From a virus: DNA of 64,000 nucleotides. Numbering within the stretch: position 1 is the first letter of the stretch; every line of letters begins with the position of its first letter. The notes under the pieces are model-generated. The model saw nothing but the letters and a program-made list of their open reading frames with translations. It did no database searches and had not been told where the DNA came from. Positions 1 through 64,000 of the stretch are shown piece after piece. The stretch lies in IMG/VR virus record IMGVR_UViG_3300033148_004740, positions 32,001 through 96,000 of that record, one strand, 5' to 3'. A program made the translations under genes and the position numbers.

Positions 1-260
1 GAAGATCTGACGAAGTAGCGGTCATTGAGCTCTGTGTGGGCAGAACTGTTCGACATATGGATAGAGAGCTCTGGGCCGATGTTGATGTCCTCGAGCTCGT
101 TGATCTGTCTAGTGAGAGTAGAGAGTTGAGGGGAGATCACGGCGAGCAGAGCCTTGAGTTGTCTCTGGCTCGCTCCGTTGTTAACGGCCGTCTGGACAGA
201 GTTCAGCGTAGCTTCAAGAGCTTCAATTCTGTTCAGTAGTTGATCGTTAGTAAGAGCCAA
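1..260 (-). CDS. Tail-fibre-like protein, N-terminal 86 aa only (runs off window); paralog of 272..4531
   Basis: Not in ORF track. TTG start at 260 after GGAGGG RBS. Manual translation MALTNDQLLNRIEELEATLNSVQTAVNNGASQRQLKALLAVISPQL...HTELNDRYF matches the N-terminus of the 1419-aa protein. Confidence 0.8.
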   Translation of the reverse strand, partial: MALTNDQLLNRIEALEATLNSVQTAVNNGASQRQLKALLAVISPQLSTLTRQINELEDINIGPELSIHMSNSSAHTELNDRYFVRS

Positions 261-271
261 CTCTCCCTCCG

Positions 272-3200
272 TTAGTTAAAGTGTAATACTACCTTTGCTA
301 GTACGTTTGTTCCTGAACCTACTGACTCTGCACAGTGCCCTATTTCCTGCCAGTGTGATGGATCAGCTCCAGGAGGAGAAGTTGTTGTGGCATCAGCCCG
401 GCCTGGAGTAGTAGAACCTGTTCTTACCCAGTATCCCCTAGTCGCCGCAGTACTATTCTCTATCAGGACCTCTGCAATACCATTTACTATTACCCATACC
501 TCTGCCCCATCTGCAATGCCATCTTCATAGATAACACCAACAGGATCATCACAATCTATGCTGGTCACATCTACAGCATTATCTACTGAAGCAGACATTT
601 CTACAACCGTCCCCTTTACAGAGCTAGCTCCAGTCTTATTAGTTAGACGGACAGCAATACCTCCCTCAGGAGTTAGTTGTACTTTAGGTGCCTTCAGATA
701 ACCTGTTGTCTCGATACCTTCTGCGTCATTAGTAGTATCAATAGAGAGGATGCCTTCTTTATCAGTAGAATCAAAGGAGAGGCCAGAAGCTTCATTGTCT
801 GCAAGGTCCCAATCCATCGCAGCAAAGTTGAAGAAGTCACCAGCGTAGTTGTAGAATGCGTAATTACCCTCAGAGCTTCCAGTAGCATACGCCAACAAAC
901 CTATGTTCTCTCCTGTCGCCCTTACCTCAGAACTTATACCAGCAACTCCGATAAGCCACCCTGTTCCCGTAGAACCAACAGCCTCTCCGTACACACCGTA
1001 ACCCTGAGAACCAGCCCCTGAGACCTTAGCGATGCCGGATACGCCTCGTGCATCTCTCGTACCAGTGTCAGTTTCAGCCTCCGCCACAAGACCAACATAC
1101 GAAACTGCGAAATCCATCCCTGTGTCATCGCGACTCACAATCATCCGAGCATTTGGAAAATCAGCAGAATCCGCAGTATTACCAATACGCACTTGCTCAG
1201 CGTCGTCAGTCGTATCGAGAACCAAAAGTCCTCTATGGTCGGTCGAGTTGAAGGACAATCCACTGGCAGTATTATCAGCTAAGAGCCAGTCGGCGGCGGC
1301 ATTAGTACAAATATCACCACCATTAATCCATAGAGCATAGTTTTCGTCACCATTAGTCGCCCAAAGATAAGAGGCAATATTTCGGCCACCAATATGGCCA
1401 TTAGTCGCATGTGCACGGATACCTATAGCATCTCCAGTATCGCCTGTTACTGGTACGCGCCCCATCCCAAAAACGACATTGGCCTGGGTTGAACCATCAA
1501 CAGAGCTAACCCCAAATACTGCAGTTCCCCCTGAGTTCTCTGACGCAACAGAAAAGTTACCGTCAAATATTCCGCCAGTGTGGGCTTTAGAAACAAGCAT
1601 CCGAGCATTGGGGAAGTCAGCAGAGTCGGCCGTATCTCCAATGCGTATTTGCTCTGCGTCAGTTGTTGTATCAAGGACCAGAAGACCTTCGTGGTCAGCC
1701 GAGTTAAAGGAAAGGCCACTAGCTACATTATCGGCTAGTATCCAGTCATGAGCCGCGACGGAAAGAAAATCTCCACCTAGATTATAGAAAGCATAGTCAG
1801 CACTGCCATTAGATGCATTAGCAAGTATGGCGATATTTAGGCCAGCAGAATGTGAATCCAACGACTGTGCGCTGATACCAATCGCAGCACCTGTTACGCT
1901 CGGGGCCGACACCTTGGCAATGCTGTTGATACCTGTCGCCTGGGTCGCGGTCGTCGCCCTGGCAATAAATAACCCGCCGAGTGCGGCCGCCGACGCATCA
2001 GCTTCCGCCTCACCTACGATGCCGGCATAACCGGAGGATGAGCCACCAGTGTCAGCCTGACTTACAATTAGCTGAGCCCCAGGAAAATCAGCGTTGTCTG
2101 CGGTGTTGCCTACTCGAACCTGCTCTACTCCGCTTGTTGTGTCTAGAACAAGAAGGTTTGGATAAACATCAATATCTGTACCAAAATCACGACTATTAAA
2201 TGTTAGTGATTCTGATTGGCCATAGCGTATAGCAAAGATTTTTGAGCCGGCGTGCTCGTATGCCCCTATGTCACCTCGGGCCAAAAATATAGAATAGTTA
2301 GCTATAGAGCTATTGTCTGCAAAAAAGTACCCCCCTATATTTCGACCACCAGCATGATCCTCTACAGCATAACAGCCAATGCCATGTGCCCAACCAGAAC
2401 TATCAGTGTCGGATACGCCTCCAATAAACCAACCTCCGTAAGCAGAATTATTTCCAGCAACGGAACCATGGCCCCCAACGCCGCACCCGTATAAAAACTC
2501 AGTATCGTCAGATTTTGCCTCTCCTACAATTCCAAAACGTGCATATTCATTGGGGTCAGCACCTGGGCCAGAATGGCTAAAGATAGCCCTTGCATAGGGA
2601 AAATCAGCTGACCTTGCCGTATTCCCGACTCTCATCTGCTCCAACCCATCTGTAGTGTCCAATACCAGCAATCCTCGATGATCTGGAGAATTAAAGGAAA
2701 GTCCACTAGCTACATTGTCGGCTAGTATCCAGTCCATCGCAGAGAAGTTATAGAAATCACCACCATCAATCTGTAAAGCATAGTTCTCCGATGCGCCACT
2801 AGCAAAAGCATATAGAGCCACATTGCGACCAACATGAGATCCCATAGCAAGACCCTGCAAGCCAATGGCAAATCTATTTGAGGTAGTATTCTCACCAGCC
2901 CATCCCCATCCTGATATCCCAATTCCATCGCAGTCGTCGGACAAAACACCTATAGACATTAGCCCTACACCAGATCGGACATCATCTGCTACAGCCTCTG
3001 TGACTAAACCAAGATTAGAGAAAGTATAGAAAAAGCCAGTATCCTCTTTACTCAAGATACATTGAGCATATGGAAAATCTGCAGAGTCAGCTGTCTCGCC
3101 AATTCTTACCTGCTCAGCATCGTCTGTTGTGTCGAGAACGAGTAGTCCTCTGTGGTCGGTCGAGTTAAAGGAAAGGCCGGAGGCAGTATCATCTGCTAGG

Positions 3201-4531
3201 TTCCAATCAAGACCAGTATATTCTGAATAAATGTCTCCCCCGGTGATAAATATTGCTGCATTGAACGTTTCAGAGCCTGCAGCATATACCTCAAGAGCTA
3301 CATTGGGTCCACTAATATGAGGTTGATATGAATAAAATGTTGCACCTATGGCGCCGCCAACATCAGTAGTATCTGAGACTGTACCTTCAGCGTATATCCC
3401 ATATCCAGAATACTCTCCGAGCGATCTTGAAACAGCAACAAGACCCGCAGCATAGTTGCTCCCGATGACAGGAGCCTCAGTATATATCCCAACATTTTGG
3501 TCAAACGGATCTACATATCCTGTCTCAGAATGACTTACAATCATTCTGGCACCAGGAAAATCTGCAGAGTCAGCAGTATCACCAATGCGAACTTGTTCTA
3601 GATCGTCTGTCGTGTCGAGGACTAGTAGACCTCTGTGGTCGGTCGAGTTAAAGGACAATCCAGAAGCAGTGTCGTCAGCGAGAACCCAATTTTGAGCAGC
3701 GACACTCCATATGTCTCCAAACATAGCAAGGGCATAGTTGGATGTTCCGTTCATAGCCTGACCAATTAGACCAACATTCATTGCATTACGAGGCTGAAGC
3801 GCATAACCTCCTACACCTAAACCCCAACCTAAATCCTCTGCGCCAGAAGATAATGCCAAACCGGTTATTCCAACAGAATTTTTGCTACCAAAACTTTTTG
3901 CGACACCGACTGTCCCTATAGCGCCAAGAGACTCATTGGCCACAGCTTCTGATACCAAACCTATAATGCCAGTCTCCGCAGTATAACCCGTATCACCTTG
4001 GCTAATAACAACTTGAGTATACGGAGAATCTACACTGCTAGCAGCAGATCCCACAAGAACCTTACCCTCAACATCTAGTCCACTAGCAACATTAACCTGA
4101 GCAGCAATAGCTAGGGGGTCATCTGCCTTGAGATAGTAACGAGAGTCTAGTTCGTCGTGTGCAAAGGCGTCATCCTTGTGAGCCTGAAGAGCTCCACCTG
4201 AGCCAGTGAGCTCAAGCTGAGTGATCTCTTCGCTAAGAGAGTTGATCTGTGGCTGAAGGACAGCAAGAAGAGCCTTGAGTTGGCGCTGAGAAGCATTGTT
4301 ATTCAGCGCGAGCTGTACTTCGTTGACGGTGGTCTCGAGATCTGTAATCCTCTGAGTAGAGGGAGCTGGACCAACACCATCTTCTTGAATCTGTGTAAGC
4401 TGAGTAGAGAGAATAGAGAGAGCGGCTTTGAGCTCTCGCTTGCTTGCAGAATTGTTGATTGCCGTCTGAAGAGTATTCAGGGTAGTTTCGATGTCTTCGA
4501 TACGTCTGATTTCGGGATCTGTGAGTGCCAT
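272..4531 (-). CDS. Long repeat-containing tail fibre / virion appendage protein (1419 aa)
   Basis: N-terminal coiled-coil module, seven ~155-165-aa G/A/S-rich beta-type repeats, small beta-rich C-terminal domain; lies at the distal end of the tail module. Confidence 0.6.
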   Translation of the reverse strand: MALTDPEIRRIEDIETTLNTLQTAINNSASKRELKAALSILSTQLTQIQEDGVGPAPSTQRITDLETTVNEVQLALNNNASQRQLKALLAVLQPQINSLSEEITQLELTGSGGALQAHKDDAFAHDELDSRYYLKADDPLAIAAQVNVASGLDVEGKVLVGSAASSVDSPYTQVVISQGDTGYTAETGIIGLVSEAVANESLGAIGTVGVAKSFGSKNSVGITGLALSSGAEDLGWGLGVGGYALQPRNAMNVGLIGQAMNGTSNYALAMFGDIWSVAAQNWVLADDTASGLSFNSTDHRGLLVLDTTDDLEQVRIGDTADSADFPGARMIVSHSETGYVDPFDQNVGIYTEAPVIGSNYAAGLVAVSRSLGEYSGYGIYAEGTVSDTTDVGGAIGATFYSYQPHISGPNVALEVYAAGSETFNAAIFITGGDIYSEYTGLDWNLADDTASGLSFNSTDHRGLLVLDTTDDAEQVRIGETADSADFPYAQCILSKEDTGFFYTFSNLGLVTEAVADDVRSGVGLMSIGVLSDDCDGIGISGWGWAGENTTSNRFAIGLQGLAMGSHVGRNVALYAFASGASENYALQIDGGDFYNFSAMDWILADNVASGLSFNSPDHRGLLVLDTTDGLEQMRVGNTARSADFPYARAIFSHSGPGADPNEYARFGIVGEAKSDDTEFLYGCGVGGHGSVAGNNSAYGGWFIGGVSDTDSSGWAHGIGCYAVEDHAGGRNIGGYFFADNSSIANYSIFLARGDIGAYEHAGSKIFAIRYGQSESLTFNSRDFGTDIDVYPNLLVLDTTSGVEQVRVGNTADNADFPGAQLIVSQADTGGSSSGYAGIVGEAEADASAAALGGLFIARATTATQATGINSIAKVSAPSVTGAAIGISAQSLDSHSAGLNIAILANASNGSADYAFYNLGGDFLSVAAHDWILADNVASGLSFNSADHEGLLVLDTTTDAEQIRIGDTADSADFPNARMLVSKAHTGGIFDGNFSVASENSGGTAVFGVSSVDGSTQANVVFGMGRVPVTGDTGDAIGIRAHATNGHIGGRNIASYLWATNGDENYALWINGGDICTNAAADWLLADNTASGLSFNSTDHRGLLVLDTTDDAEQVRIGNTADSADFPNARMIVSRDDTGMDFAVSYVGLVAEAETDTGTRDARGVSGIAKVSGAGSQGYGVYGEAVGSTGTGWLIGVAGISSEVRATGENIGLLAYATGSSEGNYAFYNYAGDFFNFAAMDWDLADNEASGLSFDSTDKEGILSIDTTNDAEGIETTGYLKAPKVQLTPEGGIAVRLTNKTGASSVKGTVVEMSASVDNAVDVTSIDCDDPVGVIYEDGIADGAEVWVIVNGIAEVLIENSTAATRGYWVRTGSTTPGRADATTTSPPGADPSHWQEIGHCAESVGSGTNVLAKVVLHFN
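700..3690 (-). repeat. Seven intragenic repeats with conserved core WxLADxxASGLSFNSxDHxGLLVLDTTDxxEQxRIGxTADSADFP
   Basis: Core Trp codons at about 3688, 3205, 2731, 1744, 1288 and 811, plus a diverged copy near 2230; spacing 456-483 nt per unit where both Trp anchors are present. Confidence 0.9.
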
Positions 4532-4831
4532 TTATGGAACTCCTGGTGTGTAACCGGTCTCCGCTGGGCCGGGACCCTTTTGGGTAGAGTCTTCCTCTCT
4601 GTCCTCCTTTCTCCTATCCTGAACTATCTTTATAGCAGGACGGGTATAGGCCATGTGGGTTCCGATGTTTCCACCACAGTAGACTGCATAGGTAGCAGTT
4701 AGGCCACCTAAAAAAGTAGCGAAGTAGGGACCAACATGTGGAAGAACCATGACAGCAATAAATCCAGCAATGGCTGCCATAATCAGGTACAGTCCCATCT
4801 TGAATTTACGACCATTGCGTGACTCTGCCAT
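4532..4831 (-). CDS. Small two-TM membrane protein, holin-like
   Basis: Two hydrophobic segments (LYLIMAAIAGFIAVMVL; FATFLGGLTATYAVY) and a charged C-terminal tail. Confidence 0.45.
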   Translation of the reverse strand: MAESRNGRKFKMGLYLIMAAIAGFIAVMVLPHVGPYFATFLGGLTATYAVYCGGNIGTHMAYTRPAIKIVQDRRKEDREEDSTQKGPGPAETGYTPGVP

Positions 4832-5145
4832 TAGCGACGCCTCCCTCGATTTTCCAGAACTGTTTTCACGTCCTTCTTGATCTCTGTGACATCTTCTTTG
4901 ATACCCTTGATAAGCTCATCGTCACGAGCCTGGCTAACAGTAAGCTTAGAGACTGTCTCCTCTAGCTTAGAGACTCGGTTCTCGAGGTAACTTGTGCCAG
5001 CGGTCATCATGCCCCACTGAACAGCAAGCCCAGCTATGATAATGAGAACGGTAGTAAGTGGACCAACATACCACTTCTCAGATCTTTTTCCATTCTTTTC
5101 AAGGCGTTCTAGTCGTAGATCGGTAGAGGTAGGGTTTTCAGACAT
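4831..5145 (-). CDS. Single-TM plus coiled-coil membrane protein (XhlA/holin-like), 104 aa
   Basis: Start re-called at ATG 5145 behind GAGGAG (track start 5271 overlaps the upstream gene); one TM (LTTVLIIIAGLAVQW) followed by a heptad-rich tail. Confidence 0.5.
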   Translation of the reverse strand: MSENPTSTDLRLERLEKNGKRSEKWYVGPLTTVLIIIAGLAVQWGMMTAGTSYLENRVSKLEETVSKLTVSQARDDELIKGIKEDVTEIKKDVKTVLENRGRRR

Positions 5146-5200
5146 GAGACCACTCCTCTGGAGAGTATAGCATGTAGAGAAGTGGGGACAATAGTGGGGA

Positions 5201-6016
5201 TTAGGCCTCTTCTGGGTGATACACCTGGAAATAGAGCTTGTACATCTCACGGTGCTCAGAGGCTCCGTCAAACCCGTCTATGTCCTTGTATTTATGCATC
5301 CATTCCTTGACCCGCTCGTCAATGTTTCCTCGGATCAAATAGCTGTCAAACTGATGCCAGGTATGGATACCTAGACTAGCAGAGATGTCTCGGAGGTTGA
5401 TCCACCTCTCATTCTTCTTCCCTAGATTGGGACCACCACCACCACAGAATAGGTTTCGAGCTCCACGGTGCCAGATCACATTCTCCTGCTTGATGTGCTC
5501 ATAGACCAGCTTAGTGTCCATAATCTGGTGAGGATGGTTCTTCAGATGCTCATGTGGATTACCAGCATAAACAGTATCGGCGTAGCGCTTGAAGAGCAGA
5601 CGCTTGTGATACTTATCAAGGTTCTCCCAGACGCGCTCTGGTCCCTTGTAGGAGACTGAGCGACACTGGAACCCAATCATATCCTTCCCACGTCCCTCAG
5701 CTAAATCTACGAGGTCTGAAAGCCTTTTCATAGTCTTCTCTTCGAAGAGCTCATCTGGATCAGAGACCAGGGCCCAGCTGTCAGCCGGGACATGCTTGAG
5801 GTAGTTGTTCCTCTGCTGAGAGAAGTTGTCGTTCCAAGGACGGAGGAAGAACTTGAGCTTTGGCTCTTTTTCCTCCCAGTTTCTCATATAGAAGATAGTA
5901 TCATCTACTGAGCCACCATCTACAATAACTGCCTTGTCTACATAAGGGAGATATCGGCGCAAGCAGCGGACTGTCTCTGACAGTCTATTCTGTGTCATAG
6001 AACAGTAAGTAATCAT
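5201..6016 (-). CDS. Glycosyltransferase, GT2-like (GT-A fold)
   Basis: IVDGGSVDDT nucleotide-binding motif, NFSQQRN, SDPDE (DxD), PHE motif. Confidence 0.8.
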   Translation of the reverse strand: MITYCSMTQNRLSETVRCLRRYLPYVDKAVIVDGGSVDDTIFYMRNWEEKEPKLKFFLRPWNDNFSQQRNNYLKHVPADSWALVSDPDELFEEKTMKRLSDLVDLAEGRGKDMIGFQCRSVSYKGPERVWENLDKYHKRLLFKRYADTVYAGNPHEHLKNHPHQIMDTKLVYEHIKQENVIWHRGARNLFCGGGGPNLGKKNERWINLRDISASLGIHTWHQFDSYLIRGNIDERVKEWMHKYKDIDGFDGASEHREMYKLYFQVYHPEEA

Positions 6017-6017
6017 C

Positions 6018-6752
6018 TTATAGCCTTTCTGGTTTTCGTGCCTTTGCTACTACGTATCCCTGTTTCCTCTGACCCTTCCAAAAACAGTCGGGAGGGATAC
6101 GTTTCCCATCAGAGTAGAATAGATCTACTGCATAGAAGCCTGCTTTGATTAGCAGGCCGTAAGCTTGTCCCGGAGTATAGCAAACTAAGTGCTTCTGGTC
6201 GGTGCCATGGGCACAGTGGGAAGAAGCGGCGGGCCATTCAAGTGTGATAAATCCACCTGGCACGAGGAGCCTGAACTGTTCCTTGAGAAGGAGGATAGGT
6301 GCGATTGCATGCTCTAGTATCTGACAGCCTAATACCATGCGGACTGATTCATCAGGGAAGGGGATAGCCTCGCAGCAGCCTTCCTTGATATAGTCTCCAA
6401 GACCAAGGATGTCTCGAGCAAAATGAATATTCAGATTACCAATGGTTATTCCATAAGCTTCTAGCCCATGAGCTCGCGACACTAGCATCTCTCTGCCACT
6501 CCCCGCTCCCAGATGGAGAATTCTGTCTCCCTTTTCAAGATGCTTAATGTACCCATAGACGCGCTTCCATGAAGCAGAGTCATCTACTACCTCTAGGTCC
6601 TGGGTCTTCAGCTGGTTATGGAACTGCTCTCCTAGCGACAGAATCTGTATGGTTCCTAGACCAAAGGGCTCATGTTTCCGCTTCTGAGACTTGAACTTCT
6701 TGAGCTGAGCAAGTCTTTCTTTCTCGGTAATGCTATATGTTCCAGTACTCAT
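6018..6752 (-). CDS. Class I SAM-dependent methyltransferase
   Basis: ILHLGAGSG motif I; CEAIPFPDES, QILEH and LLVPGG downstream motifs. Confidence 0.85.
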   Translation of the reverse strand: MSTGTYSITEKERLAQLKKFKSQKRKHEPFGLGTIQILSLGEQFHNQLKTQDLEVVDDSASWKRVYGYIKHLEKGDRILHLGAGSGREMLVSRAHGLEAYGITIGNLNIHFARDILGLGDYIKEGCCEAIPFPDESVRMVLGCQILEHAIAPILLLKEQFRLLVPGGFITLEWPAASSHCAHGTDQKHLVCYTPGQAYGLLIKAGFYAVDLFYSDGKRIPPDCFWKGQRKQGYVVAKARKPERL

Positions 6753-7548
6753 CCGGGACCTCCGTTACCCTTTCATCTTGATAATGGACTATCTTTACAC
6801 TAGGTGAGAGTTTCTTCTTATGGAGAGTATAGAAGTATTGAAGATCCTCAGGAACAGCCCAGTGCTTGTACTGTGACATAGCTAGACTGAGGCTAGTCTG
6901 AGTGAATGACTGGACAAAATCCTCTCCTAGAGATAGGACCTTTTCTGCCATCTCATACCACTTCTCCGGGAAGCCGAGACCTGTCTTGTAGATAACCAGT
7001 CCAGAACAGAAGTAGAAGTTGGCAAGCTTCTTATCTATGTGGGACAGGACCCTCTCTTTAGGAGGGTCGATCCCAGCTACCTCGTACATCTTCTGCCATA
7101 GGTGGTTGTCCTCTGGTCTAGCCCACTTGTGGGTACTCCAGGTCGAGGGAGAGGCACCGACCTCTGCTCCTTCAACGCCTTCGATCAACTGCTCTAGTGC
7201 CCCCTTGTACATGTACATGTCAGTGTCCATCCACATAGCATATGGGGTGGAGACAGATTTTGTTAGAGCGCAGGATAGAATCTTTTGGAAGAGTGGAGGG
7301 TGACTTTTCTCGGGGTAGATTGGCCGTCGCTGACAGCCCAAATCCTTTAGTTGTTTTTCGTGCTCGGGGTAAGGGGGGAAGTCAGACCTGAAGAATGTGA
7401 GGATAGGAAGATCCGCGTGCTCCCCACCATTCATTCTGATTGAACGGACCAGGCGCACAGCTAACTCGCTGTATCTCTTGAACCGATGAGAACCAATCTT
7501 CCCTATCTGGCGTCCGTCACAGGACGTGATGATTGTGAGCTTGTCCAT
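6733..7548 (-). CDS. Glycosyltransferase-like, GT8-type GT-A fold
   Basis: WMDTDMY (DxD), YFCSGLVIY, Q-SLS and terminal IVHYQ motifs resemble GT8-like enzymes. Confidence 0.6.
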   Translation of the reverse strand: MDKLTIITSCDGRQIGKIGSHRFKRYSELAVRLVRSIRMNGGEHADLPILTFFRSDFPPYPEHEKQLKDLGCQRRPIYPEKSHPPLFQKILSCALTKSVSTPYAMWMDTDMYMYKGALEQLIEGVEGAEVGASPSTWSTHKWARPEDNHLWQKMYEVAGIDPPKERVLSHIDKKLANFYFCSGLVIYKTGLGFPEKWYEMAEKVLSLGEDFVQSFTQTSLSLAMSQYKHWAVPEDLQYFYTLHKKKLSPSVKIVHYQDERVTEVPDEYWNI

Positions 7549-8153
7549 TACATCACCACCTGGTAGAGATACTCACTAGGCTTCTTGAATTTGATCATCT
7601 TCAAACCAAACTGTTTCATAAAGTACCCCCATCCTGAACGTGTAAAACTATACTTGTCATGCATCTGCTCTTTGAACTCAGGGGCATCAGGAAACGTTAA
7701 TTTGTAGTTGTCTTTTCTAAACGTGTTTTCGCTACACATAAAGTAACCACCTGGTTTGAGTATGCGAACAATCTCTCGAAGCACAACCGCCTTGTCAACA
7801 TGGTTATTGTGCTGAAGAACAGCAGCAGTAAAGACTAGGTCAATACTGTCCTTTGCCAGATGAAGACTGTTCCAAAGAGTCCTTTGGAAACGACAGCGAG
7901 CTGACTCTCCACGTTCTTTTGCTTGCTTTACCATGTCGTCGTTTTGATCAAGACCGAGGTAATCATACTCTTTGAAAAGATCTCTCCAGAGCCCGCTACC
8001 ACAGCCAAAATCAACAACCTTCTCTATCTCCTTAAGGCCACGAACCCACTCTCTAAGCACATAGTCATCATTGAAATTATGTAGCTTAAGATTGTCTTGA
8101 GCCTGTTCGTCCGCATGTCTAGACCAAACATCGATATCACGGCCATCTGCCAT
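7548..8153 (-). CDS. Class I SAM-dependent methyltransferase
   Basis: VVDFGCGSG, GLDQN, VLQH and ILKPGG motifs. Confidence 0.9.
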   Translation of the reverse strand: MADGRDIDVWSRHADEQAQDNLKLHNFNDDYVLREWVRGLKEIEKVVDFGCGSGLWRDLFKEYDYLGLDQNDDMVKQAKERGESARCRFQRTLWNSLHLAKDSIDLVFTAAVLQHNNHVDKAVVLREIVRILKPGGYFMCSENTFRKDNYKLTFPDAPEFKEQMHDKYSFTRSGWGYFMKQFGLKMIKFKKPSEYLYQVVM

Positions 8154-8156
8154 ACC

Positions 8157-8744
8157 TTATCCTCCCCATTCAAATAGAGTTTTTCTAAAGTTCCAAAAGT
8201 TCCACGAGGTGTTAAGGGTAAAGAGGTCTCTTATAATGATACCGTTAAGCTTTGCATAGGCAGCTCGATGTTCTTCAGCAGTTTTGAAATGCCCCTCTGC
8301 CACAAAAGAGACTGGGGCCATCTTTATTCCAGCTGATTTCCAGACCGCTAGGCGATGCCTTCCCTCGTTAATCCTATTCAGCTCTCCTTCGACCCTGGGT
8401 CTGTTCTCTCGGATGATCCTGGGTAGCCAATTTTCTGGGCGGAGCATTTGCTCCAAGTGCCTTGAAGATAATCTATCGGACAAGACAGTGAAAGAGGTGG
8501 TTATTGGCGAGAGATATCCCCAGTTCTTAATAGAGTGGACCAGGTTATAGAAGTTCTCTTTACGTGACTTCGTGTTCTTCTTGTCCCCATAAAGAAAAAT
8601 CGCTTGCTTGAGCATACCCTCCTCATCCTCTGCTAGAGCAAGCTCAACAAAGTCCGTTAGACCTTTCATCTTCCCTGGCCAGTCAATGATTACAGAATCG
8701 ATATCGACGAAGCCAAGGTTAACAAACTCTGGGGCATGAAACAT
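8157..8744 (-). CDS. ParB/Srx-like domain protein
   Basis: LVHSIKNWGYLSPI ... INEGRHRLAVW ... GIKMAPV matches the ParB N-terminal signature. Confidence 0.6.
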   Translation of the reverse strand: MFHAPEFVNLGFVDIDSVIIDWPGKMKGLTDFVELALAEDEEGMLKQAIFLYGDKKNTKSRKENFYNLVHSIKNWGYLSPITTSFTVLSDRLSSRHLEQMLRPENWLPRIIRENRPRVEGELNRINEGRHRLAVWKSAGIKMAPVSFVAEGHFKTAEEHRAAYAKLNGIIIRDLFTLNTSWNFWNFRKTLFEWGG

Positions 8745-9361
8745 TACTCTCTCCTAAACAGGAAGTGTCCGTGACCTGCTTCATGTAAGCAAGTAAAGCC
8801 ATGTCTCTTGAGCTTACTCTTCCAGCCAGCGGCCGTATAGGAACACTTGTTAATAGAGTGAGTCGCACTTAGGTCTGAGTAACCGATGTTGTTATGCTCA
8901 TAGATAGTATTCTCTTTCATGTAGAACAATGCCCCTGGTTTGAGGAGGAACTTAACCCCAGCAAGGATAGCTTCCTGTTGGTCAACATGGTTATATTGAA
9001 GCACATGGAATGTCAGAGCAAGGTCAAAGCTCGATTCCAGATCAGGAAGAGACTTGTCTAGCTCCTGAGCATCAGCGAGGCGTAGGTCTAGATGAGGAAA
9101 GACCTTCTTGCCATTCTCTACCATAACCTTTTCTCTATCTATGCCCACATAGTCAGAGTTAGGGAAGTACTTATGTCTACGACCAATCCCACTTCCAACA
9201 TCAACAACCCTCTTAACGTCCTTGAGGTCTACGTGCTCTAGTAGAGCCAGAGCTCCATCTTCTCCTTCTAGGTCCTTAGTCTTAAGCATCCGTTCCATTC
9301 GGTCGGTACCCCAATAATTAGCTCCGGTTCTTTCTTCCCATCCTAGAATTATTTTCTTCAT
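8744..9361 (-). CDS. Class I SAM-dependent methyltransferase
   Basis: VVDVGSGIG, GIDRE, VLQY and LLKPGA motifs; start re-called at ATG 9361 (track 9400) to avoid overlap with the upstream gene. Confidence 0.85.
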   Translation of the reverse strand: MKKIILGWEERTGANYWGTDRMERMLKTKDLEGEDGALALLEHVDLKDVKRVVDVGSGIGRRHKYFPNSDYVGIDREKVMVENGKKVFPHLDLRLADAQELDKSLPDLESSFDLALTFHVLQYNHVDQQEAILAGVKFLLKPGALFYMKENTIYEHNNIGYSDLSATHSINKCSYTAAGWKSKLKRHGFTCLHEAGHGHFLFRRE

Positions 9362-9363
9362 GC

Positions 9364-10356
9364 CTACTTCCTTCCAATTAGTGCTAACAGTTTCTGGCAA
9401 AACACATCATAGCTATGAAAAGTTTGAACATACTTTTGACCTGTACAAGTAGTATCTTTGTAGAACTTCTCATTAGAGAACAATCTTTTCATTAGCTGTA
9501 CAGCCTCACTGCCTGAGCGATAGGTAGGATAAGCTGGGCAGTTGTCCAACGGTCCCCCTTTTGGACTTAGTATAGGAACACCTGCAGCTAGACTCTCTAG
9601 AGGAGAGCCCCCGAAGGCTCCTAGGACAGGCAGGATTATGCTTAGCTTACTGCTCCGTACATGGTTCATGAACTCGTCCCTCGAGCAGCGTGGCAATATC
9701 TCGATTCGGTCCGCAGGAAAGGCACCAAAGGAGTGGTTCCTAATCTGTTCTGGGACCTTAGGATAGTGCTGCTTTTCATAGCCGGTAAGAACAGTCAACA
9801 TTAGATCCTTATCTGTCCTCATCATTTTTAGAATCTCTGTGGCTATAGGACCCTTGAGATCTTGTCTCCCACTCTGTCCATCCCTGGATGTCCATACAAT
9901 CTTCTTCCTATCGAACCCCATTGGAGGAAGGAACTCTTTGGCCGCTGGGAAAGGAAGGTCACGCATGCGGTTACCAAAATGTTTCTGAAGCCCACCGTGT
10001 CTAATCCCAGATGGATATGGATGAGTTGCTACCCAGTTCATACTAGGAGGGTTAAACTTTGATGGACGTTCCCAGTATGTAAGCACAGAGAGCTTTACCC
10101 TTGGAGGGATAGGCTGGGGAACACCAGGGTTCTCGTATGAAAGAAAGATATGATAGAGCTTGTTAGGATCAATTCCATACACAACTCCATCCAAAGAAAC
10201 CTCTGTATTCTTCCAGGGGCGGTGAGAGGTTGGCTCTATATCGGGATGCAGAGCCATAGCCTCGAGAGCATTCAAGGTGTATCGAGCTTCACCTCGAGCT
10301 CCAGAGTCATATCCCTTAGGTGTCTCACAAAAGAGACGCACCGCTACGTTAATCAT
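9364..10356 (-). CDS. Glycosyltransferase, GT4-like (GT-B fold)
   Basis: C-terminal FGGSPLESLAAGVPIL motif typical of GT4/GT-B enzymes. Confidence 0.7.
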   Translation of the reverse strand: MINVAVRLFCETPKGYDSGARGEARYTLNALEAMALHPDIEPTSHRPWKNTEVSLDGVVYGIDPNKLYHIFLSYENPGVPQPIPPRVKLSVLTYWERPSKFNPPSMNWVATHPYPSGIRHGGLQKHFGNRMRDLPFPAAKEFLPPMGFDRKKIVWTSRDGQSGRQDLKGPIATEILKMMRTDKDLMLTVLTGYEKQHYPKVPEQIRNHSFGAFPADRIEILPRCSRDEFMNHVRSSKLSIILPVLGAFGGSPLESLAAGVPILSPKGGPLDNCPAYPTYRSGSEAVQLMKRLFSNEKFYKDTTCTGQKYVQTFHSYDVFCQKLLALIGRK

Positions 10357-11009
10357 ATCTTAGTCACCTGAAAGATTATCTGTTCACTGACCCTAGAGAC
10401 TTCCTGAAACTCTATTTGTTCTGTCTTGACGAACTCTTCCCAAGCTCTCTCTTCTCCTCTTCCCCATTCATCAAATGCAATAAAGGTCCCTGCAACAATA
10501 AGACTGCGACACCAACCTAAAACAGTCACAGCAGAAGAGTAGAGATCACTATCAACATGGATAAGAGCTGCCTGGTTGCCAGGAAAACCTAACTTTGTCT
10601 TGAGTTCATCGTTACAGACATCACTATAGAAGCCTGGGACCAGCTCTACATTAGAGAGGCCATCAATAGCTTTTTGGGATATAGCAATTGGGTAAGAGAA
10701 CCAGCCTTTCCTCCACACAGAACCAGGTTTTCCTTTGATTGGCTCATCATGAGGAAGGCCCTGGAAAGAATCAAAGCCATAGAACTTGTTAGGCATCTCC
10801 AGCTCTTCAGCTAGGGCTGTCATATTTGCTAACGTGTAGCCTGAACCAACGCCAAACTCGAGAACTAAGCCAGTCTTTTTCTCTGTTTTTAGACGAAAAA
10901 TAATAGCTAGCAAACCTTTTAATCGAGCTTCTGTAGAAGAGCCGTGAGCCTGTGTCCATCCACGTCTTTCTTTCTGTGCTTGTGCAAGCGTCATTGACTT
11001 GTTCGTCAT
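10353..11009 (-). CDS. TylF/MycF/NovP-family sugar O-methyltransferase
   Basis: LEFGVGSG, FDSFQGLP, IHVDSDLYSSA and IAFDEW are TylF-family motifs; start at ATG 11009 behind GAGGAG. Confidence 0.85.
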   Translation of the reverse strand: MTNKSMTLAQAQKERRGWTQAHGSSTEARLKGLLAIIFRLKTEKKTGLVLEFGVGSGYTLANMTALAEELEMPNKFYGFDSFQGLPHDEPIKGKPGSVWRKGWFSYPIAISQKAIDGLSNVELVPGFYSDVCNDELKTKLGFPGNQAALIHVDSDLYSSAVTVLGWCRSLIVAGTFIAFDEWGRGEERAWEEFVKTEQIEFQEVSRVSEQIIFQVTKI

Positions 11010-11010
11010 C

Positions 11011-11463
11011 CTATTTCTCCTCAATACCCCACTCATATCCCCAAGGGTTCTCGTGTGGATTTACTCTGTCCTCATCTGGCTTCTCTCTATTGAACACATG
11101 TGAGGAAATATTGACAACTAGAGCAGGCTCCTCAGAGATACACATCCAACCATGCCAGATACCTGGTGGGATAACGATCATCTTGGGAGCCATGGGAGAC
11201 AGGTGATGTTCCTCAACCTCTCCTTCTGTTGCTCCAAAGGCGTTTGCCTCTTGGATAAGGACCAGCTTAATCTGTCCCTGTACACAGACAATGTGATCAG
11301 TCTGTATCTGATGCTGATGGAATCCCTTGACTACATCAGGATAGGTAGCAGAGAGATAGACCTGGCCGAACCGTTGGAAGAAAGGATCATCGGCGCGCAG
11401 CATCTCATAGAGATAACCTCTATCGTCTAGATGTGTTGTCAGTGTCTTGACTGTTGCTATCAT
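11011..11463 (-). CDS. rmlC: dTDP-4-dehydrorhamnose 3,5-epimerase-like cupin
   Basis: DDRGYL, VVKGFHQH and IPPGIWHGW motifs of RmlC-type epimerases. Confidence 0.85.
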   Translation of the reverse strand: MIATVKTLTTHLDDRGYLYEMLRADDPFFQRFGQVYLSATYPDVVKGFHQHQIQTDHIVCVQGQIKLVLIQEANAFGATEGEVEEHHLSPMAPKMIVIPPGIWHGWMCISEEPALVVNISSHVFNREKPDEDRVNPHENPWGYEWGIEEK

Positions 11464-11839
11464 AAAGTTTCCTTTCTCTTTCGATATATTCCTTGTGTTG
11501 TATCTCTACGAACTCGGTGATCTCATCCCAATCATTCCTGAAAGGAATGGCCTTATCGTCAATATACCATACAGCTACAGGCTTATTCGAATCTGATATC
11601 TCGTCGTATGGGATCTTGCCCTTATCGAGTATATCCTTCATATTTTTCACATGTTTGGCTGAATCCTCAAAAAATTTATCATTGCTACGGCAAGAGAAGA
11701 TAACTATCTTGAACCCTAGCTCCTGAAACCTCGTGAGAGCGTCACGAACTCCAGGCTTAAGGCTTGTTTCCCTAAGCTGTGGGTCATGCTCAACAATGGT
11801 TCCATCAAAGTCTACACAAATTGTTGCCTTAAACGTCAT
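11420..11839 (-). CDS. HAD-superfamily phosphatase (capsule-biosynthesis phosphatase type)
   Basis: CVDFDGTI (DxD motif I), IFSCR, KP and YIDDKA motifs. Confidence 0.8.
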   Translation of the reverse strand: MTFKATICVDFDGTIVEHDPQLRETSLKPGVRDALTRFQELGFKIVIFSCRSNDKFFEDSAKHVKNMKDILDKGKIPYDEISDSNKPVAVWYIDDKAIPFRNDWDEITEFVEIQHKEYIERERKLYDSNSQDTDNTSRR

Positions 11840-12764
11840 AGAAGAACTCCCTATCTGCTCTAGTCATGTAGAGCTCCTTGCCTTTTTGGAGAGGAGTCAC
11901 CTTCTCCCCATTGAGTATCTGAGAAATCCAGAGAGGATAGTTAGCCCCAGCTTGTATACTCAGAGGAGCTCCTCCTCCAAACCTATCGTTTATCTCGGTG
12001 AAAAACCAGGGACCACCAAATGGACGAATAGCCTGGATACAGACACAACCAACAAAGTCCATGTTTGGAAGAATAGACTTCTCAAGTAAGCGCATTAGCC
12101 CTTCTGGATAGCAGCTCCTGCCTCTTTGGACTTCTCCGCCTCTTACTTCAAGACGAAGACGAGGAACAATAGAACAGACTTTTTCGTGCTGATCCTTGAA
12201 GCAGTCTATGGTGTACTCATCTCCATCTACAAAGTGAGTAAGAGCGAAAGAGGATACATGTCCCTTGTGATTTGCCAAGAACGCGGCTTTTTCTACATCA
12301 TTCATCAGAAAATGTATCCCTCGTGAGCCATAACCATCTAGTGGTCTGGCTACAACCATCTCTTCGCTCCAAACATCTGGTAACATTCGAGGACTATTAA
12401 CTCCACAGTATGAGAAGAACTTTTCTGTCTGTCTCTTATCTCGAGCATAGTAGTTCAACTGTTTGCTTGTACACAATAGCCTAGTCCTTAGCTCATCAAG
12501 ATGATCAACAAGCAGATCAGTAGCAGGGTCCATCAGAGAGATGATGCCATCAACCTTATGTGCAGTGACTATTCTCTTGATCTCTTTCAAAAACTCTTCC
12601 TGATAAATCCACTCAGGAACACAATAGAAGTGATCTGCTACTGTCTGTGAAGGGACAGATGGTGCACTATCGACACAGATCGCACGTGAGTATTCCTTGA
12701 ATGCCTCTATCAGGCTTACTCGTCTACCACTAGCCACGAACAGAAGATTAGGTCTTGGGCTCAT
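11829..12764 (-). CDS. ATP-grasp ligase
   Basis: GRRVSLI N-terminus, RPLDGYGSRG, EYTIDCF and FTEINDRFGGG motifs. Confidence 0.85.
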   Translation of the reverse strand: MSPRPNLLFVASGRRVSLIEAFKEYSRAICVDSAPSVPSQTVADHFYCVPEWIYQEEFLKEIKRIVTAHKVDGIISLMDPATDLLVDHLDELRTRLLCTSKQLNYYARDKRQTEKFFSYCGVNSPRMLPDVWSEEMVVARPLDGYGSRGIHFLMNDVEKAAFLANHKGHVSSFALTHFVDGDEYTIDCFKDQHEKVCSIVPRLRLEVRGGEVQRGRSCYPEGLMRLLEKSILPNMDFVGCVCIQAIRPFGGPWFFTEINDRFGGGAPLSIQAGANYPLWISQILNGEKVTPLQKGKELYMTRADREFFYDV

Positions 12765-13866
12765 AATACTCCTTTATGGCATCAATAACTTCGAGCTGTT
12801 GTTCAGAGGTAACCTTTGTGAAGAAAGGAAGAGACAGACAATTGTCAGCCATCTTCTTGCTTTGCCAGACCCTTGGTTCAAGTTCGGAATGTGCCCACCA
12901 ACTCTTGTTGTCCATGAGATAGCGAACTGTTGGTTGATAGTAGATTCTTGTTTGAATTCCTCTGCTATCAAGAAACCTCTTAAGACTATTTCTGTTATGA
13001 CAGCAGACTGTATAGTCTTTGTAAGAAGAGCGAACCTCTCCTCGAACTGGAACTGGGACTATAAGATCCTGATCTTTAAATGCTTCATCATAGAGAGCAG
13101 CAGAAGCCTGTCTTTTTCTCATATTTGCCTCGAGGAAGGTGAGGCCATGATAAGCCATGATCGAGTTGATCTCCTGTATACGACCGTTTAGACTCTTGCA
13201 CTCTACGTCGAGCTCACCAAGGCGATGACCATGCATAGCTGCCTTGGTCATCACATTGGCTAAATGATCATCGCCACATGTCAAGAGGCCCCCTTCCCCA
13301 GCAGACAATGGCTTTGTTGTTCCTAGAGAAAAGACTTCAGCAAGGCCATTGCCTCCCAAAGTATCTCCCTTGTACAAAGATCCAAAACCATGAGCTGTAT
13401 CGAAGATAAGGATGACACGATATTTGTATGACAGTTCCTCAAGGGCTTCGATATCTGCCGGCTGCCCAAACATGTGGACAGCAAAGATACAGCCAATTCC
13501 AGGAATAGTCTTCAGGTATTTTTCAACTCTCATAGGATCAAGGAGACCGCGACAATCGACATCAACAGGAACACTCCACATTCCGTTCCAGTCTACCGCC
13601 TGCCACGTAGAGGCAAAAGTAAAATCTGGGATGATTACCTTGTCTTTACCTGTAAGATCTTTAATGTACCCGACCAGGCACATCATGGCATCGGAGCAAC
13701 TAGAGAAAGGGATTGCATGTTTGACTCCGAGATAGTTAGCCGCAGCCGATGCAAATCTCTCTGTGAACTTACCTGGGGCAAGCATCCCTGATTGATAGGC
13801 TTCTCTGAAATCTTTCTCTACTAGCTCATATGGAGGAAGGCTAGGTTTGTAGAAGGGGACCGTCAT
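12748..13866 (-). CDS. DegT/DnrJ/EryC1/StrS PLP-dependent sugar aminotransferase
   Basis: AVHMFG, FDTAHGFG and SLGTTKPLSAGEGG (PLP lysine) motifs. Confidence 0.92.
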   Translation of the reverse strand: MTVPFYKPSLPPYELVEKDFREAYQSGMLAPGKFTERFASAAANYLGVKHAIPFSSCSDAMMCLVGYIKDLTGKDKVIIPDFTFASTWQAVDWNGMWSVPVDVDCRGLLDPMRVEKYLKTIPGIGCIFAVHMFGQPADIEALEELSYKYRVILIFDTAHGFGSLYKGDTLGGNGLAEVFSLGTTKPLSAGEGGLLTCGDDHLANVMTKAAMHGHRLGELDVECKSLNGRIQEINSIMAYHGLTFLEANMRKRQASAALYDEAFKDQDLIVPVPVRGEVRSSYKDYTVCCHNRNSLKRFLDSRGIQTRIYYQPTVRYLMDNKSWWAHSELEPRVWQSKKMADNCLSLPFFTKVTSEQQLEVIDAIKEYYEPKT

Positions 13867-14734
13867 AGTTCTTCCAATCTAACGGGCATGCTATCCCGTT
13901 GTGTGCATAGTCTCTCTCGTTGATGACGCGAACCTCAAAGACCGCGCCAAGACCATCTACCTCTATAGTATCTACCACTTTCCACTGCTCTCTGTCTATC
14001 AAGTTCAGCGTAAAACTTCCCTGTTCTCGAGCGAGACCCATGCCAACCATGGACTCTCCAACTACCATATACTTGTCTGTAGCAGCTAGCCCTCGAGTCC
14101 AGCGCTGTAGGGGAATCTCTCTACTGATCGCTCCTGCTCCTGCTATCGTGTACTCGAGAAGTCTTGTGTTGTGGGAGTCACAGATGTAGATCAGATCATC
14201 ATTTACCCAAACATTATGGACGTCTCCACCAATCCTCCACTTCTTTTTGACCATGGTCAGATCAGGATCCATGACAATAATGGCACTAAGGTTCTTGGTA
14301 TAGGAAGTAAGGTTGTGGCAGATTAGATAGACCTTATCTAGGTGTTGAGGATCTACCCAGATAGAGTTCACATGGATAGTATCCCCGTCCTTACCCGTCC
14401 AGTTTCTGATGGTACAATCCCCATTCTCCCAGATAGCTACCTCGTCAATACCAGTAGAGGTGATGTACAGTCGCTGGCCTGTGTGAAAGATCTGGTGGAT
14501 CTCGTTATAGGCACCAGGAAGTATCCCTAGATCTTTTCCCTGAGGAGAGAACATGTGAACCATCCCTCCACCACCATAGCGGACACCCACATAGATCTGA
14601 TCATAGTCCCAGGTGATACCATAGAAAGGACCGTCCTCTTCTGCCAAGGGATACAACTTTCTGTCTCTCATCAACAGAAGCTTCTTGTGTGTCCCTATCA
14701 AGAGGTCAGGCCACTTTACTTGGCTGGGTTCCAT
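13841..14734 (-). CDS. Beta-propeller-like hypothetical protein
   Basis: Repeated short beta-strand units (YGIT, HQI, HVNSI, HNV, TRGLA); start re-called at ATG 14734 behind AAGGAG. Confidence 0.5.
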   Translation of the reverse strand: MEPSQVKWPDLLIGTHKKLLLMRDRKLYPLAEEDGPFYGITWDYDQIYVGVRYGGGGMVHMFSPQGKDLGILPGAYNEIHQIFHTGQRLYITSTGIDEVAIWENGDCTIRNWTGKDGDTIHVNSIWVDPQHLDKVYLICHNLTSYTKNLSAIIVMDPDLTMVKKKWRIGGDVHNVWVNDDLIYICDSHNTRLLEYTIAGAGAISREIPLQRWTRGLAATDKYMVVGESMVGMGLAREQGSFTLNLIDREQWKVVDTIEVDGLGAVFEVRVINERDYAHNGIACPLDWKNYDGPLLQT

Positions 14735-15702
14735 GTCGAGCCAGTCTCCTTCCACCACTTGGTGTACCACTCGATAGCTTCATCTAGTCCTTCACTGAGG
14801 TCATACTTCCAATCCCATCCAAGAGCCTTTAGCTTACTTGGATTCAGTGACTGGTCATTGATTTCAAAGAGGTCTCTGTCTACCATTTGGATAGGAAGGT
14901 TCTCGTTGATCTTCATACACATCATGTTCATGATGTCACCAATCTTGTGCATCAAGCCATGACCAATGTTGTATGCTTCACCAGGAACCCCTTTCTCCAT
15001 GAGGACCATGTAGGCACTGATTGCATCCGAGACATGAATGAACTCTCTCTGCATCATCGCTGCATCAGTATAGAGGACAGGGGATGTCCCATTGAGGAGA
15101 CGAAGGATGGTTCCGGGAACAAGGCGGGAGAGGTTAAGGTCTCCTGCGCCATACAGGTTACCACAGCGAACAGTACAGATGGGGAGGCCATATGTCTTAG
15201 CATAGGACCGAGCGATCATATCTCCAGCAGCCTTAGAGGTACAGTAAGTATCGGTAACCTCGAATGGTGTGTCCTCTTCATAGCCACCCTCAGGAGAGCT
15301 ATCTCCATAGGCCTTGTCTGTCGACATATGGATAACTTTCTTGAGTCTCTTGTGCTTCTTCTCTTGGTCTCTTAGGGCCTCGAAGAGATTGACACTGCCC
15401 ATCACGTTGACATTGTATGCTGTCCACGGGTCAGCATCACATGTCTTGACGATAGGGATAGCGGCGAGGTGGACAACATAGTCAAGCTCATACTTGCTGA
15501 CTACGTCACGGATAAGGTCACGGTCCATGATGTCTCCACGGATCTCTGCTCCCTTCTTGTGGACCTCGTCTAGGAGATCCTTGTCTGTCTTCCTATTGTA
15601 GTCACGTACTAGAGCAATAGGAACATGTCCATCGTCCAGTAGTCTTCTCAATAGGCGCCGACCTACAAAACCGTTAGCCCCGGTAATTAGTACATTTGCC
15701 AT
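14716..15702 (-). CDS. NDP-sugar 4,6-dehydratase / extended SDR epimerase
   Basis: ITGANGFVG Rossmann motif, HLAA, STDKAYG, YCTSK (YxxxK) and NLYGAGD. Confidence 0.9.
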   Translation of the reverse strand: MANVLITGANGFVGRRLLRRLLDDGHVPIALVRDYNRKTDKDLLDEVHKKGAEIRGDIMDRDLIRDVVSKYELDYVVHLAAIPIVKTCDADPWTAYNVNVMGSVNLFEALRDQEKKHKRLKKVIHMSTDKAYGDSSPEGGYEEDTPFEVTDTYCTSKAAGDMIARSYAKTYGLPICTVRCGNLYGAGDLNLSRLVPGTILRLLNGTSPVLYTDAAMMQREFIHVSDAISAYMVLMEKGVPGEAYNIGHGLMHKIGDIMNMMCMKINENLPIQMVDRDLFEINDQSLNPSKLKALGWDWKYDLSEGLDEAIEWYTKWWKETGSTWNPAK

Positions 15703-16414
15703 AAAATTCCTCGATTCCGTGAGGGTGAGTTCCAGTATATCCTACTAGGGTGTCAGCCTCATCGTATTTAAATGGAGCAAAGTTTGCTACCTCATCTTCT
15801 GGATGGAACATATGATCTAGATTTCGAATCCTTGCCGTAACGTCTTCTTCCTGTCCCATGCGGGAGTAATGATAGATCCAATAAGGAGCACGCTGCACGC
15901 CTCCAGATCGTCTCACCAGGTACATCCCGTCTCCACCCACGACATGTGTTCCAGGTCTAAAGATTCTGCCTAGCCAGGTCTCGTGGGCAGGTGCTCTTCT
16001 CTTTAGGTTCTTCCAGAAGTAGGTACGATAGAGCTCTACCTGAGAGACGTTAGCAGGCAGCTGCCCCAAATATTCCTTGAGAAAATAGAAGTCTTTCTCA
16101 TGTATCATCTCATCTGCTTGCATATAGACTATCCAATCTGTCTTCTTGCTCACTAGGGGAAGAATCTTGTTAGCCTGAGTAGCAAGCTCTTCTCCCATAG
16201 TGATTCCCATGTCCCATGTACTGTGAAGTACAGAGACCGCAGTGTTCTTCATACGCTCATGAAGCCAATGAATCTTCTCCAAAGTCCTGTCCTCTGAGGC
16301 AGGGTCACAGTTCACAATCACATGGTCGCACAACTTAGCCAGGCTATAGATACATTGACGCCAGGGATACTTAAGCTTGTCCCCGTTGCGAACCAATGTG
16401 ACGCCTGTTAGCAC
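15674..16414 (-). CDS. Glycosyltransferase, GT2-like
   Basis: SEDRT, MQADE (DE motif), IYHYS. Confidence 0.7.
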   Translation of the reverse strand: MLTGVTLVRNGDKLKYPWRQCIYSLAKLCDHVIVNCDPASEDRTLEKIHWLHERMKNTAVSVLHSTWDMGITMGEELATQANKILPLVSKKTDWIVYMQADEMIHEKDFYFLKEYLGQLPANVSQVELYRTYFWKNLKRRAPAHETWLGRIFRPGTHVVGGDGMYLVRRSGGVQRAPYWIYHYSRMGQEEDVTARIRNLDHMFHPEDEVANFAPFKYDEADTLVGYTGTHPHGIEEFYGKCTNYRG

Positions 16415-17016
16415 TCCTTGCCTCCCTCTATAGTGACACCAGCTTCCTTAGCGAGCCTGGCATATAGTGCCTGGCGAGTAGCAAGCTTCTCGAATGACTT
16501 GAAGACATCATGATAATGATGGATGATAGCGCCTTCCTGTACTCGAGTAACCTCTCCTCCATGAAAATACTCATGGAGCTCACGCTGCCAAACAAAGTCT
16601 AGGCGATTCTGAAAGAACCTAACCTGTAGATCTGGGTATGCGTCTACCTCAGTCTGCTTCTTTCTCTCGATATCTAGCCACCTCATGCGAGGGAAAGAGT
16701 AGGCTTCCTTGTTCTCTCGCATAAGAGCAACCATTCTCTGTTGGGTAGACTCGAGACCCTCATCAGCATCAATCATCAGGACCCAGGGAGACCTTGCTAG
16801 ATGAGCTGTCAGCGTCCTCATGGAGGCGAAGTCTGTGAGCCCGGCTCGGTAGACTCTGGCCCCAAGACTCTTTGCTAAGGCTACTGTGTCATCTGTAGAC
16901 CCAGCATCAACAACAACCCATTCTTGGAGAAGGGGACCCAGGGAATGCATAACCGAGTTGTACATATGCTCCAGACAGTTCTCTTCGTCCTTAACGAACG
17001 TACATAGACTGATCAT
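16408..17016 (-). CDS. Glycosyltransferase, GT2-like
   Basis: VVVDAGSTDDT, DFASMR, IDADE, RFF, RELHE and IHHY motifs. Confidence 0.88.
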   Translation of the reverse strand: MISLCTFVKDEENCLEHMYNSVMHSLGPLLQEWVVVDAGSTDDTVALAKSLGARVYRAGLTDFASMRTLTAHLARSPWVLMIDADEGLESTQQRMVALMRENKEAYSFPRMRWLDIERKKQTEVDAYPDLQVRFFQNRLDFVWQRELHEYFHGGEVTRVQEGAIIHHYHDVFKSFEKLATRQALYARLAKEAGVTIEGGKEC

Positions 17017-17579
17017 TATTTCTTCGCCACTACAGTAATGTTATGAGAGTCGTCCTCGGTAACTACCTGGACAATCTCTCGGCAGCCACAGCCCAGCACA
17101 AGGCCTTCTAGCAAACCTGCAGTGAACCCAGCCATATGATAGTTGAGACCATAGTCCTGTCCTCCATAGAGGAGCCTTGATGCCTCGAAGGCTGGAAGCT
17201 CTTTGTCCAACAGAGCCTTAGCTATCTTTGCCATGTCAGGGACACGTACAATGAACTCTCCCTCCGGCTTCAATAGCCGGATCCACTCACTGAGAACCTT
17301 CTTGGTATGATGATAAGAGAAGTGCTCGAGTACATCATAAGCTAAGATCTGCTCAGCTACATTGCTAGGAAAGAACGGCATGTTACGAACATCTGCTCGC
17401 AGAGTTAATCCATCCCATGGAACAAGATCAATGTTGACATAACCCTCTCTAATGTCTTCTCCACATCCTAGATTGAGCTTAGGGTTCTCCTTGTAGAAGT
17501 CCATCAAGCCCTCGAAGCTATCCTGTGGAATAGGTTGCTCGGTAAAATCAAACAATACTTCTGGTTCTTCTTCAGACAT
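17016..17579 (-). CDS. SAM-dependent methyltransferase (Methyltransf_11-like)
   Basis: KLNLGCG, GYVNID, DVLEH and LLKPEG motifs. Confidence 0.88.
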   Translation of the reverse strand: MSEEEPEVLFDFTEQPIPQDSFEGLMDFYKENPKLNLGCGEDIREGYVNIDLVPWDGLTLRADVRNMPFFPSNVAEQILAYDVLEHFSYHHTKKVLSEWIRLLKPEGEFIVRVPDMAKIAKALLDKELPAFEASRLLYGGQDYGLNYHMAGFTAGLLEGLVLGCGCREIVQVVTEDDSHNITVVAKK

Positions 17580-17580
17580 G

Positions 17581-18699
17581 TTACACCTTTATTCCTTCCA
17601 ATCTGGCTTTCATTGCTTCGCCGATCTTCTTCCAAGAGAAATTCTGTTCGACAAAAGCTTTTCCTAATGACCCAGCAGCCCATGCTGCGCCCTGGTTCTC
17701 GAATACAAACCTCATCTGTTTACGTGCGTCTAATAGACTTGGCTCAGCCCAGGTCATTTCTCCCGTATACATTGGCCAAGGCATTCCCCAGACAGGGGCC
17801 TTGGTATACTTGACTGGGTAAGCCTGTCCTACTTGAATGAATTCATCGCTCCCGCTATACCCAGTAGCTATAACTGGATTTGCCTCTGCCATTGCCTCTA
17901 CCATAGGAATACCAAATCCCTCACATTTATGCAAAGAGACATAACAGTCTCCCTGGATATGCAGGCAGCGGATCTGTCCTCTTGAGAGAAGGCTAGAGAT
18001 GAGCAGAATCTTTGGGAAGCTAGGAAGATGTAGACTATCTTTGATCTGTTTTACCTGTCTTCGGATGACAGCTATATCTTCTTCCATACCTGGATTCAAG
18101 CAATAGCTTTTCATGACCAGGCGGACCTTCTCCTCTGCTTTGAACTCTGTCAAGAATGCTCTCAGAAGAGCAGCAGGATTCTTCCTCTCTAGCCACTGGA
18201 AGATAGAATAGAAGGTAAACTCTCCTTCTTCAGCAGGTTCAAGCACGGGATTTTTTGATACCTCTTCCTCTTGGTTGAAGTTGAAAGTATGAGGGAAACA
18301 GTGGATAGGAATTGTGATACCAGAATCCTTGAACACCTTCACATTGTACTGACTAGGGACCCAGACTTCATCCAGGGTGTTGATCTTAGTAACCCAGTCC
18401 CGTGGGAGCTGATCCGTTTCCCACGCAGCATAGCCAATATTGTATCTGCCAGGCTTTACCAACTGTGAGTAGTTAGGAGGGGTAGCATGGAGAATGAAGA
18501 TCTTGTCACCAATGCGAGCCTTCTGGAGCTTAGTGATGAGTTTTCCCATCTCTCCAAGAGCTGGTCTCTTTTGTTCAAAACTAATGGGAGCCACGTTCAG
18601 GTCTACTCCTGCTAGGTACAGTGCTGCGATGTTGTTCCTTGCCGCTTCTGCATAGCCAGACCCATCTAGACAGGCTCCTACGTATGTTACTTGTACCAT
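17581..18699 (-). CDS. Glycosyltransferase, GT4
   Basis: SGYAEAAR, WETD, ERKN and EGFGIPMVEAMA motifs. Confidence 0.9.
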   Translation of the reverse strand: MVQVTYVGACLDGSGYAEAARNNIAALYLAGVDLNVAPISFEQKRPALGEMGKLITKLQKARIGDKIFILHATPPNYSQLVKPGRYNIGYAAWETDQLPRDWVTKINTLDEVWVPSQYNVKVFKDSGITIPIHCFPHTFNFNQEEEVSKNPVLEPAEEGEFTFYSIFQWLERKNPAALLRAFLTEFKAEEKVRLVMKSYCLNPGMEEDIAVIRRQVKQIKDSLHLPSFPKILLISSLLSRGQIRCLHIQGDCYVSLHKCEGFGIPMVEAMAEANPVIATGYSGSDEFIQVGQAYPVKYTKAPVWGMPWPMYTGEMTWAEPSLLDARKQMRFVFENQGAAWAAGSLGKAFVEQNFSWKKIGEAMKARLEGIKV

Positions 18700-19958
18700 T
18701 ACTGTCCTCCCCTTAGCTGCATTGAAGGTAACCTAGGAGTCTCTCTCTTCATTGTGACTCGAGCAAAGAGATCGACCCATGCCTTTGTGACAGCTCTCCA
18801 GTCGTGCTGGATAGCCCAGCTACGTGCTAGGCGGGCTTTTTCGTTACCGTACTTGGGTCCAGCCATAAAAGCTTTCGTCATCTGCTCAACGATCTCTGGA
18901 AGTAGTCCCTTTGGTCTGTACCCAGAGTTGTCTATCCAAATCTGATCTTTGCACTCATACATGTACCCTCTCTCACTGTCTTCCCCAAGCTGCTGAGGCA
19001 TAGAGGTGTTTCTGGGAGCTACTACTGGGACACCTGCGGCCATAGCCTCTGTTACGGTTAGCCCCCACCCTTCTCCTAGGTGAGTGGTGAGGAAAACATC
19101 TGCCATGTTATACAGCATGTTCAGCTTCTTAGAAGAGATAGGTTGCGCGGGGTTATACCCTACTGGGTAGATGATGTCTTCGCTCTTAGAGAGGCCAAGG
19201 GACCCTATTGCCTTCAGCATATCTCCACCCTGGTCTGTGACTGCAGAGTGGAGATACATCTTGGCAGTTGGAAAGCGTTCTTTGAACTTCTTGAAAGCTA
19301 GGAAAGAGTAGGGAAGCTGCTTCCTAGTAGAGTTACGATTCACATTAATGATGACCGGAGTCCCCTCTTCAACTCCAAGAAAAGTCTTTCTAACTTCATC
19401 GTTCTTCTCTTTAGATCTGGGAGTATAGATCGCACTATCTACCCCATGAGGAATCTCTAGGAGAACCTTCTCGAGATCTGGGAAGGTATGGAGCGTTCGC
19501 TCCTTCCCATGCTTGGTATAGCAGACCGGGATATCAACGGCTCTCAAAAAGCGGGAAGCCTCGGTGGGAACATTACAGTCGACCGGGTAGTAGTAGATAA
19601 AGGTTGGGGGCTTGTGCCCCTTCTTCTTACACTCGTTCTTGAACTTCACCAACTCGTCTGCGACAGCGTCAGTCACATAGAGATCATTACAGACCCAGAC
19701 AATATCATATGGCTGTTCGTACAGAGTCTTGATGAACATCTTCATCCCGTGTGGATCACGGGGGTCCATTAGTTTAGCTGGCTGCATGAGCCAGGGAACT
19801 ACATTACGGTCGATGAAGCTTCCGTGAAAGTTAATGGCAAGATGATGGATGTCGTAGAGTCCCGTTGCGTGCAGAGCCCCTACAACATGCTTGCTCACGA
19901 TACCAAAGCCTGTTCCAGCAATCGCAGAATCAGACCAGCATAATACTTTACGTTTCAT
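18699..19958 (-). CDS. Glycosyltransferase, GT4
   Basis: TGFGIVS, IPHGVD, NRNSTRK and EGWGLTVTEAMAAGVPVV motifs. Confidence 0.9.
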   Translation of the reverse strand: MKRKVLCWSDSAIAGTGFGIVSKHVVGALHATGLYDIHHLAINFHGSFIDRNVVPWLMQPAKLMDPRDPHGMKMFIKTLYEQPYDIVWVCNDLYVTDAVADELVKFKNECKKKGHKPPTFIYYYPVDCNVPTEASRFLRAVDIPVCYTKHGKERTLHTFPDLEKVLLEIPHGVDSAIYTPRSKEKNDEVRKTFLGVEEGTPVIINVNRNSTRKQLPYSFLAFKKFKERFPTAKMYLHSAVTDQGGDMLKAIGSLGLSKSEDIIYPVGYNPAQPISSKKLNMLYNMADVFLTTHLGEGWGLTVTEAMAAGVPVVAPRNTSMPQQLGEDSERGYMYECKDQIWIDNSGYRPKGLLPEIVEQMTKAFMAGPKYGNEKARLARSWAIQHDWRAVTKAWVDLFARVTMKRETPRLPSMQLRGGQ

Positions 19959-21920
19959 TTAGACCTCTTCTATCCTTAGTCTTTGATTGCCTGTTCTTTC
20001 CAGGTGATCGATACATGAGTTAACAACCTCTGACGGCTGAATGATCTTCCAGCAGAGCTCACCAATGCTACAGCCCTTGTACCAGCAATCCCAGGTTCCC
20101 ATATTTTGTATACAGAATGTAGTACTATTTTCGACCGTAATATCATATACATACTCATCCCGACGATCGGAAAGCTCAATCTTTTTGATTGGAACATATA
20201 GATAATCTTCATCAACTATGTGTCTACTCCACGTCGCCTGTTGATTAGGAATATATACTCTGTAGATGATTGCATCCTGCTTGTAATTAGTATGATGTTT
20301 TCTCTTGTATATCCGAGACCAGATACCAAACCTAGTCAGTAGCTCTTGAGTTCCATAAGCCATCAGACGAGAAGCTGTACTCAGAACTTTATTATCCTTA
20401 TCTTGATAACCGTCTCCTTGTAGATAGCCAGTAATAAAACTTTCAATCGCAATATCACTAGCATTCCATAGAAGAAAAGGAATCTCCTTTTGGACCGCTC
20501 TTCTTTTTCCAAAGAAAGTATCTATATACTCAACAAGAGGCTGCGAATAAATTTCCACCCTAGTAGAATTGTCCTTAGTAGACGGATAGACTCCAACTGT
20601 TGCCGAATATTTGGAGCGACCAAAGCCTCTTAGGGTCTCAATAATCTGTTCTTCATGTGAGCCTACAGTAAAGACAACGGACTTACGATCTGGCCGTAGA
20701 TGACCCTCCGCTGCATAAAGTCCCAACACTTGATATGTAAGCAGATCAACCTCTGGAAGAATAGGATCTGCCTTGTTCCGAGGAACACACAAGAAATCAT
20801 TATCGGTTAACTCTTCTGCTGGAATCCATTCTCTGTTCGCAGTAAAGTTTTTTCTACGAAAGGCCGATGATGAGCCCTTAACGGCAAGCATTTTATGGTC
20901 CTGTGTCACAGTAATTGGCTCGTTTGAGCCAAAATATTCTATGTCATAGAGCTTTCTACCTTTGCGTAAATTCTTATGAACCTTAGTAATTTTGTTCCAA
21001 TTGGAGTCGGTTGTTTTAACAGTTTGCCCGACTTCTAGATCCTGGATTTCTCGGTATCCACTTGCTGTTAAAACTAAGCTCTCCTTAACTACACAAGGAC
21101 ACGGGTTGTACTGGTCACCTTTCCAAACAGCTACAGCCTTGTTGTAGTGGTTGATACGGGCAGCAGGATGTGTAGGACCAAAGTAAGATACTGTGGGGAT
21201 ACCAAGAGCCCCTGCAATATGGAGAAGGGACGAGTCAGGGCAGAGGACCAGATCACATGCAGCAGTGATAGCAGCTATCTCCCGAACCTTCTTGTCCTTT
21301 AAGAGAAGACCTCCAGGAAGGTTATCCCACATGACATTGCTTTGCCAGTCACTCTGGTGGGTAAAGATAATTGGTTTTGCTTTGATTCGCTGACCTAACA
21401 TGACCAAGATCTCTTTGAGCTTTCTATGGTCAAATGATCTGATCTTATTACTGGCAAATGGCTGTACTGCGATCTTGGGATAGAAATGATATTGTCTGAC
21501 TACATCCCGTCCTTCTTCTAGCTCCCCTTTCGTCAGATAGATGTGAGGAACAGAGTCTTCTAGTTTGACACCAGCTGCATTAGCAAACAGATCAATACGA
21601 TTGATTGGAGGGTTCCCGTGAACCTCATACTCTGTGCACGGACAATGCAGGTCTAAGACTGCATCAAACTGATCTCTGACTAAATGGTTCTTGTCTACGA
21701 ACCCGTTGATGTCTGGGTTAAACATAAGAATATCAACTAGAGCTCCGCCAAGATAGCGTGTATCTGTGGCTACTATGATCTGACCATCAGGGAACTCTTT
21801 CTTGAGGGCTCTGATAGTAGGGGTCAGCATAATCACATCACCGATACCCTGACCACGGATCACACAGATCTTAGGGGCACCGGTAGAGATCAGTCTGCGA
21901 AGACGGTCTAAAATTTTCAA
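19959..21920 (-). CDS. GT9 (heptosyltransferase-like) glycosyltransferase interrupted by an intein
   Basis: GIGDVIMLTPTIRALK, DSSLLHIAGALGIPTVSYFGPT; removing residues 276-611 restores the C-terminal PCP-CWYKGC...CWKII Cys motif; TTG start. Confidence 0.88.
   Translation of the reverse strand: MKILDRLRRLISTGAPKICVIRGQGIGDVIMLTPTIRALKKEFPDGQIIVATDTRYLGGALVDILMFNPDINGFVDKNHLVRDQFDAVLDLHCPCTEYEVHGNPPINRIDLFANAAGVKLEDSVPHIYLTKGELEEGRDVVRQYHFYPKIAVQPFASNKIRSFDHRKLKEILVMLGQRIKAKPIIFTHQSDWQSNVMWDNLPGGLLLKDKKVREIAAITAACDLVLCPDSSLLHIAGALGIPTVSYFGPTHPAARINHYNKAVAVWKGDQYNPCPCVVKESLVLTASGYREIQDLEVGQTVKTTDSNWNKITKVHKNLRKGRKLYDIEYFGSNEPITVTQDHKMLAVKGSSSAFRRKNFTANREWIPAEELTDNDFLCVPRNKADPILPEVDLLTYQVLGLYAAEGHLRPDRKSVVFTVGSHEEQIIETLRGFGRSKYSATVGVYPSTKDNSTRVEIYSQPLVEYIDTFFGKRRAVQKEIPFLLWNASDIAIESFITGYLQGDGYQDKDNKVLSTASRLMAYGTQELLTRFGIWSRIYKRKHHTNYKQDAIIYRVYIPNQQATWSRHIVDEDYLYVPIKKIELSDRRDEYVYDITVENSTTFCIQNMGTWDCWYKGCSIGELCWKIIQPSEVVNSCIDHLERTGNQRLRIEEV
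20088..21095 (-). mobile_element. Intein (336 aa) with LAGLIDADG homing endonuclease
   Basis: Block A CVVKESLVLT, block B TVTQDH, HEN motifs LGLYAAEG and ITGYLQGDG, block F VYDITVE, ends GTWD before Cys+1; looks more AT-rich than the flanks. Confidence 0.88.
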
Positions 21921-21933
21921 GGTGGGTCCTTTC

Positions 21934-22932
21934 TTACATATTCGAGGCTAGTAAACAGCCACGGGCTACAGCGCGCAATGGATCGCTAGCATAGCGAACC
22001 TCAGATACTGCCAGAGGAAAATCTCCTCTAGCTAGCCGAGCTCTGAAGGCATCCAAGAATCCCTTTGCTCTTGAAGATCCTCCACTAACTACTACAGGAA
22101 TAGCTTTTGAGAACTTAGGAAGATCCTTACTATCCTGTAGCCTCACGGCCAACCAGCTAACAGTATAGTCAATGAGACGAAGGTAGTATGCAGACACAGC
22201 AGATAGGATCGGATTCTCATTGTCCTCCCCTACTACAAAGTCTCCATTCTCCTTCTCTACCTGAACAATACTGTCCTCTTGGGCAGTAGACACTGCAGCC
22301 ATGCGATCGATCCAGTCCCCACTACGTGTAGTAGAGAACTTAATGACCGCCTCACCAGAAGACATGACGCACACGTTGACCATGCCAGCACCAAACGACA
22401 GAGTGATACCTGTGTAATCACTATCCTCGAGCTCTGAATAGCAGATAGCTTCTGCTTCATTCAAGGGCCGAGGCTGCCACCCAAACTCTTCCAAGTCTTT
22501 CTTGAGAGCGTCCTCATGGAATCCAGTATCGAAGTGTTCTCCGTCTTGGTCCACAGGAGGTGCTGGGATAGAGTAGACGAGTATGTCTCCCTTCTTCTTA
22601 GGCTTGCCTACCAATTTCTGTAAGATGAACTTGAGCACACGGCGCGCGTCTGGTTCACGGGGAGAAAGAACTCCACGGAACAGGGGCCTGCGTGCTGACT
22701 GATGGCGCTCAATTGCTTTCTCGATGGCGTCAGCGCCTACTACTACAAAACTACCATCGGTGTCTTTGAAATACGAACGATTAGCTAGGCCCTTCTCCAT
22801 CATCTTAGCAGCGATGGGAGAAGCAGGGGTCATACGATAGAACGCATCCCTGAACTCAGTATACCTAACCTTGTCAGATGACTCGGTTGCTTTGATAAGA
22901 AATGAGGTTCCTACATCGAGTCCTATTGGCAT
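21934..22932 (-). CDS. Actin-like ATPase (MreB/MamK/ParM superfamily)
   Basis: Phosphate-1 IGLDVGTS, connect-1 NEAEA, phosphate-2 SFGAG, adenosine VSGGSS, connect-2 DPLRAVARG. Confidence 0.85.
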   Translation of the reverse strand: MPIGLDVGTSFLIKATESSDKVRYTEFRDAFYRMTPASPIAAKMMEKGLANRSYFKDTDGSFVVVGADAIEKAIERHQSARRPLFRGVLSPREPDARRVLKFILQKLVGKPKKKGDILVYSIPAPPVDQDGEHFDTGFHEDALKKDLEEFGWQPRPLNEAEAICYSELEDSDYTGITLSFGAGMVNVCVMSSGEAVIKFSTTRSGDWIDRMAAVSTAQEDSIVQVEKENGDFVVGEDNENPILSAVSAYYLRLIDYTVSWLAVRLQDSKDLPKFSKAIPVVVSGGSSRAKGFLDAFRARLARGDFPLAVSEVRYASDPLRAVARGCLLASNM

Positions 22933-23348
22933 TACTTACCCTTTCTTCTCCACAGGCTTGCCAACTTATCCTTCGACTTCTCGAGCTGCGCATCATCTGC
23001 TACTTTCTCTGTAACACTGTTTTCAATGTTGACAGATTCTGCAGTAGCATTGATCTGCATAGGGATGATCCTTTCGTCGATCTCTACAGCTGGACGTTGT
23101 TCCTCTGGAGGCGTTTGATTTGAGCTATGATATCGAAGGTGACCAAGTTTGTCTAGGACTTCCTGTGACACTCTGGGCGCTAGTATCTTGGCGATGGCGT
23201 TTGCCAATTCCTCAATATTGATTGGACGCTGTGCAGCCTTCGTCTTTTTAGGCATAGCAAATGGCGCCTCCCCATGTTTCCAAAGTACCACTAGAGCTAC
23301 TCCATAGCCCAAGGCTACTAGAATCGCTACAAGAACAACGATCCACAC
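22932..23348 (-). CDS. N-terminally membrane-anchored hypothetical protein
   Basis: Hydrophobic N-terminus (WIVVLVAILVALGYGVALVVLW); its stop overlaps the actin start. Confidence 0.6.
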   Translation of the reverse strand: MWIVVLVAILVALGYGVALVVLWKHGEAPFAMPKKTKAAQRPINIEELANAIAKILAPRVSQEVLDKLGHLRYHSSNQTPPEEQRPAVEIDERIIPMQINATAESVNIENSVTEKVADDAQLEKSKDKLASLWRRKGK

Positions 23349-23357
23349 TGGATACCC

Positions 23358-23771
23358 TTAGGTCAACAGAACCGTGAAGTTCCCGCTTACCGCATTGAAT
23401 TTGATGTCTCTGGTAGCAAAGCTACCGTCCATCTCAAAGCTCTCTCCTGCTTCAATCCAGATACCGGCAACTGTCACCGACCTGTCCATCCTGATGCCCT
23501 GGGCCAGATTAGGAAGATGATCAGTGTGCATGAGCGGATCCGCCATGTTTATACCAGAAGCCGGTCCCTGTCTGTTTGGGAAGACCGTATGATAAACGTT
23601 GAATGATACATTGAGCTCAGCTACTGCGTCGATTACTACAGAGCGAGCTGGACGGCCCATCGACTCCCTTACCATAAGGATGTCGCCTTCACTAATCTCA
23701 GTCTGATCAAACAACATCGTCCGCTCAGTTGGGGGAATTAGTCTGTCAATTTTCTTAACAATATCAGCCAC
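23358..23771 (-). CDS. Hypothetical protein (beta-rich, possibly virion)
   Basis: ORF with GGAG RBS in the operon; no motif recognised. Confidence 0.5.
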   Translation of the reverse strand: MADIVKKIDRLIPPTERTMLFDQTEISEGDILMVRESMGRPARSVVIDAVAELNVSFNVYHTVFPNRQGPASGINMADPLMHTDHLPNLAQGIRMDRSVTVAGIWIEAGESFEMDGSFATRDIKFNAVSGNFTVLLT

Positions 23772-23781
23772 TGCTCACTCC

Positions 23782-24417
23782 TTAGATCAAATTGGTCCAA
23801 GAGCCATTCTCTCGGCCTTGGAACTTATCATCTGTTGTGTTGTATATTACCATACCATTGACTGGTGTTAAGAGATTCCTCTCGGCTGTAGTCAGCCTTC
23901 TGATAGAGCCAGCACCTTCGGCTAGGTCCAAAGAATTGACTGCGTTCATAACCTCAGTAAGTGCGGCCTCAACATCAGAAGCAGTGTAGAGATTGTATTG
24001 ATCAGCCACTGCTACACTCGAAGCGGACGCCGTGATATTGTTCACCGAAAATCCTACTGATTCTTCTAGGGTACGAAGAGACGAGTATAGATCTTCCAAC
24101 TGCTCAAAGACAGTATTCGGCCTACTGCTTGTAGAGTTGAAGTAAGAGGAGTTAACGCTAGTCGTTGCATTCTGGTCTACGTACACATTCTTACCATCTA
24201 GGCCATTCAAGAAAGCATCTACATCTGCGCTCCCTTCACCATAGGGGAGAGCTAGGACCAGAGGAACTAGCCGGCTATTCCACTGCGCACTAAAAGAGAC
24301 AAAGTCATTTCCAATCTCGTCAATCAAATCATTCATCTTCTCTGACGAGGTAGGACCGCTAGCTGGCATGTTTCGAACCATAAAGCTAATGGTGATTTCT
24401 TCAATTCTGTCAGTCAC
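23782..24417 (-). CDS. Putative virion/tail structural protein
   Basis: N-terminal GPTSSEKMN helix motif; C-terminal LTTAERNLLTPVNGMVIYNTTDDKFQG resembles fibre-tip repeats. Confidence 0.5.
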   Translation of the reverse strand: MTDRIEEITISFMVRNMPASGPTSSEKMNDLIDEIGNDFVSFSAQWNSRLVPLVLALPYGEGSADVDAFLNGLDGKNVYVDQNATTSVNSSYFNSTSSRPNTVFEQLEDLYSSLRTLEESVGFSVNNITASASSVAVADQYNLYTASDVEAALTEVMNAVNSLDLAEGAGSIRRLTTAERNLLTPVNGMVIYNTTDDKFQGRENGSWTNLI

Positions 24418-24427
24418 TTAGCTTCTC

Positions 24428-26638
24428 CTATGCCAGCTTTACTTTGTACGAGTGTATGACCGGAGCAACAGAATCATCGGACGTAGCAAGGTCGGCGCGT
24501 ACTCGTAGGTATGTACGGAGCTGGTTGATTAGTTTGAATTTTATCATGAACCTTTCATTTTGAAAGTCGGAGTTCTCTTCGTCTACCTTTATGAGAAACA
24601 CTCGAGACGGAGAGCTCCCAGTAGAGGAGGTGTGTGGAGCATCTATGTCTAGGGCAAAGAAATTGTAATCAGCAGTCTTCAGATTATTGTTGAAGTCAAA
24701 CACACTGACCTTTCTTGTCAAAGCCTGTGCGAACAGATCGGCGCCTTGATAGACTTTCTCAGAAGTAGTCGGATACTGAGTCTCGTAAGCATAGCCCTCT
24801 ATCAACAGCTTGTGGTTATAAGGATAGAGAGAGTCAACAGCTCTCAGGGCTGACAGGGTATCAAGAAGAGGCGTGATATGCTTCCAACGACTCTTGTGTA
24901 CTCTCACGCGATGAATCCCTGTTGTAGAGATCGTCTCTCCTGTCAAGACAGTCGGTGCCACCAGACCGGTATAGCGGACATCGTCAATGATCATCGGGGT
25001 GTCCCCAATATCAATAGACATGCCTGCGGGACTGTCAATTTTGATCACACAGAAGTACCATGGATCCTCAAAGCCCCAACCTCGCTGTACTCCTCTCACT
25101 TGATCTCCAGCTATATCTTTCAGGCCTTGTTCTCCAACGTTTCTAAACACTTGCAGAGATAGCGGGTCATACTGTAGATCGCTATCAATCTGATAATTCA
25201 GAAGGCGGTCGTTTGAATTTGCAAAAGTAAAACGCACGCCAGAGACAGTGAGCTCGGTATCTGACACACTGCTCCCTGTATCTTCGATTAGATGGAATGT
25301 GCTACCAGGAGAAATGTAATCAGAATCAGTAGAGTCGCCCTCATAGGAAATAGAGACGGTCTCTGTGTCTCCCAGAACTATCTCTGTAATATCGCCAACT
25401 TCTACAACAGTAGGATGAACAGGCGTCGGCCTGTTGTTTGGCGAGAGTGGGGTCCAGATCGTGTTCGAGTTAATAGTGAAGGGAGAATCATTGCTTACAG
25501 CAACTGACCAATCAATCGTGGTTCCTTCTTCTTCCTGCTCACACGCTTCCAATGTAAGCTTCTCAAACTCCACTGGATTCCCATCTGGATCTGCTACCCA
25601 GAGTGGACGAGAGATAACTGTCTGTTCTGTAGTCGAGAAAGACTCAGAGTAGAAGGCAATGCTCTTGAATCCGAACTGGTAACTGAATGTAGTGGGACTC
25701 GAGACTTCAGGGTCTGGGCCTTTCTTGGTGAGAAGGAATTTGACCCATTGCATCTGTGTCTCTGGGAACTGGAACACTGCCTGACTCTTTGCCTCTTGGG
25801 TGAACGTAATAGAGGGGAGCTGAGCGAAGTTGACGTTATCAGTCGAGTAGAGAGGGGTAATGCTCATGGTACTGGACTGTGATGAGTCCAGGAGCTCGAG
25901 GGTGATCTTGGAGATAGGGACTGCCGCGCCCGATAGCTTAACTGTCAGCTCACATGTTACTGGCTTGACCTTATTCATCTCTACTGAGGTCCACCAGCCC
26001 TTGTACTGCTGTTTGAAAATATCAGCTAAGACAGCGCCCTGTTGGTCAGTACGACTAGAGAAATCTGAAGTAGTCTGGATTCTGAAGATGACATCAGTCT
26101 TTGTATCCAAGTCTTCCAAGAAGAGACGATCATTAGAGTCAGCAGCTGCGGCTAAAGAAACAACCCCTTCGCGGATGTTCACTGCTGCAGTAGTATTGGA
26201 GAAATCTACCTGACTCATGTCTCCGAAGTTATCGGCTAGATAAGAGTGATACCCCTCTGTATCCTGAGTGAGGAGAAGAAGATTCTCTACTCTATCCTCT
26301 AGGTTGATGAGTCTCTGCTCGAGAGCCTCTGCCTCTATCTTCCATCTTGGGGCTGTATCAATAGCCTGTCCAGATAGCACGATCATGTTCTTATAGAGAG
26401 CACGCAGGTCCTGCCTAATAGCGTTCATCGTGCTGTTGAACCCAGCAGAAGAAGAAGCTACGAGCCTATCCACTGTATGATCAGTAGCTAGAAACTGGGG
26501 AACAGATAGATCCATTGTGGCTATCAGGTTATTGACCTCTGTTTCGAGCTCCTCTGCAGATACAAGGACTCCACTGGAATAGGTCTCCTTCAGAAACTCC
26601 TCCAACAACATTTCTCGATATGTGTCAGAGATAGTCAT
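24428..26638 (-). CDS. Large putative baseplate/tail structural protein (paralog 3 of triad)
   Basis: N-terminal helical/coiled-coil region, beta-sandwich middle, C-terminal PVIHSYKVK. Confidence 0.5.
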   Translation of the reverse strand: MTISDTYREMLLEEFLKETYSSGVLVSAEELETEVNNLIATMDLSVPQFLATDHTVDRLVASSSAGFNSTMNAIRQDLRALYKNMIVLSGQAIDTAPRWKIEAEALEQRLINLEDRVENLLLLTQDTEGYHSYLADNFGDMSQVDFSNTTAAVNIREGVVSLAAAADSNDRLFLEDLDTKTDVIFRIQTTSDFSSRTDQQGAVLADIFKQQYKGWWTSVEMNKVKPVTCELTVKLSGAAVPISKITLELLDSSQSSTMSITPLYSTDNVNFAQLPSITFTQEAKSQAVFQFPETQMQWVKFLLTKKGPDPEVSSPTTFSYQFGFKSIAFYSESFSTTEQTVISRPLWVADPDGNPVEFEKLTLEACEQEEEGTTIDWSVAVSNDSPFTINSNTIWTPLSPNNRPTPVHPTVVEVGDITEIVLGDTETVSISYEGDSTDSDYISPGSTFHLIEDTGSSVSDTELTVSGVRFTFANSNDRLLNYQIDSDLQYDPLSLQVFRNVGEQGLKDIAGDQVRGVQRGWGFEDPWYFCVIKIDSPAGMSIDIGDTPMIIDDVRYTGLVAPTVLTGETISTTGIHRVRVHKSRWKHITPLLDTLSALRAVDSLYPYNHKLLIEGYAYETQYPTTSEKVYQGADLFAQALTRKVSVFDFNNNLKTADYNFFALDIDAPHTSSTGSSPSRVFLIKVDEENSDFQNERFMIKFKLINQLRTYLRVRADLATSDDSVAPVIHSYKVKLA

Positions 26639-29600
26639 TAGAAGATCCTTCCTTTTGTGAGCACCTTGAGAGCGTAGTCCTTTAGAACTGGGGAGAAGAA
26701 CTCCTTGAGGTCCGTAATGTTTTCTCGGGTTGAGCTCACATAGTCATAGTTCACTAGATAGTAACCGTTGCGACCCTTGAGGCTAGACTTGGGTAGAGAC
26801 AGATGCCTAAAGACCTCTGAGTCCTTAACAACTACTGTCCGATTGGTAATATCCACATCATAGTCCAATGGGTCTAATAGTCTAGCGATCTGGTACTCAG
26901 CACGAAAATCTACGTAATGATATGAAGCAAGTATAGTGAAGGTTGAAAGCAATGGACGGTCAGTGAAGATACGGCCATTCTCGTAGTCAACAGAGTACTT
27001 TCCTTCATCTCCAAGTATCAGCTGCTCGTAAAAATATGTGATCGTCCCGGTTCGAACGATAGTCGTCCCGTCTAAAGTCCAGCTCCCACCACCACCATAG
27101 AGAGATGTGTTAGGAACATAGACAGCCTCCCACAAGCTACCAGGTGCATCTACGTATACCTGGCACTGGCCATATGAGGAATGATTGCTGTCTCTTTGTA
27201 TTGCATACTCTCCCCCAACCGAAGGGGTCCCCCATGCAACTTCTGTTGCGAATAAGATTTTGTTACTGAAGACTATCTTGTGAGCTGACGTATCTGTAGA
27301 GATCAACTGCTCTATCAAAGAGATAACATTGAGAGAGGAGTTGGTCAGAGAGGGAACTTGTTGTAGGGTTTGCTTTAGTCCAAGCGCCCCTAATTCAGTG
27401 GAGCCATCTTCATATAGGACTTCTGTAATAAATGGATTGGCAGACTGAGCTTCATCCTCTTCGGTCGACTCATCATCGACAGGTGGATTAGAATCTATAA
27501 CCAAAAGGTTGAGTGTCCCCTTCACTATGCTTAGGTGTTCTAGGTCAAGAACAGTGGAACTAGTTAGGAACGGAATTGTCGTCTCGTCTACAGTAATAGC
27601 TTTCCAAGCGGACTCTTTAATCGAGACACTATCACGGAGTACCTTATCTGTAGCCCAGTCCCATTCGTCAGTAGAAAGAGCATAAATGTTTTGCCAAGTA
27701 TATGAAACAGAAGTATCTACGATAGTAGAAGTTGGAGTATACATATAGACAACGCCATTGAGCTCGTCAACTGACCATTCGTCAGTAGCTGTCAATTCTT
27801 CCCAACCATTGACAAAGGTTTGTTGCTCATCGTAGCCTAGGGTTTCTGCAATGCCACTAGCAGAGGTCACACCCTGGTGCCGTAGTCGAGCAATGGTCTT
27901 CCCTCTTCCTAGGAGTTCAAGAGACTCTTCCTCTTTATCATACCTCTTGATGGTCATATCAGTCTTGTTAGAGGCAGTAGCAAATGTTAGTGAAGCTATA
28001 TGGTTATCCTCGACCTCTCCAGGAGTAATTCTGTCCGCCTCGAGCCACAAAGAGATAGGAGTATTATCAGCTGGAGCAAAAGTAGTCTGGTTATTACCAA
28101 AGGCCAGCGTTTGGTTCACAGGGTCAATAACAAAGAGTTTGGCTGGCGTTGAGGTAGCCCAGTCTGCTTGGAAAAGGTTAAGAGGACGATCAGAATGAGT
28201 CCACTCTTCTCCACCGACTAAAACATGGATCCAGTCTGCAATATCAACTGGCTTTAGTTCAAAGTACTCGCCGTTATCTTCTTTCTGCCAAGGCCTGTTC
28301 CCTAGAGGGAAGGGAAGCTTATATGAATAGAAGAAACCATCGGCAGAAGTGTTCCCTAAAACATATGGGAACCCTGGAAGACCACAAGACCCAAACAAGG
28401 GCTCTACAACCGCAACGGTCCCATTGACTGGAGGCTTCTCGAGAGAGAAACTGAACGGAGAGCTAGAGGGTATCTCATGGAGCTCAGAGCGTGTATCAAT
28501 AGTCTTACTAAACGATGACGAGCCTTCTTCAAAAGCATCATCATTTCTTTCAAAGGCTACCTTAAGACGAAGAGACTTTACCGGGACAGCAGTAGTGATA
28601 CTAGCTGTATCTGCACTGTTAAAATCTAAGATCTCAGGAACACCAACGATACCGGCAACACCAGTAAATTCTTTGGGCTGGATTCTATGCCAGGTCCCTC
28701 CATCATCAGGAGAAAGCATGAAAGTAATAGAGGCTAGCTCAGAATATTCAGATGGGTTCTGATTGCTTTGAAGGATAACCTTACGAATCTCATCAAGCGA
28801 CTGGTAACGAGTAGAGACAATCTCTCCCTTAGGTTTGTAAGAAAAAGCTCGTATATCTACGTCACGGATCCCAATCGCGTATCGACTACGCTCCTCAGTG
28901 GTTGTCTGAATAACATAGGGCTCTGGTTGTTTCAGGATAAAGCGAACATACTTCACCTTGCGAGGTGTAAAAGTATAGAGGCCTTGACCAGCAAACTTTG
29001 AGGAAGAGGGAGCAAGCACGAATACATTTTCTTCGTCCTCGGTTGTAAAACCTGCAATTGGAACATCGTCTTTGATAGAAGTATAGGCTTCACCATCAAG
29101 AGAGGTTGAAATGTCTTCAACCTGAATAGCTGTCTTGGTCCCAAAATTATTGGGGTTGACTCGGATATGGTTGATGACTGTCTTCTCACCAAGGTTGACA
29201 GTAAAGTCGAGAACCAGGGGCTCTCTCTGATCAGAGGCCCCAGTAACTACTCTCTCATATTCAAACCAAGTGTCTGGATTATTGTCAAGCAGTACTCGGA
29301 TGTCTCCATTAAATACTGCTCCAGTCTGTTGGTTATTACCTACAACCCCATTAGAGTCAGGGTTGATAATTGGTGTTTCAGTAATGCTTAGTATCGAGTC
29401 CTTGCTTTTGTCAATGGGAAGAGTTGTCACTCCTTCCTCTTGGCTTATGTCACACTCTTCCTCGTTAAGGAGAGCACTATTCAGCTCCAGCTTAGTAAGA
29501 TCGTTAAAGCTATCAATGAAGTAGATAGCATCCTTGGTTGGATTGAGCGAGTAAAGGATATAGTCTCCTAGCTTAGAAGAGACACTTTTCAGACGAGAGG

Positions 29601-29949
29601 TAAGGCGATTAGCTTCTGTGGTAATGTAGTTGAAATTGGAGACCACAAGGGTCTCAACGTTCTCTAGTTCTGTAAAAATGATTGTCAGATCATCCAACAG
29701 CCTGTTCCACATATCGTCATAGTCGGTATGCTTGGGAAGATTGTCCTCTAGCACCTCTGCCTTTTTCATCTGTGGTTCTGTAAGTTCCTTGGAGAACTCT
29801 CTCAAAACCCGAGTAGCTTCAAACAAATATTCTTCCTGTGTCTGGAAAGAGCTAGCAGACAGACTAGTCTGCAGGTTCTTAGACAACTTGTCCAGCTTGC
29901 CTTTGAGCAATGTGCTGTCATCAGGAATAAGATACTTGTTTGCTACCAT
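26638..29949 (-). CDS. Large putative baseplate/tail structural protein (paralog 2 of triad)
   Basis: Same layout; discoidin-like LLDNNPDTWFE segment; C-terminal PVLKDYALK. Confidence 0.5.
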   Translation of the reverse strand: MVANKYLIPDDSTLLKGKLDKLSKNLQTSLSASSFQTQEEYLFEATRVLREFSKELTEPQMKKAEVLEDNLPKHTDYDDMWNRLLDDLTIIFTELENVETLVVSNFNYITTEANRLTSRLKSVSSKLGDYILYSLNPTKDAIYFIDSFNDLTKLELNSALLNEEECDISQEEGVTTLPIDKSKDSILSITETPIINPDSNGVVGNNQQTGAVFNGDIRVLLDNNPDTWFEYERVVTGASDQREPLVLDFTVNLGEKTVINHIRVNPNNFGTKTAIQVEDISTSLDGEAYTSIKDDVPIAGFTTEDEENVFVLAPSSSKFAGQGLYTFTPRKVKYVRFILKQPEPYVIQTTTEERSRYAIGIRDVDIRAFSYKPKGEIVSTRYQSLDEIRKVILQSNQNPSEYSELASITFMLSPDDGGTWHRIQPKEFTGVAGIVGVPEILDFNSADTASITTAVPVKSLRLKVAFERNDDAFEEGSSSFSKTIDTRSELHEIPSSSPFSFSLEKPPVNGTVAVVEPLFGSCGLPGFPYVLGNTSADGFFYSYKLPFPLGNRPWQKEDNGEYFELKPVDIADWIHVLVGGEEWTHSDRPLNLFQADWATSTPAKLFVIDPVNQTLAFGNNQTTFAPADNTPISLWLEADRITPGEVEDNHIASLTFATASNKTDMTIKRYDKEEESLELLGRGKTIARLRHQGVTSASGIAETLGYDEQQTFVNGWEELTATDEWSVDELNGVVYMYTPTSTIVDTSVSYTWQNIYALSTDEWDWATDKVLRDSVSIKESAWKAITVDETTIPFLTSSTVLDLEHLSIVKGTLNLLVIDSNPPVDDESTEEDEAQSANPFITEVLYEDGSTELGALGLKQTLQQVPSLTNSSLNVISLIEQLISTDTSAHKIVFSNKILFATEVAWGTPSVGGEYAIQRDSNHSSYGQCQVYVDAPGSLWEAVYVPNTSLYGGGGSWTLDGTTIVRTGTITYFYEQLILGDEGKYSVDYENGRIFTDRPLLSTFTILASYHYVDFRAEYQIARLLDPLDYDVDITNRTVVVKDSEVFRHLSLPKSSLKGRNGYYLVNYDYVSSTRENITDLKEFFSPVLKDYALKVLTKGRIF

Positions 29950-32009
29950 TAATCAGCCTCAAATTTGGTTTGGTCTTTCTTAGCGGAGACTAGGGTATAC
30001 TCCTCGAGAGCAGGAGTCAGGGTTGGGTCAGAAGTATTTTGCCTCAAGATCACCATTAAGTATAGCTTAGTTTCTGCAACTTGGTTAGAGTCCTCATCAA
30101 TCACAACAACATTCTCTGGTCCAATGCGAGCAGAAAGATCACCCAATAGGTCTACTGCCTGAATTCCTCCTACTATGTCAAATTCTGCATATGGTGCGGT
30201 AGGCTTAGCAAACGTGCTTGAGGTAATTGGGTTGTATGAGACGGTAAAAATGTCTCCCTCACCGGCACCAGCTACCCTTATCTTGAAGACCATTGGGTCA
30301 CCAGTGTCAGGAGTCTTATCTACTGCTACCTGTTCATCAGTTGACCAGCCCTCAGAAGAACCAGGAACATCGTCAATATTAGGAACCTCTTGGCCATTTC
30401 TGTAAACAACAATGTCCCCATCTGTTTTGGTCGTAAAGAATATCGTGCTACCAATATCATTGAAGCTAAGATTAGCCGCACTCTTCTCAGATAAGACAAG
30501 TCTCTCGTGATAGGCTCTGGTCCATCCTAAGGGGAACAAAGGGAACACAGAAGACCTGATGAGAATGTCTTCTGAACTGAAGTCACGCTTAGCTACCCAG
30601 TACTCTATACTTCCCCAAAATGGATAGAGCTCAGGGCTTGTAAAAGGTGTCTCAGCATACACAATCCCTCCCGATCCATCCGTATAAGAACGGCGCTCTT
30701 TTGCTCTGATCCCTGCCTGTCCAACAATCTTACTTGTAAGAGGAGAAGAGACAAAAATCCCTTGTGACAAGTACTTAGCTATACCAATTCTAATGTTGTC
30801 AATGCCTGTAAGAAACTCGACGCCTTTGAATGTGATAGGGCCTTCACCATTAAACAAAGGTATTCCTACTGTATTCATAGCCTTAGAAGAAATAAGATCA
30901 GACAGCTGGGTCGTAGCGGCTACCTCAACGCTCAATATCTGCGAGCCCCCTCGGAGCGAGGCAATAGGATCAAGAGCAATATCGAGGAAGGTAGACAACG
31001 AGGTTCTGTATTCAAATTGCAATGGAAGAGCATTTTCGTTTCGCAGAGTGAGGATTAGTCGTCTTGCAGAGATCTTGCGAAACTGTATTGAGGTTACACC
31101 TGATAACGAAACATCGATTTGCCCTAGAGAAACAGTTGTTCCCGTATCATCTTCAAAAGAGATAGACTCTACATATATATCACGATGATGGACGGGTTCA
31201 ATCTCGATATAGTTGACTTCTTTCCTTGTGCCTAGGTCGAGCTCGAGCTTCACCTTCATAGACTCAGGTTGACTAGAGAACAGGGTCGAGGTGACCCAAT
31301 ATGTTCCCGCAGTATTGTCAATCATCTTGTCTAGAGATGTTCCTGGGCGGTCTACTGAAATCTCTCCTTGGGGAGATTCCGAATCAAAGATCTGTCGAAT
31401 AGACCTGACTGGGTGAAAGATATTCCTCTCATATGGGAGAGTAAGGCGCTCACCCGATAGGTCAACGTGTGCGTCGAAGGTAGCTGAAATAGCCTTCTTG
31501 TTTCTTGGGTCAACGAAAAGTCCCTGTGTATCTACTTGTCGACCAGTGCGACCTTCCTTAGATTCACGGAAGGTTGAAAAGATAGCTGAGTCAAACCCTC
31601 TGCTATCACCATTGAGAAACTCATAGAGGTTTACCTTTGATTCAAGCTCGTCGACACCAGCTTTAAGATTCTTGAGAACTACGTCTCTAACAATAGCAAC
31701 ATGAGAAGACTGTACACTAGCGATATTATTAGCCTCTTCAAAGCCTGCACCAAGATCATCCTCGACTCTATCGAGCATGAAGTTGAACCGCTCCGAGTCA
31801 ATAACCGAACTCTGTTCTCCAAGAAACAGTTTCAAAGAGGGGGTAAGGACAGTTCCTGTAAGCTCACGGACTAGAGAATCTAGCTCACGAGAGAACTCAT
31901 CTATACTCTTGATTTGCCCCGTATTCTTCTTCTTGGTTAGAAGCTTCAAGATCTGGTCCGTCTGTCTCTTTCCCATGAGGCTACGGAACTTGTCAATATA
32001 CTTACCCAT
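29949..32009 (-). CDS. Large putative baseplate/tail structural protein (paralog 1 of triad)
   Basis: Same layout; MIDNTAGTYW segment; C-terminal PALEEYTLV. Confidence 0.5.
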   Translation of the reverse strand: MGKYIDKFRSLMGKRQTDQILKLLTKKKNTGQIKSIDEFSRELDSLVRELTGTVLTPSLKLFLGEQSSVIDSERFNFMLDRVEDDLGAGFEEANNIASVQSSHVAIVRDVVLKNLKAGVDELESKVNLYEFLNGDSRGFDSAIFSTFRESKEGRTGRQVDTQGLFVDPRNKKAISATFDAHVDLSGERLTLPYERNIFHPVRSIRQIFDSESPQGEISVDRPGTSLDKMIDNTAGTYWVTSTLFSSQPESMKVKLELDLGTRKEVNYIEIEPVHHRDIYVESISFEDDTGTTVSLGQIDVSLSGVTSIQFRKISARRLILTLRNENALPLQFEYRTSLSTFLDIALDPIASLRGGSQILSVEVAATTQLSDLISSKAMNTVGIPLFNGEGPITFKGVEFLTGIDNIRIGIAKYLSQGIFVSSPLTSKIVGQAGIRAKERRSYTDGSGGIVYAETPFTSPELYPFWGSIEYWVAKRDFSSEDILIRSSVFPLFPLGWTRAYHERLVLSEKSAANLSFNDIGSTIFFTTKTDGDIVVYRNGQEVPNIDDVPGSSEGWSTDEQVAVDKTPDTGDPMVFKIRVAGAGEGDIFTVSYNPITSSTFAKPTAPYAEFDIVGGIQAVDLLGDLSARIGPENVVVIDEDSNQVAETKLYLMVILRQNTSDPTLTPALEEYTLVSAKKDQTKFEAD

Positions 32010-32466
32010 CTCGACTCCTAGAGAAGTACCAGTTGACCGGGTCAGGGAGACCAGGATTGTTTTCTAGGATCAACCAGTTCCCTATGTCCTCAGAATGAAT
32101 GACCTCAAGAGTATCACCAGGGAGCACAGAGCCTGCTGAGCCTGGGATATCAAGAACACGAAGCATGACCGAATGGTCAGTTGAATAGATCTGCATCAGA
32201 CGGTCGTTGGGACCAATGCGGCGAGCGAGTCGTCTAGCAATGAGGGTTGAGCCACTAGTGAATAATACGGCTTCGAACAAATCTGCTTGCCAAAATTCAC
32301 CAGGCACGATACCTGACAATGCAATGTGTCGTCCAGCATGTGAGAGAGAGACAGATACCATGCTGTCCAAGCGGCCCTTGCTCCAGCTGGCTCTTCCGAG
32401 GTTGACGTCTGTATCGCTACCATGCTCTTCTGTTCCATCAGAAAAGTACTTTGTCCATCCATTCAT
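32002..32466 (-). CDS. Hypothetical protein
   Basis: In-operon ORF with overlapping start/stop; no motif recognised. Confidence 0.5.
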   Translation of the reverse strand: MNGWTKYFSDGTEEHGSDTDVNLGRASWSKGRLDSMVSVSLSHAGRHIALSGIVPGEFWQADLFEAVLFTSGSTLIARRLARRIGPNDRLMQIYSTDHSVMLRVLDIPGSAGSVLPGDTLEVIHSEDIGNWLILENNPGLPDPVNWYFSRSRDG

Positions 32467-33020
32467 TATGATGTGTACGTGAAGCGAAGGCGCAGATCAA
32501 ACTGCCTTGCTCCCGATGTCCCTTCGTTTGTAGGAGTAATAGATCTTATTTGAAAAGATGGCCAGGTTGTCATACTAGCTGGAATGACGCCAGGGCTAAG
32601 CATCCATGCGTTCATGTCTGTTATCAGAATAACGCCGTTCGAAAACGTATCAGCTACGCCAGTTCTAACATGCTGACTCTTCCCGTGAGAAGGAGTCTTG
32701 TCGCCATAGGTAGGCCAAGAAGAAGCAAAGCCACCCTGGGTGTCCATGTTGATCTGGAGACCACCAAAGTCAGCCTCAGCTGCCTCGTCTCCCCAAGACA
32801 CAATCTCAGAATAGTCCGCTGCAGCAGTAGCACCACCAGTATAGGAACCAGAGTACTCAGCTAGGTAGAGCCTACATCCCGTGATAGAGCTAACGCCATC
32901 ATGTGAGATAAACAGTTGCTGGGCGGTAGCGGTACTGCCCGCACCTACACTCCCCAGGTTGACCGGTTCACCAACTGCGGCTCCTCCATTTGTTAAGCTC
33001 CAAGTGATGGAGACTGTCAT
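32466..33020 (-). CDS. Hypothetical beta-rich virion-like protein
   Basis: Strong AAGGAGGAG RBS; beta-strand-rich sequence. Confidence 0.5.
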   Translation of the reverse strand: MTVSITWSLTNGGAAVGEPVNLGSVGAGSTATAQQLFISHDGVSSITGCRLYLAEYSGSYTGGATAAADYSEIVSWGDEAAEADFGGLQINMDTQGGFASSWPTYGDKTPSHGKSQHVRTGVADTFSNGVILITDMNAWMLSPGVIPASMTTWPSFQIRSITPTNEGTSGARQFDLRLRFTYTS

Positions 33021-33030
33021 TGGCTCCTCC

Positions 33031-33354
33031 TTATGGGACAGTAAAGCTCATACCAAGAGCATCGGTAGTAGCTATTTCTACATACTTTACAATTACTTGA
33101 TAACTCTTAGCTCTGGCCACTCCCATTCCCCAGGATGAAATTTCTTGTGGTCCAATTGGCTGAGGGACTAGAGCCTTGAAGTCACCGTTAACTAGTATAC
33201 CCCCAACAACACTAATGTAATAGAGGGCACCATTGATCAGTCCAGTGATAACAAACTCGTTCCCAGCATCCAGATGATCAAGTGGAGACCCATTCGCTAG
33301 CGTCCATGGACCCTTGGGCGAAGTAGAGTAATAGATGTTGTACTTAAAATCCAT
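33031..33354 (-). CDS. C-terminal part of an FN3 domain, probably expressed as a +1 frameshift extension of 33344..35305
   Basis: YNIYYS...ITGLINGALYYISV are FN3 strands C-F; strands A-B (LHISW) end the upstream ORF. Confidence 0.6.
   Translation of the reverse strand: MDFKYNIYYSTSPKGPWTLANGSPLDHLDAGNEFVITGLINGALYYISVVGGILVNGDFKALVPQPIGPQEISSWGMGVARAKSYQVIVKYVEIATTDALGMSFTVP
33344..33349 (-). promoter_or_regulatory. Candidate +1 ribosomal frameshift site (UUU UAA)
   Basis: Minus-strand GGA TTT TAA G: Phe codon can re-pair in +1 with a stop in the A site; the +1 frame continues KYNIYY. Confidence 0.5.
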
Positions 33355-35305
33355 AACCTGTCCAAGAGATGTGAAGTCCAGAGCTTACCATATCCATCCC
33401 GCTTACTTCGATGTCGATACCATAGGCTTTTGCTACAGGGTAGGTCCCAAAGGCTACGTGCCTTTCGATTACGTCCCTAACCTGATCTACCTGAAAACGA
33501 CCACCAGCATCCTCGAGAACGCTTGCAGGCACTTCTACCATGAAGTTAGCATTGTGAGGATAAGGGATCCCATCCCAACGGCCAATATCCCAGTACCAGC
33601 TAACCTCTGGCTGTCTGAGCTTGGCGTCATCTATCAGGTCCTGCCTAATCCCTCCGCCACGGCGGCGAACATCTAGCCAGGTAATATCCTCAATGTCTTG
33701 GGCCTCTCCAATCGTCATGTCCCCGAGAACAAGATAAAGACCAGAGCCAACCACGCTAAGAGATTCTGTGAAAGTGAGCCAGGCCCCTGATGGCGTGACC
33801 TCCTCAGCCTTCCCGTCATAGTACATGTCGTTCCAGACACTTCCTACAAGCCAACCGCTCACAGTAACAAAGTCAGGGTGATCAGAGTCCGTAATCAGTC
33901 CAGTCTCATTTACACTTAGGTAATACAAAGTTTGGGTTGAGGGAGAGGCTAGGACATCTGGTTCTACAAACAGAACAGTCTTCAGAGGAATGATATTCCT
34001 GTTTAGTAGTGGGTTGAGATTGATGAGAGTAAACTCGTAGCTCTTTTCCTCATAGTAGTAGGTAGACTCGAGTACGTATGTGCTAAGGAGGGTGACTCCC
34101 TCAATATCTACAAAGCCTGTAGCTTTGTCAAAGCTCTTAATTCCTATACGACTAGATGTGTCCCAGTGTTTATAAAGCTGGAGGTTGCTAGCTACTGTGC
34201 CCGCTAGAGAACTGTCTGTAGTAAACGCGGCTATACCTGCGCCAGTACTGTCATTCACAAGAATAGAGAGATGGAGTTCATCGTCCACTACCACATCCCT
34301 ATGGGCTAGTTTGATTAGCCGAGATGTCAGTATAGATGACATCTCCCCATCAATAAATTTGTATGGGACTTCAGGAAAGAAACTCTGGTCCAAAAATTGT
34401 GCTAGATGGTACCTATACTTGATCCCATCGATAGCCCAAAAGAATTTTCCGTTAGGGATACGGACATACCACTGGTCAGTAGCAGTCGTCAGCGCTGGGG
34501 GTTGAACAGAAATCTTTGAATCTGAGATATGCTCGAAGGCATACTTTTTCACAGCCGGGAGACTAACCTCATAACCATTCGGATCCTCATTAATAAAATA
34601 GACTTTACGTCCACTCTTGACCTGAAGAAACTCATCCAAATCCTCGAACGTTACTTCCTTATATACTAGCTCATTGCTCAGAAGGTCAGTATACGTATAG
34701 ATGTTGTCTCCGTTTCGTACACTGTACTTCACATAGTAGTATGTGAACCTGGAGGCTGACTCAAAGTCTGGAACAAGATTGTTGTAAACAATACCTTGGT
34801 CTAGATCGATAGAGAGCTCAGAAAGAATAAGCACAGTAAAGTTGGAGTCGAGCACTTCAACACCAAGCAAACTTACATCAGTAGCAAGGTCCCAGTCCTT
34901 ATCAGAAGCATCCTCTCTGGGTAGTTTTTCGGTATCTATGACATGCCTATAGTAGAGAGGAGTATCCAGCACTGTGCTTTCCGAGGCCACAAAGGTGTCT
35001 GTCAGCATAAAGTCCTGTGTCTGAACAAAGAAGGCTGAGGCGCTCTCCTTAACAACAGTCTGAGGATTTGGGACTCTGTTAATCCCTATGGTCGTCGACT
35101 TGTCTATGATAGAAAGATTCCGAGTAGCAGAAACTTCATCTTCACAAGTAGCAAAAGAGATTGCTGCTGCGGCTGCTGATAAGGCAGGACGATAGACAAT
35201 ACTCTCTCTTCTCTTGGTGATGTTCAAAAATGAGTCTACAGACACAGAGCCAGAGACCTCGTTGACTGTAAACTGTAGACCAAGAGAAGAATTACTATCT
35301 GACAT
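33344..35305 (-). CDS. Putative structural protein (653 aa; 757 aa if frameshifted)
   Basis: In structural operon; ends GLHISWTGYGF at TTT TAA. Confidence 0.55.
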   Translation of the reverse strand: MSDSNSSLGLQFTVNEVSGSVSVDSFLNITKRRESIVYRPALSAAAAAISFATCEDEVSATRNLSIIDKSTTIGINRVPNPQTVVKESASAFFVQTQDFMLTDTFVASESTVLDTPLYYRHVIDTEKLPREDASDKDWDLATDVSLLGVEVLDSNFTVLILSELSIDLDQGIVYNNLVPDFESASRFTYYYVKYSVRNGDNIYTYTDLLSNELVYKEVTFEDLDEFLQVKSGRKVYFINEDPNGYEVSLPAVKKYAFEHISDSKISVQPPALTTATDQWYVRIPNGKFFWAIDGIKYRYHLAQFLDQSFFPEVPYKFIDGEMSSILTSRLIKLAHRDVVVDDELHLSILVNDSTGAGIAAFTTDSSLAGTVASNLQLYKHWDTSSRIGIKSFDKATGFVDIEGVTLLSTYVLESTYYYEEKSYEFTLINLNPLLNRNIIPLKTVLFVEPDVLASPSTQTLYYLSVNETGLITDSDHPDFVTVSGWLVGSVWNDMYYDGKAEEVTPSGAWLTFTESLSVVGSGLYLVLGDMTIGEAQDIEDITWLDVRRRGGGIRQDLIDDAKLRQPEVSWYWDIGRWDGIPYPHNANFMVEVPASVLEDAGGRFQVDQVRDVIERHVAFGTYPVAKAYGIDIEVSGMDMVSSGLHISWTGYGF

Positions 35306-35316
35306 TTAAACCTCTT

Positions 35317-37110
35317 TTACGATTCCATGTTGGCTCCAGAAAGAATTCGCCAACGGCCATAAGTTCCACCAAAGTTTTCGGCGTCATATACGAACATACA
35401 TATATGACCAGGCTGGAGGGTCCAGTCACTATCAACGAGGTCAAGCCGGTTTCCGTCAGCCGAGTCAACACTATCATCTTTAAACGTTAATACATAAGCA
35501 GACTGGTTTAAAACTATAAGAATAGTGCCGGTTCTATTAGTCCCGACAAACCCAGTAATAGCAAAGGCCCCACCAGCACCATTCGTAACCTGTAGATTCG
35601 AGGTGGTCACTGGAACATCATCGTTATCTCCAGCAGAAGGGACAAAGGTACAATGATCTATACCAAAAAGACTATTGACCTGGACCGTCTTTGCATAACC
35701 CTGAATACTAGGCCCAGTAATGTCTCCAAAACAAACCTTAAAACTATCATTTGCTAGATCTTCATCAAGAGCTCGGCTTCGGTCAGCTAGAATAAGGTCA
35801 CCAATCATGGCGTTATCTAGATTGTCTCGATGATAAGCACCAGAAGTTCCGTAGCTTCCTGCTCTACTAAGGAGAGAGGTATGGTCATCTCCGGCCCACC
35901 TTGAGCTTGGCCATTCGATACCAGACACAGGATAGGTCCCTGGATGCCCTGTATAGCTCTCACCTGGTGGGTTCAAGAACTTGAGCATCGAGTGCTCCAT
36001 GGTTGCAGCAAAGTCACCCTTGTTCCCATGGTCATGGCTATAGACTGAGTTTGCTAATGTCCAGAAAGATCTAGACAGAGGAGCTCCAGCAGCAATCACA
36101 GATAGCTGTGTGGAATTGTAACTACTCTCTTGCTCATTAGTAGAGACATAAGCTTCCAGATCAGTACTGGCCGACTCAATAACAAAGACCCAACTATCTG
36201 AAGTCTTCTTAAAAATAGCATCAGCAATAACCTGGTCCGCTGCACGGTCCCAGAGATAGATAAATCCAGTTGGGAGAACGTCACCAACAGCAATCGCTCC
36301 CCACTGATCCTGTAGATCTTTAGGAAGGGCGTAACGATAGTGTTCATGATTTAGTGCATTAACGTCCGGGTCCTGCCAAAGTCTCTTATTCGCTTGAACA
36401 GTAGTATCGAAGTTGTCATCAACTCCACCACCATAATCTAAGGCATCTGGATATCGTTCAGGTCTCTCCCACGAGCTAGAGAATGTGAGGGGTTGCCGTG
36501 GAGGAAAGTGTAGATAATAGATAGATCCAGACTTAGAGATACGACATCCCGTGTAGTCAGTTTGGCGGGAGTCTGGGACAACACCCGGTAAAGTCTCTGT
36601 TCCGACATTCCAGTCAGATGGGTCTACCGTATAGGTAACTGCTGTAGTCCCCGTGAGAGCAGAACCAAGACGCATTCGACCTGTCGAGTCGTCTACGAAA
36701 TAATCGACAGCAGCATCAACTTCCCATGCGAGAGTCTTCTCTGTTGTGTACTGCTGATTCCAGGAGAACGCGCTTCCCGACTTTGGTTTGAATTGAAGAT
36801 ATACATCAGTCTCACCAGTAAACTTGTTGCCTACATTGTCTTCATAGAGGAACTCGCTAACAGAGGGAAACAGAGCTGGGTTAAGATAGCGCATCTCCCC
36901 CATGACCCTTGCGAGGCTAGTGATCTGCAAAGGAAAGTTGCTCATGACCGGGTCACCAGACTGGTTCCACAGATCACCAACAGCCTTCTCGAGAACGTTA
37001 ATACCCGTACGCCCTTGGCGAGCGACCGCAGTCAGCTTCGAGGGCGAAGGTTGTTCTCCTGCAGTAAAGGTAATATCTAGCGGGGCTGTTGCCCTTAGTT
37101 TGTCAGCCAT
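35317..37110 (-). CDS. Putative tail/baseplate fibre-like structural protein
   Basis: N-terminal GEQPSPSKL helix motif; C-terminal beta-rich domain ending in RWRILS, as often seen at fibre tips. Confidence 0.45.
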   Translation of the reverse strand: MADKLRATAPLDITFTAGEQPSPSKLTAVARQGRTGINVLEKAVGDLWNQSGDPVMSNFPLQITSLARVMGEMRYLNPALFPSVSEFLYEDNVGNKFTGETDVYLQFKPKSGSAFSWNQQYTTEKTLAWEVDAAVDYFVDDSTGRMRLGSALTGTTAVTYTVDPSDWNVGTETLPGVVPDSRQTDYTGCRISKSGSIYYLHFPPRQPLTFSSSWERPERYPDALDYGGGVDDNFDTTVQANKRLWQDPDVNALNHEHYRYALPKDLQDQWGAIAVGDVLPTGFIYLWDRAADQVIADAIFKKTSDSWVFVIESASTDLEAYVSTNEQESSYNSTQLSVIAAGAPLSRSFWTLANSVYSHDHGNKGDFAATMEHSMLKFLNPPGESYTGHPGTYPVSGIEWPSSRWAGDDHTSLLSRAGSYGTSGAYHRDNLDNAMIGDLILADRSRALDEDLANDSFKVCFGDITGPSIQGYAKTVQVNSLFGIDHCTFVPSAGDNDDVPVTTSNLQVTNGAGGAFAITGFVGTNRTGTILIVLNQSAYVLTFKDDSVDSADGNRLDLVDSDWTLQPGHICMFVYDAENFGGTYGRWRILSGANMES

Positions 37111-37122
37111 TACACACCTCTG

Positions 37123-40100
37123 TTATTCGTAGTATCCACTGATGAGATACTCGTTTGGATTGATATATGTTACCTGGTCTATTTCTGATGCTACAGTGAT
37201 CCCTGCTGATTTCAAGCGGAAGCCAAGTGGAATGTCACCAGGAGCCGCAGTTAACTCAATATGATCTAACCCAAGTGTTACTGAGTCTGCCTTATGGGTA
37301 CGCCTAAACCAATTGATATAAGACTCTCCCACAAAATCATAGCCTGATACTGTCAAGGTTGTATTAGTAAGACGAGCTCCATTTGAGAAACGGACTTCGT
37401 CATAAAGACCCAAGGGGGTTCCAATCGAATCAGTAGGATAACCAGCAAATATCCCTGAATCGGCACCATCGGCAATGGCGGCAGGACCACTAGTTAGCTC
37501 AACCCCTGAAGCTACCTCAATACCATCTATATGTATACCATATGAGAGGATTCCGCTAACAGAGGCACCATAATAAGCAGGATCTATCTCGTCGAAGAGC
37601 CAAACCAATTTGTAGTGATGCCAGTCAAGTAACTCATCTCTAGAAGAGAAGAGATCATCAAGCTTGACTCCAATCCAACCAATGTCATCATCTGATAGCT
37701 GCAGAACACAGCGCAAATAAGAGTCTCCAGTAGATGTCCATTTCCAGAAACCAAACAAAATTGTGTTGGAATAACTCAGATTTCCCCAAGTATAGAGCAG
37801 CAACATGTCTGTCTTATCAGTATCTCCAACATAGAGCACGTTAGACTTGTAATTGAATTCAAAAGTTCCTTCTGCTCCTTGGTTTTCTGCTGCTGTCATA
37901 AGCCCTGAGGCTTGGAAGCATTGACCACTTGCCTGAACGTCATATGCTCCCTGAGACAGACCACTCGAAGTGGGGACTGCATCAATGTTTATCAGATTTA
38001 GTCCGTTACCAGACGAATCATTGGTATTCCCATCAAAGTGCCAGAGACCAATTGTTTCAATATCTTCTCCACTAGTAGAAGTATAGGGAAGATACGATGC
38101 AATCATGTCTCCTGATCTCTCTTCAAGATAAGAACTATACCAGTCAGACTGAGTTGCTAAGATCTCTGTATCTATTACGTCATCAATGTCTCTGATCCTA
38201 GCTAAGACTCCACTAACAACATCGTCAATAGCAGAAACGTATTTGGTGCCGTTAGCTTCCTCGGTAATCAAGATGTTCAGGTCAATAGTATTAGAGTAAA
38301 TGCGTCGACCCGAGCGCTGGTTAACGACATATGCTCGAGCAGATGTACTTCCCTCAACAGCGACAAAGTATGACTTGGTCAAGTTGATGCCAGGCTCTTC
38401 AAGAGCAGTGTCTGGAGTAAAAACTAAACTATAGACAGGGTCTTCATCTGAGCCTGTGTTGCTGATACTGTCTGAATATCTAGGACCAAGAGCAACACCA
38501 GTAAATGTTCCAGTACGAGGATCTATGATATCTTCTCCACTTACCGTAACCAGGGTTTTCTTACCTGTAGATATATCACCGACAGAGTAGGTCTCTGGTG
38601 TACCAAGCCCATGCATCTCTCGAAAGAGAATTTCATAGTCGATATCAGCCTGGCCGCTTACTGGCAAGTCGTTATCGTTCAAGTAGTCTGTGTAGTATGT
38701 CTCCAATCTGGCTTCTGGGATACCAAGGATCTTATCATCCTGCCATACCTTATAGACCCATACTCCACTAACACTAGTGGGCTCAGAAATACCACTCACT
38801 GAAACAGTTGCAGAAACGCCAGGATCAATGACAACATCTGTTGTGAACGTACCAATATCTTCAACAGTTGATGGGGGACTATAGAGAGCAAAAGCTTTAC
38901 CGCTTGCCCCCGTTGCTGAGCTGATTGAAGTCTCTGTCCCAAAGGTTCCAAGGATAGGAGCTTGTAGATCAAAGGTAACAGTCTGTCCCTCGAGTGCTTC
39001 GCCTGCTGAGTTCTTCACCGTAGCTACTAGACGACCGATATTGTTCCCAACATTGATCTGGTATGGACTTCCAGTCGGGAGCTCTGCGGTCAAAACGATA
39101 GAAGCTACTTCTGATTCAGCAGTCTGTACTTGAACGAACCCCTTGCTAAGAGCAGAAAGAGGATTCAGGTCTGCGTTAGAATCATTGATCCACTCCCCGG
39201 CAAAATTAGGTTCATAGAACACAGACTGGCCTGCCCAGTAGTGGACGACAATACGGTCACCTGCAGGAGGGACGAGACTGACGTCTCCGAAGGCCAGGAC
39301 ACCACGTTCATTATCTATCCATACTTCTTGGCCACTTGAGGTGAACTCATCTAGACCAGAGATACTAGTCCATTCAGTCAACATATCCGCATCGGAGTAA
39401 GACCAAACAGTAACCGTAGTATCCTCTGGGACAGGAGAGTAGACCAAATGAAACTGTTGTTCTACATCCCCTGATGAGATACCAACTAGCTCAAGACCAG
39501 AGACCTCGGTTACAGTAGGGGTTCCACCAGCTACACTACCAATCTCGTCGGTCCAGTCGTTGTTCAACCATACGCGTGGAGGAGAGAAGTTTGTGGCATC
39601 TACCTTGAACTCAGGAGAGTCAGAGGTTGTAAGCTCGAGTCTCTTGCGGAAGTCGAGATCTGCATAGTGCTTGTTCTCAACCTTGTTGTATCTAAAGCGC
39701 CTAACCTGAATTGGGTATGTAGGCTTAGGGTCAAACTGCAGGTCAATGAACTGCAGACCACTTACCGTACTGTCCCTCAAGAAATCATGTGACTGATACT
39801 CATCACTGAAGAGGTACCACTCATCCTCATAGTTGTAGAAGTACCCGCTATGGACCCTGGGGACCCAAGCACGCCAGTCGGATACGTACACAGGGAGTAT
39901 TGTTGCTTGTGCTAAATCATCATTGTCTCCGTATCCCGACTGCCAAAGGTTGTCAGAGATACCTGAAGTAGTTGGATCCCAAAGGGTGGAAATTGTGGCA
40001 GAGGCCTGGAACTCCCTGTCGGTAGGCCAAGTACGCCTGTCCCACTGCCACCCTTGTATCTTCTTGTTCGACCCTGGGTGCTCTTCGCTGACATAGATAG

Positions 40101-40173
40101 AGTTCTGTCCTACGACCGTACTAAAGGACGACCGAAAGACTGTGATCATTACGTCAGTATCTACGAAAGCCAT
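37123..40173 (-). CDS. Virion protein with Ig-like (Big_1-type) and LamG/concanavalin-A-like domains
   Basis: LVATVKNSAGEALEGQTVTF...TGASGKA (Big_1-like, ~38880-39110); IGLWHFDGNTNDSSGNG...YDEVRFSN (LamG-like, ~37380-38060). Confidence 0.65.
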   Translation of the reverse strand: MAFVDTDVMITVFRSSFSTVVGQNSIYVSEEHPGSNKKIQGWQWDRRTWPTDREFQASATISTLWDPTTSGISDNLWQSGYGDNDDLAQATILPVYVSDWRAWVPRVHSGYFYNYEDEWYLFSDEYQSHDFLRDSTVSGLQFIDLQFDPKPTYPIQVRRFRYNKVENKHYADLDFRKRLELTTSDSPEFKVDATNFSPPRVWLNNDWTDEIGSVAGGTPTVTEVSGLELVGISSGDVEQQFHLVYSPVPEDTTVTVWSYSDADMLTEWTSISGLDEFTSSGQEVWIDNERGVLAFGDVSLVPPAGDRIVVHYWAGQSVFYEPNFAGEWINDSNADLNPLSALSKGFVQVQTAESEVASIVLTAELPTGSPYQINVGNNIGRLVATVKNSAGEALEGQTVTFDLQAPILGTFGTETSISSATGASGKAFALYSPPSTVEDIGTFTTDVVIDPGVSATVSVSGISEPTSVSGVWVYKVWQDDKILGIPEARLETYYTDYLNDNDLPVSGQADIDYEILFREMHGLGTPETYSVGDISTGKKTLVTVSGEDIIDPRTGTFTGVALGPRYSDSISNTGSDEDPVYSLVFTPDTALEEPGINLTKSYFVAVEGSTSARAYVVNQRSGRRIYSNTIDLNILITEEANGTKYVSAIDDVVSGVLARIRDIDDVIDTEILATQSDWYSSYLEERSGDMIASYLPYTSTSGEDIETIGLWHFDGNTNDSSGNGLNLINIDAVPTSSGLSQGAYDVQASGQCFQASGLMTAAENQGAEGTFEFNYKSNVLYVGDTDKTDMLLLYTWGNLSYSNTILFGFWKWTSTGDSYLRCVLQLSDDDIGWIGVKLDDLFSSRDELLDWHHYKLVWLFDEIDPAYYGASVSGILSYGIHIDGIEVASGVELTSGPAAIADGADSGIFAGYPTDSIGTPLGLYDEVRFSNGARLTNTTLTVSGYDFVGESYINWFRRTHKADSVTLGLDHIELTAAPGDIPLGFRLKSAGITVASEIDQVTYINPNEYLISGYYE

Positions 40174-41039
40174 TACTTACCCCAAGTCGAAGGGAATACA
40201 GAAAGAAGCTCGTTCACAATATCTGCTCCGAGTTCATTCGGTAAACCGTCATATCCTGTTGGACTCTGTTCGAACATCTTAGTTTTGAAGTCATCAGACT
40301 GCAAGTTGTGTAAGATCACAGGACTTGCCTCGACAACAAGATCATCATTACGGTATTTGTATCGCACGGTGGAACCTGGCGCTGGAACCACTGTTGAAAA
40401 AATGGTACCAGAGCTGAGGTCGATGTAATACTGCCCAGCTCGAGTCATCAAGCTCTCAACTGCAACGCGCTGAGTCATGTTGGTAGACTCCACCGATACT
40501 GTGTCTGGGATCAGATTCACATTTGCCAGCTGAATCCGCACACCCTTGTCTGAAATATCCTCTATCTCTACCTGGACTATCGAGCTCTGGTCAAAAATAG
40601 TCATAGAACGATCAGTGGCTACAGCATCAGGAAGAAGGGTAACAGTAAACAAGCCAGTAGCATTAATTCGATCTGCCAGCTCCTGAACAGTGCGTGCCCC
40701 TCCAGCCCTTTCGTACCTATCTAGCGTGACTAGGACTGTATCAGGATAGTCAGAATAGAGAGTACACTTGGTCTCTTCAAAGACTATGGCTGGCATAGTT
40801 AGCCCTGAGTTGGGGACTATTTGCATGACCTCAGTGACAGAGAGCCCTAGTTCTCGAGTGATACCATTGATGAGTCCACGATAGGAAGCATTGGCGCGAT
40901 GCACAAAGACATCCATCAGCCGGAGACGATACTCGGCATTGGTCTCTTCCTCGAGACGTGCCAAGCTCATGGTCAGACCGTGCTGGTCAAACTCATTGAA
41001 GACATGATATGGAGCGGGTGTTGCAGTGATCTTAGCCAT
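40173..41039 (-). CDS. Baseplate wedge-like protein
   Basis: FDQHGLTMSLARLEEETNAEYRLRL resembles the P2 gpI-type wedge helix motif; adjacent to the baseplate J-like gene. Confidence 0.5.
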   Translation of the reverse strand: MAKITATPAPYHVFNEFDQHGLTMSLARLEEETNAEYRLRLMDVFVHRANASYRGLINGITRELGLSVTEVMQIVPNSGLTMPAIVFEETKCTLYSDYPDTVLVTLDRYERAGGARTVQELADRINATGLFTVTLLPDAVATDRSMTIFDQSSIVQVEIEDISDKGVRIQLANVNLIPDTVSVESTNMTQRVAVESLMTRAGQYYIDLSSGTIFSTVVPAPGSTVRYKYRNDDLVVEASPVILHNLQSDDFKTKMFEQSPTGYDGLPNELGADIVNELLSVFPSTWGK

Positions 41040-42633
41040 CAGTCTCTACTGTTACCTCGCTGTAATCTTCTTTGAAATAGAGCAGTTTCTGTTGGTAATC
41101 TATCAGCATTATATCTGTGTGCAGACCAATTTGATAGTAACTAGAGGCAGTTCGAACCCACATCTTCTGATCAGCGTCAAAGTCAATACCAAGAATTGGG
41201 CTCAACACAAGGGAGCTTAGGTCGATAGTAGCCAGAGGAAGCCTGTGGTTGACAGAGACAAGTACTCGGTCTGAGTGCTCAGTCTCGTCTACATAGACGG
41301 CGTCGAGTCCTAATAGGTACTCTCCGTAGTTAGAAGCTGTGACGCTCAGGACATTAGTCAGTGTACGGACCAGTCCACGGTCTACGATATAGGAGTCGGC
41401 AATCCATGTCTGCCAGGCGCTCCCATCCCAGTAGTATTTGTCTCCATCAGGTTGCTGGTACCAGACACGATATTTGAGCAGCTCTTGGATAGGACGGCGA
41501 TACCAAGGGATGAAGTCTATACTCTCACCCTGGAGCACCCACCGCTCTTCTATGTCAATCTGAACATGGGTCCCATCGGTTCTGTCTCTGAGGAGGTTTA
41601 CTCCACTGACCATTTCTGAGATAGCATCATAGCAGTAGAGAATATTGGCATCGTCTACGATCCAGGCTCTCTCTGTGAACGGCTGTAGTGCCATATCGAC
41701 AGCAGTAACCGTAGCCCAGCTACTGTCCAAGAGTTCCCAGCTTTCGCTTGCCTCTTTTTCAACAACACCTAGGATCAGCTGCTCCCACTCGTCTGAGGTA
41801 TAGCGGACCTTCTCGAGGTAGGATTTCCCTCCTGAGCTATCCAGTCCCCAGAAGGTATCGATCTTCTTGCGCTGCGCAGACCACTCGAGGTTCCACTTGT
41901 CAAGATAGTCCTCTTCTTCAAACTCAGCAGAGGCAATCGTGAAGACTACATCAGGCTCAACATCTCTGGCCTCAATCTTTGTCAGGGTCTTCCATTGTCT
42001 GAGGGACTTCTGTCTCTGGTCCCATGGGAAGATGATTGTCTCTTGGTCAGTAAGACCAAATCGAGTAGTTCCATGAAGGATAAGCTTGGCACGTCGGAGC
42101 TCATCAGCCGAGACCTGAAGGTATTGTGTTCCTCCGTCTGCCTCGACAAAGATGTCACCTCCGCCCAGGTGATGAGACCACTCACCAGATACACAGTAGT
42201 CAGAGGCCGTGAGCTCTACTAGGTTGTGGTCTCCGGTGACCGTGTCATCCAGGGTAGCCCTACTAGGGATAGAGTCATACCAAAAGCTCTCGATGTCATT
42301 ACCCGCAGCCACAGGGACCTCATAGTATGTACTATCAACTAGGCCACTAACAGTAGGAGCAGTAGGGACTGGGCCAGCTGGGTCAGATACATCCTCATCA
42401 AAAGTGAAGGTGGTAGGAAGTGCAACACGATGGATCTGACCAATCTCGTTCATGTTGGCCGTAAGAAGAAACTGATTAGCTCGCATCTTTGCAAGCGCAC
42501 GGTCTACTGAGTCAAGAGGACCAGCCATACTATTGAGTAAACGATATCCGATGGACTGAGAATCCTCTCTAGTCCTTGACCAAGGAGGATAGATATTCGT
42601 GAGCTCTTGTGTTACTGGTCGTCTCTTCGCCAT
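41032..42633 (-). CDS. Putative baseplate protein
   Basis: Position directly after baseplate J; N-terminal YPPWS...YRLLNS helix motif. Confidence 0.4.
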   Translation of the reverse strand: MAKRRPVTQELTNIYPPWSRTREDSQSIGYRLLNSMAGPLDSVDRALAKMRANQFLLTANMNEIGQIHRVALPTTFTFDEDVSDPAGPVPTAPTVSGLVDSTYYEVPVAAGNDIESFWYDSIPSRATLDDTVTGDHNLVELTASDYCVSGEWSHHLGGGDIFVEADGGTQYLQVSADELRRAKLILHGTTRFGLTDQETIIFPWDQRQKSLRQWKTLTKIEARDVEPDVVFTIASAEFEEEDYLDKWNLEWSAQRKKIDTFWGLDSSGGKSYLEKVRYTSDEWEQLILGVVEKEASESWELLDSSWATVTAVDMALQPFTERAWIVDDANILYCYDAISEMVSGVNLLRDRTDGTHVQIDIEERWVLQGESIDFIPWYRRPIQELLKYRVWYQQPDGDKYYWDGSAWQTWIADSYIVDRGLVRTLTNVLSVTASNYGEYLLGLDAVYVDETEHSDRVLVSVNHRLPLATIDLSSLVLSPILGIDFDADQKMWVRTASSYYQIGLHTDIMLIDYQQKLLYFKEDYSEVTVETDG

Positions 42634-43857
42634 TTAGATAACCACCCTAAACAAGATAGGTGTTGCTCCCGCATACTGATTTTCTACAAGTAGCTTTTCA
42701 TCGGCCTCAGGCAAGAAGTCAGTCAGAAGAGTATTCCGCACCTTGTTATCCTCGAGGCTCGAGGGCCTATGAATGAACACTTTGTCAAATGGTTTAGTAG
42801 TGGTCCCTACGTTCTTGATAAGATCGGAGGTAGAGAGAACGCGCTCTATCATCTCGTTGAAGATAAGCTGTTCTCCAATGTCTAGATTGTCGATATAGGT
42901 AGAAACATTGGTAGTCACTGAAGAGACGATCGATGCCTGTTCATCAGAGGTTGCGCGGTGCTTCAGAGTGAGGTCCCCAATCATTGAAACACCTATCTCT
43001 CTAGGACCTCGAACAGAAGACACGTTCCCATATCCTTGATTTTTCCAGACAGCCTGCCATACAGCCTGTTCTAGAGAAGCAGAGACCGAAGGAACCGTGG
43101 CCTTGATGAGAACATCAAAGCTTCCAATGCCATGGAAGTATGGAATGAGAGATACGTCTGCTACACCTGGCACTGCCAGGGCTGTGAGGCGGATAGAGGT
43201 TTGGTTGGCTCTCTCAGCAGCGATGACCTGATTAGACAAGCGGAAGCGATAGTTAGTATCACCCTCGATCTCCCTCCCTACGTTGATCTCCCCTTCGTTG
43301 TTAACCTTCAGAGAGTTGTTCAATGAATCCGTGTAGTCAGTAAAATCATGATGAATAAGCTGACCCGCACCTACGTTAGCAGCAGCCCCAGGCCTGATGG
43401 CCTCTACTGCTACAAAGCTCTCGGACTGGTCAGAGGGGAGCAGTGTCTGAAATGGAATCCGATAGGTGATACCTGAGCCAGCACTACCTGTGCTAACCAC
43501 TCTTCCTGCAGGAAGAATAATAGAGCTACTCGAGTTAATGGTCCCAAAGGTCCCAAGATCTACATAGAAGCGGACTAGACGGTCAGCTGCAGAGATAGAA
43601 GATGTGGTCTCTCCATGCCGAGGAAGACCAAGCATCTGGCCGATGAAATCTAGATACTTTGCGTTAGCACCGTCGATGAAACCAAGAGCAATGTTCTGAT
43701 CAAAAGTCTTCCACTGACGACCTAGCTTCTTGCTGAGTGCCTGGACAAGTGCACGAGTCTTACTACCTGGAGAGGTTCTTGTGATGTTCGTATTGTTAAC
43801 AACATCGAAGAGCAAGTCTCCAAATATCTTGCTCTCTGACTCAGCGAAAATAGGCAT
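42634..43857 (-). CDS. Baseplate J-like wedge protein
   Basis: YLDFIG, VEAIRPGAAANV and GREIEGDTNYRFRL...ALAVPGVADV motifs of gpJ-family proteins. Confidence 0.85.
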   Translation of the reverse strand: MPIFAESESKIFGDLLFDVVNNTNITRTSPGSKTRALVQALSKKLGRQWKTFDQNIALGFIDGANAKYLDFIGQMLGLPRHGETTSSISAADRLVRFYVDLGTFGTINSSSSIILPAGRVVSTGSAGSGITYRIPFQTLLPSDQSESFVAVEAIRPGAAANVGAGQLIHHDFTDYTDSLNNSLKVNNEGEINVGREIEGDTNYRFRLSNQVIAAERANQTSIRLTALAVPGVADVSLIPYFHGIGSFDVLIKATVPSVSASLEQAVWQAVWKNQGYGNVSSVRGPREIGVSMIGDLTLKHRATSDEQASIVSSVTTNVSTYIDNLDIGEQLIFNEMIERVLSTSDLIKNVGTTTKPFDKVFIHRPSSLEDNKVRNTLLTDFLPEADEKLLVENQYAGATPILFRVVI

Positions 43858-43869
43858 CAGTCAAACTCC

Positions 43870-44340
43870 TTAAGCAAAGTCGAATTCAGTCTGGCCCCAT
43901 GGAAGAACAAAGAGGCCCTGCTCAGTGCTATCAAATATGGTGGATACAACAATAGGATCTGATATGTCCAGCTGGTTATTAGTTGTTGCGATAGCCAGTA
44001 TCGAGATCGCAATCATAACCTTATATACACCAACTGGAATCACCCGAACACTCACGTCTTCAGAAAGCACTATACCAGCTGCTATGAGCGCTGTCTTCAC
44101 TCTGTCCTGAATTAGTTGACCCATTTCACGGGTGTTGGGTTCCCCAAGGAAGTCTGACAGGTTCGCCCCAATAGTAGGTTCACGCTCCCAGTCTAACAGT
44201 TCTGACCTAACAATGTTTGCAACCTCGTTGCGGATCGACTGGAGATAGTCATAGGAGGTGTCCCGAATGTCGCCATCGTCATCGATAGCATAGTCTCCGT
44301 CCCATGTGAATTCCAGATCAATACTGTCATAGTCACTCAT
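43870..44340 (-). CDS. Baseplate wedge gp25/gpW-like protein
   Basis: GDYAIDDDGDI, Q..R....W...P..GANL..FLGEPNT pattern of gp25-like proteins. Confidence 0.7.
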   Translation of the reverse strand: MSDYDSIDLEFTWDGDYAIDDDGDIRDTSYDYLQSIRNEVANIVRSELLDWEREPTIGANLSDFLGEPNTREMGQLIQDRVKTALIAAGIVLSEDVSVRVIPVGVYKVMIAISILAIATTNNQLDISDPIVVSTIFDSTEQGLFVLPWGQTEFDFA

Positions 44341-44344
44341 GCGT

Positions 44345-44689
44345 TTATCCTAATGCGGCAATCATCACTACCAAGTTCTTTGCTGTAGAAGCAAATAGGG
44401 CAACGGGAGGAAAAGGAATACAGTTAGGGAACGGAGTCATCATGGTTTGAGGAATCATTCGGATCCAGTCGTTCATCTGGACAAACAAGCCTCCCATTCG
44501 AATATTCTCCGAGGTAGTACCAAAAGAGACAGAACCACCCATACTGATATAGACACCATTCTCATCTGCTGCAACGGCATTCTTCTTGTTGCCCACCAGG
44601 GCTACAGAGTTAGGGGTACACTGGAACCCTGCCTCTGCATTCTTAGTAGCTCGCCAAATTTTGAAGTTACGTTTCTGTGGATCAGCCAT
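44345..44689 (-). CDS. Small beta-rich protein, possibly spike beta-prism/tip
   Basis: Short beta-strand repeats; position between the OB-like gene and the gp25-like gene. Confidence 0.35.
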   Translation of the reverse strand: MADPQKRNFKIWRATKNAEAGFQCTPNSVALVGNKKNAVAADENGVYISMGGSVSFGTTSENIRMGGLFVQMNDWIRMIPQTMMTPFPNCIPFPPVALFASTAKNLVVMIAALG

Positions 44690-45105
44690 TAGAAAGACGT
44701 TAGACCTCCTCCCATTAATTTGTATGCTCCAGTCTTAACCTCATTCTCTCTATCTTCCTTGGTCAAGAAATCAACATCCTCGCCACCAATGATCTCAATC
44801 ATGGGCTTCCTGGCCCCGTGTCTGCCACGCCAATAGATGCGACACTTCATCCCCTTGCGTACTTGTCCCCAGCGAGTAAAGACATCCTCGAGATCATTGA
44901 GCAAAGGGACGTAAGCTCCGTTAGCAATCGTCTCTCCTGTTGCATGGTCGATGACCTTGACCTGCAGGTCCTCTTTTCGAACATCTTCAATCATGCCATA
45001 GGACATTCTATCTTCAGTCACACTAGGCTGTTCGGCCTTAGTGTGAGCTCCTTCAATAGCCGTGTGGGCTTTCGAGCGAGGAGATGAATATCCAAAAGAA
45101 GACAT
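44689..45105 (-). CDS. Putative spike N-terminal OB-fold (gpV/gp5-like)
   Basis: GMIEDV...QVKV...VPLL...VRKGMKCRIYW pattern; follows the hub gene. Confidence 0.45.
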   Translation of the reverse strand: MSSFGYSSPRSKAHTAIEGAHTKAEQPSVTEDRMSYGMIEDVRKEDLQVKVIDHATGETIANGAYVPLLNDLEDVFTRWGQVRKGMKCRIYWRGRHGARKPMIEIIGGEDVDFLTKEDRENEVKTGAYKLMGGGLTSF

Positions 45106-45107
45106 GA

Positions 45108-48100
45108 TTACCTCTCGGTCCCCGTTAACCAGGCAGAAAAACTACCTTGTGGTCGGAACCAGTTGTTTGGGTTGATTTTATCATACAGGTGTTCAGCGTA
45201 TAGTGGGCTAGTTGCTCGAGTCCTGCTGCTCCAACGAGCAACACTCTGGGCGAAGGAACCTTTATTGCTTCGCGTCGGAACCCCACCAAGCATTGGTTTT
45301 CCTTGAAGAACCAGGGGACTGAAGCGAAGAGGGTGGGCCAATTGACTACGGGTCAATAGCTTATCTAGGATAAATGTACCAATGAAGTTATGGCGAACGG
45401 CACCAACGATAGCAGTTTTTGCCAGGGTAGTCGCCAGAGCTCCAAAAGAAACGCTTTCAGAAGATTGAGCAAATGAGTTAGCTAAACCTTTAGCTGCGAG
45501 AGGGTTAGGGAGACCAAGACCAGGAACAAACACAGTGTGACCGCCTGTGCTGACGCCGGGCAAAGACCTTAATCCTATCTTGTTCAAAGCATGTTCAGCA
45601 ATTAGGCCCATAGCATCCATGGAAGCCATGGTAGTAACTTCGTTCACATGCACGCACATGCATGGAGTGATTTCCGTAATGAACCCATGCTGTTGCGAGA
45701 ACTTATGGACGACCTGTTCTACCTCAATGGGGCCGAACATATCATTGTACTCATCAAGGACATAGCAGATGTCATAGGGCTTGATACGAGGATTCCCAAT
45801 AATGATGATACTGCCACGATACCCATAGCCCATAGACTCCTTGAGCAGAGACTGGGCATACCGCTTAGCCGCTTCCTCCCCGATGCAGTTAGGATAGGAC
45901 GCAAACATCTCTCTCTTCTCTTCGTCCGGGATAGCGTCATCTACCCTAAGAGTGAAGGTCTCTGCCTCGTCAAGCTTGAGGGACTGTGTCTTTTCATCCG
46001 GTGATGGTTCATCATCTTCATATTGTACGGTACAAATATTGAAGGTGTTCCAGGAGGTAGACTTTATGTCATTGTGGATGATGTGCTGCGTGCTGGTTAG
46101 CACATGGTAGTTACGGAACGGCTTGATGATACCTCTGTCCTTCGACATCTGGAGCAAAGCTCGATTGACGACAACCTCTCGTAGGTCATCGTCTACGGTC
46201 TTAGCCTTTCCGGTAACAATGGCCTTAACTCTCTTACTCAGAGACTGATTAGCCTTGGTAGCATCAGTCACTTCTTCAAGAGCATCTACACTCTTGTCTA
46301 CAAATTTACTAACAGAATCATAAGCTCTGTCTTCTTTTCCTGTAGGCTTACGGGCAAAGTAGAGCTGGTTGGGGAGGCCAAAGAAGAGAGTCATGCGGGC
46401 ACCCCAAACATCATCATAGGGGACGGGGTAGGCGATCCAACCTGGGTGGCGTAGAGTCATCTCTTGGATAACGTCCCAAGCAGTCGCCCGATAGAGTTTG
46501 TATACTGTATTGTCGTACAGGCCATTCAGTCCAGAGTTACCAGTAGGAGCAAAGATGTTGTCGTCGGCAGGTGTAGGAATAATCTCCCACTTATTAGTCA
46601 ACAAGGCACGGGACTTGTCCTTTGGGTCAGCTGGATCCCAACGACCAAAATGCGTTATCTCTGGGGCAGCCATCATCTCTTCTAGAATTGTAGCCGTACT
46701 GGAGTCACCAGCACTGAACCAACCAGCACTAAATTCTTTGACATCTCCATAGACGTTCTGTACTAGCTCGATACCATAGCTCTGACAGGTGATCTCAATA
46801 ATGTCGTCAGAAGGTGAGAAGGAAACATCTGTGATTACTCCATTGAGAACCTTCTCGAGCTCGTCAGGTTGATTGTCGTACCCTAGTCTCAGCTGCATGG
46901 CAATGCCTGGCTGCAACATGAGAGAGGCAATTGGGTTCTCTAGGCCAGTATTAGCTGCGCCTGGTGCGAGACTTTCCTTCGCTAAAGTGTCATCGGCTTT
47001 CCTTGGCTCGGTCTCTCGTCCCTGTCCCTGGAACTTCCGGTTACTAAGGACACCAGAAACATTGGTAAGTCGGATGATAGCAAGATCAGCAGGGAGCTTC
47101 TTGTTTCGGACCACCTCAATATCAACGACTGAGCTATAGCCAAAGAAGTCATCGAACTTATACTTCTTCCGCTCCCCCTCATCTGACTCAATGAAGTAGA
47201 GCTTGAAGGTAGGATAGGCTCTCATAATAGAGTAGCCCTGTGTCTTGATAAGATCCTTCTCTAGCTGCTCGACACTCTTAGTGAACAAAGATTCGTTGGT
47301 GGGATCGAAGCCGACGATTGGGCCAGGAGACTTATGGAACTCACTATCTAGGACCTCGAGGGGAGGAAGGACAGAAGTCTTGTTCGCATTGGCTCGGACT
47401 TCAAAATGAAGATGAGCTCCTGTCGAGTACCCTGTGTTCCCTACTTTACCAAGAGGATCTCCCTTCTTGACATAGACTGGCTCGTTGCTCTCATAGAAAC
47501 GCTTAGACAATGCCTGAATCATTGGTTCGTCTGGCCACTGGAGATGTGTGTAGACAGTGCGGTAGCCTCCTGCATGTATCAGACGAATGGTGACTGCCGT
47601 ATCATGCTGCTTCAGCCGAATCTTTTCACGTAGTTTCAAAGGGTCTCTTCCCTGTGACTCTTTATACTCTCCCCAGGTCTCGTTGTAGGTAAGATACTTG
47701 TCCGGGATTACCTCTATCTTCCCATCTGCTGCGGCAAGGACCGTCAACAGTTTAGAAGTATTCCCAGGCCCACCGTTACGGACGATGTCAATCCCTCTAT
47801 GAGGAGCCGTGGAGATACCACCTCGGACCACACCGAAGTGACTAGATATATGCGTGTTCTCACTCTCAGATGTTGGCCAACCCCATTCAGGGTCTGCATT
47901 AGGATCTAGAGATGGAGGAGGCTTAACATAGGAAGAGGCAGGAAGATGGTCCAAGGTATCCTTGATTCCAAAGCGATGCTGTGCAACCTCTGCCCCGCGT
48001 GCACCTGTCATAGTCTTTTGGGGGCGAGTTTTTATGGTCTCGAGATAGAGATCTGCTCCAAGAGTAATTTTCTTCAGAGCCATCCCTCCTAACGTAGAGA

Positions 48101-51035
48101 GAGCTGACGAGAGGGCCCCTTCCTGATCGGGAGCTACGAGCACAGATTTTTTTCCAGCCTCTGTAGTACGAGAGTCAGCAGCTCGAGATTTGAGCGTGTT
48201 GATGGCTGTTTTTCTAGACTCAGGGAGAGTCTTTGATACTAGCCACTCAGCCCATTTCTTTATTCTAGTAGAAACTCTATCAGCATCACGACTGGGGCCC
48301 CCAGCAACAACATCTTCACGTATCTGTCCTGCGCGATCTGGACCAATAATTGTCCCCTCATAGACCTCTGTTAGCCAATCGTCCTCAGCCTGAAAACGCT
48401 TGTCTCCTTGTACAGTTATGATTGCAGTCTTCGCAGCATTGATTACATCGTTCCCAATCAGTTTGTCTGAGCCCTCTATCTGTGGGTTGTACAAATAGAA
48501 ATCTGGATTGATCAGGCTTGCAATACCAATGTTATACAGCCCAAGGTTCTCTAGCTCATGAGTATCTTCAAGATACTGAGCTACACGATCATAACTGTCA
48601 TCCTGCTGAAGAGCGTTAACCACTTGAGAAAGAGGAAAGTCCGGATAGGCGTTGTTCCCACCGGCAGCTGTTGAAGCAGAGATAAGCTCACGGACACTTT
48701 CGAACTGCTTCAGCTCAATCAGTTCTGAGTTGAGAATGCGATCAGCTAATTCAGAGACCTTCCCAGTAAAGAGATTCATAGCCTCCTGGCCAGGACCGAG
48801 CGAAGCAATATCATGTGTCTCTTTTGTGCGATCTGCTATTAGAGTATTTAGCTGTTCTCTTTCTTCCGAAGAAAGGTCCTCTCCCTTACCAACCTTTTCC
48901 CAGAGGCCGAGAACTAAGCCAACATTCTTTTGTGGAGCTATTACTGGCTCAAAGTTAACAACACCGGCCAGACCAGCAGTTCTGACTGGGGCACTACCAA
49001 ATCCTTTCGGAGGGGGAGTTGGACCAATCTTAACCGCAGCGCGGCGTTCTTGAATAAACGGCAAGAGGTCCTCCGCTAATCTTTTCCCAGCTACTGCATT
49101 TCCATCCACAACATTAATAAGCATAAAGGCCAGATCTGCTATTGACGACTCAGTAATCAAGTTCAAATACTTTAGAACCTCCAACATAGTGAGATGTAGA
49201 TAGAGCCCATATTGTGTAGCCGAATTAGCATAAGCATCTTCGGTTCCGTCCCGGGTCCCTCCATACCTATAGGAAGAAGCAACATCCCTGTTATATAGAT
49301 GGATAGATCCTTCGTCATCTGGGGCCAAATCACCTGCTCCAATTAGAGGGAGACCAGCAAGCCCTAAGACAGGGCCTAAGGCTGCTGCTGCAACAGACCC
49401 AAGACCTGACACTCCTACTCTAGCCTTTCCTACTATTGGAAGTTTATCTGAATCTACACTGAAGCCAGACTTTGAGTTAAAACTAAAAGCATCTGAGACA
49501 AACTCGAGAGATTGACCAAGTACGTCGAGCACAGCATTCCTTAGCTGATAGCTAGAGGTAAACGATGTTCCTGCTACCAGTTTCTCTTGGGTCTCAGGGG
49601 TGACCGGGTTGTCGACCAGAGTGAAGACTGCACTGTAGGTTCCCGGTTTACCAGGAACAGTAGAGGTGCTCATGTCCTCTACAATGAATTCTTTGAGCCC
49701 ACAGAGATTAACGAGCTCGTTACGGAGACGTATGTTCCTCATACCAGCGGGGACCTGGCGCATCTTCCTTCCCTGGCTCTCTACCATGTTGTACCAGGTA
49801 GCAAGAGCTGCAATCCCGTCCTCATGAGGAGTCAGGATAGAAAGAGAGACGATACCATCTGTGCTTCCAATGTGTTGAAAGGTTGGATAACAGTGTCCGG
49901 TCATAGGAATGGTAGCAAGTGTATTCTCGAAACTGATTGAAATTCCTGTGATAATTAGACCCATGTCATCAAAGGCAAATACTTCCTCCTTCTGCATGAG
50001 TAACTTTGACTCTGCTCCTGTTCCTTCTCCCTTTGCTGCCTCCTCTAATGTGATATCTAGCCTGTCATGCCATTCAATGATTGAACCACGCTTATCTGTT
50101 GTGACGTTCCAATCTGTTCCCTCTCCTACTAGGACACCCATAGAGGCAAGCTCTTTCTCCTTGCTTGCGATCTTTCCTCTGAGAACGCTCTTCACGTCTT
50201 CAAGACGAGGGGCTTCTTCAGGGAGATCGATAAAGGAGGAAGTATTCCAGACCTCTCTTACTGGGGCTATGTTCATGTCCAGTTGTTCTTTAACCTGGAC
50301 GATGAGAGCACCGGGCATTCCAGCAAATTCACTTGTTCCAATCGCTGGAGTGAACTGTGTATACTTCACTATCTCGCTGTCCATCTCTTTGAGGGCAGCT
50401 ATGTCGCTCCTTAGAGCATTGAACATCTTCTTAGCGACTAGCATGTACTGGCTGACAAACATCTCTGTACCAGGAGTAGAGAGGTGACCCACTTCAGCGT
50501 CTCCAGGATAGGGACCGCGCATCTGCTCAGCCTTATAGAGGAGCCTCCAAGCCTTAGAATGCTTAGGGTTCCGGACGCCCTTGGGAATGAAGATGTCCTC
50601 ACGGAAGATGAAGTCGTTAGAATAAGGGAAGTAATTGAACCAGGAAAACATTAGATTCAGTGTGAGAACATTAGTATCTGAACCAGCAGCATCAACTATC
50701 TCGAGCTGCTTGAGTGCAAGAACCATGGCTTGGTCATTCTTATCGTTGGCGAGACCTAGGACACTCTTACGGATGAAAGCATTCTCAACCCAGCAGAAGG
50801 GAGTGACGCGAATCTGGGAGACAAGGTCACGTAGCTTCTTTAGCTCATCACCTTGATCAACTATCTGAATTGTGACAGCAATATCAATCTGTGAGTATTC
50901 AGAGCTCAGCTTGATAGACGAACGGGTACGCAGAGTCGACCAGTAGTTGTTACTGGAGTTCCTCATGACCCTGATGTTCTCTGGAGGAACTACAAAGTCA
51001 ATGTCGTTGATTTGGAAACTGCCGGTATCGGTCAT
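45108..51035 (-). CDS. Baseplate hub / tail-tip fusion protein with M23 metallopeptidase (1975 aa)
   Basis: M23 zinc motifs HRGID (~47787-47801), YTHL and GNTGYSTGAHLHFEV (~47400-47445); hub-like motifs LRLGYD, TAWDVIQEM and GNPRIKPYD...VEQVVHKF. Confidence 0.75.
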   Translation of the reverse strand: MTDTGSFQINDIDFVVPPENIRVMRNSSNNYWSTLRTRSSIKLSSEYSQIDIAVTIQIVDQGDELKKLRDLVSQIRVTPFCWVENAFIRKSVLGLANDKNDQAMVLALKQLEIVDAAGSDTNVLTLNLMFSWFNYFPYSNDFIFREDIFIPKGVRNPKHSKAWRLLYKAEQMRGPYPGDAEVGHLSTPGTEMFVSQYMLVAKKMFNALRSDIAALKEMDSEIVKYTQFTPAIGTSEFAGMPGALIVQVKEQLDMNIAPVREVWNTSSFIDLPEEAPRLEDVKSVLRGKIASKEKELASMGVLVGEGTDWNVTTDKRGSIIEWHDRLDITLEEAAKGEGTGAESKLLMQKEEVFAFDDMGLIITGISISFENTLATIPMTGHCYPTFQHIGSTDGIVSLSILTPHEDGIAALATWYNMVESQGRKMRQVPAGMRNIRLRNELVNLCGLKEFIVEDMSTSTVPGKPGTYSAVFTLVDNPVTPETQEKLVAGTSFTSSYQLRNAVLDVLGQSLEFVSDAFSFNSKSGFSVDSDKLPIVGKARVGVSGLGSVAAAALGPVLGLAGLPLIGAGDLAPDDEGSIHLYNRDVASSYRYGGTRDGTEDAYANSATQYGLYLHLTMLEVLKYLNLITESSIADLAFMLINVVDGNAVAGKRLAEDLLPFIQERRAAVKIGPTPPPKGFGSAPVRTAGLAGVVNFEPVIAPQKNVGLVLGLWEKVGKGEDLSSEEREQLNTLIADRTKETHDIASLGPGQEAMNLFTGKVSELADRILNSELIELKQFESVRELISASTAAGGNNAYPDFPLSQVVNALQQDDSYDRVAQYLEDTHELENLGLYNIGIASLINPDFYLYNPQIEGSDKLIGNDVINAAKTAIITVQGDKRFQAEDDWLTEVYEGTIIGPDRAGQIREDVVAGGPSRDADRVSTRIKKWAEWLVSKTLPESRKTAINTLKSRAADSRTTEAGKKSVLVAPDQEGALSSALSTLGGMALKKITLGADLYLETIKTRPQKTMTGARGAEVAQHRFGIKDTLDHLPASSYVKPPPSLDPNADPEWGWPTSESENTHISSHFGVVRGGISTAPHRGIDIVRNGGPGNTSKLLTVLAAADGKIEVIPDKYLTYNETWGEYKESQGRDPLKLREKIRLKQHDTAVTIRLIHAGGYRTVYTHLQWPDEPMIQALSKRFYESNEPVYVKKGDPLGKVGNTGYSTGAHLHFEVRANANKTSVLPPLEVLDSEFHKSPGPIVGFDPTNESLFTKSVEQLEKDLIKTQGYSIMRAYPTFKLYFIESDEGERKKYKFDDFFGYSSVVDIEVVRNKKLPADLAIIRLTNVSGVLSNRKFQGQGRETEPRKADDTLAKESLAPGAANTGLENPIASLMLQPGIAMQLRLGYDNQPDELEKVLNGVITDVSFSPSDDIIEITCQSYGIELVQNVYGDVKEFSAGWFSAGDSSTATILEEMMAAPEITHFGRWDPADPKDKSRALLTNKWEIIPTPADDNIFAPTGNSGLNGLYDNTVYKLYRATAWDVIQEMTLRHPGWIAYPVPYDDVWGARMTLFFGLPNQLYFARKPTGKEDRAYDSVSKFVDKSVDALEEVTDATKANQSLSKRVKAIVTGKAKTVDDDLREVVVNRALLQMSKDRGIIKPFRNYHVLTSTQHIIHNDIKSTSWNTFNICTVQYEDDEPSPDEKTQSLKLDEAETFTLRVDDAIPDEEKREMFASYPNCIGEEAAKRYAQSLLKESMGYGYRGSIIIIGNPRIKPYDICYVLDEYNDMFGPIEVEQVVHKFSQQHGFITEITPCMCVHVNEVTTMASMDAMGLIAEHALNKIGLRSLPGVSTGGHTVFVPGLGLPNPLAAKGLANSFAQSSESVSFGALATTLAKTAIVGAVRHNFIGTFILDKLLTRSQLAHPLRFSPLVLQGKPMLGGVPTRSNKGSFAQSVARWSSRTRATSPLYAEHLYDKINPNNWFRPQGSFSAWLTGTER

Positions 51036-51041
51036 GCGCTC

Positions 51042-54000
51042 CTACCCGAATATCTTGTCAGCCATAGTGTATGGATTGTTGCTAGACCTACTGTCCCTGA
51101 CGTTTAGATTAACAGAACTTCCACCACCCGTCATCCCCGATATAGAGGAGGCCAGGCTAGATGGAGTCACCATGAAGTTGGATCGAGCTCGAACATGTGC
51201 TCGTGTACGAGGAGGACCAGCCAAATGTACAGCATTCTGATGCATCATACCAGGGGCAGAAGGAGAACCCATCTGGGCAGAGACCTGCATATCGTCTTGC
51301 TTCATGCGACCAGCTCCCTTTCCTCTATTCAGACTCACTCGTGTCTGCATCCCTCGTCCTGAGCCTACAGTCTCATTAGGAGAAGAGAGAGCAAGGGACA
51401 GAGCGATAGCACCAGCAAGGCCATAGCCAATAGGCTTATGGTGACGGATCATCCCGCGCCCTGCCTTGCCTAGCAAGTTCTCTATCGTCCCTCGAGCCCC
51501 AACAGCTTCTCCCATTGCGTGACCACCAGAGAAGCTCACAGTCTGTAGGAACTGCTTAATCGCACCAGGCTGGAACAATCGTCCACCAGTGCCACTGATC
51601 AGCTGAGCCTTAGCGAGCTCTCCAGATTTTTCAAACTTGTGTAGTGACGACATGAGTCCCTTAGCGGTTCCCTCTACGTCAATGCCACTTAGTTTGTTTC
51701 CAAGACTAAAGCCCAAAGCCTTCTCTGCGTCACGAGCTCCAGAGATAGCCAGGTCCTGACTCAATAGCTTTTGGCCAGCGGTCCCCGGCTTAACAATCTC
51801 GTTGATCTCTCCGATTAGAGAGGTGGCATCCCGCTGAGTAAATGAGCGACGGATAGCTTCCATCTGTGCTTCAAAGGAAAGGGTCTTCTCTCCAGCAATA
51901 TGTTTACCAGAGATAGGTGTCTGTTCTAACCACTCGAGCAGGAACTGAGCATCAGCTAATTTCTTCCCTTTCATATGCTGGAGGGAAGCTCTGCGGGCTG
52001 TAGTCAATTCAGTGGAGAGGAAGGGGACCTCGCGTTGAGTAATCCCCAGCTTTGCGATATCTCCATATACGTTCTTCTCTATTTGTGCCAAGGTCATAGC
52101 CCCTGCGCTCTTCTTAGCCTTAACTAGCTGTAGCCTCATCTGATGCTGAGCATAGGCAACCTGGTATTCGTTACCAGCCATTTGGTTAAAGTGGGCCAGC
52201 TGTTTAGCTGACTTAGGGCTAACCAAGAATGCAGACAAGGCATCAGCGTCTTTATCAGCTGCCATACCTAACATAGGAGAAAGATTCATCTGGTGGACCT
52301 CTCCACCGATGTTCATGCGGACCTTCTTCTCTGCTACAGCAATACTGTCCTCGAGAGTATCTACTGCCTCAAACATTACAGGCTGTAGAGAGAAGGCCCC
52401 AATAAGTGGGTCACGAGCCACCATTCCCTGTACCTTTCCTGTGCTCTTGAACTGCTCGAACATCTCGGTAAGCTCTGAGCCATACATGCCAGTGCGTCTC
52501 ATCTCACCAAACATATTCTCGATGTGGCTCTTCGATATGCCAACAGTGTTTAGGTCAGTGGGAGTATAGTTCCCTATCTGGGAAACTGCTTTGAGGCGTC
52601 GAGAGCCAGTGACCTTTCCTCTTAGAAAGCCACCAAGGCCTTTACCAGCAGGGGCTGCTTGGCCTGCAAGCTCAGCCATTGCTTTCTTCATATAAGAGTC
52701 CATGGCCCCTGCGCCTAGATCACCAGAAGCAAAGGCTCCACCTCTCTCTGCTATACGGTGATAGACGTCAGGGAGGTAACCGGCAATCTTCCCGGTAGGT
52801 GTAGCATGCGGCTGCATAGCTGGGGTATTGACACCTGGGACAAAGACATCTGGGCGTCCCTCTCCCATCTTCATCCACCCTCCACCGCGTTCAATGAAGT
52901 TCTGGAAATCACCTCGAGAATATGGATGCTTAGAAACGTCCCAGTCAGCAGTACCAGGCATACTAATCTGGCCCTGCATAGAAGAAAGACTCTTAGTGAT
53001 ATCTTCAAAAGCAGACACTTTCTCAGGAGAGGTAATAGCAACTCGGCGAGCGAGATCATCTGCTAGTTCACTTGCAAACGGAGTGTCTCTATACGGAGCT
53101 CCTTCAAGGATATCAAACACACGAGGTTCAATATTTCCCAGGCCTCCTACGCCCTCGTGAGGTCCACCCCACGTAAGCTGAGCCCCACCAACAGCAATGC
53201 CACGGAACATTTCGCGGAAAGTCTGCGTACTGGTAACACCTGCACTGGAGGCCATTTGGTATGCTGCCTTAGCTCCAAACACTTTGGGAACAGCACCAAA
53301 GATTCGACCGAACTCCTCTCCAGTAACATTCCCGTGTCTGACAGCAAATCCCATGGCCCTCTCAACAAAAGCTTGTTGAGACTTCTGTGTACGATCCCAA
53401 GTGTGAGCAAACGACAGGGGCTTACGCATGAAGCGCTCTCCCCATGGGCCGAGATCCTTATCTAACATAGTCTGGTACATACCAGTCATGATCTGTTTGT
53501 TCAGCTTGGCCGGATCTTTTACAAGGTCATCGAAGGATGCGAGTACATCTACTGGAGCTCGCATTCCGAATCCACGGCCAGTAGAGAAACGCATCAGGTC
53601 GTCTTCAGTAAATCTAGCGAGAGCCTTTAGGTCACCAAACCACTTCTCTTGCTGACCAAGGCGACGACGATTCATCTGCCACAGTGTGACAAAGTCTCCC
53701 TTATTAACGTCTTTGAAATTCTCGATGCCCATGATGGCACCCTCTGCAGCTGAAGGGGCGGTGACCAATGCTCCAGTCTTTGCGCTCCTTCCAAGAACAG
53801 TACCTGGAGCAACAGTCTCTCCTGCACGAATTGCGTTCATTACGTCTCTGTCTACAGCAGTAAGATGAGTAGAAGTAGCATACTCTTGTTGCATGATACC
53901 TTTAACGCGAGAGCTCATAAGAGCTTCACCCTCATTAACCCCTAGTCTCTCTAACTCGCCAGCATACTTCTCTGGATCGACATAGGCTGTTGTAAGGTAA

Positions 54001-55343
54001 GGGGCAGAGGCATAAGCTTCCCGAGCTGCTGTGTCAAAGGCTCCTAGCTCAGCGACGGAGGCTGCTCGAGCTTGAGCTTCTCCTGTGTATCCCCACGCAC
54101 GAACTGCCTGTTGTGGCGACCTTCCCATTGCTGTGCGACGTGGCGTTGGGTACAAATCAGCGATGTCGAATGTTTGTGCCCGGCCCTTTGATACACCAGT
54201 TGCACCCACTCCACCAAACAGTTTCCTCTCTTCCATAATCGACATGTACTCAGCAGTCCTAGGATCTCTAGTAGAAGCTTTCCAATTGAATGGTCCCGTC
54301 TGATCAACTGCCTCTGTCGCTATTCTGATATCAACTTGCTGGCCACGAAAATCTCTGTAGCCTTGCATCCATGATGGTTCTAATCCTTCTGGCATATTGG
54401 GCAGTGTCTCTAGTTCACGGAAGATAGAAGTGCTCATCGATTTGATGGCAACATCGAGCTCACCTTGAGAACGAATGCGACCTTCTTTGAGAGCAGGCAT
54501 AATAGTTGTTTCAAATTCTCTCAGGAAATACTCATGGCGAGCCATCGACTTGTACTTGAAACCGCCTCCGTCTTGAGGCGTAGCAAGAAGAATATCAGGA
54601 GAGATATAACGAGTCTGGAGAGACTGGCCCATGAGCATGGTCCCATCACGGGTAATAGGAAGATTGAACCCTACCTCGAGCCCTCCTGCTGCTTGCCAAT
54701 GAAAACGATAGGCTTCTCCAGGAAGGCCTGGGCGTGTGATCTGTTGAGCGAGCCCCCCTGTTGCTCCAAGACCTTTTGTAATATCATTGAAATAACTAGA
54801 GACTCCGGGAATCATATCCACAGGGTTAATGGTCGAGGGCTTGAGCCTCAATTCGCGAACAGAGGAGATGTCTGGAAGGTTTCCTAGCTTGGACTGCTGC
54901 CAGCTGAGGACATCTACGTTCTCTCTGAAACGCGCGGTCACCCTCTGCATCAGGTTAGACTGGTTACGACCTACCGTCTCTCTAATAGCCGTATATACGT
55001 CCTGAGGATTCTTATAGGTTCCTAGCTTTGAGGTAAAGGACAGGAGCTTCTGCTTGGACATAGGATCTGCCGCTGCCATAGCTTGTTCCCATGCCTGTTG
55101 GGCTACCCGTGCCCCTTCCTTCTCTAGGAAGAACTTCTCCTTACCTCCCATATAGCGTAGGAAGTCAGCAACAGAAGCCTCCCCTTTAGCAGCAGAGCCT
55201 GTTCTCATAGCTCCTAGAAGAGAAGAGGTAGTACCTACTTCTGTGGTACCTGCACGGGATTGCCTTACAGCAGCCGCTACACCCGCTACAACAGGAGCAC
55301 CTATGATGGCAGACTCTAGTAGACCTGGGCCGTCATTAGCCAT
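51042..55343 (-). CDS. Single-chain two-barrel (beta/beta-prime-like) RNA polymerase-like protein, candidate virion RNAP (1433 aa)
   Basis: Ordered motifs GVNEGEALMSSRV (468), AGETVAPGTVLGR, EKWFGDLKA (K567, K573), PVDVLAS (597), FLRGKVTGS (908), NTVGISKS, ARDPLI (R977), AADKDAD (D1030/1032/1034), EQTPISGKH (Q1141-H1148). Confidence 0.75.
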   Translation of the reverse strand: MANDGPGLLESAIIGAPVVAGVAAAVRQSRAGTTEVGTTSSLLGAMRTGSAAKGEASVADFLRYMGGKEKFFLEKEGARVAQQAWEQAMAAADPMSKQKLLSFTSKLGTYKNPQDVYTAIRETVGRNQSNLMQRVTARFRENVDVLSWQQSKLGNLPDISSVRELRLKPSTINPVDMIPGVSSYFNDITKGLGATGGLAQQITRPGLPGEAYRFHWQAAGGLEVGFNLPITRDGTMLMGQSLQTRYISPDILLATPQDGGGFKYKSMARHEYFLREFETTIMPALKEGRIRSQGELDVAIKSMSTSIFRELETLPNMPEGLEPSWMQGYRDFRGQQVDIRIATEAVDQTGPFNWKASTRDPRTAEYMSIMEERKLFGGVGATGVSKGRAQTFDIADLYPTPRRTAMGRSPQQAVRAWGYTGEAQARAASVAELGAFDTAAREAYASAPYLTTAYVDPEKYAGELERLGVNEGEALMSSRVKGIMQQEYATSTHLTAVDRDVMNAIRAGETVAPGTVLGRSAKTGALVTAPSAAEGAIMGIENFKDVNKGDFVTLWQMNRRRLGQQEKWFGDLKALARFTEDDLMRFSTGRGFGMRAPVDVLASFDDLVKDPAKLNKQIMTGMYQTMLDKDLGPWGERFMRKPLSFAHTWDRTQKSQQAFVERAMGFAVRHGNVTGEEFGRIFGAVPKVFGAKAAYQMASSAGVTSTQTFREMFRGIAVGGAQLTWGGPHEGVGGLGNIEPRVFDILEGAPYRDTPFASELADDLARRVAITSPEKVSAFEDITKSLSSMQGQISMPGTADWDVSKHPYSRGDFQNFIERGGGWMKMGEGRPDVFVPGVNTPAMQPHATPTGKIAGYLPDVYHRIAERGGAFASGDLGAGAMDSYMKKAMAELAGQAAPAGKGLGGFLRGKVTGSRRLKAVSQIGNYTPTDLNTVGISKSHIENMFGEMRRTGMYGSELTEMFEQFKSTGKVQGMVARDPLIGAFSLQPVMFEAVDTLEDSIAVAEKKVRMNIGGEVHQMNLSPMLGMAADKDADALSAFLVSPKSAKQLAHFNQMAGNEYQVAYAQHQMRLQLVKAKKSAGAMTLAQIEKNVYGDIAKLGITQREVPFLSTELTTARRASLQHMKGKKLADAQFLLEWLEQTPISGKHIAGEKTLSFEAQMEAIRRSFTQRDATSLIGEINEIVKPGTAGQKLLSQDLAISGARDAEKALGFSLGNKLSGIDVEGTAKGLMSSLHKFEKSGELAKAQLISGTGGRLFQPGAIKQFLQTVSFSGGHAMGEAVGARGTIENLLGKAGRGMIRHHKPIGYGLAGAIALSLALSSPNETVGSGRGMQTRVSLNRGKGAGRMKQDDMQVSAQMGSPSAPGMMHQNAVHLAGPPRTRAHVRARSNFMVTPSSLASSISGMTGGGSSVNLNVRDSRSSNNPYTMADKIFG

Positions 55344-58300
55344 TAGAACCAGTCCCTCCTAGCTAAGCTATTGTAGTTAGGTTGTTCGTATACCTGCATT
55401 TGAACGGAATCTGTACCAGCAGGATCGAAGACTGTTCTCGTAAACACGTCTCCCTCCATCCGGTTTGTCATTAGTAACCCACTGATTCTATCATGGATTT
55501 CCCCTCGAGACAGAGTTCCCTCTCCTACAATAGGTTCAATTGCCTGATTATTAATGTAAGGCTTGTTAGCCATAGCCTGTGCTCGGCCTGGCCAGAGGTC
55601 ATACTCGTGCATATCCTCTCCCCAGTTCTGAATAACCTTTAGCTTTACGTCATCAAGGTCCACAGAAGGGTGCCACCCTACCCAGTCTGGGCCAGGAAGG
55701 GTAGATAATTGGGTCAGCAAATGGGTCTTGCGATACCAATCGCCATAGTTTTCTCCAGGTGAACGACTCTGCAGGTATGCCGAGTTCAGATCTTTGCTTG
55801 TCGGGAAGCCTTCAGTAGCAGCTTCATCGTAAATCTTGTCGATGAGCACGTCTGCTTCAGCTAATTCAGAGCCACTGAGCAGTTCATCCTTCTTCGCGCG
55901 ACGTACTTCGTCCGCAAACATGACCTTCCACTGTGCAACATACAGTGCTTTTTCGTTTCGAGGGACCATCTCAAGGATCTTGGCACGTTCAGCTTCGGTT
56001 TCTGCACCTGCAAACGCGTTGAAGTAGTCTCGATCACGTCTCGGTAGAGCTCGGAAGATGGCACTGAAGTTTCTCGTGTACGGATTCAGACCAAATAGGG
56101 TCTGGTCCTTCTGACTTTCGAACTCTCGGAGTGCTGCAGAGTCCTGATTCTCTCGAGCAATGTTAGATAGACGAGAGTATTTCACATATTTTAGGACATC
56201 AAAGTAGTCTTCGAGCTCACGACGACGTGCAATGTGACTGGGAACTCCTTCATATCCAACAGCTTGTGCCCCTAACCAGAACGATGGGCGCATGAAGTCA
56301 CGGAAAGGATGGTTCCAGAATGCATTCTCGGTTCCATAAAGCTGAGTTCTTTCATAGTGCTCAATAGCAGTACGCTGGTGAACCAGCTTAGCACCAGGAG
56401 AGATAGGTGTCATCTGGTCCAATGCAGTCTCGGCATTGTGAGACAAGGCCTCCCAGTAGCCACCGAAGTACTTTGCAAATAGGCCACTTTCTCCATCCTT
56501 GTCAGCCTTGAGTCTATTTATAGCCCCTATGATATTGGAAGAATCTTCCCCATCGTAATAAACCTTATCTCCAAAGAGCCCACCAGTAGAGGTAAGGTGC
56601 TTATATTCCTGGAACTCTACCCTAGTCTTCTTCTGCTGCAGCTGGTCCTGGGTCTGTTGGAATACCATCTCCTGACTCTCAGTCCAGCTCTCCTCCTTAC
56701 GGGCCCTATTCACCATCCTAAGATGGTCTTTATAGTTCTCTGTATAGGGAGCAACATCAGCTAGTATCTTATACTTGTGAATTAGTGGGTAGTCCTCTGG
56801 GGAAACACCTTCGAGCTCTGGGTAACGGGCCTCATAACCTCGTCCTGGGAGCCGTAGCTCGCCCTCAGGGATCTTTATATAGGGGTCACCATGTAGGAAG
56901 TCTGGAGACTTCGACCCGGGGCCTGGGAGCCATCCTGGCATCATGTTTGGAATCGGGTTGTACAGGGGGATCTGGCGACGTCTATGGGGGTACAAACGAC
57001 GGAAGGCTTCTGTAGTACCCATGAGTCCACCAAGCTCGAGGTCCCAGTAACTACGCTCAAAACCAAACATACGACGGGCACTCTCAAGCCTCTGTGTTTG
57101 GTCAAACCAGTCTGGGGTACCAGTCATCTGCTCTTTCATACTCATCATAGTAAAGCCTGGAAGACCTATCATCTCCTGTAGGCGATAGATCTGTTCACCG
57201 ACTATACCTGTTGTGTCATATGGAGTAGTGGGGACACCTCCGGGTGTCTCCCCAATCTCTGTAGCAATCCTCTGTCCGAACCTAGGAGGCTCAACTAGAG
57301 CTCCTTCTGAAGAGAGCCAGTCATCTTCGTGCATGATACGCTCAGGTTTGATAGCTCTGCCAACAGTCGCAGCAAGCAATGGTCCGACAAAGGGGACATC
57401 TTCAAGTGGCAAAGCGGAAACAGGGTATGGGCGCTCCTCATAATGTTTCTCTTCTAGGGCATAGGTGAACTCAGACTGGAACCAACGCTGGATCGGAGAC
57501 AGAGCTTCTGCGTCATCGCCCCAGATACCTTCGTTCTTTGCATCCATCCTCATGCGTGCGTACCAGTGAGGACGGAAGTAGGCAATGCGTTGTCCCTCAA
57601 AAGCTGATCGACCAAACTCCCACCAACGACCACGGCGAACAGGGACTTCCTGTGCTCCAGAGTAGATGGCTTCGAGTTCTTCAGGACTCTTCTCTGGAAT
57701 CAGAGAGCCTGGAAGGAAAGGTACGATTGATAGTGCGCCGGCAAGACCGCCGATGATACCTGCCAGCTTGACTGGACCAACCTTTCTGAACAGCTTGAAG
57801 GAGAGCTCACCTGTTCCTTCGGCAACTGGCTTCGCAATTCGACGCCAGAGATCTCCCATCTTCCCAGGGCGAGCATAGATACCAGACTCTTGAGTAAGAG
57901 AGCGACCCCACTGAGCAAGGCGAGTTTGTTTTCCATACTCAGATGCCCACTCTTCAGCTGCGGCTCGAGCTTGTACTGCAGTGGCTCCCCGGGTTTGTTC
58001 CCGAGCCATGTACCCAACCTTGAGACCATAGGCTGCGCCGGTACCGAACATGGCTCCCATCAATGGGAAGGCCATTAGTCGAGAGAAGTCTGTGCTACCA
58101 GGGGCAAGATCCTCTTGCCAATTCCTGTAGTCCTGTAGTCCAGTAGCCTGAGCAACTCGAGATGCTAGCAGGTTAGCTCTGGTGATAGCTGTGCCGGCAG
58201 CAACTGAAGTTCCCTCTTCGAGAATGGTCCCTTGAGTTAGAGCGCTCCCACTGGTCATCCAGTCCAGTGTCTGGTAACCCATGTAGGCGAGAGGAAGATA

Positions 58301-59245
58301 GAGACCATACTTTTTGAGCAGGCCTCCCATCATTCTGCCACCAGTAGATTCTGGTACTGCTAGTGTTGGCCTGATTCCTTTACCAAAGATCTTCTCAGTA
58401 GCCTTCTCAACAAAGCTTTGCCCTTTGGAGAAAGCAGTATCGAATGGAGGCATCTGTGCAGGGAGACGAAGGAGAGTATTAAAACGGGAAACCATAGCGG
58501 TTCCCCAGGCGCTTGCATGTCTCCAGGCTGCCTGTCCTCTAGTGTGTCCACCTACTACTGTTGTGGGCATACCTCCTACGAGAGGAGGCTTGAATTCTGG
58601 GAACCCTTTAAGAGGTTGCACCTTACCGTAGAAGACTTCTGGATTATCGACTGGGGCTCCAACTACACGCGCCCACGAAGAAGTTAGCTTAGCGCTAGCA
58701 TCTGGAGCAGTTCTGATCCCAGAAGCAAAAGGCAGTGCGACTTCGTCACTCTGTCCCCAGAAGAGCTTCGAGTCTCTGAATGCTAGACCCTCAGAGAGGA
58801 CACGGCGGTAGGTAGTCCCAACACCAGGGTAGTTGCGCTTACCTATTAGTGAAGTGTAGTACTCGGCAAGCTGTTTTGTCCCTGTTCCCTCGGCCGCAAA
58901 CAACGATGGTGGCAGCTGGAAACCAGCTCGGGTTGATGTCTCAAACTGTGAGAGAAAAGGACCAGCAGAAAATGTACGAAAGATATGAGCAGGAGAGTAC
59001 TCCTCGAGGACACGAGCTCCTCGAGCATACAGGTCCCAGACACGACCACCTTTCCAAGGAGCATACCCAAGAGCTACTACTCCTGCAACAGCTCCAGCCT
59101 TACCGAGCATGCCAGTTGCTGGATAGTCTTTCCTATAGAAATCTTCTTGCTGGTCGGCTGTCCACATAGGTGGAGATCGACGAGGATCTTGCAAAGAAGA
59201 CCCATAATAAGGGCGACCATAACCTGGAGTATAATTATCTGGCAC
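55343..59245 (-). CDS. Tape-measure / DNA-ejection-like protein (1300 aa)
   Basis: Directly follows the tail chaperones; several Gly/Ala-rich hydrophobic segments; no enzyme motif recognised. Confidence 0.5.
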   Translation of the reverse strand: MPDNYTPGYGRPYYGSSLQDPRRSPPMWTADQQEDFYRKDYPATGMLGKAGAVAGVVALGYAPWKGGRVWDLYARGARVLEEYSPAHIFRTFSAGPFLSQFETSTRAGFQLPPSLFAAEGTGTKQLAEYYTSLIGKRNYPGVGTTYRRVLSEGLAFRDSKLFWGQSDEVALPFASGIRTAPDASAKLTSSWARVVGAPVDNPEVFYGKVQPLKGFPEFKPPLVGGMPTTVVGGHTRGQAAWRHASAWGTAMVSRFNTLLRLPAQMPPFDTAFSKGQSFVEKATEKIFGKGIRPTLAVPESTGGRMMGGLLKKYGLYLPLAYMGYQTLDWMTSGSALTQGTILEEGTSVAAGTAITRANLLASRVAQATGLQDYRNWQEDLAPGSTDFSRLMAFPLMGAMFGTGAAYGLKVGYMAREQTRGATAVQARAAAEEWASEYGKQTRLAQWGRSLTQESGIYARPGKMGDLWRRIAKPVAEGTGELSFKLFRKVGPVKLAGIIGGLAGALSIVPFLPGSLIPEKSPEELEAIYSGAQEVPVRRGRWWEFGRSAFEGQRIAYFRPHWYARMRMDAKNEGIWGDDAEALSPIQRWFQSEFTYALEEKHYEERPYPVSALPLEDVPFVGPLLAATVGRAIKPERIMHEDDWLSSEGALVEPPRFGQRIATEIGETPGGVPTTPYDTTGIVGEQIYRLQEMIGLPGFTMMSMKEQMTGTPDWFDQTQRLESARRMFGFERSYWDLELGGLMGTTEAFRRLYPHRRRQIPLYNPIPNMMPGWLPGPGSKSPDFLHGDPYIKIPEGELRLPGRGYEARYPELEGVSPEDYPLIHKYKILADVAPYTENYKDHLRMVNRARKEESWTESQEMVFQQTQDQLQQKKTRVEFQEYKHLTSTGGLFGDKVYYDGEDSSNIIGAINRLKADKDGESGLFAKYFGGYWEALSHNAETALDQMTPISPGAKLVHQRTAIEHYERTQLYGTENAFWNHPFRDFMRPSFWLGAQAVGYEGVPSHIARRRELEDYFDVLKYVKYSRLSNIARENQDSAALREFESQKDQTLFGLNPYTRNFSAIFRALPRRDRDYFNAFAGAETEAERAKILEMVPRNEKALYVAQWKVMFADEVRRAKKDELLSGSELAEADVLIDKIYDEAATEGFPTSKDLNSAYLQSRSPGENYGDWYRKTHLLTQLSTLPGPDWVGWHPSVDLDDVKLKVIQNWGEDMHEYDLWPGRAQAMANKPYINNQAIEPIVGEGTLSRGEIHDRISGLLMTNRMEGDVFTRTVFDPAGTDSVQMQVYEQPNYNSLARRDWF

Positions 59246-60171
59246 TACTTAGTCTTGGCAGACCTGCGGCGTTTTCGAGACTTCTTGGGTTTTACCTTAC
59301 TAACCTTAGCTTCAAGCTCAGCTATCCTTGTCTGTTCTTCCTGGACCATGAGCAGATTTGCTTTCTTGTTTTCTTGTTTTTGTTCTTCCAGGGCTGCCAA
59401 TCTCTCCTCTGGGCTCATGATCTTAACCTTCTCTCCTTTCTTCATCTGTTCTATGTATTCATGATAGACACTAGGAACATCATCCATTGATTGCTTCTCA
59501 AAGATTACAGCATCAACTTTATCATGCCCAGCCAACGCTGCCAGGTGCTCAACATGGTCCTTCTGGCCGATGATTGTCTGCTCCTCCTGAGGAGCTGCTG
59601 GCTGTTGCTCTCTCCAGGCTCTCTCGAGCTCTTCTGGAGGAGGTAGTTTTTCAACACGGGGCCTCTTCTGATCCTGCTGGTCAGTAAAGGAAATAGGCTG
59701 TTGGAGAACTCCTACCTGTATAAGCTTACGTTCAGCCTGAGCCAGCCTTGTCATGAAGGTGTCATAGTCCATAGCATAGACCTGATCAGGGGTATATGCC
59801 GGGAAAGCTTGAGTTATCAAAGCTGCCATGTCATGGACTACAGAGGTAGCGTCATGTCGACATACAACAAGGCGCTGTTCGATATCATCTAATGTGGATG
59901 GCCCAGAGTGAGCCATGATTGCCTGAGCAACTGCTGATACAGTCCCTGCTGGGAGCTTGCTCATGTTATCGACGAAGACTTGGTTGAGAACACACTTCTT
60001 GAAGGCCTCATCCTCGAGCACAGCATGAGGATATGCCCGAAGAGCAAAGCGTGTTTGCAAGTCTAGGAACTCACCGATAGTTAGAGGGCGCCACGGAATA
60101 GTCTCCCCATCTGGGAATACAGAAGCGAAGACTGAATCGTGCTGCTCCCTTAGCAGGAACAGCTCTCTCAT
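59245..60171 (-). CDS. Tail assembly chaperone, G-T-like (chaperone domain plus C-terminal extension)
   Basis: WRPLTIGEF...CVL...GTV...IM paralogous to the next gene, followed by YTPDQVYAMDYDTF and a charged tail. Confidence 0.6.
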   Translation of the reverse strand: MRELFLLREQHDSVFASVFPDGETIPWRPLTIGEFLDLQTRFALRAYPHAVLEDEAFKKCVLNQVFVDNMSKLPAGTVSAVAQAIMAHSGPSTLDDIEQRLVVCRHDATSVVHDMAALITQAFPAYTPDQVYAMDYDTFMTRLAQAERKLIQVGVLQQPISFTDQQDQKRPRVEKLPPPEELERAWREQQPAAPQEEQTIIGQKDHVEHLAALAGHDKVDAVIFEKQSMDDVPSVYHEYIEQMKKGEKVKIMSPEERLAALEEQKQENKKANLLMVQEEQTRIAELEAKVSKVKPKKSRKRRRSAKTK

Positions 60172-60638
60172 TACAACTTGATTACGATCTGAGATGCAAT
60201 CCGTGGATCCAAGAAGTTAGAGTTGACCATGATCTGCTCGTGGAGCAGAGTGATAGTCCCACCCTTCTGGGCCATAGCTATCATCCCTAGGGGAGAACCC
60301 CAAAGAACGCACCTGTGTACTACCTCAGCTTCTACAGCGAGCTGTGTCAGTTGCTGTTCAACAGCGGCAACACTAACCTCTGTGAACTCGGTACGGGTAA
60401 CAGGGCGCCAGATAAACATCTCTGTATCGCTGGTGCCAGAGGCATAGACCGATCCGTGCTCTTGCTTCCATCCTTCCATGATCTCCTGGGTAGGAGCTCC
60501 TGGGAAAACAGCAAGGGCCTCGGCCAGATTCTTAATCTGCTCCTCGACTGCTTGTTCTTCCTGAGTCTGTTCTTGTTCTTCGACCTTAGCGGTTTCTTCT
60601 AGAGCTTCCATTGCTCCTCCTTTATGACTGGTCTCCAA
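60171..60638 (-). CDS. Tail assembly chaperone, G-like
   Basis: Acidic, between tube and tape-measure genes; WRPVTRTEF...CVL...GTI...IM. Confidence 0.65.
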   Translation of the reverse strand: METSHKGGAMEALEETAKVEEQEQTQEEQAVEEQIKNLAEALAVFPGAPTQEIMEGWKQEHGSVYASGTSDTEMFIWRPVTRTEFTEVSVAAVEQQLTQLAVEAEVVHRCVLWGSPLGMIAMAQKGGTITLLHEQIMVNSNFLDPRIASQIVIKL

Positions 60639-60641
60639 GTG

Positions 60642-61445
60642 TTATAGCAAATCCCTTGCGATAAAGGAATAGGCCTCCTGGATTGGGAGGCCATCAATAG
60701 CCACTTGTTTTGATTGACCAAGAATATAAACGTCTTCTAGCTTCTGGACAGTGTGGTGGATATTATCATCCCCCACATAGTCTCCAAAAGCGACATAGAT
60801 GTCAAAAGGATTCAACGCTGGATCGTCAACATGTCGACCCATCCCTGTGTCAACAGTAATGGATCCTATATTTTCCTTCTTTGGTGCGCCCCAGACTCTG
60901 TTCTCGAACATCTCAAAAGCATTCTCTGCTCTACCTACTTTCCCAGCGGCACGTTGAGAGCTAGAGAAGCCCGTTAAAGAAGCATGGGCAGCTAGCTCTT
61001 GTAGCTGATCGACAGGGAGCCCGAGATTACCATTAATGACTTTTTCAATATTTGCCGTAACTGTCTCTTCTCCAATATACTTTCCCTTGTCTGATTTCAC
61101 AGCAGAGAAGGGAGTAAACTCGCCCTTTACTAGAGCCTTATAGCGTTGTAGGACAAGCCACAAATAGCCAGCCTCTTTGAAGTTGATAGTGAACTGGCCC
61201 TGTACAATTACGTTCCCCTCCGCCACGGCGTCAAATAGACGAGAGGCATATCCATAGAGAGGAGTACGAGACTGAGTGACAGCATAAGACATACTAGTGA
61301 CCTCATCTATAAGTACATCGCCAATATAGATAGCCACCTGTGCGCCCGAGAAGTAATCATTGTTGTAGATACCCCTTCGGTCTAAGGTAGCCCCATGAGT
61401 ATCCCAAAAGGATTTCTCTGATTCGCCCTGAGGATCAATAGCCAT
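60642..61445 (-). CDS. Tail tube-fold protein (paralog 3)
   Basis: YFSGAQVAIY, SRTPLYGY, VQGQFTINF, PFDIYV and EAYSFIARD match the tube motifs of 62706..63398. Confidence 0.7.
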   Translation of the reverse strand: MAIDPQGESEKSFWDTHGATLDRRGIYNNDYFSGAQVAIYIGDVLIDEVTSMSYAVTQSRTPLYGYASRLFDAVAEGNVIVQGQFTINFKEAGYLWLVLQRYKALVKGEFTPFSAVKSDKGKYIGEETVTANIEKVINGNLGLPVDQLQELAAHASLTGFSSSQRAAGKVGRAENAFEMFENRVWGAPKKENIGSITVDTGMGRHVDDPALNPFDIYVAFGDYVGDDNIHHTVQKLEDVYILGQSKQVAIDGLPIQEAYSFIARDLL

Positions 61446-62650
61446 TAGAGCCTTCTCCCTGAGCGCCTAAGCCCCATACTCTCCAGGTATCTAACATATC
61501 TTCTTCCACCTGCTACAAGAAGCTCGGACGCAGTCCTTTCTCTTCCTTTACTCCAAATACCTCTATCATTCTGAGAGAGCTTCATTCTGCCTACAGAGGT
61601 CATGATGTCTACATCTCGAGCGACAAAGTTAATCACCTGTTCTGTCAGTAGATCTTCTACGGACATAGTAACTCCATCATTCATGAACTCAACACCATAG
61701 ATCCCCATACGGGAAATGGAACCATATTCATTAGCGAAGAGAACGGTAAGATCCATTGGAGGAAGTTGATCAGGAATGAGAGTTGAGACTTCAGTATCTG
61801 CTCCCATTTCTCCTGCAGTCCTGGCGTCTCCCATCGCACGAATCAAGGGAGCAAGGGCATGCTCATTGAAGAGAGTGAAGATCATCGAACCACCAATAGT
61901 CCTAGGTCCACGGGTATATCCCTTTACATAGCCTTGGCCCAGAGCCCTTACCCCCATCTTCTCACGGTGGCTCTGGACACTGATAGTCTGTAGGGTAGCC
62001 AAAGTAAGAGTATTGGTAGCTGCATCATCCATCTCTTTGATGTGATCAATGCGGCGCTGTAGGCCATCCTTGATGAACTGATGTTCTGCCTTCATAGCAA
62101 AGGCTACACGAATCATTCTCTCGTACCCAGCTGCAGAAAAGCCGTGTCTGTTGAATATTCCGAGGACGATAGGAACAGCAAGATCCTTAGCTGGACTGTC
62201 TGTCCCGTCTGCGGCACCTCTTATATATAGACCAGCAACTGTGAGAAAGTGTCGCTTGAGATCCTCATAGCTAGAACGGATGACGGCGTCAACATCCAGC
62301 GGATTCATGTTGTTGATGATATTCTCACAAGCAGCTACAACCTCTACTGAGGTATCGACCTCTTCCTTGAGAGCCGCGATCTGTACGTCCTTGTCCACTC
62401 TGCCGTACAAATGGGCCACAACCTTGATGTCGCTTCCAGAAAAGCTACTACCAACCCACTTGATCTCACTATGTTTGTCTTGTTCGACAGGAAGATTATC
62501 CTTTTCTCTATGATATTCCTGTCGGATTAAGGCAGGGAAAGAGTCTTCTTGAAGGAGGACTTCACCGGGTTGGAACTGTTGCGCCTCGACGGCAGCAAGA
62601 TCAGGAGGGCCAGAGTCTGATTTAACATTGATTGGTCGATCGCCTGGCAT
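61445..62650 (-). CDS. Tail tube-fold protein with ~130-aa insertion (paralog 2)
   Basis: FSGSDIK, REK, GPRTIGGSMIF and DQLPPMDLT...ANEYG...GVEF motifs. Confidence 0.75.
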   Translation of the reverse strand: MPGDRPINVKSDSGPPDLAAVEAQQFQPGEVLLQEDSFPALIRQEYHREKDNLPVEQDKHSEIKWVGSSFSGSDIKVVAHLYGRVDKDVQIAALKEEVDTSVEVVAACENIINNMNPLDVDAVIRSSYEDLKRHFLTVAGLYIRGAADGTDSPAKDLAVPIVLGIFNRHGFSAAGYERMIRVAFAMKAEHQFIKDGLQRRIDHIKEMDDAATNTLTLATLQTISVQSHREKMGVRALGQGYVKGYTRGPRTIGGSMIFTLFNEHALAPLIRAMGDARTAGEMGADTEVSTLIPDQLPPMDLTVLFANEYGSISRMGIYGVEFMNDGVTMSVEDLLTEQVINFVARDVDIMTSVGRMKLSQNDRGIWSKGRERTASELLVAGGRRYVRYLESMGLRRSGRRL

Positions 62651-62663
62651 CAGAACTCCTTGT

Positions 62664-62693
62664 GAGAAGCACCGGGATTAACCGATGCTCCTC
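62664..62693 (-). promoter_or_regulatory. Intergenic RNA stem-loop (12-bp stem, 6-nt loop)
   Basis: Minus strand GAGGAGCATCGG-TTAATC-CCGGTGCTTCTC, with 10 Watson-Crick and 2 G-U pairs; no U-tract. Confidence 0.55.
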
Positions 62694-62705
62694 TGTATCT
62701 TAGAA

Positions 62706-63398
62706 TTATGTATATAGTTGACTAGTTAGACCAGGAAGCTCAACCTTCTGCCAAGGTACGAGTGTCCTAGCGATATAAGTGTTCTGCATCTCAGACGTAA
62801 TGTCGTCAATCGAAACACCATATCCCTCATTGAGTAGCTCAACACCGAAGATCCTCATGACAGCAAAGCTGCCGTACTCGTTAGCCGCTGCTAGTGTGAT
62901 ATCAAACGGAGGAATTTGATCTGAGAACCATGGAGCCATGGCAACCTGATCAGATCCAACATTAGTGATATCCGACTCGATATTAAAATCTGGATCGTCA
63001 AAGTCTACTGCCACATTAGGGTCAGAGACTTGAGCAATCGGTAGAGTCGTCACCGAAGCGTCATTGGTATTCTGAGGAATGAAGTCATCCTTATCGGCCA
63101 AAAACTTCGGAGCAGTTCCTGCACCATGTTTTCGATCAGCGATCATTCCAAAGAGACCAAGTAGAGCATGTTCATCGAACATGAGGAAAATTAGGGTACC
63201 AGCAATGCCACGTTTACCGCGCGAGAAGGATCTAGGATCCGCTGATCCCATAGTATACAGAGGGGCTTTCTCTCTCGTAACCGAGTACGAGATAGCCTGA
63301 ATCTCTGCAATAACCTTGCTCCCGAAAACAGCCTTAATGTCTACGCCGGAAAAACTGTGGTAGCTCTTTCCAAATTGATTATCTGCTGTGTTGGCCAT
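62706..63398 (-). CDS. Major tail tube protein (probable)
   Basis: Follows the sheath; FSGVDIK, REKAPLYTMG, RGIAGTLIF and DQIPPFDITLAAANEYG motifs. Confidence 0.75.
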   Translation of the reverse strand: MANTADNQFGKSYHSFSGVDIKAVFGSKVIAEIQAISYSVTREKAPLYTMGSADPRSFSRGKRGIAGTLIFLMFDEHALLGLFGMIADRKHGAGTAPKFLADKDDFIPQNTNDASVTTLPIAQVSDPNVAVDFDDPDFNIESDITNVGSDQVAMAPWFSDQIPPFDITLAAANEYGSFAVMRIFGVELLNEGYGVSIDDITSEMQNTYIARTLVPWQKVELPGLTSQLYT

Positions 63399-63408
63399 TT
63401 ACTTCTCC

Positions 63409-64000
63409 TTATACCGCCGCCAAAGCTACGGAGACAGTGATTCTACGTAGTTCGAAGGCTGGTACTAGTTTTAGTTCAACTGTGGCTTGTCCTAGTACCC
63501 TCTGTTGTGGTGTGATAATGAGCTGGAACTCAAAGCGACGTATTACCCCATTCTTAACAAGGTTCTGCAATACACGCTCAAGAGCCGTCTCGAGAGCTGC
63601 AGTTTGAGCTCCCGTCATTGCTTCGCCTAGGAATGGTTCTCCTACGTCGCGAATCGCGTCCATCGAAGCCTTGACCTGACGCATGGTTGACAGACGCTGA
63701 TAATCAGAATCTGGACGTGCTGCTGTTGGACCATCGCTGACTACGATTCCACGCTTCTTAGCATGGAAGGTAACAAAGCGATAGCCTGCAAGCGTGTCAA
63801 TCTTAGCTAGATTAAGACGGAATGGCAGTCTAACACTGTTCAACAGTTTGTTTGTAGGCGCACTGTTAACAGCTAGTGCAGAGTAGAACCCTGCATAAGT
63901 GGCAGCACCAGACGCAACGTAGGCTGACGTTCTGCTTGAGTTAGCCAGAACAGGCCATGTCGCCACGACACTGAGATACTTACCAATATCGACCAGGTGA
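63409..64000 (-). CDS. Tail sheath protein, C-terminal part (open to window edge)
   Basis: Frame open to the window edge; C-terminal RQVKASMDAIR...FLGE...VELKLVPAFELRRITVSV is typical of contractile sheath C-termini. Confidence 0.85.
   Translation of the reverse strand, partial: HLVDIGKYLSVVATWPVLANSSRTSAYVASGAATYAGFYSALAVNSAPTNKLLNSVRLPFRLNLAKIDTLAGYRFVTFHAKKRGIVVSDGPTAARPDSDYQRLSTMRQVKASMDAIRDVGEPFLGEAMTGAQTAALETALERVLQNLVKNGVIRRFEFQLIITPQQRVLGQATVELKLVPAFELRRITVSVALAAV

Follow-up and report, generated by a model that had tools for sequence, protein, structure and literature searches.

A gene of 1433 codons lodged in the contractile-tail module of a large uncultured phage raises the question of what its product does there. 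The window analysed here (64,000 nucleotides; positions 32,001 to 96,000 of IMG/VR record IMGVR_UViG_3300033148_004740) holds this unannotated gene as an open reading frame (Table 1). A first-pass annotation had recognised in the product the motifs of a single-chain two-barrel RNA polymerase (RNAP), possibly injected with the genome. We found every motif that it quoted: GVNEGEALMSSRV (residues 468-480), AGETVAPGTVLGR (507-519), EKWFGDLKA (566-574) and PVDVLAS (597-603) in the beta-like part, and FLRGKVTGS (906-914), NTVGISKSHIENMF (932-945), ARDPLIGAFSLQ (976-987), AADKDAD (1028-1034) and EQTPISGKH (1140-1148) in the beta'-like part.

Predicted fold and active site

AlphaFold2 predicted a compact fold for residues 201-1390 (pLDDT 84.1, pTM 0.82), with greater confidence in the core at residues 856-1260 (pLDDT 90.8). 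Each Foldseek search of the PDB listed, as its 50 best matches, nothing but beta and beta' chains of RNAPs (probability ~1, with E values starting at 1e-4). The module at residues 201-734 aligns with beta/Rpb2 (Z 12-13, 410-430 residues aligned; VIA), including the AR9 chain 7s01_C (Z 12.8, rmsd 4.7). Residues 895-1250 align with beta'/Rpb1 through the barrel, the bridge helix and the trigger loop. Both halves match RNAP large subunits in the order that the first-pass annotation had read from motifs, and the double-psi barrel that it expected was recognised separately through CDC48-N, VAT-N and a designed DPBB (Z 7.7-9.5). In an all-PDB search with the core model, the largest RNAP subunits ranked first (Z 9.6-11.5, 155-262 residues, rmsd 3.2-4.6), above generic double-psi barrels and then QDE-1, gp96 and gp62 (Z 7.8-8.4). 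Core-model residues 39-394 align with Rpb1 338-1423. By structural score the model thus lies closer to the multisubunit beta and beta' subunits than to the RdRP/YonO/gp96 clade, here gp96, QDE-1 and gp62, but the margin is small (Z 9.6-11.5 versus 7.8-8.4).

Table 1 Features of the candidate polymerase gene and its neighbours in window coordinates.
Feature	Residues	Position	Strand	Remark
Whole gene, 1433 aa		51042..55343	(-)	Single-chain two-barrel RNA polymerase candidate; tape-measure slot
N-terminal hydrophobic Ala/Gly-rich segment	8-26	55266..55322	(-)	In 6/6 family members examined
Beta/Rpb2-like module, second barrel (DPBB-B) included	201-734	53142..54743	(-)	By structural alignment
GxxEGEAL motif		53904..53942	(-)	Candidate counterpart of beta acidic residue
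PGxVLG motif, G518 invariant		53787..53825	(-)	May correspond to beta flap insert hybrid motif, which it resembles
K567 and K573, catalytic-type lysines		53622..53648	(-)	On adjacent strands; from model and conservation
E739-P740-R741 motif, in connector		53115..53132	(-)	Near-invariant, by conservation
DPBB-A, beta'-like barrel	905-1045	52209..52631	(-)	RGxxxGSR, VGI...MF, R977-x-P979...S985, Asp triad
Asp triad D1030-K-D1032-A-D1034	1030-1034	52242..52256	(-)	Invariant, 112/112
Bridge-helix-like long helix	1085-1123	51975..52091	(-)	Rpb1/A' alignments run through
Trigger-loop-like helix-tip-helix	1126-1169	51837..51968	(-)	Tip residues E1140, Q1141, K1147, H1148
C-terminal hydrophobic segment	1301-1322	51378..51443	(-)	KPxGxG...LSxP consensus conserved
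Low-complexity C-terminal tail		51045..51311	(-)	Ends NxNxRDxRSS; low model confidence
Upstream partner gene, 1300 aa		55343..59245	(-)	Translationally coupled; homologue of ME3 gp035 and 0305phi8-36 gp145
Downstream baseplate hub, 1975 aa, with M23 peptidase		45108..51035	(-)	Adjoins the 1433-aa gene

In barrel A, a region that matches both beta'/Rpb1 and generic double-psi barrels (Z 7.7-11.5), D1030, D1032 and D1034 sit on a loop that a short helix precedes and a strand follows, the arrangement also seen for NADFDGD in beta'. R977 and P979, the apparent counterparts of Rpb1 R446/P448, sit at a strand end 51 residues before the Asp triad. In barrel B, K567 and K573 fall within the beta/Rpb2-aligned segment as a basic pair that would correspond to Rpb2 K979/K987, with a spacing of 6 versus 8 in beta/Rpb2. 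The candidate for the acidic Rpb2 D837 is E471 of the GxxEGEAL motif, an equivalence judged from sequence alone; this position is E or D in 80% of members, and the adjacent G472 is kept in 99%. EQTPISGKH, earlier likened to the trigger loop, is indeed placed as one in the model: two helices come after the bridge helix, and the motif forms the tip that connects them. Together, an RNAP fold and active site are well supported by the model and very probably real.

Sequence searches were silent. Neither Pfam nor PHROGs returned a match for the protein or for its 1300-aa partner, and phmmer and family-profile searches of the PDB gave chance matches only (efflux pump, calmodulin). A tblastn search of 50,697 phage records returned none, whether queried with P0001 or with P0130, a distant family member, and an hhalign comparison between the family and residues 1-1200 of gp96 detected no similarity (probability 0.1%). 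The top ESM Atlas score was 0.84 (below 0.9), a weak pointer towards tape-measure and minor tail proteins. Sequence methods give no link to any RNAP, and the case for one stands on predicted structure and motifs.

A conserved family in the tape-measure slot

A word-index protein search yielded just one relative, and an exhaustive search was required to reveal the family: 174 clusters at 50% identity, mostly of ~1450 aa, with the longest among the best 150 relatives at ≤1851 aa. We scored conservation in 112 full-length relatives (20-60% identity), in which the motifs singled out by the first-pass annotation proved to be the most conserved positions. D1030, D1032, D1034, P979, R741, P836, E1140 and K1147 are conserved in 100%, followed by R977 (98%), S985 and K567 (both 96%), K573 (95%) and H1148 (93%). 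Seven of the eight universal residues of two-barrel polymerases (PMC2919709) are conserved at 95-100% in this set, and in one member the catalytic motif is a canonical DFDGD variant. Retention of the Asp triad, RxP, the lysines and the trigger-loop K-H down to 20% identity indicates selection on catalysis. By itself, the [RK]xP...DxDxD signature is weak, because 3.4% of shuffles of the 1433-aa protein also contain one. We rejected a chance DxDxD in a ruler protein, given the compact fold and a motif that no family member has lost.

The ATG of the polymerase-like gene shares nucleotides with the stop codon of the 1300-aa gene before it (TAATG), an AGGAGG lies upstream, and the hub gene starts 6 nt past the stop of the polymerase-like gene. 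The order of sheath/tube genes, partner, polymerase-like gene and hub recurs in 12 of 13 IMG/VR loci; the thirteenth (L009) is broken at the polymerase-like gene. Across the 12 intact loci the polymerase-like gene encodes 1416-1548 aa, and the partner, which always adjoins it, 1266-2123 aa. The protein shares with tape measures its place before the hub, its hydrophobic segments and a conserved C-terminal end; unlike a ruler, it has a compact alpha/beta fold (pTM 0.82) and a near-constant length. Hydrophobic ends had been noted before, and the segments at residues 8-26 and 1301-1322 recur in relatives; at the same hydropathy threshold the C-terminal one scores in P0010 and P0061, not in P0001. 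Only ~200 and ~140 of the 1433 residues lie outside the polymerase core.

Cultured phages carry related proteins. Acinetobacter phage vB_AbaM_ME3 encodes gp036 (YP_009595868.1, 'hypothetical protein', 1603 aa) in the same slot, between gp035, a homologue of the upstream partner, and the hub gp037. This protein carries SREPAQGxxSSQ...GGDHDQD and KFFSVGSK, and BFVD models of it match both halves of our model (E 8.6e-8 and 8.8e-6), their lengths summing to that of gp036. It differs in escaping tblastn detection and in giving no significant hhalign match (3-6% probability, alone or as a 6-sequence profile), although the barrel-B motifs did align. In length, the top BFVD match (4e-12) agrees with the C-terminal half of WH1 gp095; that protein and KLEB27-3 gp034, both from Bacillus phages, carry NRYPT...ADxDGD.

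In Bacillus phage 0305phi8-36 the slot is occupied by gp146 ('hypothetical tape measure protein'), which has its last 60-90 residues in common with the 1433-aa protein; the WH1 slot protein, gp095, shares the C-terminal tail as well. At 2537 aa and without DxDxD, gp146 resembles the 1433-aa protein in this C-terminal tail only. According to the record notes, mass spectrometry identified both gp145 and gp146 in the virion. Since gp146 is the only slot protein with such evidence and lacks DxDxD, the virion evidence for the 1433-aa protein is indirect. Phage 0305phi8-36 has a separate YonO-like polymerase (PMC2147016, PMC7824862).

Relation to known RNA polymerases

With an RNAP in its virion, a phage can begin transcription independently of the host's. 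To our knowledge few kinds are known, namely those of N4, crAss-like phages (gp66), phiKZ/AR9 and Thermus phage P23-45 (gp96). Among single-chain two-barrel enzymes of the sort predicted here are phi14:2 gp66, QDE-1 and the YonO type, which belong to an RdRP-like clade; gp66 is reportedly packaged in the virion, as capsid cargo of a podovirus. QDE-1 matched our model at Z 8.4, RdRP-like matches were weaker than those to beta/beta', and gp66 was not among the matches listed.

Structurally, both halves are matched best by multisubunit beta/beta' enzymes of bacterial, archaeal, eukaryotic and poxviral origin, along with the non-virion enzymes of AR9 and phiKZ. These share with the 1433-aa protein the order of motifs and, judging by the model, a bridge helix and a trigger loop; a hybrid motif of the flap type is probably common to them too. 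The 1433-aa protein differs in packing ~1100 core residues into one chain, where beta/beta' comprise two subunits and ~2500 residues, as well as in having no Pfam domain, a DKDAD catalytic motif and a lysine spacing of 6 rather than 8. We know of no alpha, omega or sigma partner for it; the sigma-70 search covered the source genome alone, which is ~66% complete.

The precedent invoked by the first-pass annotation is real: P23-45 gp96 is a tape-measure-fused virion RNAP (PDB 8H2M/8H2N; PMC10770324). It too is a single-chain two-barrel polymerase in tape-measure position with DxDxD and RxP, it matches our model at Z 8.0-8.2 over 175-188 residues, and its role, injection to transcribe the first genes, would by analogy be the same. 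In contrast, gp96 is a 5002-aa protein in which a long ruler follows the polymerase, and it serves a non-contractile tail, whereas the 1433-aa protein stands alone in a contractile-tail module, adjoins a separate giant partner and joins no long ruler to its polymerase.

Proposed virion delivery and its alternatives

We favour a virion RNAP, and consider it probable overall that a one-chain enzyme is packaged, injected and set to transcribe the first genes. The gene would encode a single-chain two-barrel DNA-dependent RNAP, in which a beta-like half (residues ~201-734) that supplies the catalytic lysines K567/K573 connects to a beta'-like half (~905-1170, with RxP, DxDxD, bridge helix and trigger loop), with a hydrophobic segment near each end and the conserved tail after. 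Encoded in the tape-measure slot, it would be synthesised late, when the tail proteins and its coupled partner are made, built into the virion and then expelled through the contracted tail. The hydrophobic ends and the partner may help it to traverse or anchor at the membrane, and it would transcribe the first phage genes entering the cell without host polymerase. We place packaging and injection as such just above an even chance, and we infer the passage through the tail, the template and the timing. A folded enzyme of ~1100 residues does not obviously fit the tail-tube lumen, which raises the question of how ~130 kDa of folded protein would be stored in, and pass through, a tail.

That difficulty favours an active two-barrel RNAP that merely has its gene in the tail operon and works intracellularly, perhaps on late genes, an alternative that the fold and active site also support. 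We nonetheless regard a non-virion enzyme as unlikely, given strict conservation in the tape-measure slot and translational coupling in 12 of 13 loci, the hydrophobic ends and the C-terminal tail common to the virion protein gp146. Moreover, an enzyme whose synthesis awaited the late tail genes could not arrive in time to serve as the sole phage polymerase. A complete relative (G001, 188.6 kb) is without a second recognisable polymerase: it has no paralogue, no other [RK]xP...DxDxD protein >600 aa and no Rpb1 domain that we could find. Counting against the virion reading, a 10-mer search of the intergenic regions of the source genome and G001 detected no repeated promoter-like motif, and the source genome is incomplete.

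Less likely again is a two-barrel enzyme delivered with the genome for another activity, as a DNA-pulling motor, a primase or PolD-type DNA polymerase, or a QDE-1-type RNA-dependent polymerase. The two-barrel fold is common to PolD and QDE-1 (PMC10770324, PMC7281927), and QDE-1 and RDR2 are among our structural matches (Z 7.7-8.4). However, the matches that score best and extend furthest, across bridge helix and trigger loop, are to beta/beta' subunits of DNA-dependent enzymes, and for replication the source phage already has a Pol III alpha and DnaG-DnaB. Finally, an inactive polymerase-like fold retained by a structural protein, either a tape measure or an ejection protein, would suit the slot, the hydrophobic ends, the weak language-model likeness to tail proteins and a gp146 without DxDxD, but is very improbable given the invariant Asp triad, the near-invariant RxP, lysines and trigger-loop K-H, the constant length and the compact, unruler-like fold.

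Returning to the virion RNAP, we see as evenly balanced the broader proposal that a lineage of large contractile-tailed phages keeps a fused beta-beta' RNAP in the tape-measure slot, from uncultured 100-190-kb phages to ME3 and, through ruler fusion, to WH1 and KLEB27-3. The enzyme would be fired from the tail as the only polymerase, may also pull the genome in, and would represent an independent multisubunit-like one-chain lineage with no sequence tie to known families. If so, a large unannotated family would be delivered by contractile tails, and a minimal one-chain enzyme near the cellular beta/beta' core would bear on how polymerases evolved and be attractive for its compactness. The cultured relatives in ME3, WH1 and KLEB27-3 are labelled hypothetical or structural, making the idea directly testable.

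Conserved residues and predicted fold

We found all nine motifs that the first-pass annotation had quoted, from sequence alone, in proposing that the 1433-aa protein is a hidden virion RNA polymerase, each at the residues named for it. The signature [RK]xP...DxDxD also arises in 3.4% of shuffles of the protein, so on its own it is weak evidence. Searches of Pfam, PHROGs, PDB sequences (phmmer and a family profile) and 50,697 phage records (tblastn) returned no match to the protein, hhalign gave none between its family and the polymerase part of P23-45 gp96, and we found no description of the family in the literature. When 1.84 billion representatives were searched exhaustively with HMMER, 174 clusters of relatives emerged, of which 129 scored below 1e-30; most measure 1430-1560 aa. 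Hydrophobic segments at residues 8-26 and 1301-1322 recur among these relatives.

Aligning 112 full-length members with MAFFT (20-60% identity) revealed that D1030, D1032, D1034, P979, R741, P836, E1140 and K1147 are invariant. Close behind are G472 (99% conserved), R977 and E739 (98%), K567 and S985 (96%), K573 (95%) and H1148 (93%). The usual catalytic motif is GDKDAD, and one member carries the canonical DFDGD. Ruprich-Robert and Thuriaux identified eight residues invariant across all two-barrel polymerases: R446, P448, D481, D483 and D485 of Rpb1, and D837, K979 and K987 of Rpb2 (PMC2919709). Counterparts of seven are 95-100% conserved in the 1433-aa family; the candidate for the eighth is E471, where 80% of members have Glu or Asp.

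We modelled residues 201-1390 with AlphaFold2 using 52 relatives (pLDDT 84.1, pTM 0.82). The best 50 Foldseek PDB matches listed were all beta- or beta'-type RNA polymerase subunits of cellular, poxviral or jumbo-phage origin (E from 1.2e-4, probability ~1). VIA-align placed model residues 1-534 (protein residues 201-734) on beta/Rpb2 (Z 12-13, 410-430 aligned, rmsd 6-6.6) and on beta pieces from AR9 and phiKZ (Z 12.4-12.8, rmsd 4.7-4.9). For a second model, covering residues 856-1260 (pLDDT 90.8), the best 50 Foldseek matches listed were RNA polymerase chains, nearly all beta'. A Foldseek-independent structure search of 48,161 chains ranked highest ten largest subunits from archaeal, Pol I-IV, vaccinia, ASFV, AR9 and mycobacterial polymerases, covering residues 39-394 of this model. 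Nine were low-rmsd matches (Z 9.6-11.5, 155-262 residues, rmsd 3.2-5.2), with a looser fit for AR9 7s00_d (Z 9.8, rmsd 9.5). Generic double-psi barrels formed a second tier (CDC48-N, VAT-N and designed DPBB, Z 7.7-9.5), followed by QDE-1 (8.4), phiKZ (8.3), P23-45 gp96 (8.0-8.2), P74-26 gp62 (7.8) and RDR2 (7.7).

Local features of the second model fit beta' as well: RxP lies at a strand end, and the Asp triad lies in a loop flanked by a short helix and a strand. Residues 1085-1123 form a 39-residue helix in the bridge-helix position, and the tip between the two helices after it holds E1140...K1147-H1148, as in the trigger loop. Structure prediction and fold search thus bore out the earlier reading of the fold, both halves matching RNA polymerase beta/beta' and double-psi barrels being matched. 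The protein very probably folds as a polymerase whose active site is intact. Reading it instead as a tape-measure ruler sits poorly with a predicted structure that is compact and alpha/beta.

Tail module and its relatives

The window covers bases 32001-96000 of a linear viral record of 126,472 bp, 66% complete by CheckV. The candidate polymerase gene and its neighbours are tightly packed: its ATG overlaps the partner stop codon (TAATG) and is preceded by AGGAGG, and only 6 nt separate its stop from the hub start. The tube-like paralogues match a PHROG labelled 'major head protein', a label that looks wrong because in phage 0305phi8-36 the homologous genes encode the tail tube and paralogues of it. 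Two giant neighbouring ORFs, one given in window and one in L002 coordinates, showed no Pfam match and lack DxDxD. In L001, an intein carrying a LAGLIDADG domain splits a DNA polymerase III alpha gene (LAGLIDADG_3, plus an Intein_splicing match below the Pfam cut-off).

Coordinates of the tail module in the window and of features in L001, L002 and L023
Feature	Coordinates	Strand	Size (aa)	Position
Tail sheath gene, end only	63409-63966	-		first in minus-strand order
Three tube-like paralogues	60642-63398	-	230, 401, 267	after sheath
Two small genes, position matching 0305phi8-36 tail chaperones		-		between tube-like paralogues and partner
Partner gene	55343-59245	-	1300	directly before candidate polymerase gene
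Candidate polymerase gene	51042-55343	-	1433	between partner and hub
Baseplate hub with M23 peptidase	45108-51035	-	1975	after candidate polymerase gene
Baseplate wedge genes		-		after hub
Giant ORF	272-4531	-	1419	
Giant ORF	L002:5037-12260	-	2407	
DNA polymerase III alpha gene with intein	L001:5693-9502	+		
MTATph1 transposase	L023:9539-11026			between slot gene and hub

Thirteen IMG/VR loci were collected via one conserved peptide. In twelve, the genes run in one order, from sheath or tube genes through the partner (1266-2123 aa), the polymerase gene (1416-1548 aa) and the hub (~1970 aa) to the baseplate. The thirteenth, L009, has the partner and tblastn homology to the polymerase gene without an intact polymerase ORF. 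The polymerase diverges faster than its neighbours do (25-36% identity). One relative is a complete genome of 188,653 bp with terminal repeats. There the orthologue is the sole large protein with the polymerase signature and the only recognisable phage polymerase; the genome yielded no paralogue of it and no Rpb1-domain match.

The partner, always immediately upstream of the polymerase gene, matched nothing in Pfam or PHROGs. It is aromatic-rich, with a single hydrophobic segment (494-512), and is homologous to ME3 gp035 and to gp145 of 0305phi8-36, the latter a virion protein. The partner could act as the actual ruler or could be ejected alongside the polymerase.

A candidate virion enzyme

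The 1433-aa candidate polymerase is encoded, and probably translated, together with tail proteins. An enzyme made only late could serve early transcription only if carried in the particle, the logic underlying N4, crAss-like gp66 and P23-45 gp96 (PMC10770324). Probable synthesis with the tail proteins, combined with its standing as the sole recognisable phage polymerase in a complete relative, favours a virion enzyme whose compact 1100-residue core would be expelled through the tail and would then serve early transcription. We lean slightly towards such packaging with injection. As a two-barrel polymerase encoded at the tape-measure position, the protein would be of one kind with P23-45 gp96. 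Unlike gp96, to which it is unrelated by sequence, it stands alone instead of being fused to a ruler, belongs to a contractile tail, is paired with a giant partner and, on the predicted structure, is apparently nearer to beta/beta'.

Counterparts in cultured phages

Distant partner and hub homologues occur in phages of Acinetobacter (ME3), Bacillus (0305phi8-36, WH1, Edson, KLEB27-3) and Moorella (MTATph1). We compared the annotated regions of these phages, leaving out Edson. In ME3, 0305phi8-36, WH1 and KLEB27-3, partner and hub immediately flank a single giant gene. In MTATph1, a transposase and further genes separate the slot gene (1309 aa, without DxDxD) from the hub, so the tail module may be disrupted.

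ME3 gp036 (1603 aa), still annotated as a 'hypothetical protein', contains SREPAQGxxSSQ...GGDHDQD and KFFSVGSK. In WH1 gp095 and KLEB27-3 gp034 (~2500 aa), NRYPTIN...KADxDGD occurs around residue 1950. The best BFVD match to our model (E 4e-12, second half of the protein) is WH1 gp095, judging by its length. Two ME3 BFVD models match both halves (8.6e-8 and 8.8e-6); their lengths sum to 1603, which points to gp036. The slot protein of 0305phi8-36, gp146, was assigned as tape measure, is present in virions by mass spectrometry and lacks DxDxD. Its last 60-90 residues are common to the 1433-aa family (hhalign E 1.8e-4, hmmsearch 4e-7), and Hardies et al. reported conservation of gp146 limited to its last 60 residues (PMC2147016).

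Other BFVD entries also resemble the polymerase model. The predicted structure of A0A172Q0S6 from ME3 (798 aa) matches it (E 9.5e-7, 786 columns), and this protein is possibly a second, non-virion two-barrel polymerase in that phage. Further matches, A0A075BUT7_2 of Microcystis phage MaMV-DC (E 1.1e-4) and A0A8S5SD80_1 of Siphoviridae sp. ('Minor tail protein', E 4.1e-9), bear labels of uncharacterised or minor tail protein, and such modelled similarity hints that tail-linked polymerases may occur in other phage groups.
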